The notes beneath the pieces were generated by a model. That model did no database searches and had not been told where the DNA came from. It saw only the letters and a program-made list of their open reading frames with translations. The translations under genes were made by a program, and so were the position numbers. Below, piece after piece: positions 1 through 64,000 of a stretch of 64,000 nucleotides of DNA. The stretch is from Takakia lepidozioides. Its lineage: Eukaryota > Plantae > Bryophyta. Position 1 is the first letter of the stretch; each line of letters begins with the position of its first letter. Location of the stretch: the NCBI GenBank assembly GCA_030704615.1, contig CM060733.1, positions 42,036,001 to 42,100,000 on the forward strand, written 5' to 3'.

Positions 1-2234
1 CATCCCGCGCATCTCGTTGGATGCCCGTGGTACCTGGATATGTCTGGCGGTATTCTTGACGAGTCTGAGAAAGATCTGCACGCCTTGGCAGAAGAGAAGA
101 GAAACGAAAGACGTGTCCCTGCTGGGCCAAAGTCGGCAAAGGAATCTGCTGCTCTGGAAGAATCCAGAAAGGCAGCTGAGATGGCACAAAAGACGGTGGA
201 TGCAGCTGTGCAGGCCCAACAGAAGGGGTCAAAGAAGAGGACTCGCCAGCAAGGAGCAGCTGTTGTGACACCCGCCAAAACGAAGAAGCAGAAACAGCCT
301 GTTCAGGAAGAGGGTGAGGAAGAGGACTCCGATGGAGACTTTGCAACCAGCCCACCCCCCCAAACGCAGGCTGCCTCCCCTGTGCCCACCGTTGTCACGA
401 GAGGCACGAAAACTGGCTCGGCAAAGAAGGCACTCTTCAACCCCCCAAGGGGCACCCTTTCGAGCCGGTGGAAATGAAGAGGCCGAAAGTGGCTCCCGAA
501 ATAGTAGTCCAGTGTGTAAATGAGAGTTTCTTGGCGGCTTTGGATGGACGGGCAGCCAAGTTGGCATACATGAAGACCATGGAGGGTCTGAAGGGCAGAG
601 CACTGAAGAAGGCGACTGCCGAAGAGCCTTCCGACACCCCAGGATTTCAGAATATGGTCTCGTTCTTTGAGAGGGTGTGTGCAGACAAGGATTGTAGGAG
701 GGGCGGAAATGCCACCGAGTGGTCTTGCGATATGATCATCTTGGATATTCCGGATGGAGAGCCTGTGGAAGGACTGCAAGCTTTGCCATCTTGGAACAGG
801 TACTCGGAGGACTTTTGGAAGAAAGGATTCGGGCTTGCCTGCATGGTGTTGGACGACAGAGGCTGTGTGGTTGTCCTAGCGAGCAGAGGAAAAAACACTC
901 AGACAGGAATTGCGAAGTGGACCCGCAAGAGCGCCGTCCCGATTCTGAAAAAGAAGTGGACGTGCATCAACACACTGGGCCTTCGGTCGGAAGGGAAGAA
1001 GGTGATTACGACATTGGCACTCGTCCATTCATTTGCTTGGGTGTTTTCAAATGCGGTGCCGCATTCGGTTTCTAATCGTTTTCCCCCTGTGTATGCAGAC
1101 GAAGCAGTTCGATGCATACTGCTTTGTGAAGGAGAACTCCACCTTTGCTTTCCGGAAGGAGGGAGGAAAGGTTGACCCGAACTGCGACCCCCTCGATTAC
1201 GACGTTCTGTTCAACAACGTTCCCAAGGAACTTCTCCCTCATAGCCTCACTTCAACGGAACCCCTGCGGTACTCACAGACTCGGAGCCCTGCCTTCATTC
1301 AGACAATTATGGAGACATGCACAGACGTGGAGGGCACAGTGCTCGACCTCATCTGTGGGACAGGTATGCAGAATCTTGATCTATGCTGTTCTGCAAATTC
1401 TCGTTAGGATGTAGTTCGCAACATCTGAAGCGCCATGTTGTAATGTGTGGATGGCATTGTAACAGGTGCCTCAATGTGGGCTGGGCGGTTTTCCGACCGG
1501 CACCTCTTTGCCTACGAGGAGGATTCATCCGTGTGGGGATCCCATTGGAAGGGCTGCAACGCAATGTTAAGGCTCCCAACAGAGCGGAAGTCTCATCGGA
1601 TTCGTCGGAGTCCGAGGAAGACACAGTGGACATTGATGCGGAGGAGAACCCGGAATACGAGTGAGTGCAAACATTGTAAGTTTGCAAAGCCTTCTGGGTC
1701 ATTTTTGTCAAACAAATTTCCGGATTGTGGTTCTCATTAGTCTCGTTGATGATTGTCATGTGCAGGATTGCAGGGTCCGGGTCGAAACATGTAGGGCCTA
1801 CACATCCTGCCAGGAAGAATGTCCCGTTCTTTGCGAGGGCCGACTTCATGACGAGCCCGGTGAGGGACTACTCCCTTCCTAGTTATGCAGCTAAACTCGC
1901 AAATACAGCGATTAGAAGAAGTGAGAATCCCAGTAAAGTAGAGCAGATTTTGGAGAGGGCTAGGGAGGACAGAAGGATAAGGAAAGAGTTGGCAGCAGCT
2001 CAGACAGGTAGACGGGTACGAAAGTACATATGTGATTCAGTGGATGAGAGCGACGCAGATAGGGAGGAAGACGACCCAACGGAGGTGAGATGGACAGTTC
2101 CGCAAGGGGAAGATGGGATTTTCGAAAGCCTGGCCAACGAGCAGTCCGCTGGAGATGAGAAAGGCAATGAGGGGGTGGAGGCGGAGCAGGACAGTCTAGA
2201 ACAGGATGAGGATTCGGATGATTTTCAAGATTAA
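1..2234 (+). CDS. ParB-DNA methyltransferase fusion, family C copy 1, 3' exons (methyltransferase part; small indels)
   Basis: Contains CDMIILDIPDG, RSPAFIQTIMETCTDVEGTVLDLICGTG and, after an intron, ASMWAGRFSDRHLFAYEED. The last acidic exon is about 1767-2234. There is a homopolymer frameshift near 445. Confidence 0.75.
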
Positions 2235-2373
2235 TAGAATTTTAATGAAGTCTCTGTAAATGTAAATTCTCTTCCAGAGTATATAAAGGAAATTCTCCCC
2301 GACATTCGTGACCCCTCTCCAGTGTGCATTCCATCCACACAATCGCCCAAACCACGACGCTCCCAAAATCGAA

Positions 2374-3095
2374 AATGGGGCACCGCATTTCCAAAATTTT
2401 GGCAACTCTAAAAACCTCTTTTGGAAATGCGGCACCGCATTTCCAAAACAGGGGAGGGACTAAATTTTGCATTTCAATGTTGGCATAGTAAAAAGTAATC
2501 GGCCGATTGGAAATGCGGTGCCGCATTTCCAAAATTTCCTTTGTCCACACGCCAGTTTTGGCCTCTACCGCTCATTGCATGGATGCCACCACGCTTACAG
2601 AGGTCGAACAAGGAGGTCGAACAAGGAGGTCGAGATGGCGGAATTGGAAATGCGGTGCCGCATTTCCATATTGGGGAGAACTGCAGGCCCATCAGCAAAA
2701 ATTGGCACCGCATTCCATTGTCAAAAAAAAGTCGATGACGGACATGGAAATGCGGCGCCGCATTTCCAGAACGGACATCGCAATTTGTCCATTTGCAGAC
2801 CCTCTCACGGAAATGCGGTAACACATTCCATCGCGCTGGTCGGAAATGTCACACTTTTTGAAGTGTTGGACGGAAATGCGGCACCGCATTCCCTTGTCCA
2901 AAAAGAAGTTTCCATTGCCAAGCTGGAAATGCGTCGCCGCATTTGCAATGCCAACCTCGTTGTCTGTCCAATTTATAGACCCGTGTTGGTATTTCGTGTA
3001 CCTGGACGGAAATGATGCACCGCATTCCATTGTCTGACACTGAAATGCGGTTCATACATTTCCATGTCGGCATTGAAATGCGGCACCGCATTTCA
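2374..3095. repeat. Cluster of family C palindromes GGAAATGCGG-YR-CCGCATTTCC
   Basis: About a dozen irregularly spaced copies, e.g. at 2423, 2508, 2646, 2746, 2872 and 3074. Confidence 0.9.
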
Positions 3096-3352
3096 ATGTC
3101 CGACATGGCGTTACTCTGGTATATTCTTGACACATGACTCTCATACCGGTTACTCTGGGTATATTCATCCGGACAGACAAATTGTAGAAATGAGACATCA
3201 AATTGTAAACAGTGAGCCAATTCCGACAGTTATTCAACAGAATGAAACACAATCATACAGAAGTGAGGTACGATGGGTTTATTGATCGGACACGATGTCT
3301 CACATTTACCAACTGCAGACAAAACTAAGCCCTTCCTCCTTCTACATGGGCT

Positions 3353-3931
3353 TCACCAAGTCGACGGAACTTCGATACCCCTCAAAACAAGCTCATTACT
3401 GCTGCGGCACCTCGAGGTAAACTGCAATTCGGTCGTTCTGCTGCCCTTGCTGGAGCCGACGACAATGTCATGTCCATCAATGATACCACCATCATACATT
3501 GACAAGGTCACTGTGGGCCTCATGTGCCCGTGCGATTCGTCTTCGCAACTCAGCCGAATGTCTCCATACACTGGAAGAGCGGAGTGATCTGCACGTATAT
3601 AGTTTTCCCCGGTGCCGTCCTCCGTGGTCCACTGGCAGCAGTTCCAGCGCCAAAGCGTGGCCGTGCGTGATCTGTCCGACATCCCTTTCCAGCTTGGTAT
3701 ATCGAGGTCAACAATTTTCAGGACCCACGGACCGCATTGACCCTCGCCCTCACCTCGCTCAAAGCGGTAATAGCCCTCCAGATACTCCATTGCGCGCAAA
3801 GACTCTTGCTTGATTCCAGCAGCGTCTGTGAAAACAGAGAGCCAGACAATGATGTCTCCTGATTCTGGTTTGAACATAGCATAATCGTGGCCATGATAAG
3901 GGCAGTCGGCTGGATGTTGGTGGCACGGCAT
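3353..3931 (-). CDS. Unknown cargo protein, about 192 aa (paralog 1)
   Basis: Intact ORF from MPCHQHP. It aligns end to end with the ORF at 4488-5051 (DYAM..SGDI.W, FERG, RWNCC.WT, YGDIR, DGG.I.G.DIVV). Confidence 0.7.
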   Translation of the reverse strand: MPCHQHPADCPYHGHDYAMFKPESGDIIVWLSVFTDAAGIKQESLRAMEYLEGYYRFERGEGEGQCGPWVLKIVDLDIPSWKGMSDRSRTATLWRWNCCQWTTEDGTGENYIRADHSALPVYGDIRLSCEDESHGHMRPTVTLSMYDGGIIDGHDIVVGSSKGSRTTELQFTSRCRSSNELVLRGIEVPSTW

Positions 3932-4487
3932 CCTTGAAAAAGAGTAGCGGAGTACGCTCAATGACAGCAGCTCCCGGATGGAGGAGGAGCAGCGCGGTGG
4001 CTGGAAAAAGTTCAAGCTAACGCTGCAATTCCTCACAAACACTCCAGGGCACATTTAAATTTCCCCCCTACAGGATCCTGGACCGATGAAGATTGGCTGC
4101 TGCATGAATGTAGCCGTTTCAGTTTCCTACCCTGCCATGCAAACTATGGGCAGTCATTGCCAGGTGGGCCGATAGCCACTGGACACGACGAAGTCCATCC
4201 CCTCTTCGATGTAAATGCGGCGCCGAATTTCCATCCGGGGGGATGGACTTCGGTGGCAGATCTCAAACTATAACTTGTTGATGAGAAAGATGTATGGGTT
4301 CATCCACCGCTGGCGTGATGAACACGTTCCACCTCCGTCGGTGGGTACGTGGGACCCAGATGCTCCATTGTTGGAGGCCGGACTACTCTTCCGCTTCGCA
4401 TCATTTCCAAAATCTAAGGGCTTCGTAGCTGTCCGCAAGGTCATTGTCACCGGCATCCAAGTGGTCCTCAGGTCCTCGTTTGCAAGG

Positions 4488-5051
4488 ATGCCGTGCTTCT
4501 GGAACCGGGACGACTGCCCATTTGGAGGCATCGATTATGCAATGTATTCGGCCACATCGGGAGACATTGTTATCTGGTACACAGATTACAGAGAAGATAC
4601 TGGTTCGATTGTGGAAACATTGGTGGCTTTTGAGTATATCGTAGGCCACTACGCCTTCGAGCGGGGTGACAATCTTGGTCTGAGGAGTCTGCGGCTCCTG
4701 CGCATCCTCGATTCCGATTTTCCCAGCTACGACGGTCACCCATGCAGAAGAAGACGCACTGCTATGCTGTTGCGGTGGAACTGCTGCCACTGGACGTGGG
4801 TGGACTCCATCGGAGAGACCTATTCTCCTCAAGGAGTGCGCTCCTCTTCTCCATTGTATGGGGACATTCGCATTGGTGTGGACGACGAAAACGTGAAGAT
4901 TTCCATATTCGATGGTGGTATGATTGAAGGGCAGGACATTGTGGTGAACATCACTAGGGGCGGTACAACGGCTGCAATCGACTTTACTTGGAGGAGCCCC
5001 ATGACTCATGAGGTAGTTCTGAGAGCAGTTGAAGTCCCATTGACAACGTGA
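4488..5051 (+). CDS. Unknown cargo protein, about 187 aa (paralog 2)
   Basis: Intact ORF from MPCFWNR with the same caaggATGccgtgc start context as paralog 1. A second copy lies at 22606-23166. Confidence 0.7.
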   Translation: MPCFWNRDDCPFGGIDYAMYSATSGDIVIWYTDYREDTGSIVETLVAFEYIVGHYAFERGDNLGLRSLRLLRILDSDFPSYDGHPCRRRRTAMLLRWNCCHWTWVDSIGETYSPQGVRSSSPLYGDIRIGVDDENVKISIFDGGMIEGQDIVVNITRGGTTAAIDFTWRSPMTHEVVLRAVEVPLTT

Positions 5052-5394
5052 CTTGTATTCAGTAGGCACAGGGCTAAAGATTTGATTGCACAATCAGCAC
5101 AGTAGACGTGCTTCAAATGCAATTCATGTGGATCAATAAAAACCTCATTGTGCCCTCTTTTTATTCTATTCTGTGTCCATCGTTCTGAGAATGCGTCATT
5201 GCTCATTTCGTTTGGGATTGGGAGTGTGGGTGGATTTTGCAAGTGGCTGGTAGGCTGAAATGGGCCCCCATTGTACAGAGCAGTACCACCCTTCCATTCG
5301 CGAAACATTGCCTTTCAATATATAATTCTAAATAACATTGCCGAACCTCCTTCATCGGGAGGTCCTTCTCCCCCTATGACCGTGGCACCCTAAA

Positions 5395-5514
5395 CCCTAT
5401 TCCTGCGGACACTCATTTCCGGAAAATAGTGCTGCTCATGTTTTTTTCCACACTTACGACTCTGCTCATGGCTCATGCCGCTCATGGCTCATGGCTCATG
5501 AAATAGCAGCCCCC
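5395..5514. repeat. Family C terminus (GGGGG-type end) with subterminal CATGAGC repeats
   Basis: The reverse complement reads GGGGGCTGCTATTTCATGAGCCATGAGC and aligns in register with the element A end GGGGGGTGCTATTCCGTGAGCC. Confidence 0.8.
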
Positions 5515-6029
5515 CTTTTGAATCCAGCCATTCCTCCCATCGCCCGTAGTTTTGGAATGACACTACAAATCTCTTCTTCATCAGCTTCTCCAACCACAGT
5601 AGGAAGGACTGGATTTGGAATTTCACTTATGTCATCATCGGACGAATCCGAAAGCTCAACGATTGGAGTGGAGAACGTCTTGTCTTCAACCACCACCTCC
5701 CTCTTGTCTTCAACGACCGAAGCAGTAGTCCCGGGCATCACATATGATCCAAGGGACTTTCGTCAAGGCTCTCGAAGTACTCTGTATCGACCAAGGCGCA
5801 CTCTCCACTGGCTGACATGAGCCGTCTCATCACGGTTTTGGAAAGAGTATTTCAACAACTTCCCTTTCAAATCGTACACCTCTTTCTCCAAAAAGATGGA
5901 GCCATTCTGAAGCTGAAAACGGGTAGCCAAGACATGTTCCAGAACAATTGCAAATCCATTGTCAAGGACTTCCTGGGAGAACGGCACTGGTTTGTCGTCA
6001 GAGAAGAACTCCGCTTCAGAGGAAGCCAT
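5515..6029 (-). pseudogene. Family B transposase N-terminus, truncated by the family C end
   Basis: MASSEAEFFSDDKP... matches 55298-56356. It has an internal stop and is cut off after MAGFK. Confidence 0.85.
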
Positions 6030-6376
6030 CTTCCTTCCTCGCGTACGTTGATACCTTGCTATCGCAGACCTTCAGTGTAAATCGGTTTATTGATGTCTCC
6101 AGAACACAGTTGAAGAATGAGCAGAGAATATGGCGGAGGAAGCTCAGACGACGACTGTGCATATTCTGTTATTCCTTCCAGATATGCAGCCGTCCATTTT
6201 AAGTACTTTTTTTTTGGGCCCTGTGGTCAGAGTATCCCTAGGAGCAATGTCGGCAGCTGTTAAACCGTTAATCAGAACCTCATCAATAAACACAATAACA
6301 AGCCGATTTCCTGGAAGCATGCCACAGGATCTGAGGGTGGGATTGCAGATTAAGTAAATGCATCTTTATACTACTA

Positions 6377-8523
6377 TAGTGTGAAAAGAAGGGGCGTGAA
6401 TCCCCTTCTATATAATTCTAATTGTGCTTCCTTCCATTCTAAGCGGAGCAAAAGAAAGAACGTTCTTCTAATCTGTCCAACTGTCGTCACTTGGCTGTGG
6501 GTTTCCCTCAGGTCCTTCGTGATCAGAGTTCAAGCAATCCTCATCCACGCCGCAGCGGAAGAGAAGACATGGATGGGGAGTCAAATTGTTGTTCACTCTT
6601 GGTTCTACCTTTTACACAACATCCTCTACCTGCAGGTACAGCACCAACTATGTTGCCACGATGTATTCAGTGATGCAATCAGCCCTATGTCAGTGATAAA
6701 CACTGCCCTTGTGGGCAGTTCCCTTGTTTTGCAACACGTCGGAAGCCCCTTTTTGTAATGAGATCACGGTCTAGGTGGGTGGGCAGCTCAGATCTGCCAT
6801 GAACTGCAGGCCCACTAGTTTGATCATTCAGGGTTCATGTCTTCTTGACCTTGCCTCTCCATTTGTCCATCCCTTATCAACCCTTTCTCCCTTTTCACTT
6901 TTTCTTTCTCTCAAACTCTTTTTCCTTCGTGTGTGGATTCCTCACTTTTTCCACAACAGCATGGCTATGATGCAATGCAATGCACATCCAGCCAGGCATC
7001 CAGTGCATCCATCATTGGAGTCAACCTTGGTTACAAGACATGATCTGCCCCTCTGTCAGTCTTTCTCTCTTTCTCTCTCTCCAGTGACTGGTCCTTGCAC
7101 TATCTTTCCCCAAGTGGATCCTATTTGGCCAAGGTGCTTCACAACCCTTCTACAGATCTCAAATCACACACCCTGACAGCTCTCTTTTTCTCCTCAACTG
7201 CAAACCTCAGTCATTCACATGTTGAGAACACTTCTATAAATCAGATCCAAACCCCAAAACAGTATTGACTTTTCTTCCCCATCCACGTCATCCCTCTCAG
7301 TTCTTCAAATCCGTTTCTGTCTGACCATCCCTGTTCTCCTTTATCCACCAAGCTAGTTCTACACTGGCTCCACTGTTTTAACATCCAGGGCTGTTTTGCT
7401 TATGCTGGCTGAAGACACTGAAAATAAAGAAAAGGAACACAACAACAGCAACCATTCTGACCCTGAGGTGAGATATCCTTGTCCCCTCTCTCATTTTCCT
7501 AATGACAGTGTAACAACAGGTGCATCCATCTCCACCCTATCCTGGTTTGAATTCCAGTGTCTTCATTCCATTTTCAAAGGCCTTTTCTACTCCTCACATT
7601 TCTGTCCCCTTCAGCAGATACAAGAGACAGTTCCAAAAACTTCACAAAGTCATTCCTAAGTGCCCAAAAAGAGAAGCCAACACTCTTAAAACTTATCTGT
7701 CTTATACTCGTGTGAAGTGGTGGTTCTGCCTGCCAAGCTGGCACCTCACCATCGCTGTCATCAGCCATATTCAACGCTTCTCCTCATCTTGATTCCAGTT
7801 CTCATCATGTCATGACGGCTTGCTTCATCAGCTGGCAACATCCTTGTGCTTGCCAACCTCTACCCTATCCCTCTACATGTGTACTTCTGCCCTAAGGATT
7901 GATGTGCTCCTACAGCTCTAAGACAGAAGGCAACTACAAGTCTTAATTACAGATAACCTGAGTCGCATCCACACCAGCCTGCACTTCTCATTCCCCAACA
8001 GCTGTTGTTGCGCTCCATCTCCTCATAACTGTACTCTTCAAGACAATGGCGGCAGCGGTAGTGCACCGCTCTTAGCACCTGCTCAGCTTTCAAAATTGAT
8101 TATTACCACGCAGAAAGAGGCACCGCTTCTCTTTGCACAAAATGCCAAGCAGATCCCTTAACGTCGCGCTTTAAGGCAAGCTGATTCACATGGTGCAGGT
8201 GTAAGTTCCCAAGCCAGCCTGCCTGACAACACTACGGCAGCAGCTGTGAAGAGTTGCCCGTCGTCTTCCTCCTCGTTTTCCTCAGCTCGAGTTTCTAGGT
8301 TAAACATACGTGACGAAAATCATTCATTCCAAGGATGAAAATGCGCATGTTATGACTTAGCCATATTTTGTCCTAGCAGAGCAAGAGCATAGTGTTCCCA
8401 TGGAATTACCTGTAGGCCTGGGTAATTCCCTCCCGACATTAGTACCAGGCACTCCCTTCTTCACCAATGCCGTAATTTGATGCCCAACAAAATTTTCAAT
8501 GTTACTCCCCTGCATTCACACTA
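6377..8523. mobile_element. 2.1-kb insertion of unclear class
   Basis: Absent from the homologous site in family B copy 2 (about 56700). Bounded by a 9-bp inverted repeat TAGTGTGAA...TTCACACTA. No long ORF. Confidence 0.65.
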
Positions 8524-8939
8524 CACTATTACCAATGATCATGCGCACCTGGAAAGCTCAAAATGTGAAACGAACGTGGGGTTGGCTAACAAGGATGAAC
8601 GTGTATGATATCCCAAAATTTGTCATCAAACTCTCGTTCATTTACATATATTTGTCTAAGACTGTGCACCAAGATTTCTGGGATTCGCTGTTATTTTTAA
8701 ATATTGAAACCGTTCTAATAAAGAACACGCCGTATATTTTGGGCGACACACGTCAGACATCGATAACTATATTGAATACGAACAGCTGTACACTAATTGT
8801 TGGCATGTGCACTAATAAGGGAATGACTATGTGTAACGGTCACGCGAGAGGGAATCCGATGCTTCTAGAGACAAGCCACAACGCACGCAATCCCGCAAGA
8901 AATCGGGAGTCACTTCGTTTTTCTACTTTTCACGCTTAG

Positions 8940-11900
8940 AGGGAGAGTGGGGGTCAAGCTGGAGAGGGTTCCTTCTACAATACGAAAGAGAAGAAAGTCT
9001 CTTTATTTTACTTCCCTTAGAGAGAGACGCAGAGCAAGAGAGCAAATGACGAGGCGTCGTTTGTTGGAGAACACAGGGCCAAGGCAGCAGGTGAACGCGG
9101 AGACTGATTCACAAGAGCAGACTGAGACTGAGGCAGCGGCTGTGACACAGTCGGCGATAACAGTGCGCGTTGGAAACCAGCCTGTGGATGCAGAGATGAC
9201 TCGCAGGGAAACTGAAGGAGGTGGAAGTACGGGGAACGCTGAACCGGGAGAAGGTCCAGAAACCCTAGAGCAGACAAAAATTCCAGCAAGATGTGAGAGG
9301 GAAGAGGAAAGCTGCAGAAGGGGATCCAATTTCAAAACCTAAGAAGGCGCCAGTAAGTTTTCTCTAACTTCCATTTCATTGTTGAAGATCTGCGTAGAGA
9401 TTGAGTGGAATGTCCCAGAAAGGGATTGTCGCTACCGACCATCACCATGAAACAACGGTGATTTGCTTTCTACTCCTCTTTTAAGGGTTTTCCGCACAAT
9501 GGGTACCGTCATTCACTGTTGTTCAGATCATACAGTCTGTCTGATTGCCTTTCAAGCAGTCCTTCCTCTTCCCTTCTTAAGCAGGAACATGTGATTGAAG
9601 TCTACTGAATTGCAAGCGTCGTTAACGCCATTCGGTTCTCCTCATGAGATTTATGTACCTATGTGTTTGAAGAGAGAGTGAGGGTTGGCATATTCAGTCA
9701 TATTGTTTTGCAATGCATTTTCTTTGTTTGAGGTTGAACAGATAGAGAAGTGGAAAGGCGGTACCACCAATCAAAGATTTGAAGACCATACTGTAGATTT
9801 AGGTAGAGTATCGATTGGAAAGTACTCTCGACATAGACAAGAAACAGTGATTGCTTGCGACGTTCATCACAATGGAGTCAATCTGAATAATCTGCACTTA
9901 CTGTCCGCCCTAAACTATACTGAGTGTCGTTGCCGCCAATCACTTACACATATATGTCATTGCACAACACCGATCCGGCAGGTCCCACTCTTTTGTGATT
10001 GTCGTTAACGCCGTTCGCTCTTGCTCAAAACCTTTCTATTCCTGTGTCCCTAGAATCATAGTGTTTTGTTTTGAATTCGGCAGGATCAGCTTTGCTTGTG
10101 TAGATGGTTCTGAATTTGTTTCACACCATTCATTGTGAGTTGAGACGAGACAGAGTGATGGTCGTTACCGCCGTTCACTATTTGCACATTACTCAGTCAG
10201 ATTTGAATGGCATCATGCAGAAAATTGTGAGGTCCAAGCCTACAGGATCAGAGGGGAAAGGATCTGGAGATGGGGACGAGTCTGGAAAAAGTTCAGAGAA
10301 TAGTGATGAAGCAGATGAATCTGAAGTGCACTACCTTGACAAGGTGAAAGAACTCATGTCATTCCAGAAGGTAAACTCTCATGAGGCTATAAGGGACATG
10401 CTCGTATCTGGAGGGCGTCTGGACATCCCTCTATGCCGGATGATATCTATGCCTGTTGTGCATCCACCTCTTTCCCATGACATAACAAAATTGGAGAGTG
10501 ATTTCGTGCATGGATACAGACTCGGTGCACAAGTTTTTTATGTGTCATGGACGGATACAAATGGGAAAAGCACATTAGTGTCTCCAGAGATTAGTGATAC
10601 CTGGGATGAGTACTGGAAAGATGCTAATGAGGAGTTCGAGCTGGGCCTCATGATGGGAAAGAACACCCAGCAATTCTGCAACCACATGTTCTACGTCTGG
10701 GACGGCAACCACCGATTGCTGGCATGGATGGGATACATTCAGAAACATCATGCGAAAGACAAAGACAAGCATGTTGTTGTGGAGGCAATGGTTTTGGATC
10801 CTGGAAACGACATCGCTAGGCTTCTTACAGCTATGCACGACGTGAACAAGTAAGTCATCCTAGAGACTTCATTCCTTCTGTAGTGTCTTGTTAATCCCAA
10901 AAAAACAGTGTTAAAGAATGCAATGTTTCCAATGTTTTTGCAGATCGACAGAGAAATCGCATGTGACAACAAGCTTGGTCCACACACTATTCCGAATTCA
11001 GAGGATTGGTCTGATGAAGCTGGATGATTTTTGGACAGTACTCCACCCCAATATCATCAAGAAGTGCGAAACTGGAAGAGCTGCAGGCACTTGGTATTCT
11101 TTGACTCGAGAGGCGTTTCTGGAGTACATGTATGCGGTAAGCCCGAGTCTGTACTCAGTTTACTTTTCGAATACATGTTTGTAGTTCCTTCAGTGCTAAT
11201 CACTATTTGAATCAATGCAGCAAGAACTAGCAGAGGCAGCTGAGAAGGGAAAATCCGAATATTACCGCACTACACCAGAAGAACTAAGGACATCAAAGGG
11301 TGTGGAAGCAGCAATAAAGAAAGAGTCTGAAATGCGAAGAACCAAATTGATGTCCGCCTTCGGAAAGCAGCTTAGAATAGTAGATCCTGGACTTGGTTCT
11401 GAGTTCCTTCAACAGATCAAATCTCACTATGACAAGCATGTGCATCCGGAGATGCAGCAGGAGAAATTGCACCGACTGGCCATATCCATGGTCGACCCAC
11501 AAACAAAAATAAGGTGGCTGGAGATATGGAACTCAGATCAGACAGTAAAGGACTTGAATCAGTTCCAAAGAGCACCATACAGCCTGGCACAAAGGTGGAA
11601 GGAATCAGTGATTTGGTGTTTGATAACTGGCTCCACAAGGCTACATTTTGGAGTCATGTGTGTATTCAAATAAGCCGTTTTCTTTTCTTCAATTATGTGA
11701 TGAGTATCTTATTTGCAATACTGACAAATATACAATTTGCAGCTCAAAAAGCGCGCCGTCATTGTGCTGGATCAGACTTTGAAGGACTTGAACATTTCGA
11801 TTGTTTCCCCTCCCCAAATGTCATTGGAGGCATACATAAGGAAGTGGAGAGGTCTCACCTGGAGATACTGTTTTTTCCGGGAGTTCTCCAAAGATGGTAA

Positions 11901-13217
11901 CATTTTACGGTCCAACGATTTTGACAGTCAGGATGGAGGAGATTGGGCCATGATGCGAGTTGTGTACAGGTACAATATCATACTGGAAACTCTACTGCAC
12001 TTTTTGGGAAATAATTAGGCTTCATAAGGATTGTAATCCTAAATCCAAATTGAATGTTGTTGACGACATTCACTTCTTTGTCTGAGTCATTCTTAAGCGA
12101 GAATTTGAATTCACCTGGATTAGGAGCTTAGGGGTGTATTTATAGTGTCCCTGATTAGAATTGATAATGTCCCTGAATGGCGTTGACGACATTCACATCC
12201 AGAGTTGTTAAGAGGTCCTCAGAGATATGCAAGTTTTTGTAATGTCCATAGAGTTTACAGGGAGGGTTCCTCACTCCAGTTTGTTGAATGTCAATGCAGA
12301 CATTCAGTTGTTCTGCAATGCTTTTGCCTCTTGCGAGAAATCTTAAGGCTTGATTAGCTGTGTTATCAGAGATCCAAAGTGAATGTCGTTGACGACATTC
12401 ACTTCTATGTCTGTGTCATTCACCAGTGACAATTTGAATTTACATGGATTAGGAGCTTAGGGTGTATTTATTGGTTCCTTGTTCGGAATTTTGTGGATGG
12501 CGTTGACGCCATTCACATCCAGTGTTATTATGAGGTCCTCAGTGTTATGCACATTTTGAATGTCCATTGAGTTTTTAGGGAGGGTTCCTTACTCGAGTTT
12601 TTGAATGTCGTTGCCGACATTCAATTTCCATCCAATGATTTTGCCTCTTTTGAGAAATCATTAGGCTTGATTAGCAGTGTATTCACAAATCCAAAGTGAA
12701 TGACGTTGACGACATTCACTTCTATGTATGTGTCATTCCAAAGCGAGAGTTTGCATTCACGTTGATTAGGGTGTATTTGCAGTATCATTGAATGGAATGT
12801 TTTGAATGGCGTTGACGACATTCACATCCAGAGCTGTCGCGTGGTCCTGAGAGCTCCTTGGAGCAGTTCTCAGAGCCATTTCATTCCTTGTTTTTTTCAT
12901 TCTGCGCTACTTGCATCTTACTCACTTCGCGCTTTGGTGGGTTGGGATTTATCTCCTGTTTAACAGGTACACGAAATATGTGCTTATGGAAGGAAATCAC
13001 CTGAGCGGTATTCCAGACTATCTTGACATGTGGTCGGACCCCAGCAAACGATCCAACCATGTAAACTGCAGGGATATTGAAGGACTGGAGTCCTTCTTAC
13101 TTCAGAGACTGTGGCTGGTACCTTGACTGCCCACCGGAGCACACGACCTTTCAAGAACAACACATGAAATATTTGAACAATAATGCTGAGATGCTGGCGC
13201 CTCTAACTGACGAGCAG
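8940..13217 (+). pseudogene. ParB-methyltransferase fusion, family B copy 1, exons 1-6 (truncated before the methyltransferase domain)
   Basis: Contains RKRRKSLYFTS and the ParB exon with FYVWDGNHRLLAW (about 10221-10849). There is a frameshift near 11565, and the gene is interrupted at 13217 by a family C end. Confidence 0.8.
12050..12825. repeat. Intronic family B palindromes TGAATG(T/G)CGT-TG-ACG(A/C)CATTCA
   Basis: About 8 copies spaced roughly 95-125 bp apart inside intron 5. Confidence 0.85.
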
Positions 13218-14075
13218 GAGGTTTACTATTTCATGAGCATAAACCATGAGCCATGAGCCATGAGCCATGAGCCGCATGAGCCGCATGAGCGGTGAGCCGA
13301 AGTCTAAGATACGCGGATTTCATGAGCGGACTCCTCCAAATTTGGAAATGCGGCAGATTAAACAAGTATTAAAATAATACTTTTTTATTTGACCTTGCCG
13401 TTTTTGGACATTCCAGATCATGTAATGCGGCGAAGATATGTCGTCAGTAACAAGTCCGCTCATGGTTTTTTAGATCCGCTCATGGAAATAAGTGACCGTG
13501 CAACGGGAAATCCAGTATACCACTGCAAAAGGATGTCGCATACTGGCCTGTATAGAGTATTCCGCGGTTTTACATGCCTTAACATTGGAATGAAGCTGAC
13601 CCTTTTGCCGCGATTGAACCAATGGAGTCTGCACCAATACAGTCTGCAGTACTTCACAATTTTGTCTTCTTCGGGTATTCGGCGGGAAAGGTTTGCAACT
13701 GAACTGGGAAATAAGGTGCCGCATTAGGGTTCGCACGTGCGAAATTTCGGAGCGGTTTGGTGTTGGCGAAGGCCGCCTCTGCCAGTACCTACGATGATAC
13801 TTGGAAATGCGGCGCCGCATTTCCTTGTCGGAGGTCGAATGAGGAAAGCAAGTTTTCGGAAAGCAGAAAAACATGAACCCTCCAACATACAAAAATACAT
13901 GCACGTGGAAGCAAGTGAACGATATAGTAATATCTTAGTTCGAGCAAAACAGGTTACTGGTAGGCAAGACATATGTCGGACCTTTCTGTGGCCAGAGTCT
14001 GAGGTACTGGCAGCAGTACAGTTCTACTATCCGAAAAGGATGGGCGTACCATTGTATTGGGACCGCAAGCCAAGC

Positions 14076-14686
14076 TCACTGGTCCCCTGGATCCATATTC
14101 AGAAGAGTGTGAACCTCCTGGGGGCTCAACCCTGGTGCATGTATGAAGTGATGAGTTGTGGAATTACAACGGAGTCTCTTTAGGTACACGTAGTACAAAT
14201 GCTTGCAAGGGCAGTATGATGCCCCCTTGTTCGCCATGATCTGGAAGTCGGTGCAATTGCAGGTGGGTAATTCTGAAATGGTGATGGTGTACACCTCATT
14301 GCGAACAGCTGAGCCCGCCGTGGCCATCTGATACACACGCCCGAATCCTGGTGGGGGCACTTCTGTCGAGCTTGGATTGTACAGTTCATCCGAAGTGCAT
14401 TCCCCATCCTTGTCTCGTTCACTTTTGAGGGAGGTCGCCGCCTCTTGGTTTCCCCCAACGGTGTGTAGGATGCTTAGAGCTGTCGTGTCCCATTGTTCTT
14501 GCTCTCACAGGGGTCGGTGGTGGAGGCTGTGGAAGCGGAAATGGTTCTCTGGGGACGTCAGTGCGCTGCACCATCCGAAATCTTGCGGCGGTAAGGGCGT
14601 CGGCCTCAACCTGACTCAGATCGCAGCCTGGTTCCACCGGCCACACCGGGGGAGCCTCTGGCATTGTTTGTATGCCGTACTTGGGC
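14076..14686 (-). CDS. Family C transposase C-terminus with SWIM finger (rest lies in the gap)
   Basis: CNCTDF...CPCKHLYYVY; reverse complement of 28226-28837 with small indels. Confidence 0.85.
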
Positions 14687-15186
14687 NNNNNNNNNNNNNN
14701 NNNNNNNNNNNNNNNNNNNNNNNNNNNNNNNNNNNNNNNNNNNNNNNNNNNNNNNNNNNNNNNNNNNNNNNNNNNNNNNNNNNNNNNNNNNNNNNNNNNN
14801 NNNNNNNNNNNNNNNNNNNNNNNNNNNNNNNNNNNNNNNNNNNNNNNNNNNNNNNNNNNNNNNNNNNNNNNNNNNNNNNNNNNNNNNNNNNNNNNNNNNN
14901 NNNNNNNNNNNNNNNNNNNNNNNNNNNNNNNNNNNNNNNNNNNNNNNNNNNNNNNNNNNNNNNNNNNNNNNNNNNNNNNNNNNNNNNNNNNNNNNNNNNN
15001 NNNNNNNNNNNNNNNNNNNNNNNNNNNNNNNNNNNNNNNNNNNNNNNNNNNNNNNNNNNNNNNNNNNNNNNNNNNNNNNNNNNNNNNNNNNNNNNNNNNN
15101 NNNNNNNNNNNNNNNNNNNNNNNNNNNNNNNNNNNNNNNNNNNNNNNNNNNNNNNNNNNNNNNNNNNNNNNNNNNNNNNNNNNNNN
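14687..15186. other. Assembly gap (500 N)
   Basis: Run of N. Confidence 1.
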
Positions 15187-15209
15187 ATGTGAGACCTTCA
15201 ACCTTTCCA

Positions 15210-15550
15210 GACCGGAAATGCGACACCGCATTTCTGTCCAGGTGAGACCTCTATACTTTCCCGAACGGAAATGTGGCACGGCATTTCCATTCATCAACTA
15301 ACGTATGTGAAGTGGAACGGAAATGCGGCGCCGCATTTCCCTTCTGATCTCATACATGGAGCTGTGGGACGGAAATGCGGCACCGTATTTCCGTTCAACA
15401 ACTAAGGTATGTGAAGGTGGAACGGAAATGCGGTGCCGCATTTTCTTCCAACAAGTACGGATGTGTAGCTGTGATGTACTTAACGGAAATGCGGCGCCGC
15501 ATTCGCATTCTCGCTCCAACTCATCAGACGCTGGGACGGAAATGCCTTGA
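15210..15550. repeat. Family C palindrome cluster between the transposase and the ParB-methyltransferase gene
   Basis: About 6 copies, including the perfect GGAAATGCGGCGCCGCATTTCC at 15319. Confidence 0.9.
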
Positions 15551-15853
15551 AATGTGAACACGTGGAGCAACGGAATTGCTGCACATGTCGGCACTCTATC
15601 TGACTGAAGGGGCATGAGGCGGCGCGGCCTGACCGTTGGATAATGATGTTTGATTTTTCGGACGGCAGGCGTACCCTCAACGATTCGAATTTCGTAATGA
15701 CGCAAACTCCACGAGGAGACACTTTCGTCCAACCTTTCGAACCCAAGTGGTGCATCACCGCCGTTTCATCTACTTTTGTCGTGTCTCCTCAGTCACCCCT
15801 CTCGCGCCCTTTCCATCTGCACTCTTTGCCCCTTTTCCCTCTCTGTTCTTCTT

Positions 15854-18800
15854 ATGCTCGAACCTGAGAGGGGGGGAGTTCGTGCACCAGACAGGAGACC
15901 TCGTCGCAAGCTCCGGAAATTATACTTCGGACGTAGGCCAATGCCGAAGGGGAGGAAGCAGATGCGTCTACAGGAGGAGATTGCCATCTCCGAGCAGCAG
16001 GCCACTCAGGCAACCCAGCCACCAGTGAGAGCTCCATGCGATCGGGCTGCGCGCAGCTGATCGAGCACCGAACCCCCCATTTTGCTTCTGTAATTCTTAG
16101 ACTGAATGCTAGGAGACTTGAATGCAGAACATGTTTGCATGCCTAACAGGAAAGGTGGACGTGCTGGAGGGATCGCAGGAATCCGAAGAGCCGCAGGAAG
16201 AGTCCGAGGAGCTAGCTGCAGCACGTACACCCACCCGATCCCCGAGCGCGGGTATCCTGCCGGCCTAGCCCTCTGCGATTCAAAGACGCGTCTTCGAAGG
16301 GCAAGTTCAAAGTCTCCAGAGATCGACTCGCGTTCTTCGATCATGGAGAATCGCCAGCAGGGTCGGGCCCTTCTCCAGCAAAGTCGAAGAAGAAGCAGCC
16401 CGTCCCTCTACTGGCTTCTGAACCGGCTCAGGCCGATTCACCCCCCCAACGCGAATGAAGCAGCAGGGTAGAAACAGATTCTATTGCAGCAGACACCTTC
16501 ACCTGCAAGGATGAGGAAGCAGAAGGCAATCAGGGCGACGGCGAACAATCTCCCGCAAAACCGCTTCCACGAGCTGAAGCTCAGTTCCTGGAGGATTTCC
16601 CGCCTGCAGATGTTGGGGCCGACTCTGCTGCAGCGAAGGCAATGGGATCGACCGTTGATCTCGATTTGGTACCGGAGGAGGGTGCTGCCGCTGAACGTTC
16701 GCAGCAGACCTCACCACCGATGAGCTAGCAGGCCCGGAGGAGGCCTCTGCAATGGCAGAATTGCCCGCACACAGGCCCCAGAGTGCAGCTCCAGTTGAGG
16801 ATGCTCCACCTGCTCAGCCACTACCGCACCTACAGACATGTCTCCGGAGGATTTCAAAAGTGCAGCGGATAAAATGTTGGAGGAGACACACAGTAGCATT
16901 GGCAGAGTTCTGGGCAGCAGGGTATTCCAGCGGACTCTTCGAATCCCACTCTGTCGCATGGTCTCCCTTCCCATCGTCAGGCAGGCCCTTCCCGGAGATG
17001 TGGATAAGCTCAAGTTCGCATTTCGAGAAGGGTACCGTCTGGGATCGGCAGCGTTTTACGTTTCCATAGAGAATGAGGACGGCGAAACCCGTGGACCCAC
17101 TGCCGATGAATTGTCAACGTGGGATACCCACTGGCACACTCGCAACCACGAATTCGAGGCGACGCTGAAGGGTGATCCCGACTTCGGCCATATGTCGGGA
17201 AAAATGTTCTTTGTGTGGGACGGGAATCACCGACTTCTCGCCTGGTGGGAGTACATCAAGCAGAACCATGCCAAGCACATTGGCTGGCATTACATGGTGG
17301 AGTGTGTCATCCTCAAGGTGAAGGCGGCAGACTCCTCCCTCCTCAAGAATGCCATGGCGGACCTCAACTCGTAAGATACTCATACCCTCCCTAGCACATT
17401 CGAAATGCGGTGCCGCATTTCGGTTTCCATTCTGGTTTGTTCCGTGCTTCCGTGTACTGAACTGGAGAGTGTGCCTTGCAGGGTCACTGAGAATGCGTAC
17501 GTGCATACCCACATGGCACATATGCTGTACAGGGTGAGGAAAACTGGTCTTACTGATCCGCAGATGTTTGCGGAAATGCTGGAGCCGGAGCTCATTCAGA
17601 AAGCCGTTGCAAAAACAGACCGGACATGGTATCGTCTCACTATGGATGGAATGGTGAGGTGATATACGAAGTAAGTCGTGCTCCAATTTCCCTCTGCTCA
17701 TCCTTCCCAATTTCCAGTAATGTTTCCACATGAATCGAATGTAACGCTTCTGCATGTTTTTGTTGGCAGTCAAACATCAAGCTGGATTTGGCCCATGCCA
17801 AACGCTTCTTCATGGAAAGTGAGGGGCAGGTCAAAACGTTGCAGTCATTGACTGAGCACTTGAAGGAAGCCGGTGTCAAGTCCAGAACCAAATACAAGTC
17901 AAAGCTTGTGAAGCTGGTGGCAATTGCAGATCCGGCACTTGGAAAGGACTTCATCCCCGAGATTGCAAAACACTATTCTCGGGCCATGCAGCCGACCATG
18001 CAATTGGAGAAACTGCATCACCTCTCAACGGCATGTGTGGAGGCGAAAGAGAAGGTGAGGTTTCAATGCACTGAATTTCCTTCCTAGCAATAGCCACTCT
18101 CTTCCAGCCACTGACATTGGATCGGAAATGGCAGACACGGTGGCTGTCGATCTGGAATGCATCCGAGAGCATAAGGACAATGTGGTCTTTTCCACTGGAA
18201 GTTTCCGACCCTGCAGTGGATGTGTGGCTCAACCGCATGACTTGGTGGTTCCAGGTAATTCAAGGTACTTCCCCAGATTTGCTTTTCTGACATGAATTCC
18301 CTGAACTGCTACGTGACAATGCATTTGGGAATGCAGGTAATGTCGAATGCAAAGGAGCAAGTCGTAATGCACACAAATTCGTTCGGCTTGTACGTCAAAT
18401 GGGATGGAACACAGACATTGGAAGACTACGTGACACGTTTCAGATGTGCGTACAAGGACAACCTTTTCGCCAGAGAGCTACAGACAGCAAGAAGGAGCGT
18501 GGAGTTTACACATCAGGAGGGAGCGGGGAAAGCTGCAATGCGAATTGTTTACAGGTGAAGCACAGCTGCCCTTGTATGCGAAGCCTGGTTACGAGGTTTG
18601 TCTCGGAAATGCGGCACCGCATTCGCATTTTATGTTTTCGGTGGCACTCTGCCAGTAGGTTGGTCTCAAGTTTTTGCTCACGCATGCTGACTGCCTTGCA
18701 GGTATATGAAATACGTGCTCCTTCAGACAGGGGCCCTGGCTCAAGAGCCCCCGTTCTTCATGGCTTGGACCGTGGCGGGCCCAAGCTGTGTCTACACACC

Positions 18801-21038
18801 CGAGATGCAGAAACAATGGCATCCCGCGCATCTCGTTGGATGCCCGTGGTACCTGGACATGTCTGGCGGTATTGTTGACGAGTCTGAGAAAGATCTGCAC
18901 GCCTTGGCAGAAGAGAAGAGAAAGGAAAGACGTGTCCCTGCTGGGCCAAAGTCGGCAAAGGAATCTGCTGCTCTGGAAGAATCCAGAAAGGCAGCTGAGA
19001 TGGCACAAAAGACGGTGGATGCAGCTGTGCAGGCCCAACAGAAGGGGTCGAAGAAGAGGACTCGCCAGCAAGGAGCAGCTGTTGTGACACCCGCCAAAAC
19101 GAAGAAGCAGAACAGCCTGTTCAGGAAGAGGGTGAGGAAGAGGACTCCGATGGAGACTTTGCAACCAGCCCACCCCCCCAAACGCAGGCTGCCTCCCCTG
19201 TGCCCACCGTTGTCACGAGAGGCACGAGAACTGGCTCGGCAAAGAAGGCACTCTTCAACCCCCCAGGGGGGCACCCTTTCGAGCCGGTGGAAATGAAGAG
19301 GCCGAAAGTGGCTCCCGAAACTGTAGTCCAGTGTGTAAATGAGAGTTTCTTGGCGGCTTTGGATGGACGGGCAGCCAAGTTGGCATACATGAAGACCATG
19401 GAGGGTCTGAAGGGCAGCACTGAAGAAGGCGACTGCCGAAGAGCCTTCCGACACCCCAGGATTTCAGAATATGGTCTCGTTCTTTGAGAGGGTGTGTGCA
19501 GACAAGGATTGTAGGAGGGGCGGAAATGCCACCGAGTGGTCTTGCGATATGATCATCTTGGATATTCCGGACGGAGAGCCTGTGGAAGGACTGCAAGCTT
19601 TGCCATCTTGGAACAGGTACTCGGAGGACTTTTGGAAGAAAGGATTCGGGCTTGCCGCATGGTGTTGGACGACAGAGGCTGTGTGGTTGTCCTGGCGAGC
19701 AGAGGAAAAAACACTCAGACAGGAATTGCGAAGTGGACCCGCAAGAGCGCCGTCCCGATTCTGAAAAAGAAGTGGACGTGCATCAACACACTGGGCCTTC
19801 GGTCGGAAGGGAAGAAGGTGATTACGACACTGGCACTCGTCCATTCATTTGCTTGGGTGCTTTCAAATGCGGTGCCGCATTCGGTTTCTAATCGTTTTCC
19901 CCCTGTGTATGCAGACGAAGCAGTTCGATGCATACTGCTTTGTGAAGGAAAACTCCACCTTTGCTTTCCGGAAGGAGGGAGGAAAGGTTGACCCGAACTG
20001 CGACCCCTCGATTACGACGTTCTGTTCAACAACGTTCCCAAGGAACTTCTCCCTCATAGCCTCACTTCAACGGAACCCCTGCGGTACTCACGGACTCGGA
20101 GCCCTGCCTTCATTCAGACAATTATGGAGACATGCACAGACGTGGAACAGTGACCTCAGTGGGACAGGTATGCAGAATCTTGATCTCTGCTGTTCTGCAA
20201 ATTCTCGTTAGGATGTAGTTCGCAACATCTGAAGCGCCATGTGGTAATGTGTGGATGGCATTGTAACAGGTGCCTCAATGTGGGCTGGGCGGTTTTCCGA
20301 CCGGCACCTCTTTGCCTACGAGGAGGATTCATCCGTGTGGGGATCCCATCTGGAGGGGCTGCAACGGAATGTGAAGGCTCCCGACAGAGCGGAAGTCTCC
20401 TCGGATTCGTCGGAGTCCGAGGAAGACACAGTGGACATTGATGCAGAGGAGAACCCGGAATACGAGTGAGTGCAAACATTGTAAGTTTGCAAAGCCTTCT
20501 GGGTCATTTATGTCAAAGAATTTCCCGACTGTGGTTCTCATTAGTCTCGTTGATGATTGTCATGTGCAGGATTGCAGGGTCCGGGTCGAAACATGTAGGG
20601 CCTACACTTCCTGCCAGGAAGAATGTCCCGTTCTTTGCGAGGGCCGACTTCATGACGAGCCCGGTGAGGGACTACTCCCTTCCTAGTTATGCAGCTAAAC
20701 TCGCAAATACAGCGATTAGAAGAAGTGAGAATCCCAGTAAAGTAGAGCAGATTTTGGAGAGGGCTAGGGAGGACAGAAGGATAAGGAAAGAGTTGGCAGC
20801 AGCTCAGACAGGTAGACGGGTACGAAAGTACATATGTGATTCAGCGGATGAGAGCGACGCAGACAGGGAGGAGGACGACCCAACGGAGGTGAGATGGACA
20901 GTTCCGCAAGGGGAAGATGGGATTTTTGAAAGCCTGGCCAACGAGCAGTCCGCTGGAGATGAGAGAGGCACTGAGGGGGTGGAGGAGGAGCAGGACAGTC
21001 TAGAACAGGATGAGGATTCCGATGATTTTCAAGATTAA
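15854..21038 (+). CDS. ParB-DNA methyltransferase fusion, family C copy 2 (multi-exon, several 1-bp indels)
   Basis: Contains MLEPER...RRKLRKLYF, IPLCRMVSLPIVR, FFVWDGNHRLLAWW, QLEKLHHL, WHPAHLVGCPWYLD and MIILDIPDG. Intron positions match families A and B. Confidence 0.75.
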
Positions 21039-21177
21039 TAGAATTTTAATGAAGTCTCTGTAAATGTAAATTCTCTTCCAGAGTATATAAAGAAAATTCT
21101 GCCCGACATTCGTGACCCCTCTCCAGTGTGGCATTCCAGCCACACAATCGCCCAAACCAGGACGCTCCCAAAATCAG

Positions 21178-21985
21178 AAATGGGCAGGGCATTTCCAAAA
21201 TTTTGGCAACTCTAAGAACCTCTTTTGGAAATGCGGCACCGCATTTCCAAAACAGGGGAGGGACTAATTTTTCCATTTCAATGTTGGCATAGTAAAAAGT
21301 AATCTGAATTGGGAATGCGGTGCCGCATTTCCAAAATTTTCCTTTGTCCACACGCCAGTTTTGGCCTCTCCGCTCATTGCATGGATGCCACCACGCTTAC
21401 AGAGGTCGAACAAGGAGTCGAACAAGGCCGACATGGCGGGATTGGAAATGCGGTGCCGCATTTCCATATTGGGGATGGTGGTTGTTCGAACTGCAGACCC
21501 ATCAGCAAAAACTGGCACCGCATTCCATTGTAAAAAAAAGTCGATGACGGACATGGAAATGCGGCGCCGCATTTCCAGAACGGACATCGCAATTTGTCAA
21601 TTTGCAGACCCTCTCTCGGAAATGCGGTAACGCATTCCATCGCGCTGGTCGGAAATAGGTGCACTTTTCGAAGTGTTGGACGGAAATGCGGCACCGCATT
21701 CCCTTGTCCAAAAGAAGTTTCCATTGCCAAGCTGGAAATGCGTCGCCGCATTTGCAATGCCAACCTCGTTTTCTGATCAATTTATAGACCCGTGTTGGTA
21801 TTTCGGTACCTGGACGGAAATGATGCACCGCATTTTCTTGTCCCACATGGAAATGCGGTGCGCATTTCGATTCCGACATGGAAATGCGGTGCCGCATTCG
21901 ATCCCGAGGAATGCGCCGCATTTCGATGACATGGAATGCGGCGCCGCATTTCGTCCGACATGGAATGCGGTGCCGCATTTCATGT
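21178..21985. repeat. Family C palindrome cluster downstream of the ParB-methyltransferase gene
   Basis: Includes a local tandem expansion of about 28-31 bp units (GACATGGAA(A)TGCGGYRCCGCATT) at about 21845-21985, longer than in copy 1. Confidence 0.88.
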
Positions 21986-22605
21986 CCGACATGGCGTTAC
22001 TCTGGTATATTCTTGACACATGACTCACATACCGGTTACTCTGCTTTATTCAACCAGACAGACAATTGTAGAAATGAGACATCAAATTGTAAACAGTGGG
22101 CCAAATCCGAGAGTTATTCAACACAATGAAACACAGTCATACAGAAGTGAGGTACATTCCAGGCACACTCCAGGGCACATTTAAATTTCCCCCGTACAGG
22201 ATCCTGGACCGATGAAGATTGGCTGCTGCATGAATGTAGCCGTTTCAGTTTCCTACCCTGCCATGCAAACTATGGGCAGTCACTGCCAGGTGGGCCGATA
22301 GCCACTGGACACGACGAAGTCCATCCCTCTTCGATGTAAATGCGGCGCCGAATTTTCATCCGGGGGGATGGATTTCGGTGGCAGATCTCAAACTATAACT
22401 TGTTGATGAGAAAGATGTATGGCTTCATCCACCGCGGGCGTGATGAACACGTTCCACCTCCGTCGGTGGGTACGTGTGACCCAGATGCTCCATTTTGGAG
22501 GCCGGACTGCTCTTCCGCTTCGTATCTTTTCCAAAATCTAAGGGCTTCGTAGCTGTCCGCAAGGTCATCGGCATCCAAGTCGTCCTCAGGTCCTCCATTG
22601 CAAGG

Positions 22606-23166
22606 ATGCCGTGCTTCCGGAACCGGGACGACTGCCCCTTTGGAGGCATCGATTATGCAATGTATTCGGCCACATCGGGAGACATTGTTATCTGGTACAC
22701 AGATTACACAGAAGATACTGGTTCGATTGTGGAAACATTGGTGGCTTTTGAGTATATCGTAGGCCACTACGCCTTCGAGCGGGGTGACGATCTTGGTTGA
22801 GGAGTCCGTGGCTCCTGCGCATCCTCGATTCCGATTTTCCCAGCTACGACGGTCACCCATGCAGAAGAAGGCGCACTGCTATGCTGTTGCGGTGGAACTG
22901 CTGCCACTGGACGTGGGTGGACTCATCGGAGAGACCTATTCTCCTCGAGGAGTGCGCTCCTCTTCTCCATTGTATGGGGACATTCGCATTGGTGTGGACG
23001 ACGAAAAACGTGAAGATTCCATATTCGATGGTGGTATGATTGAAGGGCAGGACATTGTGGTGAACATCACTAGGGGCGGTACAACGGCTGCAATCGACTT
23101 TACATGGAGGAGCCCAGGACTCATGAGCTAGTTCTGAGAGCAGTCGAAGTCCCATTGACAACGTGA
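22606..23166 (+). pseudogene. Frameshifted copy of cargo paralog 2
   Basis: Matches 4488-5051 with several indels. Paralog 1 is deleted from this copy at about 22155. Confidence 0.75.
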
Positions 23167-23644
23167 CTTGTATTCAGTAGGCACAGGGCTCAAGATTTGA
23201 GGGCACAATCAGCACAGTAGACGTGCTTCAAATGCAATTCATGTGGATCAATAAAAACCTCATTGTGCCTCTTTTTATTCTATTCTGTGTCCATTGTTTC
23301 CGAGAATGCGTCATTGCTCATTTCGTTTGGGATTGGGAGTGTGGGTGAATTTTGCAAATGGCTGGTAGGCTGAAATGGGCCCCCATTGTACAGAGCAATA
23401 CCACCCTCCCATTCGCGAAACATTGCCTTTCAATATATAATTCTAATAACATTGCGAACCCCTTCATCGGGAGGTCCTTCTCCCCCTATGACCGTGGCAC
23501 CTAAACCCTATTCCCGCGGACACTCATCCGGAAAATATGGGCTGCTCATGTTTTTTTCCACACTTACGACTCTGCTCAGGCTCATGCCGCTCATGGCTCA
23601 TGGCTCATGAAATAGCAGCCCCGCCTCTGATGAGTTGGAGCGAA

Positions 23645-24800
23645 AATGCGAATGCGGCGCCGCATTTCCGTTAAGTACGATCACTCTGCTACACATCCGT
23701 ACTTGTTGGAAGAAAATGCGGCACCGCATTTCCGTTCCACCTTCACATACCTTAGTTGTTGAACGGAAATACGGTGCCGCATTTCTGTCCCACAGCTCCA
23801 AGTATGAGATTCAAAACGGAAATGCGGCACCGCATTTCCGTTCTGGAATGTCGAAAGGTGCGATTGGGACGGGAATGAGGCACAACATTTCAGTTCCCGT
23901 GGTTCATGATTTTCAATGTGAACGAAATGCGGTACCGCATTTCCGTTCCCACTTCACATCCGTTAGATGATGAATGGAAATGCCGTGCCACATTTCCGTT
24001 CGGAAAGTATAGAGGTCTCACCTGGACAGAAATGCGGTGCCGCATTTCCGGTCCGGAAAGTTTGAAGGTCTCACATGGATGGAAATGCGGGTACACATTT
24101 TCGTAGCACAGCTCCAGGCCCAATATACAAAACGGAAATGCGGCGCCGCATTTCCGTTCTAGAATGTCGGAAGGTGCGACTCGAACGGAAATGCGGTGCC
24201 GGATTTCTGTTCCGTTGCGCACGATTTTCAGTCAGAATGGAAATGCGGTACCGCATTTCCGTTCTGTAGAGTATTAACGTCTGACGCTGGCGGAAATTTC
24301 CGTGCCGCATTTTCGTTCGCTCCATGCCTCACATACAAAACAGAAATGCGGCGCCGCATTTCCGTTTGGAATGTCGAAGGTGCGACTCCCACGGAAATGC
24401 GGTACCGCATTTCAGTTCCGAGGTTTCAGGATGAGCATTTCGTTCCAACATACCGTGCTTGTGGAATGAAAATGCCACATTTCCGTTCGGAGAAATGTCT
24501 TTTAAGGACGGAAATGTGCTGCACATTTCGCATCAGATACAAATGGAAATGCAAATGCTCGAAAAAGTGCGACTCGGACGGAAATGCGGTGCCGCAATCT
24601 CAATCAGACGGGACATGCGGGGGTTCCCGGTACCGGCCTTTCCGTTCCACCTTCACATACCGGCTGCGGATGGAAATGCGTTACCGCATTTCCGTTCTGG
24701 AGAGTATAAAGGTTTCCCCCGGACGGAAACTCGGTGCCGTATTTCCGTCGCTCTGGTGCATGACCAAGATGCAATACGGAAATGCGGCGCCGTATTTTCG
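23645..24800. repeat. Dense family C palindrome array upstream of the transposase
   Basis: About 20 copies of (AC)GGAAATGCGG-YR-CCGCATTTCC(GT) at roughly 50-55 bp spacing, with partly diverged linkers. Confidence 0.9.
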
Positions 24801-25231
24801 TCCACCAGCAATCGAAAGAATCACTCGGGACGGGAAATCTGGAACCTGAATGGGTTGCATTGTTCCGAAACAACACAATTGCGGCCAGTCTTGGATGAGC
24901 ACAACTTGGTTGTCTGACAGTTTTAACCAGCAGTCCTGGCACTTGTCAGTGCGAACGTTCCTGTCTGCACCGAGAATACTGCTGGATCCACCCTCAGGAG
25001 AAACTGTCAGGAGATGTTATTTCGTCGCCGAATCGGCCATCATTGTCATACTCACTGGCTATGGAATCAAACCTCCCACCTTCATGCATGTAGCTTGAAA
25101 CAATACTTTCCACTTCAATGTGCGACTTCCAATCGTCGATGGACTCCGCAGATCCACTTAGATGGTGCCTGTGAGCCTTGGTCTGTCGCTATACTGAACC
25201 TCGGCACTTGCCAACTCCGTGAGGATGTTCG

Positions 25232-28200
25232 ATGGCTCCGAATTCCTACGCTATAGTTTGCTGTCCTCCGCAACTTGGGAGAGCCTGGATCCCAAACGAG
25301 GGAGGACTTTGCAGAGTGACTGAAACTTACCTTTGTTCCAAATTCAAGCTCAAACCGGGCACAGTTTATTTGGAAGAAGAAAGGAAGGATGTTCCTGGAC
25401 AGGTTGACGAGACCATTGTCGTGCTAGGTAACGACGGAGGTTGCGGAATCGAATGGCACGTTCCCCCGTCAGACACCATCATGTACCGAGCTGTGGGAAT
25501 GCCCATTCCCTTTCCGAATCAGTCGCTGCCACCACCATCCACAAGGAGTCCGGAAAACCGAGAGGCGGCCACTGCCAACAGAGAGGTATGCAACGATAAT
25601 CATTCCCGACCTGGACCGTCAAGACCCTCCATAGCTTCTCGTGTGGACGTATTCGACATTTCCGACGAGGAAGATGATTGCATTGAGGTACCCATGTCCT
25701 CCACACGGTCGTTCAAATCCGGCATGGACGTCTCTGTAGGTGCTACGAATGTGCCCTCGAGCATAACTCCAACCCGGTCCATTGTGCAGCTCCTACGACA
25801 ACATCACCTCGATGGTTCTCGCTCCGAGCTGGCTGCTCTCGACTATGCCAAATTCCCAGTCAGAAAGGTAACGTTTCTGCCTCCTGAAGTCGATGGCAAT
25901 GTCATCTTCGAGTTTCCACCTGTTTCTTCGTCAAAGAAAGCCTCCGGGATGTTAACAGACATGGATCGAAAGCATGACGGACACCCCTGGTGTGTGACGA
26001 AGACCAGTAGCACGAAAATTGCTGATGGTGTTCGTGTACGATATGTCCTCTGTGCGGGGAAGCTGAGGTGCCTCAATCCCACCTGCTTCCACTTTCTCTC
26101 CAAAGGAGGGCGGAGAAACGAGACGGATTGGACTGGCACAACGCATCATCCATTCATTGTCTCCAGCCAAGCTCCTGTGGGTTCTTTCAAGTGTGCACAT
26201 TGCAAAGAACCACCAACGTGCATGTCCATGTGCAGAGCCAAGCAATACTACGTTATCCATTTGCTCCCGGACTTGACTAGAGCTTGCATACACGTTGGGG
26301 TCCACTGCCACCCCTTGGCGAGAGGCAACATGCGTGAGGCTGTGCAGGAAGCACACGACATCATAAAAGAGGAGGTGAAATTGAGCCCCGGAGCCAGACC
26401 AAAGCAGATTCAGCTGAAGGCAGCTCACAAGATTGCTCTTGGCAAAATCATGTCTGAAGATGGTTCCGACCGAGAGCCCTTGACCGAAGACGAGATGCGG
26501 GACCTCTTGGAGTCCGTCTCGCACGTTTGTAGTCCGAATGTGCGGAATCACATCGTATCTTGCAAGCAGGAGTTCGGCAGGGGGTCGGACATGTACTCAA
26601 TCCTGGAGGTGAAACGAATGACTGGATATGACTACATCCAAGGTAGCAGGTTTCCAGGGCAAGGCAGCGAATCCGATCGTTGTTACATTTTCAAAATGTC
26701 GACGTCTGGGCCTGGGAGTGGAGTCAACTTGGTCACTCGCATGACAACTGGAAACTTGTCGAATGCTTGGGTGATGTTTGATCACATCAAGCGAATTACA
26801 AACCATCAGTGGGTGACTATGGGTGCGCATGTTTATGACTATCACTCCAAGAGGCTCATGACGATTGCAATCTGCGAGATGAAAGGGGAGGACACACAGT
26901 CCGAGATGCATCTGTGGGAGGGCATAAACGAGCAGATGGCAAGGGCGGGATTGCCAGAGCCCAATTTCAGGGATTCATGGCAGACAACGCTCAGGCCAAC
27001 TGGGCAGCGGTGCGGCGTGTGTACGGTGAGGACCCCAATGTTCCAATGGAGGGGAAAGAGAGATCCTGTGGATTCCATTGGATGTAGAGTCTATCCCACT
27101 ACACTACCAAATTTGTTGCTAGCTCATTCCAGGCTGAACACCGTGTCCTTTGTACGGCGTGGAAGGATGCACCCACATTTGATGACGCGGAGGTTAAGTT
27201 TGCTATCATCGAGGCTTGGTGGAACACGTCAGGTGCAGTGGAGACAACCAATCTGGGAGCATTGCACAGCTGGTTGGGGTGGTGGCATTTTCGGTATCGA
27301 CAGTTCGGACAGTACATGCGGGAGGTAGGCTGCTGTCAATTTCGTTCATTTGTCTTCTGTTACGGACATTTCGATTGGTCCCTCACCATTGTTTGTGTCC
27401 TTCTAGGAGCGGTGCTTGGATTCCGACACGGACATGCCGAACACGAATATGGCAGAATCGGTCCATTCCTCCTGGCGAGCGTCTTCTGCCGCACATCTGG
27501 TGGACGTAGTGACGGCCACAACGGAGGACATCGACAGAGCAATCATGCAGCAAGCCACGTACTACAAGTTCCTGAGCGGCAAACAATGGGGCTTTGGGCC
27601 GGACAGGGAGGAATTGTTGGTACGAACAGCTTCGAGGTCCAAGAATCCAGTGAAATGGGCGACAGCATTGCGAGAGAAGATCAAAGGGACGCCTCTGCAC
27701 CGCAGAGGTGAACACCTAGAGGGGGACGTCCGGACTCGCCCTGTCAGGCGGAGGATTGAAGAGGAACCCGGGTGCGAAGAGGATTCCTGGAGATCCGACA
27801 GGAACATTCGGACAGCACCTCGAGGTCCCGTCATGTTGCCGCACAATGTGTCTTCCAGCAGTGGAAGCCCAAGAAATTCCAGATCGCCGTCGCCTTCAAC
27901 CGGGGATTTCGTGCAACAAATTCCCACCACTCCCTTGCCCCACATTCCGCCCGCTGTTATGCAGTATGGCCAAGCCATTGTGGAGACGACTGTGTCTGCA
28001 TCACAGTGGAGAATTGCTCGCACAAAGCCGTCGTTTCGAGGAAGGTGTTCCGCAATTCGTGTGGATACACGGCAACGTTGTTTAGAGATGATAAGGAGGA
28101 ATCCAGATGGGGCTGTCCCTGCTCCTACTTTTACAGGAAGATTTGTCCATGCAAAGTTTGCGGAGGCGACAACCACCCAGTTCTGGTTCTGCAGGCATGA

Positions 28201-28837
28201 CATTATGACTTGCGTGTATGGAAAGCCCAAGTACGGCATACAAACAATGCCAGAGGCTCCCCCGGTGTGGCCGGTGGAACCAGGCTGCGATCTGAGTCAG
28301 GTTGAGGCCGACGCCCTTACCGCCGCAGGATTTCGGATGGTGCAGCGCACTGACGTCCCCAGAGAACCATTTCCGCTTCCACAGCCTCCACCACCGACCC
28401 CTGTGAGAGCAAGAACAATGGGACACGACAGCTCTAAGCATCCTACACACCGTTGGGGGAAACCGAAGAGGCGGCGACCTCCCTCAAAAGTGAACGAGAC
28501 AATGATGGGGAATGCACTTCGGATGAACTGTACAATCCAGAGCTCGACAGAAGTGCCCCCACCAGGATTCGGGCGTGTGTATCAAATGGCCACGGCGGGC
28601 TCAGCTGTTCGCAATGAGGTGTACACCATCACCATTTCAGAATTACCCACCTGCAATTGCACCGACTTCCAGATCATGGCGAACAAGGGGGCATCATACT
28701 GCCCTTGCAAGCATTTGTACTACGTGTACCTAAAGAGACTCCGTTGTAATTCCACAACTCATCACTTCATACATGCACCAGGGTTGAGCCCCCAGGAGGT
28801 TGACACTCTTCTGAATATGGATCCAGGGGACCAGTGA
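25232..28837 (+). CDS. MULE transposase, family C (2 exons: 25232-27324, 27407-28837; 1-bp frameshift near 26970)
   Basis: GCM-like region KHDGHPWC...CAGKLRCLNPTC...CAHC...GVHCHP. DDE motifs VMFDH / FMADNAQAN.AAVRRVY...CGFHW / NTNMAESVH. C-terminal SWIM CNCTDF...CKH. Confidence 0.88.
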
Positions 28838-30087
28838 GCTTGGCTTGCGGGTACGCCCATCCTTTTCGGATAATAGAACTGTACTGCTGCCAGTACCTCA
28901 GACTCTGGCCACACAAAGGTCCGACATATGTCTTGCCTACCAGTAACCTGTTTTGCTCGAACTAAGATATTACTATATCGTTCACTTGTTTCCACGTGCA
29001 TGTATTTTTGTATGTTGGAGGGTTCATGTTTTTCTGCTTTCCGAAAACTTGCTTTCCTCATTCGACCTCCGACAAGGAAATGCGGCGCCGCATTTCCAAG
29101 TATCGTCGTAGGTACCCCCAGAGGCGGCCTTCGCCAACACGAAACCGCTCCGAAATTTCGCACGTGCGAACCCTAATGCGGCACCCTATTTCCCAGTTCA
29201 GTTGCAAACCTTTCCCGCCGAATACCCGAAGAAGACAGAATTGTGAAGTACTGCAGACTGTATTGGTGCAGACTCCATTGGTTCAATTGCGGCAAAAGGG
29301 TCAGCTTCATTCCAATGTTAAGGCATGTAAAACCGCGGAATACTCTATACAGGCCAGTATGCGACGTCCTTTTGCAGTGGTATACTGGATTTCCCGTTGC
29401 ACGGTCACTTATTTCCATGAGCGGATCTAAAAAACCATGAGCGGACTTGTTACTGACGACATATCTTTGCCGCATTACATGATCTGGAACGTCCAAAAAC
29501 GGCAAGGTCAAATAAAAAATTATTATTTTAATACTTGTTTAATCTGCCGCATTTCCAAATTTGGAGGAGTCCGCTCATGAAATCCGCGTATCTTAGACTT
29601 CGGCTCACCGCTCATGCGGCTCATGCGGCTCATGGCTCATGGCTCATGGTTTCTGCTCATGAAATAGTAAACCTCCTCCACAGGTGCTGCGGCATTCTGA
29701 TGTTCTACCTTTGGTACCTCCGTCACAGGTGTAGTTATTTTATGCACAATAGGGTTTTCCCTGGACAGACTCTGCACCACTGGTACCCCTGATTCCCTGA
29801 CCCAGAGTTTTCATAGAGAAGGTCACACTTCTCAATTTCCGCCACAACCTGTTCTGTAGTGGGAATGTCTAATCCTTCTCTTTCCAAAATAGCAGGCAGT
29901 GGTGGAACCGCATGCTCTACTTGAGGTACCACTGAGATAACCGGTTCATCTGGCTATGATGGCTGTGACATTGAAGTAACTTCTTCTTCCCTCTCCAAAG
30001 GTTGTGCTGTTTGTAACAACAGCTCTCTGTGCTGCTGTGCCCCCTCCTGCACGAGAGATTGGGAAACATCTTCTTGCGGCTCCCTTG

Positions 30088-31260
30088 AAGAGAATTGCTA
30101 TCAAGGCTTTACCTTATATTATGGTAGGGGGCAGAATGTACAAGCTAGGACCGGATGGAGTACTTAAACGATGCTTGTACCACCACGAAGAAAATAAAGT
30201 TTTGGAGGAAGTCCATAAAGGAGTGGCTGGAGGTCATTTTGGAGAAGAGACTACCAGTAGAAAGATACTACTTGCAGGTTACTGGTGGCCTACTTTGTTC
30301 AAAGATGTACACAAGTATTGTAAGAGTTGTGATGAGTGTCAGAGGCTAGGACCATTGCAAAGATATGGGAAGATGGCTTTGCATCCTACAATGCCTACTG
30401 AACCATTTCAAAAATTGGGACTAGACTTTGTTGGGCCAATTAACCCACCAGCCAGGAATACACAGAACAAGTATATAATCACAGCCACTGATTATACTAC
30501 AAAATGGGTGGAAGCTAAAGCTCTGAGGGATAACACAGCTAAGTCCACAGCAAGATTCCTGTATGAGAACATACTTACACGATTTGGCTGTCCCCTGGAA
30601 TTTATCAGTGACTAGGGAAGTCACTTCATTAATGAAACCATAGAACTCTTGACTAAGGAGTTCATGATTGTGCATAAGAAGAGTACAACTTATTAACCGT
30701 AGGGTAACGGGCAGTCAGAGGCTACCAACAAAATACTATGTACTATCTTGGCTAAGATAGTCAATGCAAAGAGAACAGATTGGGATACAAAGCTGCTGAC
30801 AGCTTTGTGGTCATACAGGACTTCATATAAAGTCACCACTAAGTATACACCATTCCAATTAGTTTACGGTATGGAAGCTTTACTTCCAGTGGAGTTCTTG
30901 TTACCTACCATGAGAACTGAATGGGGAAGGAGAATGGAATTGGAAGATTCAATTAAGGTCATGAAACATGAGTTATACCATGTGGAAGAAGTATGTGCTG
31001 ATGCAGCTGATAACATGACCAGAATTCAGATGAAGAGGAAGGATCAGTTTGATGAAGGGAAGTTAAAGACTTTTAAGGCGGGAGATTTGGTTCTGTGGTT
31101 GCAAAAGAAGGGGAAGATTCTGGCTTCCAAGCTTAAATCACCATGGAAAGGACCTTATGTCATACAGAAGATGTATGATAACAACACCGTCATGTTACAA
31201 ACCATTAACAAAGAGATGTTGGGAAGAGTTAATGCCAATAAGTTGAAGGGATACAGTGGT
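30088..31260 (+). pseudogene. Ty3/gypsy integrase (inverted relative to the rest of pol)
   Basis: HHCC finger (VH..GGHF...C..C), GLDFVGP, FISD*GSHF, NGQSEATN and WKGPY, with in-frame stops. Confidence 0.9.
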
Positions 31261-32419
31261 ATCCATGACAAACCATTGCAGCACGACTTGCATATTGAAA
31301 CACAGAAACAGTCATGGACTGCACCGGTACTACCAACAGAGCATGAAGCAATTATCGTAAAACCGATTGTGTATGGCCTGAGCAAAGAACACAGAGGTTT
31401 GAATTGTCATCACACCCTATCACATCATCACACAGCCTATCACAACCTACCACAGTGCCACACAGCCTAACACAGCCCACCCGGGTTACACAGTCTATAG
31501 GGGCAGTGACATGTGAACATAGGTTAACGTCCGGGAAATGGCCGGCGGAAGAGAGGACTGAGGCAAGTTTAGAAATGGACATGTGGACACCAGAGCGAGA
31601 CACACAGCCGTGCATATGTGGCAACCACAGGTGTCATCAAGAAAGAAGACAAATTCGGCCGTCAAAGTACCTACCCGACACATCAACCCAAATTAATAGT
31701 GGGCCCATTAATACAGTGAAAGAAGGGGTAACATGACCATTTACGAGTACAGAAAAGGGGAATCATGGCCACACGTGTTATCCTAGTGGACATTCCAGGG
31801 GGGAAAGTCCACTGAAGGAAATTAAATTCAAAAGCCAGTCACAGCGGCAACAGCCAATCATGAGTCAAAATTATCTGAAGAGGGTATTTTCCAAGAAACA
31901 AGATCAAGAATTTAGGAGAATTATGAGCGCAAGAGTCGGCATGGTTCCGAATAACGGGCGTCTCGACGGGAGAGACAATAAAAAATATAGCTTTGAAGCT
32001 ATGGCGGAAATAACAGACTACACGCTCGCCTTACTACTTACGTAGTGGCACAAGAACGGACGAACTGATAGTACATTTTCTCTCAATCAATACTTGCAAG
32101 CCCCACATGCTTACAAACACTTACCCATTTCATTCTGTGCCAACCATACTTTTATGCTCTGTGCCCTACAGGCGTTTCTTCAGTTGTTGCAACCAAAACC
32201 TTTTTGTTTATCTAGAATGAAGAGAGTGAGAGGAATGGAGGATATCAGGTGAAGAGCACCACGATATTGCAGAAGCAGATGATTGCTACACCACAGGCAG
32301 TGCAGCTACTGAGGGAGCTGCAATTGGAGGGGTTGCTATGCAAGGATTGGTCATTGCATCATCGGCAGTACATGCTGCAATTTTTGCAGAACTTTGAGCC
32401 TAAGATAGAAATAACCTAG

Positions 32420-32938
32420 GTGAGGGGAGTAGAGATAGAAATTACTCTCCAGTACCTACAACAATTGTTCGAATTGCCATCGGGTAAGGTAGAAGTGAAT
32501 GAGGACATGACAAGATTGCAAATATGGAGCATGTTCCAAGAAGGGAGTTTCTTTAAAACTCAAGGTTACTCTTGTATCAAAACCGAGTACCCAGGACTCA
32601 GAAACGTTGGCCAAATACTGAATGTTCTGTTTGCCATGAAACAGAACCAACAGTATTTGAGTAAGTCATTCACAGAAGAGATATTGAAAGCATTGCGAGG
32701 AGAAGATGTAGCTTGGGCAGAATTGATGTACAATGGTCTGGTAGAGCAGATGAAGAGATTACAATGCACTGCTGCTAAGTCTCCAATCATAGTGTCTGGC
32801 CCGGTCATTGCACAGATCATTCTGGACTCTTGTATACTTGATGCAAGGGAACGAAAGGAGATGGGAGTGTTTGAGGCAACAACCACTGCAATGGAGGAGC
32901 AGGGTTCTTCACATGGTGAGGGGGGATTGGCAGAGTAA
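32420..32938 (+). pseudogene. Extra ORF downstream of the gypsy integrase (decayed)
   Basis: 172-aa open stretch (VRGVEIEIT...LFELP...VAWAELMY...SGPVIAQI) in the same sense as the integrase. It resembles the extra ORFs of Athila/Tat-type elements. Confidence 0.5.
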
Positions 32939-32994
32939 CAGCGGTCTAAGAGACAAAGGAAGGGTATCATAATAGGGGCAGAACCAAATTCCCA

Positions 32995-34745
32995 TAACTA
33001 GGTGGGCATTGACCATGAGTAAGGTAGTATCTGATTGGCCACTGCCAATCTAACCAGTCATCTGCACTTCCCTGCACCTCCACTGCAAATAAACTTGCAT
33101 CAGGTAATTGGTCATCTACTCCTGTGGCTGGTTCTCCTGTTGATAAACGTGACAAGTGATCTGCCCCAATATGCAATCGTCCAGGTTTGTAAACAACCTC
33201 GAACTCAAACTCGTGCAAGATTATCAACCACCTTGCTATCCTTCCACTTATCAAAGGTTTGTTCACCAGATATATCAGAGCCTGGTGATCCACATAAAAC
33301 ATAAACTTCCTTCCCAATAGGTAATGCCTGAATTTCTTTACTGCATAAATCATTGCCAGTGCTTCTCTTTCCGTTGTGCTATAGTTCATTTCAGCACTGT
33401 TCATCAACCTGCTAGCATAGTACACAGGTGAATCTATCTTTCCTGTAACATTTTGGGCTAACACTGCTCCCAACGCTTCTCCTGAGGCATCACAGTGAGC
33501 ACGAAATACTTCATGCCAGTGAGGGTTAATCAGCACAGGTGTAGTTGTTACTGATAATGTAAGTTCTTCAAAAGCCTTTTGACATTCAGCTGTCCATGCA
33601 AACACTGCATCTTTCTTCATAAGCTTGCTTAATGGTGCTGTTATCTGTGCATACCGTCTGACAAATCTTCTATAATAACTGGTTTGTCCCAGGAATCTCC
33701 TTAGACTCTTAACATTTACTGGAGGTGGAGAGGCTTTAATGGCCTTTGTCTTTCTGGGATCCACAAGAAGTCCCTTCTTACACACAATGTGTCCCAAAAG
33801 CACCCCTGAGTTCACATAGAAAGTACACTTCTCTGGATTCAGGCCCAGACCTCTCATCCTGCATCTGGCCAAATATAACTCCAATTTATGCAAGTGCTCA
33901 CTCTTAGAGTTGTACACACTGAAATCATCCAAGAACACCTGCATGAAATCATCCAGATACTCCTGAAAAGATTCACTTATCACTATCTGAAAAGTTGTTG
34001 GTGCATTACAAAGTCCAAAAGGCATGACTTTGTATGCATAAGCACCCCACTCTGTGATGAAAGTTGTCTTTCCCTGGTCTTCTTCTGCCACTTGCACTTG
34101 ATTATAACCACTGAAGCCATCCATGAATGAGTACATCTCATGGCCTGCCACAGTGTCCAATACCGCTTCTGTGAATGGCAAAGGGAAATGATCTTTCTTC
34201 GTACAAGCATTCAACTTCTTGTAGTTCACACAAACTCTCAGTTTACCATTCTTCTTGGGAACTATCACAATGGGTGACAACCAAGTTGTATACTCTATCG
34301 GGTATATAAACTTAGCCTCAGCCAACTTCTTGATCTCTTCTCCAACCTTCTGTGCATAGTTGGGATTCATTCTGTACCTTGCCTGTTTGATTGGTACTGA
34401 CCCTGGTTCCAGTTCAATCTTATGCTGACAGATCTCAGGTGGTATCCCTTTCAGATCCTCGTAGCTCCAAGCAAATACATCCTTGTATTTGATGAACAGA
34501 CTCTTAGCTTCCTCAAAGAATTTTGGCTCCAAATCAGCCCCTACCTTCACCATCCTCGGTTCCTCCTCAGTTCCCACATTCACTTCCCTCACCTGCTCAT
34601 CAGCTGTGATTGTCCAACCAGTCACTACTTCATCCTGTAAACTTACAGTGGCTGGTTCTTCTAGAATTCCCATTTCTCCTTCTCTTTCTTCATAGAAATG
34701 TGGTGGGTAACTACTTGTTTCCCCCTCAATTGGTGTTGCTGTCAC
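32995..34745 (-). CDS. Ty3/gypsy reverse transcriptase-RNase H
   Basis: SPIVIVPKKNGKLRVCV, DGFSGYNQ, MPFGLCNAP, VFLDDF, CDASG, YSTTEREALA, VDHQAL and ADHLSR. Confidence 0.95.
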
Positions 34746-34885
34746 TACACCAAATCATATACTTTTTAAACAACTTAGGCTTTCCAATTGCATCTTTGCA
34801 ACCTGTCCTACTCTGGGTGTACAGCGAACAAGGTAGCTTCCTCCTCCTCATCAAGTCCTTCTTTCCAGTCATACTCCCTGACCCC

Positions 34886-35449
34886 TCAAGGTCTTCTCGT
34901 ACTAGGTAATCTACTAGATTTCTTAGTGGTGATTTGTTTCTTGTGCAACCCATCATGTACAGTTAGTAACTGGGAATTCCAATCATGGGATACCCTGGCC
35001 TGTTTCAGCCACAGTTGACCCAGCAATAAGGAGTAAGCTTCTATGACTTCATCCATTTTCAACACAGTTACTATGATCTTAAAGATCATCTTTTGAATCT
35101 GTATCTTAACTCCTCTTATCAATCCCAATGGCTGAACACTCCTTTGATCTGCCATTGTTACTGTAAATGGGGCTGGCTTCATATTATTTAGACCAAGCTT
35201 CTGCCTTAATTGGTCTGTCATGATATTCACTCCAGAGCCTCCATCTATCAGTACATCAGTTAGTTCTGTGCTTCCAATTCTCAATTGGATTACTGGCATA
35301 GAATCATCAAAGTCCATGACTGCTTCTCGCCCTTCTGGCTTCACATTATAACTCGTCACCTTATTGTTAAGGTCTGTGTTCCCTGTCACATGGGCAATCT
35401 GATTGATTGCTTGATACAGCCTGGGTCTACAATAAGGTGCCACAGCCAA
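34886..35449 (-). CDS. Ty3/gypsy aspartic protease region
   Basis: VLIDGGSGVNIM ... LLLGQLWL. Confidence 0.85.
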   Translation of the reverse strand: MAVAPYCRPRLYQAINQIAHVTGNTDLNNKVTSYNVKPEGREAVMDFDDSMPVIQLRIGSTELTDVLIDGGSGVNIMTDQLRQKLGLNNMKPAPFTVTMADQRSVQPLGLIRGVKIQIQKMIFKIIVTVLKMDEVIEAYSLLLGQLWLKQARVSHDWNSQLLTVHDGLHKKQITTKKSSRLPSTRRP

Positions 35450-35452
35450 TAG

Positions 35453-36991
35453 CTATCCAATGGTAATCTCCACTTTGGACTGGCATATCACTTCAGCCAA
35501 AGTCCCTTCTCTACTCTGCACTTCTGCAGCTTCTTTCCTCCCTTCTTCTTCACTCACCTCCTTTTCTCTTTCAGAGTCAGCCATAGGAATAACAGTACTC
35601 TTCTGCATTTCCCTTATGGTATCTGCCACTTCCTTGTGCAGTTCCTTCTCATCTCTCCAAGCCTCATCATCTTCAGGCACATCACTGCCATCTTCCTTAT
35701 CATCATCTTCCTCTTCTACTGGAGGTATTAATTTGGCTTTGCTTCTGGTTATTATCATTGTACTTACTTCCGGTACAACACATGGCCTAACCATGTGAGC
35801 TGCCACCACTGGCCCCTCATTCACATGAGCTCTCATCTCATTCTGGTGTCTGATCCAGAATGGACAGGCTGCCTTGCGATGTCCTGCTTGAGTACAATAG
35901 TAACACAGTTCTTCCCCATTAGGTCCTCGCCTTTGGTCTGTTCTGGGGTTATTTATGTAATCCTGATTTCCTGGCTAGTAATTCCCCCTTGGATTACTCT
36001 GATAATTGCCTCTGGAATTTCCCTGGTCTTTCCCTGGCCTACCATAGTGGTCCTGATCATTGTTTCTTCTTGGCTGGGGCTACACTTGATGCACCCTTAC
36101 TTGCCTAGGTTCTCTTGCTGCTGTCCTTCTGTTGTAGTAACAATTCTCAGTAGAATGGTTATCCATTTTACAAATAGTACAGTGTTTCTCCTTCATGTGG
36201 CATTCAATGGTGGTATGGCCTTCATTCTGGCATTTTGCACACCAAACACCCTTCCTCCAATGTGTTGCAGCCTTTGTGGCATACTTTTTCAAGATTTCTT
36301 CTAATATTTTCTCATAATTATCCCTCTTCAACTTTTCCTTCCTTTTACTCTTCCTCTTATGCTCCAGCTCTTCTTCCTCATCTGACCCATCCTCAGAGTC
36401 CTCATCATCTCTTTTCTCTCTCCTGAGCATTCCCAATTGCTCAATTCTGTTTGCTGTTTCAAATGCCTCCTCCACTGTATTGTGGGGTAACATGTCCACT
36501 TTCTTTTACAACTCTGGTCTTAGTCCATTCACAAACCAAGCCTTCTGTAACCCTGGTGCTGGTACAGCAGCCAACTTTTTCATCATCAATTCCATCTTTT
36601 CCATATACTCTTCAACAGTTTCATGCTTCTTTTGCTTTAACTGTTGTAAACTTCCATACACTTCATCCTCAGTTTTACTGGTCCTGAACCTATTTCAGAA
36701 CGTTGTATTCAAGCCATTCTAGGTTAGGAAATGATTATCAGGGAATCTTGCATACCATTCACTGGCTTTCATTATAAGTGAACAAGGAAACAGTCTCATT
36801 CTTGGCATCATCGCCATTCTCATTGTTCACTATACACATGTGCTCAAATTGGCTAATGTGTACATCAGGATCCCATTTTCCTGAATATATTGGAAAAGGT
36901 GGTTTTGCCCGTGTTGGTTGTAACGCCATCTGTGGCCCTACCCCCTGCCCACTGACAGGTGTTGGCCTTCTGGCTGATGCTGGTCCTTGAG
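35453..36991 (-). pseudogene. Ty3/gypsy gag (3' part), interrupted by element A
   Basis: Three CX2CX4HX4C knuckles (CAKCQNEGHTTIEC, CTICKMDNHSTENC, CYYCTQAGHRKAAC) and PIYSGKWDPDVHISQFE, with stops and frameshifts. Confidence 0.85.
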
Positions 36992-37483
36992 GGGGGGTGC
37001 TATTCCGTGAGCCTGGAGGCGTGAGCCTGTGAGCCCAGGAAAGCGTGAGCCCAGCACAGGCTCACGCCACGTCAGCATGCAAACAGTGCCTATTTCCGCG
37101 GATGTCACCTATTTCCGCGGGTTGATTACGCTCAAATTGAGAATGCCTGAACAGTCTTTGATGAGGTGGACTTCACCGTGATGGATTCACCAACCATTCT
37201 TTTAGCAGTAATGGTTTGGGGACCAACTACCAAATGATGCGAGAATACTCTAAACGAACCAAAGTGGTTTGTTTGTTTTCGCAATGTACTGAAGTCTGTG
37301 AGGTTCTCAAAACAACAAATATATTGAAGGAACAATCCGGGCAGTCCATGCAACCCCCATCTCCAACAATAGTTTGTAACCATGAATGTGAATTCCACGC
37401 ACACATTGCAAAGAGGACAACAAGGACACACAACCATCCCATTTCAAATGTGGCCCAGAATTAAACCAAAAGAAGACTTCATA

Positions 37484-40400
37484 TCAAGTGTCGCAGTCAT
37501 CACAATCAGTGTCCACCTCCTGTGCTATGTCATCTACAAAGATTATGGCCCCAACACCACGTGTTCTACGAAGGCCGTTGTAAGGTGGACTCCGAGTGCC
37601 ATGAACGGACATGCTTGCTGCGAGTGCCTCCGCATAGACAGATAGCACGCAAGACCGAGGAGGACTGAAAACAAGTCCAAATAAGTGTGATAGCCCTGGA
37701 GGGCAAGTGGAAGCACGCGGACTCCTGCACATGTCCACAAAATCCCATTTTTAACACAATGATGCAATGCACAAGTCCAACGAAGAGGATGTCTCCCATG
37801 TGCACTTTGCCTCGAGAACAGCGATTCTCGATATTGAAACAACAATGCAAGCATGCACAGGTTGAACTTACTCACAGGCAAAGTCGGAGTCCAGCTCCTT
37901 GTCAGAAGTCTCCTCTGTATCAGTATCAGCGGGACGGGGCTTCGGAAGCACTTGAGAAGTGTGTCCACCCAAACCCATCAGGAGGTTCTTGTAAATCTCA
38001 GCATCCCCTTCAATCCCAAAGAGATGTCGCGCACTGGCCTTGCAAGCGTGGTACGAAGCACCTGCAGTGGAATAGAATGAAGGAAGCACACATTGAAGAC
38101 ACATTCGGAACGGTGGAAAGTGCTGAAAGTGCAAGCTCAATCAAACCTCATGAAATGTGAATGTTGAAGAGACGAACCTGTGCCCATCGACAAATCTAGA
38201 ACTCTGGATGCACCCGGACGAGACAAACAGCTTCAAACAAACGAGTCTGCGAACATGACATCCACAAGGAACTAAGAACCAGAAAAAATCGGGCCCCTAC
38301 ATATGAGTTCGAGCGACCTATACAACTCAATCCGAGAACAAACAAGAAGAGGAAGAAGAAGGGAAACTCACCATCTCTCCCGGACGATCCCCCTTCGTAA
38401 GGTACATGCTGTTCACACAATTCCATGTCTTCACGACTCTCATGCCCGAGGCTTTCAAATAGCTGGCAAGTGCACGGCGACACCGAACATCGATGGACTG
38501 GATGAGCACCAAAACACCTGCATCGGAAATGAAGAAGTTGCAAAAGAAAAAAATCCACCGCCAGTAGCGCTCATCAAATGCATTCCAACCCGGACAAGCA
38601 CCCGATGGAGGGATATCCGGGACTGCCAACCCATCAGGGATGTCCAAGATGATGAGTTTGGCTGCATATGGCTTCTCCTTCCCGTTCACCCAGGATTTGG
38701 TCATTTTAGCCTGCAAACAAAAATGCAATGGAATTCTCACAAGTTTAGAAACGATCCATGCCCACAGCAGACAAAGAGAACAGAAGCCACAGAACCCAAA
38801 GAGAACACGCACCGTGCTGAGGAACTCCACAATCCTCTCCCACATTGGTGATGGCTCGCCCTTGTAATCAGATTTCTTCGACTCCATCATGGCAAGGAAC
38901 CCGACGTTGGCCATCTCCAACCTGGTTGGGCGAATGACCCTCGTGGGATGTTCCACTGCATGGTACGGGTCCTTGGGATCAACCACCCCCTTGTTTTTTC
39001 TCTCGGATCCCCTACCATGCGGTGGAGTCTGCTGGACATGCTCCACAGGGCCAATATCTGCAACACTTCCCTGCCCTTGTGCCACCTTCCCTGTACCCCT
39101 TCCCTTCCCCACAACACCAGCAACATCTTTTCCCTTTGCCTTTCTTCCTCTACCCGGGGTATCCTGAGCGGGAGGCTCCTTCTCTGCAAGAGTCCTCAAA
39201 TTACGTTCATGAATGTCGAGGTCCGCTGCTGCGGCAGTGGCTGCAATACGGTCATTCTCTCTCCTCAAAGACACCTCTGCAGCTGGGGTCTCTAAAGGAG
39301 GGCAATCCAAATACCAACCACAAGAAGAAAGATGGTCTGGGCCCCAGTCATGCAAGATCCCAGCAGTGAACATGGTCTGGTTGCCAGCAGGGACAAGCCA
39401 AAGGTCCACGAAATCTGGATGTTTGTCCAAGCAATTCTCTTCCAGGAGAACAAACTTAATGTACCTGCAGGAACAGACACAGCCTCATTTTCCAATGCAC
39501 ATATTGTGTCCCAGCTTTTTCATCACACCAGGAAGACCCCCTTAAACAGTATGCCACACAACACATTGCAACCAAACACAAATAAAGAGTGCAAGGGTGT
39601 GCACCTGTAAAGGTATCGTTTCCAGGCTTCCTCTCCTTTTTCCTGCTGGTCAAGCTCATTTGTTCGACTGATGCCACCCTCCTTGCTGAACTCTCTAAAG
39701 AAACAAGAGTGCCACACTGTGGCTCTCCATTTCCTCATGTATGCTTCGAAGGAGACCTTCGGTGCTGTCATAGTGATGCCATAGTCAGCCAGCTGAGTAT
39801 GTAGAACGGATCGGGCCCTTTCCTCCAACTGCAAAACAATTGAAATGGAAGAATGAACCCAAAAACAATCACAGCGAATGTAAGAGGCAATGGGAAGAGA
39901 AGGACACGAAAAGAGAAAAGAAAGTGAGATACGAGAGGACATCACACCTGGCTCTAGTAAGTGGCCTTGTGAAGCCAGGTGTCCAACACATTGTCACTGA
40001 CAGGAACGACACGCTGGGTCTTCTTCTCTTTCTCCGGCCTTGGGAACATGTGGGTATCCCTAACTGTGGGATCGGAGTTCCATATCTGTAGCCACTTCAC
40101 CTTCTGTTCAGAAGACACGACGGCGGTAGACAACTTGTGCAACTTCTCCTGGGCCATCTCTGGCTTGCCTGGCTTGTTATAATGGTTTTTTATCTCCAGG
40201 AGAAACTGCAGCCCGAATGATGGGTCGGCAATTCTCAACTGCTTCACAAAAGCACTCATTATTGTCCTTCTTGTAGCATTCATCTCCTTCTGGATGTGAC
40301 TTTCAACCCCCTTTGCTGTCCTTCTCTCCTCAGGGGTAGAGCTGTAGTATTCCAGTTTGCCACGCTCCCCTGCATCTGCAATGTCTTGCTGCAAGGGAAT

Positions 40401-43400
40401 GCAAGAGAGTTGCATCAATCCAAGGTCAAGGGAAACATACAGAAACAAACATGTGGAAGCAGGAATATGGAAAGGCCAGATGAAGGAAGATGTATCTCAC
40501 CGTGTACATGTACTCCATGAAAGCCTCACCGGTCAACGAGTACCACGTTTCCGATGTCTTGGAGCTTTCGCATTTCTTATACATCTCTGCCAAAAGGATG
40601 GTCTTGAAGTTGGTCAAGGGCATCTGCCCGATCCTTTGTATCCTGTACAGTGTGTGAACCAGACTCGTTTTGACATGCGATGTCTCCGTCCCTCTGCAGA
40701 ATGATTTCTGAAAGTCAGAATGAAATTCGAGGACTTGAATCAAGGAAGAACGGAACCGCAAGTGCAACATGTACAATGAGAAACCAACCTGTTCACATCA
40801 TTCATTGCCGTTAGAAGACCCATCATGTTCCCGTCACAATCCAGCACCATCGATCGAACAAAGTAATGCCACTCTTCCTCCTGTGAGTGCAGCCTCCCAA
40901 TGACAGCCATCCATGCAAGCAACCGGTGGTTGCCATCCCAAACGTGAAACATCTTCCCTGAGAATGCCTGGGTGGAAGGTTTCCTGGAGAGAAGAAATTC
41001 GAAGGATTCATTCACCTGTCTCCAAATGGGGTCCCAGGAGTCGACTATTGAATCATCCACAAGGAGCTCATTACCTCTGGAATCCCTAGTAGAAACGTAA
41101 AAGACTCCAGATCCATCCAAATACCCATGAACAAACTCGGCCTCCAGCTTGAGAATGTCCTTGACGAGGGGTGGACGAACGACGGGCATGGAAACCAACC
41201 TACACAGGGGAATCTTCAACCTCCCACCCGGAGCAAGCATACTTTGCACCACAAGCTGAGAGTTCACCTTCTGATCCCCCAGCGGCTTTGCTTTCATAGA
41301 ACTCATTGTCAACATCAACTATGGTCTCCTTCCCCTGACCCGAAGGGACCTCATCCTCCACAATTTGCATCTTCTCCTACAAGGTTGTTCATTCAAATTC
41401 ATATAAAAGAGGCATGAAACGTAGACTGAGGCATGAAAAAGTGGGCTCAAATAGTGTGCGTTGACGCACACTGTTTTGAGCTGCCATATAAGTGTACATT
41501 AATCCTCACAGACCTCCCCTATGTTGCCGAATTGCAAAGGAAAAAAACAGTGTCAGGTACAGCTCAAACAGTGTGCGGCAACGCACACTGATTGCGCTGC
41601 CACTGAATCATTCTTTCATCCTCAGAAACCTGCCCTTCAAGTCCGAATTTCACAAGGAAAAAACAGAGTCATGTGCAACTCAAACAGTGTGCGTTGACGC
41701 ACACTGTTAAAGCTACCACTGAATGTTTTTTTCATCCTCAGATACCAATCCGAATTTCATCCTCACATACAGAATTTCATCCGAATTTCATCCTCCGAAT
41801 TTACATGGAAAAGAAAGTGACATACTCAGCTTAAACAGTGTGCGTTCACGCACACTGTAAGAGCTGCCACTGAAGGGTTCCTACATCCTCATAAACATGC
41901 CCTAAAAGGCCTAATATTACCAGAAAATTGCTGTCACATGTTCAGCTCAAACAGTGTGCGGCAACGCACACTCTTTGAGCTCGCACTGAATGCTTTTTCC
42001 TTCCTCGGATATCAACCCTAAAAGGCCGAATTAACATGGAAAACACAGGGACATGCTGAGCTCAAACAGTGTGCGTTGACGCACACTGCTTGAGCTGCCA
42101 CTCAAGGGTTCCTTCATCCTCATAAACATGCCCTTAAAGGCCTATTTCTACCATGAAATTGCTGTCACATGTTCAGCTCAAACAGTGTGCGGTAACGCAC
42201 ACTGTTTGAGCTGGCACTGAATGCTTCTTTCTTCCTCGGATATCAACCCTAAAAGGCGGAATTTACATGGAAAACACAGGGACATGCTGAGCTCAAACAG
42301 TGTGCGTTGACGCACACTGTTTGAGCTGCCACTCAAGGGTTCCTTCATCCTCATAAACATGCCCTTAAAGGCCTATTTCTACCATGAAATTGCTGTCACA
42401 TGTTCAGCTCAAACAGTGTGCGGCAACGCACACTATTTGAGCTGCCAGTGAAGTGTGCCTTCATCCTCATGAACATGCCTAAAAGGCCAAATTTTACTAC
42501 GAAATTGCTGTCACATGTTCAGCTCAAACAGTGTGCGGCAACGCACACTGTCTGAGCTGCCACTGAAGCGTTCCTTCATCCTCATGAACATGCCTTAAAA
42601 TGCTTAATTTTACCAAGAAATTGCTGTCACTTGTTCAGCTCAAACAGTGTGCGGCAACGCACACTGTTTGAGCTGCCACTGAAGGGTTCCTTCATCCTCA
42701 TGAACATGCCTTAAAAGGCTTAATTTTACCAGGAAATTGCTGTTACTTGTTCAGCTCAAACAGTGTGCGTTGACGCACACTGTTTGAGCTGCCACTGAAG
42801 GGTGCCTTCACCCTCATCAACAGGCCCTTATAGGCCTAATTTTACCAGGAAATTGATGTCACGTGTTCAGCTCAAACAGTGTGCGGCAACGCACACTCTT
42901 TGAGCTGCCACTGAAAGGTGGCTTCATCCTCATGAACAAGCCCTAAAATGCCTCATTTTACCAGGAAATTGCTGTCGCATGTTCAGCTCAAATAGTGTGC
43001 GGCAACGCACACTGTTTGAGCTGCCTTTTGAAGGGTTCCTTCACCCTCATAAACAGGCCCTTATAGGCCTAATTTTACCAGGAAATTCCTGTCACATGTT
43101 CAGCTCAAACAGTGTGGCAACGCACACTGTTTGAGCTGCCACTGAAGGGTTCCCTCATCCTCATGAACATGCCTTAAAAGGCCTAATTTTACCAGGAAAT
43201 TGCTGTCACTTGTTCAACTCAAATAGTGTGCGTTGACGCAGACTGTTTGAGCTGCCACTGAAGGGTTCCTTCACCCTCATAAACAGGCCCTTATAGGCCT
43301 AATTTTACCAGGAAATTGCAGTAACATGTTCAGCTCAAATAGTGTGCGGCAACGCACACTGTTTGAGCTGCCACTGAAGGGTGCCTTCATCCTCATGAAC

Positions 43401-45865
43401 AGGCCCTAAAAGGCCTAATTTTACCTGGAAATTGCTGTCACATGTTCAGCTCAAACAGTGTGCGGCAACGCAAATTGTTTGAGCTGCCACTGAAGGGTTT
43501 CTTCACGCTCATGAACAGGCCCTAAAAGGCCTAATTTTACCAGGAAATTGCTGTCACATGTTCAGCTCAAACAGTGTGCGGCAACGCACACTGTTTGAGC
43601 TGCCACTGAAGGGTTCCTTCATCTTCATGAACATGCCTTAAAAGGCTTAATTTTACCAGGAAATTGTTGTCACTTGTTCAGCTCAAACAGTGTGCGTTGA
43701 CGCACACTGTTTGAGCTGCCATTGAAGGGTGCCTTCACCCTCGTAAACAGGCCCTTATAGGCCTTATTTTACCAAGAAATTGATGTCACATGTTAAGCTC
43801 AAACAGTGTGGGGCAGCGCACACTGTTTGAGCTGCCACTGAAGGGTGCCTTCATCCTCATGAACAGGCCCTAAAAGGCCTAATTTTACCAGGAAATGTCT
43901 GTCATATGTTGAGCTGAAACAGTGTGCGGCAACGCACACTCTTTGAGCTGCCACTGAAGGGTTCATTCATCCTCATGAACAGGCCCTAAAACGCGTTATT
44001 TTACCAGGAAGTTGATGTCACATGTTCAGCTCAAACAGTGTACGGCAACGCACACTGTTTGAGCTGCCACTGAAGGGTTCCTTCATCCTCATGAACAGGC
44101 CCTAAAACGCCTAATTTTACTAGGAAATTGCTGTCTCATGTTCAGCTCAAACAGTGTGCGGCAACGCACACTGTTTGAGCTGCCACTGAATGGTTCCTTC
44201 ATCCTCATGATCAGGCCCTAAAATGCCTAATTTTACCAGGAAATTGCTGTCTCATGTTCAGCTCAAACAGTGTGCGGCAACGCACACTGTTTGAGCTGCC
44301 ACTGAAGGGTGCTTTCATCCTCATGAACATGCCCTAAATGGCCTAAATTTACCAGGAAATTGTTGTCATATGTTCAGCTCAAACAGTGTGCGGCAACGCA
44401 CGCTGTTTGAGCTGCCACTGAAGGGTTCCTTCATCCTCCTGAACAGGCCCTAAAACGCCTAATTTTACCAGGAAATTGCTGTCACATGTTCAGCTCAAAC
44501 AGTGTGGGGCAACGCACACTGTTTGAGCTGCCACTGAAGGGTTCTTTCATCCTCATGATCAGGCCCTAAAACGCCTAATTTTACCAGGAAATTGCTGTCT
44601 CATGTTCAGCTTAAATAGTGTGCGGCAACGCACACTGTTTGAGCTGCCACTGAAGGGTTCCCTCATCCTCATGAACATGCCTTAAAAGGCCTAATTTTAC
44701 CAGGAAATTGCTGTCACTTGTTCAGCTCAAACAGTGTAGGTTGACGCACACTGTTTGAGCTGCCACTGAAGGGTTCATTCACCCTCATAAACAAGCCCTT
44801 ATAGGCCTAATTTTACCAGGAAATTGCTGTCACATGTTCAGCTCAAACAGTGTACGGCAACGCACACTGTTTGAGCTGCCATTGAAGGGTGCCTTCATCC
44901 TCATGAACATGCCCTAAAATGCCTAATTTTACCAGGAAATGTCTGTCACATGTTCAGCGCAAATAGTGTGCGGCAACGTACACTGTTTGAGCTGGCACTG
45001 AAGGGTTCGTTCTTCCTCGGATATCAAACGTAAAAGGCGGAATTTATATGGAAAACACATTGACATGGTGAGCTCAAACAGTGTGCGTTGATGCACACTG
45101 TTTGAGCTGCCATTGAAGGGTTCCTTCATCCTTGGAATCATGCCGTGAAAGGCTTACTTTAACAAAGACAAAACTGTCACATGTTCAGCTCAAAGAGTGT
45201 GCGGCAACGTACACTGTTTGAGCTAGCAGTGAATCCTTCTTTCCACCTCACATACCTTCCCTTGAAATCCGAATTGCACAGGCTAAAAACACATTCATGT
45301 ATAGCTGAAACGGTGTGCGGCAACGCACACTGTTCGAGCAGCTAGTGAATCCTTCTTTCATCTTGAGATTAGGCTATTTTCATATCAGCAACAAAGCACA
45401 AATGTAGGTCTTAAAGATTTTACCTTCTTCTTAGCTGCTCGAGAAGACTCCCCAATTGTCGGGGACCCCTTGCGCTTCGGGCTGCTTTCTGCGCCCAGCG
45501 TGTACGTGAGCCTCTCCCCCTTCCTATTTCCCGTAGGCAAATTCTTCGTGAGGCCACCATGAACATCTCCTTCCATCTCCTCTGTCTCTCGCTCCGATGC
45601 AGTATCCTCTTCATCTGTTCCTCGAACTATGGCGGGCTGTTGTTCTTTTCCTGATTCCTGCTCCTCCATCGCCACACTTTCCTCTATTCCCTCTTCTACC
45701 TCCTTTTCCTCTTCGTCCACTCTTTCTATCCTCATTCTACCTCTGGCTCTATTCCTGTTTCTAGTGCTCGTGAAATATAACGACTTCCTTCTCTTTCTCC
45801 TACGCTGGAAACAAGGGCTCCCCACGATTCCTCTAGAGCTCTCCAGTTTGACGTTTGCAACAGTT
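37484..45865 (-). pseudogene. ParB-DNA methyltransferase fusion, family A (multi-exon; one TAG and an internal deletion)
   Basis: RKRRKSLYFTS (about 45.8 kb), FHVWDGNHRLLAW (about 40.9 kb), WGPDHLSSCGWYLDCPP, KLIILDIPDG and RVLDLSMGTG|ASYHACKASARHLFGIEGD. A W-to-stop change lies near 39955, and about 200 bp are missing near 38205. Confidence 0.8.
41444..45345. repeat. Tandem array of about 34 x 116 bp, each unit with a 40-bp palindrome CAGCTCAAACAGTGTGCG(GCA/TTG)ACGCACACTGTTTGAGCTG
   Basis: Palindrome starts at 42520, 42636, 42752, 42868 and so on. The array is homogeneous centrally and diverged at both edges. Confidence 0.97.
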
Positions 45866-46688
45866 CTGCTATGGCATGTATCCCAAATCGCAATTGGACG
45901 TTGTCATCCGTATTTGGATGCGGGTGTTGTTATTGTGTGCGAACGGAATTCATCCATTTCGTCGTCTTTGTATTATCCAAAAAATAAAGCGCTGGAAAAA
46001 AAGTACATCCGTTGCATGCACTTGCGATATATGTCAGATGTACTTCGCCGCCTGCCAGTACATGGCGGCCTTCTTGCTTTCTTTCAAATTCGGATGTGCC
46101 GTAGAAATCTAATGCTAGTTCGTTTTCGATCAGTTCCTGCAGATCCACAATAATTGTTATGCTTCACATATGCATACACGTGTGTTGTACTGCCTCCCCT
46201 AAGGTTTGTATTTTGACATAACCGTCGCCATGGGGTCATTCGACATAAAGGGTTGTGTCGGATATGGGCATGTCTTGCACACATTCGTGCGAGGTATCTC
46301 TTGGAGTGTCAGTGTTTGTGCTGTGCTCTTCTGGCACAGCACAACCTCATTACTTTCGGGGTCTTCTTTTTTACTGCTCCCCAGGGTTGTTGCCGTCTTT
46401 CCATAATGGATGGTTTCATGCCGTTGTCGGGGTCTGTTTTCATCCAAAAACAACACGGCTTCTTGTGGCTTCCAGTCTTCGAAAACAGTTTTTCTGGTTG
46501 GTGCCTCTTGTCGTTTATGTTTTCGAAGCCAAGGTGCATGTCATTCCTGCATCCTTTGCATGCATCGCCCGCAGCCTTTTGATTCGTGCTACCCTTGTTG
46601 TCCTCCGTTTGCTTGTGTTAAGTCCCCTTTCGACAATTAGGGGCTATCAGTTCGGGGATTCCGCTACTTTTGTTCAGTGAAGGAAAAC

Positions 46689-49600
46689 ATGTCGAGGGAG
46701 CGAGATACACTCGCTCGATTCCAGTCCAATGCAGGTACTCTTCCACTGACCGCCACTGCAGACGACGATGGGTTTGCATTTGTTCATGAGGATGAGCTGG
46801 TTACGGTGTTCCCGCTGGAGTTGGGTTCTCTGCTTGTTCAAAAAGAGGTGTATGACGAGGATGGGAATTTGGATTCTGGGCACTTGGAGAAACCATTGGT
46901 TGGCAAGTGTGGAAGGAAGTGGAGAGTCCTTCCAGGCACATACCGTGTCCTTGGAAAAGAGAGAAGACAATCTGCAGGATCAGTCGTTACCCCTGCACTG
47001 CAGCATCAGTCGTGCAGCAGAAGATCACAGTTCCTGTGAAACATGAGGTGAGCACATCCACTACATTCGTGACTCTTTCAGACTCGTCCTCGGAGGATGT
47101 TTTTGAGATTCCTCCGCCAGTGCGGACTCAGTCATTGGATGATGACAAATTGCAAGAGATAATGAGTGTCATTCCGAAATTGAAAGCCCTCGCAGGTGTG
47201 CCTGGGTGCAAGAGCGAGCTGCGTTTTGTTGATTGGGAGTCCCTTCCTGTGAGCCGGGTTCAATACGTGCCAGCAGAGTTTGATGGGGACATCTTGTTTG
47301 AGCTCAACCCTCCCACGTCTTCCAGTGGACTGGCTGGGCTTTTGCAGGGCATGGAAAAGAAACATGACGGACATCCTTGGTGCAGGACAAAAACGTCGAA
47401 CATCCATAACGACATTGGCTTGAAATTTCGGAGGTCGATTTGCGTTGGGCATTGTAAGTGCCTGAATATTTCTTGCCCTCGGCTGAGAAACAGCACTCAA
47501 CCAAACGAAAGTGAGTGGGAAGGTGTGCCCCTAAATCCTTTCACCCCAGGGCTTGCCCCTCCCAAGACCAATACTTTTGTGTGCAGGTTCTGCAAACTTT
47601 CCCCGTCCTGTGTTTCTGTGTGCCACGCTCGTATGTACCAGGTGGCCCACCGATGCAAGACAATGACTCGTGCCTGCATTCATATGGGTGCACAAGAGCA
47701 TCCGGTGTCCAAAGGAAGTTGCAGGGATAGCGTGGACATCACTAGAAATCTGCTGAAGCAGGAGTTCCACAATGCCCCTTGTGCAACACCTTTTGCTATA
47801 GCGCTTGCAGCTAGCAAGGCATTCCTGGAAAAACACATACTGGGTGAAGGGGATGCGACACAACCAATGCTGAATGCAGATTCGCTTGATGCAGTCATGG
47901 ACCATTTCTCCGTCTTGAGCTCTCCCAATATTCGAAACCAGGTGAATGCACTCAGAATGGGTACAGGCACTGCTGGATTCATGGACAACATTATGGACCT
48001 CAAACGGAGGAGTCGCTATGAATTCATTCAAAACAGTATCTTCCCTGGCCAGGGCTCGTCCAAGGTGTATTTGTTCAAGATGTCTGCGGTGGGCGAAGGC
48101 AGTGGTGTGAGCATTGTCCGCCGAATGCAACCTGGAGGAGATTTGGCTAAATGTTGGTTGATGTTTGATCACTGCAAACGGGTGAAGGGTTGGACAACCA
48201 TGGCATGCCATGTGTATGATCCGGCGTACCAGCGTGTGCTCTCCATAGCAATTTGTGATATGCAGTCGGAGGACACTGAATCCCAGATGCTCATGTGGAA
48301 TTCGCTCCTGGCCGTCATGCAGCGCAATGGAATACAGAACACAAATTTTGCGGGCTTCATGGCTGATAGTGCACAGGCAAATTTCAATGCAGTGCGGCGC
48401 GTGTTTGGTTTGGTTGATCCTAAGGTTCCAATGGAGAATAGGGAGCGCACATGCCTCTTCCATTGGAGTCAATCTCTGGCACGTCATACAAAGCGCTGCA
48501 TTCGCCCTGACCTTCAGTTCGAGCACAGAAGGCTGTGTCTCAAGTACAAGAATGCCACCTCAATGGGAGAAGCTGAGAGCACTTACCAGGCAATCCGGGC
48601 TTGGTGGTTCTCCTCTGGTGTTGCTACGGGTATCCACCTAAAGGAGTTGGAGGACAGGTTGGTTTTCTGGCACTTCAGGTACAGACAGTGGGGAGCTTTC
48701 ATGACGACGGTAAGCCTCTTCAATCCCAGAAACACAAATTCCACTTTGCATCGTGCCTGTTCATTTGGGGTTGTTGGATTGTCACTTGAAGAACCTCTAC
48801 CATTTCTTTTCGTTCCTCACATTGAAGATGCAATGCCTCCTGCAGGACATGTCCTTGGAGGACTTGGCCGACATGCCATCCTGTAATTTGGCGGAGACTG
48901 TTCACAACGCCTGGATGCAGCAGTCTACCAAAGCAGGTCGTGACTTGTATGTGGCCACTGCTGATGACATGGTGCAAGCACTTACACAACAAACCAGGTA
49001 CCGGAATTATCTGATGGGACGGGGCGGAGGCAAGGGCCCTGATACGACTTTGTTGATGCTAAGGGCTGCGAGTAGGTCCGGAGTCCCGTCAAAGATGGCC
49101 AGAGCTCTAAACAGGTGCACTGAAGGCTCCCCTCTGCAATCCAGGCTCCCCCATTTGGAAGGCGAGGAAAGATTTGGATCATGCAAAAGGAAATTGAACA
49201 CTCTTCCAGGGTCAGATAGAGATTCCCATCGGCCAGACAGGGTCAATTTCTCTGTGCCAAAGGTGTCTCATCTGCAGACTAAGTCGTCTGCCCGCCCCTT
49301 CCCAGGTGGGTCCTCCTCTAGTGGAGCTGGTGCAGAACATGCAAGCACAGCAGCGGGAATCCCTTTGGAGGAGGTGGTGACCACGGTGCAGGAATCCGAT
49401 TGCATTGATAGTGACTGGCATATAGAACGCACCCCACCAGGATCTAGAGTGGCTTGCATGGCAATTCGGACCCCCTCGTTCAAGAAATGCAAATCAAAAA
49501 TATGCAAAGGCTCCAGGGGGACTCCAGCTCCAACATTCACAGGGTTGTTCCGACCTTATCATAGTGGGGAGTCGAAGGACCACAAATTTTGGTTCTGCCC

Positions 49601-50258
49601 AGACGATATGGCACGATGCGTGAAGGGAACAGTTCGTCCATCGGTGATAATGAAACCGCCTCCCCCCGCAATTTGGTCTGTGAAAATTGGGACGTCGCTG
49701 TCATCAACCGAGATAAGCATGCTGGAGGAGGGAGGGTTCTGTCTTGCACGGTCCCAGGTGGTGCCCTCATGCACTGTCGGCACAGATGTGCCTCATGCTC
49801 CGGCAATGCCGCCACCCGGTGCCGACTCCCACCCAACAAAAAGAGATGGAAAAACAGTGCGCCGTGTCGCTTCGGGTGTAGATCACGAATGCAAGATGGA
49901 ATCTGCTAGAATTTTGCAGGCTCGGGTGACTCGTATCACCAAAATCCCTTCCCCGGGGTATGGACGGATTTACACAGTGCTGTCAATTGGGTCAGTTCTT
50001 CATGGCAAAGAATATCAGGTTACCGTCGGGAATTTCCCTTCGTGCACTTGTCCGGATTTTGTAACGATGCGTGAGGGCGCTCTCGGGATGAGAGGGAAGT
50101 GGGTCCCCTGTAAGCATCAATATTACATATACCTTGTAATTATGTGTTGCGACGGTAAGAGAGACCAATTCATTCACCAAGCCACACTAGGCTACGGGGA
50201 AGTCAACACCCTTCTCCAGCGAGACACCTCGCGTGGAGCTCCGCCAACTTCTCTTTGA
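46689..50258 (+). CDS. MULE transposase, family A (2 exons: 46689-48709, 48846-50258; 1-bp frameshift near 46995)
   Basis: KHDGHPWCRTKTS GCM-like domain; LMFDH / FMADSAQANFNAVRRVF...CLFHW / CNLAETVH; SWIM CTCPDF...CKH. Same intron position as in family C. Confidence 0.9.
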
Positions 50259-50686
50259 ACACATACGAGCCATGCCCGCTTCCCATGCTGGTTTCCAGGT
50301 TGTCGTGTGAAGACTTTGCATTTATGACAAACATATATATTTCGTTCACGAAACCAGGGCAAATGCACATGCGATTCATTCTAAGCGTCTATCTGTGAAT
50401 TGAAATAAACTGTGTCAATCATTCTGAGCTCAAATCTGGCATATTTTCATATTCTTCTTTTTGTGCGGGCATTGCAGGCATGGTGTATGGTGGCCCCCTT
50501 TGTTTTGTCCGCGGTAATAGGCCCTCTTCCTGCAATCCTCGCCTATAGGACCTGCTTCTCCAGCATATTCGTGCCGCTCATGCTTCCCTGAAGCGTGAGC
50601 TCAGCTCACGCTTTGCAGCTTGAACGTGAGCTCAGCTCCCAGGCTCACGGGGCTAGGCTCACGCCGTAGCTATGCTCGTCCTTGAG

Positions 50687-51089
50687 GACCTGTAGTAGTT
50701 GTGGTGGTTCCTCCACCAAGTGCTGGCCCCTGAGCACTCCCTGCTCCTGGCCTCACTATATTCACAGTATTCCCAGCTCCAGTTGCACTACTTCCCACAC
50801 TCCCTATCCCCCCAGAGCCAGATCCAGGTCTTCCGCCTAATCCCTCTGAGCCGACACCTTCGTTGGCCTATGATCCAAGTGCTCCACTTGATCCAGGTCC
50901 AACGGGTTGGGATGTCCTGGTTGTAGTCTCAACCTCTGCTGTTGGGTCTACTTCTTCATACTCGTCATCTTCCAATTTCTTCTCCCTGTTTTCATCTTCC
51001 AAGTTTTGTCCTTGGGTTTCTTCTTCTTCACTCATGTAACTATCTTGCAGTGGTGTTGGAGAGTTTGAATTCTCCGGTGGCTCTGCCAT
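50687..51089 (-). pseudogene. Ty3/gypsy gag N-terminus
   Basis: MAEPPENSNSPT... continues into 36991 across the TSD and has an internal stop. Confidence 0.75.
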
Positions 51090-51133
51090 ATCATCCCCTC
51101 TTTCTTCATCCTCCGTTTCAGAAACTGGAGTTC

Positions 51134-54100
51134 CTCGGCCGCGTGAAGTGCCATTGCTTCGGCATAAACAGGAAGTAGAAAATTGGAAAGGGGGCTGTCG
51201 AAAACAGACTCGCCAGAAATGATTGTATCTCCTGAAGATCCACCGCTGCCTTTCCTGAAAGACAGCCTGAAAAAGTTATTACTGTAACTTTGATGTTATC
51301 GAGAAATTGAGTATGACTCCCAAAGAGGGTTTAGCACTTACTCACATGAAAAGTCGTTGTCGACCTGCTTATCTTCGGGATCGTCATCATTTCAAATTTG
51401 AATCCGATCAGTCTGTGTGCCTGAAGTGGAGCCAGACAAAAGGGGGAGGAGCACGGTGTTGTAGAGGTCAGAATCACCCTCCATGCCAAAAAGGCTTCTT
51501 CCGCCTGCCTTGCATGCGTGGTAAGTTGCTCCTGCACCAGACAGGAGAACATGAACGGTTTGGAGGGGGGGATTTAAGCAGATGAAACTGTTGAAAGGAA
51601 ACCAATTCGGAAGGGAAAAAACAAACCTATGGACACAGAAAGATCGACCACCCGTGTAGAGCGGTGGCTGCATGACTCCAGCAGTATTTGCATGAATGCT
51701 GGTGACTTTTCCTTTGCACCTCTCCAGGGAGTGCCATCTGGTCTCTTCAGAGTCTGACTGGACTGCATGAAGTTGTACAAAATGTCATCGACATGGGGCT
51801 CATAGGGGGGGTTGACGAAACAACCCTGGTCAGAAATCTCAAAGCTGCGGATGGAGGATGGTGTCTTTGATGTGCGAATCCTCCGCAGGCAGATCGCCTC
51901 GAACATCCTCGTCTGGCAAAGATAGCAGGTTAGTGTGGTAAATACAATCTATAGTGGAAGTGTGTACATCGGCTATTCAGAACTCTGACACAAAAAAATC
52001 ATGAATCGGTGATGATCGGTGTCGATCATAAAACATTCTACTAGAGTGGAGCTGCAGAGAAAATTGAAACTCATGATCAAAGCACAAGCAGAAGGGAGAC
52101 GACATACCAGCTGACCAGGGAAACCCCCTTTCACAAGGTATAGGCTGTTCACACAATTCCATGTGCGCAAAACTTCAAACCCTGAAGACTTGAGGTATGA
52201 TGCCAATGCCCGACGACTATCATTGTCACATGACTGAAAAAGCAGAAGTGTCCCTGCATCAGAGAGGAAATTGTTACAGAACCCGAACACCCAACTCCAG
52301 TAGTTGTCCTCGAATTTGTTCCACCCTGGCGTCTTGCCCTTTGGAAGAACTTCTGGCACAGCCTGGCCATCCGGGATGTCGAGAATGACAATGTCGGCCG
52401 CATAAGTTTTCTGCACACCGCACACGAAGGTGGGACCTGTGCTCACCTGCAACAGACATGTTTTTTATAAGAACGATGGCAAGATTGTTTTCAAAGAACG
52501 AGACTGAAATACTGCCAACGAAACTTTCAGAGAAAAAGGAAAGAAACTGGAATTCTCACCAGATTGAGGAATGAGTTTATATTGTCCCATGTAAGGGATG
52601 GCACCCCAGTGTATCCTCTCTTTCGACTCTGCATCATCGAAAGCCAACCCTCATTAACAATTTTCATCTCTCCTGCTGAATCAGAACGGGAAGGGTGTGG
52701 CTTGGCATCGAACACGCACTGAAGAGTGCGGGTATATCTTCCAGCACTAAAGTCCTGCCCACTCTCCATCTCCTTTTCATTCTCCTTCCCCTTGTCCTTT
52801 TCCTTCTCTTTGGACTTGTCTTTGTCCTTTGGCTTTGCTGGTGAGATGGCTATGACATCAACAGCCTTGTCTTTTGGTTTGTGGCCCGCCTTCTTTCCCT
52901 TCTGCGGCGTTCCCTGAGCATCAGGCTCCTTGGCAGCCAATGTTGCTATGTTTCGTTGATACTCTTCGTCAGTCAAAGGCGCCAGCATCTCAGCGTTATT
53001 GTTCAAGTATTTCATATGCTGTTCTTGAAAGGTCGTGTGCTCAGGTGGGCAGTCAAGGTACCACCCACAGTCTCTGAAGTGAGAAGGACTCCAGTCCTTC
53101 AATATTCCTGCAGTATACATGGTTGGATCGTTTGCAGGGTCCGACCACATGTCAAGATAGTCGGGAATTCCGCTCAGGTGATTTCCTTCCATAAGCACAT
53201 ATTTCGTGTACCTGAAAAAAGGAGATAAATCCCAACCCACAAAAGCGCTCAGTGAGTAAGATGCAAGTAGAACAGAAAGAATAAAACATAGATTGAAATG
53301 GCTCTGAGAACTGCTCCAAGGACCTTTCAGGACCACACTACTGCTCCAGATATGAATGTCGTCAACGCCATTCAGAACATTCCATTCAATGACACTGTAA
53401 ATACACCCTAATCCAGGTGAATGCAAATTATCGTTTAGAAATGACACAGACATAGAAGTGAATGTCGTCAACGACATTCACTAATGAAGCCAAATTATTA
53501 CTTAAATGAAGCAAAATCACAGGATGGAAATCAAAAAATTGAGTAAGGAACCCTCCAGGCAAACTCAATGCACATTCATAACGAACCTATCACTGAGGAC
53601 CTCACAACATCACTGTATGTGAATGGCGTCAACGCCATTCACAAAAATACAAAAAAGAAACCAATTACTTAGCTCCCCAATCCATGTAAATTGAATTTGT
53701 CGCTGTTGAATAATACAGACACAGCTGTGAATGTCGTCAACGACATTCACTTTGGATTTCTTAAAACAGAGCTTATCAAGCCTCCACATTCATCGCAAGA
53801 GGCAAAAACAATGCAGAACAACTGAATGTCTGCATTGACATTCAGCAAAATGAAGTGAGGAACCCTCAGTGTAACCTCTATGGACATTACAAAAATTTAA
53901 ATAACTCTGAGGACCTCTCAACAACTCTGTATGTGAATGTCGTCAACGCCATTCAAGGACATTATCAATTCTAATCATGGACAATATAATTGCACCCTTA
54001 GATCCTAACCAGGTGAATTCATATACTCGCTTAAGAATGACTTAGACAAAGAAGTGAATGTCGTCAACGACATTCAATCTGAATCTAAGATTGCAATCCA

Positions 54101-55298
54101 TATGAAGCCACATTTTTTCCCAAAAAAACAGTAGAGTTTCAAGTATGACATTGCACCTGTACACAACTCGCATCATGGCCCACTCTCCTCCAACCTGACT
54201 GTCAAAGTCGTTGGACCGTAAAATGTTACCATCTTTGGAGAACTCCCGGAAAAAATAGTATCTCCAGGTGAGACCTCTCCACTTCCTTATGTATGCCTCC
54301 AATGACATTTGGGGAGGGGAAACAATCGCAATGTTCAGGTCCTTCAAAGTCTGATCCAGCACAATGACGGCGCGCTTTTCGAGCTGCAAATAGTATATTT
54401 GTCAGAATTACAAAAAAGATACACATCACATACTTGAAGAGAAGAAACAGCATGTTCGAATACACACCTGACTCCAAAATGTAGCCTTGTGGAGCCAGTT
54501 ATCAAACACCAAATCACTGATTCCTTCCACCTTTGTGCCAGGCTGTATGGTGCTTTTTGGGAATTGATTCAAGTCCTTTACTGTTTGATTTGAGTTCCAT
54601 ATCTCCAGCCACCTTATTTTTGTTTGTGGGTCGACCATCGATATGGCCAGCCGGTGCAATTTCTCCTGCTGCATCTCCGGATGCACATGCTTGTCATAGT
54701 GTGTTTTGATCTGCTGAAGGAACTCAGGACCAAGTCCAGGATCTACTATTCTAAGCTGCTTTCCGAAGGCTGACATCAATTTGGTTCTTCGCATTTCAAA
54801 CTCCTTCTTTATTGCAGCTTCCTCACCCTTTGATGTCCTTAGTTCTTCTGGTGTAGTGCGATAATATTTGGATTTTCCCTTCTCAGCTGCCTCTGCCAGT
54901 TCTTGCTGCATTCATTCAAGTAGTGATTAGCTCCGAAGGGACTACAAACATGTATTCGAAAAGTAAACAGATTACAGACTCGGGCTTACCGCATACATGT
55001 ACTCCAGAAACGCCTCTCGTGTCAAAGAATACCAAGTGCCTGCAGCTCTTCCTGTTTCGCACTTCTTGATGATATTGGGTGGTAGTACTGTCCGAAAATC
55101 ATCCAGCTTCATCAGACCAATCCTCTGAATTCGGAATAGTGTGTGAACCAAGCTTGTTGTCACATGCGATTTCTCTGTCGATCTGCAAAAACATTGGAAA
55201 CATTGCATTCCTTAACACTGTTTTTTGAGGATTAACAAGACACTACAGAGGGAATGAAATCTCCTGGATGACTTACTTGTTCACGTCATGCATAGCTG
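51134..55298 (-). pseudogene. Inverted partial duplicate of the family B ParB-methyltransferase gene (end of exon 2 to mid exon 10)
   Basis: Reverse complement of 58558-62721 with scattered substitutions. Confidence 0.92.
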
Positions 55299-56356
55299 AT
55301 CAACCTCGATACTGTCTCAACACTCTCCCTGTAATCCCCCTTCGAGACAGGATGGTTATGGAATCCAAAATGCACACAAGCTCTCGTCATTGTATTCAAA
55401 CGGTGGACAACATAGTACATTCTTGCTCCGCAGAGCGCCACGCAGGATGGCACAAGTTTGCAGAATTTGCAGACGAAAGTGTTTGCCGGTGGAGGGGCAG
55501 TCCCAGGCTGAAATGGATTCTCCGCCAGACCCTCCCATTCGCTTTGATTATGAACTCCAGACTGAAGAAAGTGTCTGCAATTCAAATTATCACACCTAAG
55601 GTGTCCATTGCAAACTGTCCTCCTGAAAACAAGCTTGTCATCATTCTGAATATTGGATGTTTTTGTTCTGCACCACGGGTGCCCGTCGTGTTTCTTGTCC
55701 ATTCCATGCATCATGATTGTTACACCTCCAACTCGCGGAGGAGGAGGCAGCTCGAATAGGATATCGCCATCAAAAGTCTCCGGCAAGAACTTCACAGGCA
55801 CCTGCTTCAAAGATTCCCAATCAATTCCCCGCAACTCGCTTTTGAATCCAGCCATTCCTCCCATCGCCCGCAATTTTGGAATGACACTACAAATCTCTTC
55901 TTCATCAGCTTCTGCAACCACAGTAGGAAGGACTAGATTTGGAATTTCACTTATGTCATCATCGGAAGAATCCGAAAGCTCAACGATTGGAGTGGAGGAC
56001 GTCTGTTCTTTTTTCACCACCACCTCCCTCTTGTCTTCAACGACCGAAGCAGCAGTCCCGGGCGTCACATATGACCCAAGGGACTTTCGCCGAGGCTCTC
56101 CAAGTACTCTGTATCGACCAGGACGCACTCTCCACTGGCTGATATGAGCCGTCTCATCACGGTTTTGGAAAGAATATTTCACCAACTTCCCTTTCAGATC
56201 GTAAACCTCTTTCTCCAAAAAGATGGAGCCATTCTGCAGCTGAAAACGGGTAGCCAAGACATGTTCCAGAACAATTGCAAATCCATTGTCAAGGACTTCC
56301 TGGGAGAACGGCACTGGTTTGTCGTCTGAGAAGAACTCCGCTTCAGAGGAAGCCAT
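55299..56356 (-). pseudogene. Family B transposase, N-terminal and GCM-like part only
   Basis: KKHDGHPWCRTKTS...CNGHLRCDNLNC...CKFC...GFHNHP. It is cut before the DDE core and joined out of frame to the inverted duplicate. Confidence 0.88.
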
Positions 56357-57104
56357 CTTCCTTCCTCGAGTATGTTTGTACCTTGCTATCGCAGATCTAG
56401 TGTAAATCGGTTTACTGCTGTCTCCAGAACACAGTTGAAGAATGAGCAGAGCATATGGCGGAGGAAGCTCAGATAACGACTGTGCATATTATGTTATTCA
56501 TTCCAGATATGCAGCCGTCCATTTTAATTACTTTTCTTGTGGGCCCAGTGGTCAGAGAATCCATAGGGGCAGTGTCGGCAACTGTTAAACCGTTAATCAG
56601 AACCTCATCAATAAACCCAATAACAAAGCCGACTTCCTGGAAGCATGCCACAGGATCCGAGAATGGGATTGCAGATTAAGTAAATGTATCTATATACTAC
56701 TACCAATGATCATGCGCACCTGGAAAGTTCCAAATGTGCAACGAATGTGGGGTTTGGATAACAAGGATGACCGTGTATGATATTCCAAATTTGTCATCAA
56801 ACTCTCGTTCATTTATATTTATTTGTTTAAGACTGCGCATCAATTTCTGGGATTCGCTGTTCTTTTTAAATATTGAACCAGTTATAATTTAGAACACGCC
56901 GTTTTGTTTTAGGCGGCACACGTCAAACATCCATAACTGAATACGAACAGCTGTACACCAATTGCTGGCATGTGCACTAATATCGAAACGACTATGTGTA
57001 ACGGTCACGCGGGAGGGAATCCGATGCTTCTAGAGACAAGCAAGAACACAGGCAATCCCGCAAGAAATCGGGAGTCACTGCGTTTTTCTACTTTTCGCGC
57101 TTAG

Positions 57105-60100
57105 AGGGAGAGTGGTAGTCAAGCTGGAGAGGGTTCCTTCTAGAATACGAAAGAGAAGAAAGTCTCTTTATTTTACTTCCCTTAGAGAGAGACGCAGAGC
57201 AAGAGAGAAAATGACGAGGCGTCGTTTGTTGGAGAACACAGGGCCAAGGCAGCAGGTGAACGCGGAGACTGATTCACAAGAGCAGACGGAGACTGAGGCA
57301 GCGGCTGCGACACAGCCGGCCATAAGAGTGCGCCAGCCTATGGAGGCAGAGATGAATCGCAGGGACACTGAAGAAGGTGGAAGCACGCGGAACGCCGAAC
57401 CTGAAGAAGGTCAAGAAACCCTTGCGCAGACAGAAACTCCAGCAGATGTGAGAGGGAAGAGGAAAGCTGCAGAAGGGGATCAAAGTTCAAAACCTAAGAA
57501 GGTGCCAGTAAGTTTTATCATATAGTCTATGTGATTGCCTTTCAAGGAGTCCTTCATCTTCCATTCTTTAGCAGGAACTACTGAATCACGAGCGTCGTTA
57601 ACGCCATTCGATTCTGCTCATGACATTTATGTACCTATGTGTTTGAAGAGAGAGTCTGCACTTACTATCCGCCCTAAACTACACTGAATGTCGTTGCCGC
57701 CAATCAGTTGCACATGTATGTCATTACACAACACCGATCCGGCAGGTCGTTATCTTTTGTGATTGTCGTTAACGCCGTTCGCTATTGCTCTCGCTTTTGT
57801 TTTGAATACGACAGTCTCGGCTTTTCTTGTGTAGATTGTGCTGAATTCTTTCACACCATTCATGGTGAGTTTCCTTGATACAGAGTGATTGTCGTTACCG
57901 CCATTCACTATTTGAAAATGACTTAGTCATAACTGAATGGCATCGTGCAGAAAACTGTGAGGTCGAAGCCTACAGGATCAGAGGGGAAAGGATCTGGAGA
58001 TGGGGACGAGTCCGCAAAAAGCTCAGAGAATACAGATGAAGCAGATGAATCCGAAGTGCACTACCTTGACAAGGTGAAAGAACTCATGTCATTCCAGAAG
58101 GTAAACTCTCAGGAGGTTATAAGGGACATGCTCGTATCTGGAGGGCGTCTGGACATACCTCTGTGCCGGATGATATCAATGCCTGTTGTGCGTCCACCTC
58201 TTTCCCACGACATAACAAAATTGGAGAGTGATTTTGTGCATGGATATAGACTTGGTGCACAAGTTTTTTATGTGTCACTGACGGATATAAATGGGAAAAG
58301 CACATTAGTTTCTCCAGAGATCAGTGATAACTGGGATGAGTGCTGGAAAGATGCCAATGAGGAGTTCGAGCTGGGCCTCATGATGGGAAAGAACACCCAG
58401 CAATTTTGCAACCACATGTTCTACGTCTGGGACGGCAACCACCGATTGCTGGCATGGATGGGATACATTCAGAAACACCATTCGAAAGACAAAGACAAGC
58501 ATGTTGCTGTGGAGGCAATGGTTTTGGATCCAGGAAACGACATCGCTAGGCTTCTTACAGCTATGCACGACGTGAACAAGTAAGTCATCCAGGAGATTTG
58601 ATTCCCTCTGTAGTGTCTTGTTGATCCTCAAAAAACAGTGTTAAGGAATGCAATGTTTTCAATGTTTTTGCAGATCGACAGAGAAATCGCATGTGACAAC
58701 AAGCTTGGTTCACACACTATTCCGAATTCAGAGGATTGGTCTGATGAAGCTGGATGATTTTCGGACAGTACTACCACCCAATATCATCAAGAAGTGCGAA
58801 ACAGGAAGAGCTGCAGGCACTTGGTATTCTTTGACACGAGAGGCGTTTCTGGAGTACATGTATGCGGTAAGCCCGAGTCTGTAATCTGTTTACTTTTCGA
58901 ATACATGTTTAGAGTCCCTTCGGAGCTAATCACTACTTGAATGAATGCAGCAAGAACTGGCAGAGGCAGCTGAGAAGGGAAAATCCGAATATTACCGCAC
59001 TACACCAGAGGAACTAAGGACATCAAAGGGTGTGGAAGCTGCAATAAAGAAGGAGTTTGAGATGCGAAGAACCAAATTGATGTCAGCCTTCGGAAAGCAG
59101 CTTAGAATAGTAGATCCTGGACTTGGTCCTGAGTTCCTTCAGCAGATCAAAACACACTATGACAAGCATGTGCATCCGGAGATGCAGCAGGAGAAATTGC
59201 ACCGGCTGGCCATATCGATGGTCGACCCACAAACAAAAATAAGGTGGCTGGAGATATGGAACTCAGATCAAACAGTAAAGGACTTGAATCAGTTCCCAAA
59301 GAGCACCATACAGCCTGGCACAAAGGTGGAAGGAATCAGTGATTTGGTGTTTGATAACTGGCTCCACAAGGCTACATTTTGGAGTCAGGTGTGTATTCGA
59401 ACATGCTGTTTCTTATCTTCAAGTATGTGATGTGTTTCTTTTTTGCAATTCTGACAAATATTCTATTTGCAGCTCGAAAAGCGCGCCGTCATTGTGCTGG
59501 ATCAGACTTTGAAGGACCTGAACATTGCGATTGTTTCCCCTCCCCAAATGTCATTGGAGGCATACATAAGGAAGTGGAGAGGTCTCACCTGGAGATACTG
59601 TTTTTTCCGGGAGTTCTCCAAAGATGGTAACATTTTGCGGTCCAACGACTTTGACAGTCAGGTTGGAGGAGAGTGGGCCATGATGCGAGTTGTGTACAGG
59701 TGAAATGTCATACTTGAAACTCTACTGTTTTTTTGGGAAAAATTGTGGCTTCATATGGATTGCAATCTTAGATCCAGACTGAATGTCGTTGACGACATTC
59801 ACTTCTTTGTCTGAGTCATTCTTAAGCGAGTATATGAATTCACCTGGTTAGGATCTAAGGGTGCAATTATATTGTCCCTGAGTAGAATTGATAATGTCCT
59901 TGAATGGCGTTGACGACATTCACATACGGAGTTGTTGTGTGGTCCTCAAGGTTATTTAAATTTTTGTAATGTCCATAGAGGATACAATGATGGTTGATCA
60001 CTTCATTTTGCTGAATGTCAATGCAGACATTCAGTTGTTCTGCATTGTTTTTTCCTCTTGCGATGAATATGGAGGCTTCATAAGCTCTGTTTTAAGAAAT

Positions 60101-62847
60101 CCAAAGTGAATGTCGTTGACGACATTCACAGCTGTGTCTGTATTATTAAAGAACGACAAATTCAATTTTCATGGATTGGGGAGCTAAGTAATTGGTTTCT
60201 TTTTTGTATTTTTGTGAATGGCGTTGACGCCATTCACATACAGTGATGTTGTGAGGTCCTCAGTGATAGGTTCGTTATGAATGTGCATTGAGTTTTCCTG
60301 GATGGTTCCTTACTCAATTTTTTTATTTCCACCCTGTGATTTTGCTTCATTTCAGTAATAATTTGGCTTCATTCTTGAATGTCGTTGACGACATTCACTT
60401 CTATGTCTGTGTCATTTCTAATCGCTTATTTGCTTTCACCTGGATTAGGATGTATTTACAGTGTCATGGAATGGAATGTTCTGAATGGCGTTGACGACAT
60501 TCATATCTGGAGCAGTAGTGTGGTCCTGAAAGGTCCTTGGAGCAGTTGTCAGAGCCATTTGTATCCATGTTTTATTCTTTCTGTTCTACTTGCATCTTTC
60601 TCACTGAGCGCTTTTGTGGGTTGGGATTCATCTCCTTTTTTCAGGTACACGAAATATGTGCTTATGGAAGGAAATCACCTGAGCGGAATTCCCGACTATC
60701 TTGACATGTGGTCGGACCCTGCAAACGATCCAACCATGTATACTGCAGGGATATTGAAGGACTGGAGTCCTTCTCACTTCAGAGACTGTGGGTGGTACCT
60801 TGACTGCCCACCTGAGCACACGACCTTTCAAGAACAGCATATGAAATACTTGAACAATAACGCTGAGATGCTGGCGCCTTTGACTGACGAAGAGTATCAA
60901 CGAAACATAGCAACCTTGGCTGCCAAGGAGCCTGATGCTCAGGGAACGCCGCAGAAGGGAAAGAAGGCGGGCCGCAAACCAAAAGACAAGGCTGTTGATG
61001 TCATAGCCATCTCACCAGCAAAGCCAAAGGACAAAGACAAGTCCAAAGAGAAGGAAAAGGACAAGGGGAAGGAGAATGAAAAGGAGATGGAGAGTGGGCA
61101 GGACTTTAGTGCTGGAAGATATACCCGCACTCTTCAGTGCGTGTTCGATGCCAAGCCACACCCTCCCCGTTCTGATTCAGCAGGAGAGATGAAAATTGTT
61201 AATGAGGGTTGGCTTTCGATGATGCAGAGTCGAAAGAGAGGATACACTGGGGTGCCATCCCCTACCTGGGACAATATAATCTCATTCCTCAATCTGGTGA
61301 GAATTCCAGTTTCTTTCCTTTTTCTCTGAATGTTTCGTTGGCAGTATTTCAGTCTCGTTCTTTGAAAACAATCTTGCCATCGTTCTTATAAAAAACATGT
61401 CTGTTGCAGGTGAGCACAGGTCCCACCTTCGTGTGCGGTGTGCAGAAAACTTATGCGGCCGACATTGTCATTCTCGACATCCCGGATGGCCTGGCTGTGC
61501 CAGAAGTTCTTCCAAAGGGCAAGACGCCAGGGTGGAACAAATTCGAGGACAACTACTGGAGTTGGGTATTCGGGTTCTGTAACAATTTCCTCTCTGATGC
61601 AGGGACACTTCTGCTTTTTCAGTCATGTGACAATGATAGTCGTCGGGCATTGGCATCATACCTCAAGTCTTCAGGGTTTGAAGTTTTGCGCACATGGAAT
61701 TGTGTGAACAGCCTCTACCTTGTGAAAGGGGGTTTCCCTGGTCAGCTGGTATGCCGTCTGCCTTCTGCTTATGCTTTGATCATGAGTTTCAATTTTCTCT
61801 GCAGCTCCACTCTAGTAGAATGTTTTATGATCGACACCGATCATCAACGATTCATGGTTTTTTGGTGTCAGAGTTCTGAATAGCCGATGTACACACTTCC
61901 ACTTTAGATTGTATTTACCACACTAACCTGCTATCTTTGGCAGACGAGGATGTTCGAGGCGATCTGCCTGCGGAGGATTCGCACATCAAAGACACCATCC
62001 TCCATCCGCAGCTTTGAGATTTCTGACCAGGGTTGTTTCGTCAACCCCCCTATGAGCCCCATGTCGATGACATTTTGTACAACTTCATGCAGTCCAGTCA
62101 GACTCTGAAGAGACCAGATGGCACTCCCTGGAGAGGTGCAAAGGAAAAGTCACCAGCATTCATGCAAATACTGCTGGAGTCATGCAGCCACCGCTCTGCA
62201 CGGGTTGTCGATCTTTCTGTGTCCACAGGTTCGTTTTCTCCCTTCCGAATTGGTTTCCTTTCAACAGTTTCATCTGCTTAAATCCCCTCCTCCAAACTGT
62301 TTATGTTCTCGTGTCTGGTGCAGGAGCAACTTACCACGCATGCAAGGCAGGCGGAAGAAGCCTTTTTGGTATGGAGGGTGATTCTGACCTCTACAACACA
62401 GTGCTCCTCCCCCTTTTGTCTGGCTCCACTTCAGGCACACAGACTGATCGGATTCATATTCGAAATGATGACGATCCCGAAGATAAGCAGGTCGACAACG
62501 ACTTTTCATGTGAGTAAGTGCTAAACCCTCTTTGGGAGTCATACTCAATTTCTCGATAACATCAAAGTTACAGTAATAACTTTTTCAGGCTGTCTTTCAG
62601 GAAAGCCAGCGGTGGATCTTCAGGAGATACATTCATTTCTGGCGAGTCTGTTTTCGACAGCCCCCTTTCCAATTTTCTGCTCCCTGTTTATGCCGAAGCA
62701 ATGGCACTTCACGCGTCCGAGTCCCTATCCCCTGACTTTTTAGTGGCCAGCCGTAGGTGTATCCAGCGTGGATCCGGTGTTCTAAAATACTTAGACTTAG
62801 ATGCAGAGGAAGAGGGGATACATTGTACTGACTCTGAGTCAGACTGA
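57105..62847 (+). CDS. ParB-DNA methyltransferase fusion, family B copy 2 (best preserved; 10 exons, about 1,200 aa)
   Basis: Exons: about 57105-57507, 57951-58579, 58674-58866, 58951-59388, 59473-59699, 60645-61296, 61410-61748, 61944-62228, 62324-62513, 62589-62847. All introns are GT-AG with compatible phases. The only lesion seen is one missing C at about 62050. The start codon is not resolved. Confidence 0.85.
59779..60503. repeat. Intronic family B palindromes (7 copies in intron 5)
   Basis: TGAATG(T/G)CGT-TG-ACG(A/C)CATTCA at about 59780, 59901, 60012 (degenerate centre), 60107, 60215, 60376 and 60482. Mirrored at about 53350-54077. Confidence 0.9.
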
Positions 62848-62974
62848 ACGGTATTCTTTTAATATTCATTTTTATATTATCTGGAAAACGTTGAATCCCC
62901 TTACTCTACCGTAGTTGTTCCTTTAGAACAAATAATAATCACAGAATCAACTTTCGTTTAAATTGCTATATGTA

Positions 62975-63335
62975 TGAATCCATCTCACAAACCTTCCTGA
63001 CTCTTCTCATATCCATTGTGCATTCATCTACACTGTATTCATGCGTGCTCCTTTCATGAAAGCTTCCTTTGTACAACATCCATTGTACATTCATCCTCTG
63101 TACTCTTTAATCCACCCCACAAACCTTCCACACTCATTTCATATACTTTGTGCATTCGTCAAAAGATTTGGTCATGCATCTTCCTGTCATGAATTTTTGT
63201 CATTGCTCAACATCCATTATACATTCATCCATTTTACTCTTATCCATCCGTCATTCATCCATCTACATAGATTTTTCAAACTCATCCATCTGTTTATCAT
63301 CCAACTGTACATTCATCCATCATTTATTCAATGCC
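62975..63335. repeat. Low-complexity (CATT/CATC)-rich tract
   Basis: Degenerate cattcatc/catccatt units downstream of the cargo gene. Confidence 0.6.
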
Positions 63336-64000
63336 TTTTATTATGTCGTCCAGCTTGTTTCCGCGGTAAAGGGTGCCAATCCGCGGGAATACACTCCACT
63401 TCTTTCTGGGTGCGTGGTGACTCGGCCTCCACGAGTGATGACGTGGACTGAGACCCGTGACGTGGCATTTGCGCAAGGTGACGTGGCGTGAGCGCAGTCG
63501 CGCTCACGCGCTCACGCGCTCACGTGACCAGGCTCACGCCGAGGCATCCCTGCATTGCTATCCATTAAACGAGTAGAGTTTTAAGGCTGGGAAGAAAGAA
63601 AGGTGAATGTTTATACTCATATGCATGAAGAGCTGGTACTGGTAAAGAATTGGATTCCAAAGGATATTTTGTGGATCAAACTCACACCAAGAACAGCTTT
63701 TCAGACTTGTTTGCCATATGGTTATATGGTAACGGAGACTTCAAGTATAGCCAAGGGTGCATTGAAGCTTGAAAGAAACCCAGGCATATACGAGAGATAT
63801 TACAGAAGAGAGTTTTGGTTATTGCCACATTAAAAGAAATGAAAGACATGGGACATGAGTGATGAAAGAGAAGCTAGACGACAGAGATATTCAGCAAAAA
63901 GAGAAAGCTATCTGAAAGCTAATTATCCATATCTTTGGGAGAGAGGAATAGACATAGGGGAATCATCTGGACCTCTCACACCATCAAGATCAAAGAGTGC

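Follow-up and report, generated by a model that had tools for sequence, protein, structure and literature searches.

Mutator-like elements at the locus

The DNA that we analysed, a 64-kb stretch of the Takakia lepidozioides genome that we call the window, holds nested and partly inverted copies of three Mutator-like element (MULE) families, A, B and C, as identified by self-comparison (Table 1). In every family, a DDE transposase gene stands head-to-head with an intron-rich accessory gene, the layout of A recurring in B and C, and in the product of the accessory gene a helical middle joins an N-terminal ParB/Srx-fold domain to a beta-class amino-methyltransferase fold. The full-length element A carries two genes, with the transposase on the plus strand, the accessory gene on the minus strand and a 116-bp tandem array between them, and it is bounded by a 9-bp target-site duplication, GTCCTTGAG (36983–36991 and 50678–50686), that occurs no third time in the window and whose length lies within the 8–11 bp by which MULEs are recognized. 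The flanks of B and C are rearranged, and no target-site duplication was found for either family. At 41279, where the family A accessory gene is frameshifted, the contigs of two other runs with the same organism label have 8 more bases; in other words, open-frame copies of this gene exist. In contigs from two further runs, presumed to be RNA, no intron joints turned up, and the matches were confined to short pieces at 85–95%.

Table 1. Positions of genes, palindromes and terminal repeats in the window
Feature	Position	Strand	Remarks
Full-length family A element	36992..50677		inserted in Gypsy-type LTR retrotransposon
Family A ParB/putative pseudo-methylase gene	37872..41370	-	frameshift near 41279
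Family A MULE-type transposase, two ORFs	46856..50258	+	
Family A 116-bp tandem array	41445..45370		29.3 copies; 40-bp palindrome per unit
Subterminal C(A/G)TGAGC repeats, A left end	37006..37066		also A at 50576-50663
Further C(A/G)TGAGC sites	5464-5500, 13232-13290, 23580-23609, 29610-29661, 63487-63538		
Family B ParB/putative pseudo-methylase gene	57212..62517	+	ParB exon end 58580; motif IV exon 61411-61749
Family B transposase, 5' part	55286..56488	-	
Family B intronic array, TGAATGKCGT-YR-ACGMCATTCA	59780..60503		orthologous copies 12051-12824, 53353-54076
Degenerate B palindromes, 5' intron	57589..57907		other copy 9613-10177
Family C ParB/putative pseudo-methylase gene	15940..21038	+	stops and frameshifts in copy; ends approximate; ParB exon 16830-17371
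Family C MULE-type transposase	25223..28837	+	frameshifted; C-terminal SWIM-like finger
Family C small extra gene	4215..5051	+	copy 22340-23160 (+); inverted diverged paralogue 3353-4054 (-)
C palindrome array, GGAAATGCGG-YR-CCGCATTTCC	23645..24800		17 relaxed copies, spacing mostly 52-53 bp
Inverted twin of C array	15187..15535		in spacer of transposase and ParB-methylase genes; interrupted by 500-N gap
Second C array, 3' of ParB-methylase gene	21200..22000		another copy 2371-3095
Single C palindrome, intron after ParB exon	17401..17422		
Single C palindrome	18605..18626		intron matching that of the B array in protein position
Single C palindrome, intron of methylase-fold region	19863..19884		other copy 1047-1068

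The copies have been considerably rearranged. A large inverted duplication at 13216–29677 is made of two C transposase halves, and the ParB-side end of C at 23630 runs straight into the array of a second C copy; family B has a comparable inverted copy (51134–55298 versus 58558–62721, 97.6%). The inverted copies of C and B suggest alternative (reversed-end) transposition and insertion of the elements into their own kind. A gap of 500 N (14687–15186) probably conceals about 4 kb of inverted C transposase and array. Family C also has a small extra gene, whose inverted, diverged pair gives a pN/pS-based ratio of about 0.5 and for which we found no Pfam, meaningful PHROG or Atlas match.

In the transposase, two Asp residues and a CxxH motif are invariant in all 39 aligned proteins, with LAETVH as the Glu candidate by inspection, and the A protein combines a Cys/His-rich N-terminal part with D..D..CxxH, the Glu candidate and a SWIM-like finger. 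Pfam matches are weak (SWIM, E 0.06–0.19; Transposase_mut, E 0.034 in 1 of 25 proteins), so that the transposase is best assigned, by its sequence, to a divergent non-TIR clade of MULEs. The element ends are likewise of the non-TIR type, being short, G-rich and degenerate, with inward C(A/G)TGAGC repeats. These repeats are common to the termini of A, B and C, are seen again at three related loci (L030, L058 and L047) and are, rather than the palindromes described next, the likely sites of the transposase.

Family-specific palindromes on a shared core

A sequence-only reading of this DNA had claimed that each family has its own multicopy palindrome on a common core and that each palindrome is confined to its own family, and both claims stand. 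The core, CG[GT]YR[AC]CG, matches 103 times in the window compared with 6–8 times in each of three Markov shuffles, and all 103 matches lie inside the elements (C 48, B 26, A 29); the 10.4 kb of other DNA in the window, which is the whole extent of this test of exclusivity, has none, and the motifs are thus not equally common outside the elements within the window. Exact matches to the patterns first proposed number 13 for C, 15 for B and 7 for A, and relaxed matches 50, 30 and 34, respectively, against 0–1 in Markov shuffles. When the arm CpGs and the centre were masked in the search, the palindromes fell in their own family in 51/51 cases for C, 28/30 for B and 34/36 for A.

The palindromes occupy the intergenic spacer and introns, and some stand next to the small extra gene. 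For example, the C array at 23645–24800 is intergenic, upstream of the C transposase, and the main array of B fills an intron whose C counterpart has the single copy at 18605. The earlier statement that the motifs occur in introns or intergenic DNA holds for most copies; the exceptions are two C copies at the start of the small extra gene (4211 and 22336) and two directly 3' of the transposase (13803 and 29076). Single C copies had been reported from small introns at about 1049, 17402 and 18606, and we recovered them at 1047 (with its counterpart at 19863), 17401 and 18605, the introns having been called by hand from sequence alone.

Several measures bear on whether these motifs are maintained. 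Between the B1 and B2 introns, 129 of 132 positions are identical within motifs compared with 605 of 757 outside (Fisher p 1.6e-8), and in the family A unit conservation is 0.961 for the motif versus 0.866 for the rest. The two arm CpGs of C are intact in 45/51 and 46/51 copies, as counted in a search that masked the CpG positions, compared with 15/51 for the central CG, which where lost has been replaced by deamination products. The spacings favour multiples of 10.5 bp both in the window (mean cos 0.42, 28 distinct spacings, p 5e-4, the spacings not being fully independent) and at other loci (mean cos 0.25, 44 spacings, p 0.01, neither spacings nor copies being independent). Taken together, these measures give the motifs the appearance of candidate protein-binding sites that are under selection and in phase with the helix.

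The accessory protein

The ParB-like nature of the protein encoded by the palindrome-bearing elements, proposed in the earlier reading, is borne out by the predicted fold. The model of the ParB exon has a pLDDT of 94, and 8/8 structural matches at Z ≥ 5 have the ParB/Srx fold, with KorB as the best (Z 7.9, rmsd 2.6, 90 residues aligned) and ParB, Noc, PadC and sulfiredoxin also represented; all have Z below 8 and none reaches a Foldseek E ≤ 0.001. Atlas features agree with this fold assignment. The exon has a dN/dS of 0.15 between B1 and B2, and its conserved residues include R49 (53/60), G130 (56/61), R133 (54/61) and N177 (55/60). In Caulobacter ParB, CTP binding and hydrolysis involve R60, R103, R104, N136 and R139 as well as Q58, E102 and E135 (PMC8367383). 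By motif inspection rather than residue-level superposition, the equivalents of R60, R104 and N136 are kept, the E102 position is an invariant Asn (61/61), that of R103 is His and those of Q58 and E135 are hydrophobic. The accessory protein has DGNHR where bacterial ParB has GERR, and matches to the DGQHR domain are weak (3/61 members). From these residues, nucleotide binding by the ParB domain is plausible, and the hydrolysis residues Q58, E102 and E135 appear to have been replaced.

Helices follow the N domain, the KorB match ending at chain residue 169, and the helical middle of the full-length Riccia homologue model (pLDDT 57) gave no match to an HTH or other DNA-binding fold. ParABS partition was considered and rejected: among 50 window ORFs none has an ATPase Pfam match that would make it a ParA partner, and element A has its two genes only. 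PDB sequence searches with the accessory protein returned nothing informative. A profile search recovered 912 representatives at 50% identity of what is a protein family without a Pfam model, and the 10 long representatives that we looked up come from the liverwort Riccia sorocarpa and the fern Adiantum.

What of the methylase? In the same Riccia model, the unmatched middle is followed by a beta-class amino-methylase fold, for which the top Foldseek rows are CcrM, MboIIA and HpyAVI; PF01555 is detected in Riccia homologues through matches that fall short of the curated cut-off (E 9e-6 to 5e-5). The beta-class motif order, IV before I, is present and the G-x-G of motif I is kept. Motif IV itself reads DIPDG in A, in B and in the translation of C, and 21 regex matches among homologues are DLPTG/DMPTG/DVPFG-like, with 0 instances of the canonical (D/N/S)PP(Y/F/W). 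We therefore rejected an active DPPY methylase; of the ParB-methyltransferase proposed earlier, the beta-class fold and motif order survive and the catalytic DPPY motif does not. The methylase exons of A and B are nevertheless identical at 66/112 residues with synonymous sites saturated, and on sequence grounds this part of the protein is a conserved, probably non-catalytic fold. A related locus was found neither in viral contigs nor in prokaryote genomes, where one stretch was confirmed, and a tblastn search of phages gave weak methylase pieces only.

Related families

To what extent does the arrangement recur? A scan of metagenome contigs confirmed 250 stretches, and the best 80, which were kept, form 42 clusters. 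Among these, a transposase lies head-to-head upstream in 8 of 42. An array search that did not presuppose the core found core-bearing arrays at 14/42 loci (five of the 42 being second cluster members), and a core-based search found at least three copies, above 20 shuffles, in 19/42 clusters, of which L068 and L007 are doubtful. The core is thus joined to new arms in other families (for example CAACTTT, GTACTTT, CTTCTYT, CTATGGT, CCATATG and AAGCATT), and it is kept across proteins that are only 35–55% identical. Strict counts of perfect palindromes miss arrays in decayed loci, and we used a transition-tolerant search. Of the 32 clusters with at least 1.2 kb of upstream sequence, 18 have arrays and 14 have none at threshold; L036, L051, L066 and L009 showed no palindromes at all in the core-based search. 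As the clusters lacking arrays are mostly CpG-decayed copies, their array loss is ambiguous. Placement is again narrow, with 94/100 copies just upstream or in a downstream intron, in windows that were chosen post hoc and make up 27% of the DNA.

Co-phylogeny of motif and protein had been suggested as a further check. Motif and protein distances are correlated (Mantel rho 0.54, n=22, p 2e-4; rho 0.45, n=19, p 1e-3), and the palindrome arms follow the ParB-exon tree, with the exceptions of L053, which has arms of the L013 clade, and L045, which has arms of the L029 clade. The predicted correlation is thus present, but it is not specific to ParB: transposase identities group the families broadly as the ParB tree does, and for this reason co-phylogeny lacks the power to single out the ParB protein. 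At the level of sequence comparison, what the correlation shows is co-descent, in which kin would inherit their motifs.

A candidate mechanism and its rivals

Which protein reads the palindromes, and with what effect? Judging from the sequences and from analogous systems, we think it reasonably probable that the accessory protein binds its phased cognate palindromes as a dimer and counters silencing. The ParB-fold/pseudo-methylase protein would recognize the palindromes of its own family, with the constant CG-K-YR-M-CG core read by a conserved protein surface and the outer arms supplying family identity, and the phased copies would let the protein load cooperatively along a single face of the DNA. 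Dimerisation or spreading would be gated by a nucleotide held in the ParB domain, and the methylase fold, instead of catalysing, would bind DNA, flip bases or act as a shield. The protein would keep its own element unmethylated and expressed, giving a VANC-like anti-silencing, possibly with KorB-like autoregulation in addition. Retention of the arm CpGs is consistent with such protection from 5mC, as is the CpG o/e of 0.5–0.8 in element genes compared with 0.23–0.36 in neighbouring elements, a contrast that is confounded by element age. Of the earlier proposal that these are parS-like sites of a self-recognition system, the part that holds is a set of motifs that look selected and phased, on an element with its own ParB-fold protein; parS-like loading dependent on CTP finds no support, the equivalents of Q58, E102 and E135 apparently having been replaced and neither an HTH match nor a ParA having been found.

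A bolder version of this idea is one that we entertain only tentatively. Bacterial ParB relatives load on palindromes and then slide, and the accessory protein might be a nucleotide-gated clamp descended from a ParB–parS-type device that slides along the element, its dead methylase fold shielding CpGs from host 5mC. Such a clamp, if real, would explain directly how anti-silencing that starts at short motifs comes to cover an entire transposon; it would also be a eukaryotic ParB/parS system open to programming, with a set of orthogonal protein–site pairs already supplied by nature.

In another account, the Cys/His-rich N-terminal domain of the transposase binds the internal palindromes, activating or assembling on its own family, and the ParB-methylase does something else. 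We regard this as unlikely. By itself, the AtMu1 transposase brings about hypomethylation and activation of its own family, but its peaks are at TIRs (bioRxiv 10.64898/2026.08.24.746577), whereas the palindromes here are internal, family-specific and found also within introns of the ParB gene, and the termini bear a different repeat that is common to all families. Transposase relationships do parallel the motif groups, and the largest arrays lie directly upstream of the transposase gene. The outer arms of the A palindrome contain the terminal-repeat word TGAGC, which occurs 62 times in the A array; however, the C array and the B array have it only once each. At other loci, mostly of one subclade, the main palindrome takes turns with another, GAGCT-YR-AGCTC, in units of about 105 bp (L076, 100–830, and the upstream regions of L038, L053, L047, L058, L029 and L030). 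Since this palindrome and the A outer arms resemble the terminal repeat, the sequences suggest that the transposase also binds in arrays and that, in some of them, both element proteins may bind.

Less likely still is a role other than anti-silencing for a ParB-fold protein bound to the palindromes, be it repression or control of copy number in the manner of KorB, or the marking of self by an active DNA amino-methylase. The best fold match is indeed the plasmid repressor KorB, the sites are grouped around the promoter and introns of the protein's own gene, and purifying selection acts on the methylase fold, which retains its G-x-G and has a PF01555 E of about 1e-5 in Riccia homologues; against this, the non-canonical motif IV of the window proteins and of all 21 homologue matches does not fit an active methylase, and arm-CpG retention together with the high CpG o/e fits protection from 5mC.

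We consider it very unlikely that the motifs are sites of a host factor or hairpins of DNA or RNA (a cruciform, splicing or small-RNA signal). CpG-containing palindromes do resemble host transcription-factor sites, but the arms vary with the element tree inside one contig set. Each copy can fold into a stable hairpin (z −5 to −9), and yet the inner positions of many copies lack complementarity and have been maintained in that state (G/A in 23/36 copies of A; mismatched in 15/30 of B), which argues against a hairpin, and arm sequence is fixed within a family beyond what mere pairing demands. The motifs have no Rfam match, and we rejected the hairpin RNA reading. Finally, neutral minisatellites amplified by slippage, for which one could cite the plain 116-bp tandem repeat of A and the 52–53-bp periodicity of C, are the least credible source, largely refuted by motifs that outlast their spacers (diverged in the C and B arrays, unlike in A), single copies in tiny introns and one core across such distant proteins.

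Relation to known systems

The closest functional parallel is Arabidopsis VANDAL/VANC, in which a MULE with degenerate TIRs carries an accessory gene and VANC binds family-specific motifs, tandemly repeated in introns and intergenic DNA, that diverge with the family (PMC5735166). The VANC motifs are 8–9-bp words, whereas those described here are 22–40-bp palindromes with a constant CpG core, and "palindrom" has 0 occurrences in the main text of that paper (PMC5735166). The proteins differ as well: VANC has DUF1985/DUF287, for which we found no Pfam match in 11 accessory proteins at E ≤ 10 or in 16 at E ≤ 1, and the accessory protein has ParB/Srx and amino-methylase folds. Its named homologues are from a liverwort and ferns. 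With the bacterial ParB–parS, Noc–NBS and KorB–OB systems, the elements share the N-terminal ParB/Srx fold with its conserved Arg, GxxR and Asn, and multiple palindromes with a central YR that cluster near the gene (PMC8367383). Unlike bacterial ParB, the accessory protein has DGNHR, apparently replaced hydrolysis residues, no HTH match, a C-terminal methylase fold and no ParA, and it belongs to an intron-containing eukaryotic transposon. It has the beta-class motif order and fold in common with phage loci that pair ParB with a beta-class DNA amino-methylase and with eukaryotic 4mC/6mA methylases such as MpDN4MT1; it differs from both in being MULE-borne and lacking a catalytic SPPY/DPPY, and its matches to phage DNA methylases are weak. 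Spm TnpA and the AtMu1 transposase likewise provide transposon-encoded, family-specific recognition that reverses silencing, but those regulators are or derive from transposases, AtMu1 binding TIRs (bioRxiv 10.64898/2026.08.24.746577), whereas the accessory protein is by its fold not transposase-derived.

By analogy, then, the system would work like VANDAL/VANC without being a member of it, and would use a ParB fold without falling under the definition of ParB–parS; our best reading is that of a VANDAL/VANC-like self-recognition and anti-silencing, carried out in seed-free plants by an unrelated ParB/pseudo-methylase protein. We found no paper on a ParB-methylase MULE in the openly accessible literature; for example, a MULE survey has 0 hits for ParB or methyltransferase in its accessible text (PMC6446971), and the accessible parts of a review of eukaryotic adenine methylases (PMC4738411) and of a study of Marchantia 4mC (bioRxiv 2021.02.12.428880) make no mention of one. 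What is understood of how transposons escape methylation family by family comes chiefly from Arabidopsis VANDAL, Spm and AtMu1. The elements described here, which belong to genomes of liverwort and fern type, represent a structurally unrelated candidate solution with a bacterial ParB fold as its building block. With at least half a dozen distinct arm variants and their proteins at hand, specificity, co-evolution and nucleotide dependence can be tested in vitro, and such pairs could yield orthogonal tools for locus-specific epigenome editing.

Other repeats and neighbouring elements

Beyond plants, the Atlas ties the ParB exon (58047–58580) to fungal clusters, 31% of them with DUF3723, a family known from Starship elements; ParB-like proteins may be connected more broadly with the giant transposons of eukaryotes. 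Repeats of other kinds also accompany these genes. Arrays of tandem units of the TAATRGCYA type and of CCATGG-centred palindromes occur in or near ParB-gene introns of L007 (4995–5720), L068 (8350–8830 and 12720–13250), L003 (12175–13035) and L071 (3816–4190), the palindromes possibly being decayed forms of CCGCGG, a word that is also seen near the ends of the window elements. Within the window, a 2.1-kb insertion in family B (6377–8521), with the short inverted ends TAGTGTGAA/TTCACACTA and a low CpG o/e of 0.36, is probably another DNA transposon, and the degenerate Gypsy-type LTR retrotransposon at 29681–36990, with gag, protease, RT and RNase H on the minus strand and integrase pieces on the plus strand, is strongly depleted in CpG (o/e 0.23).
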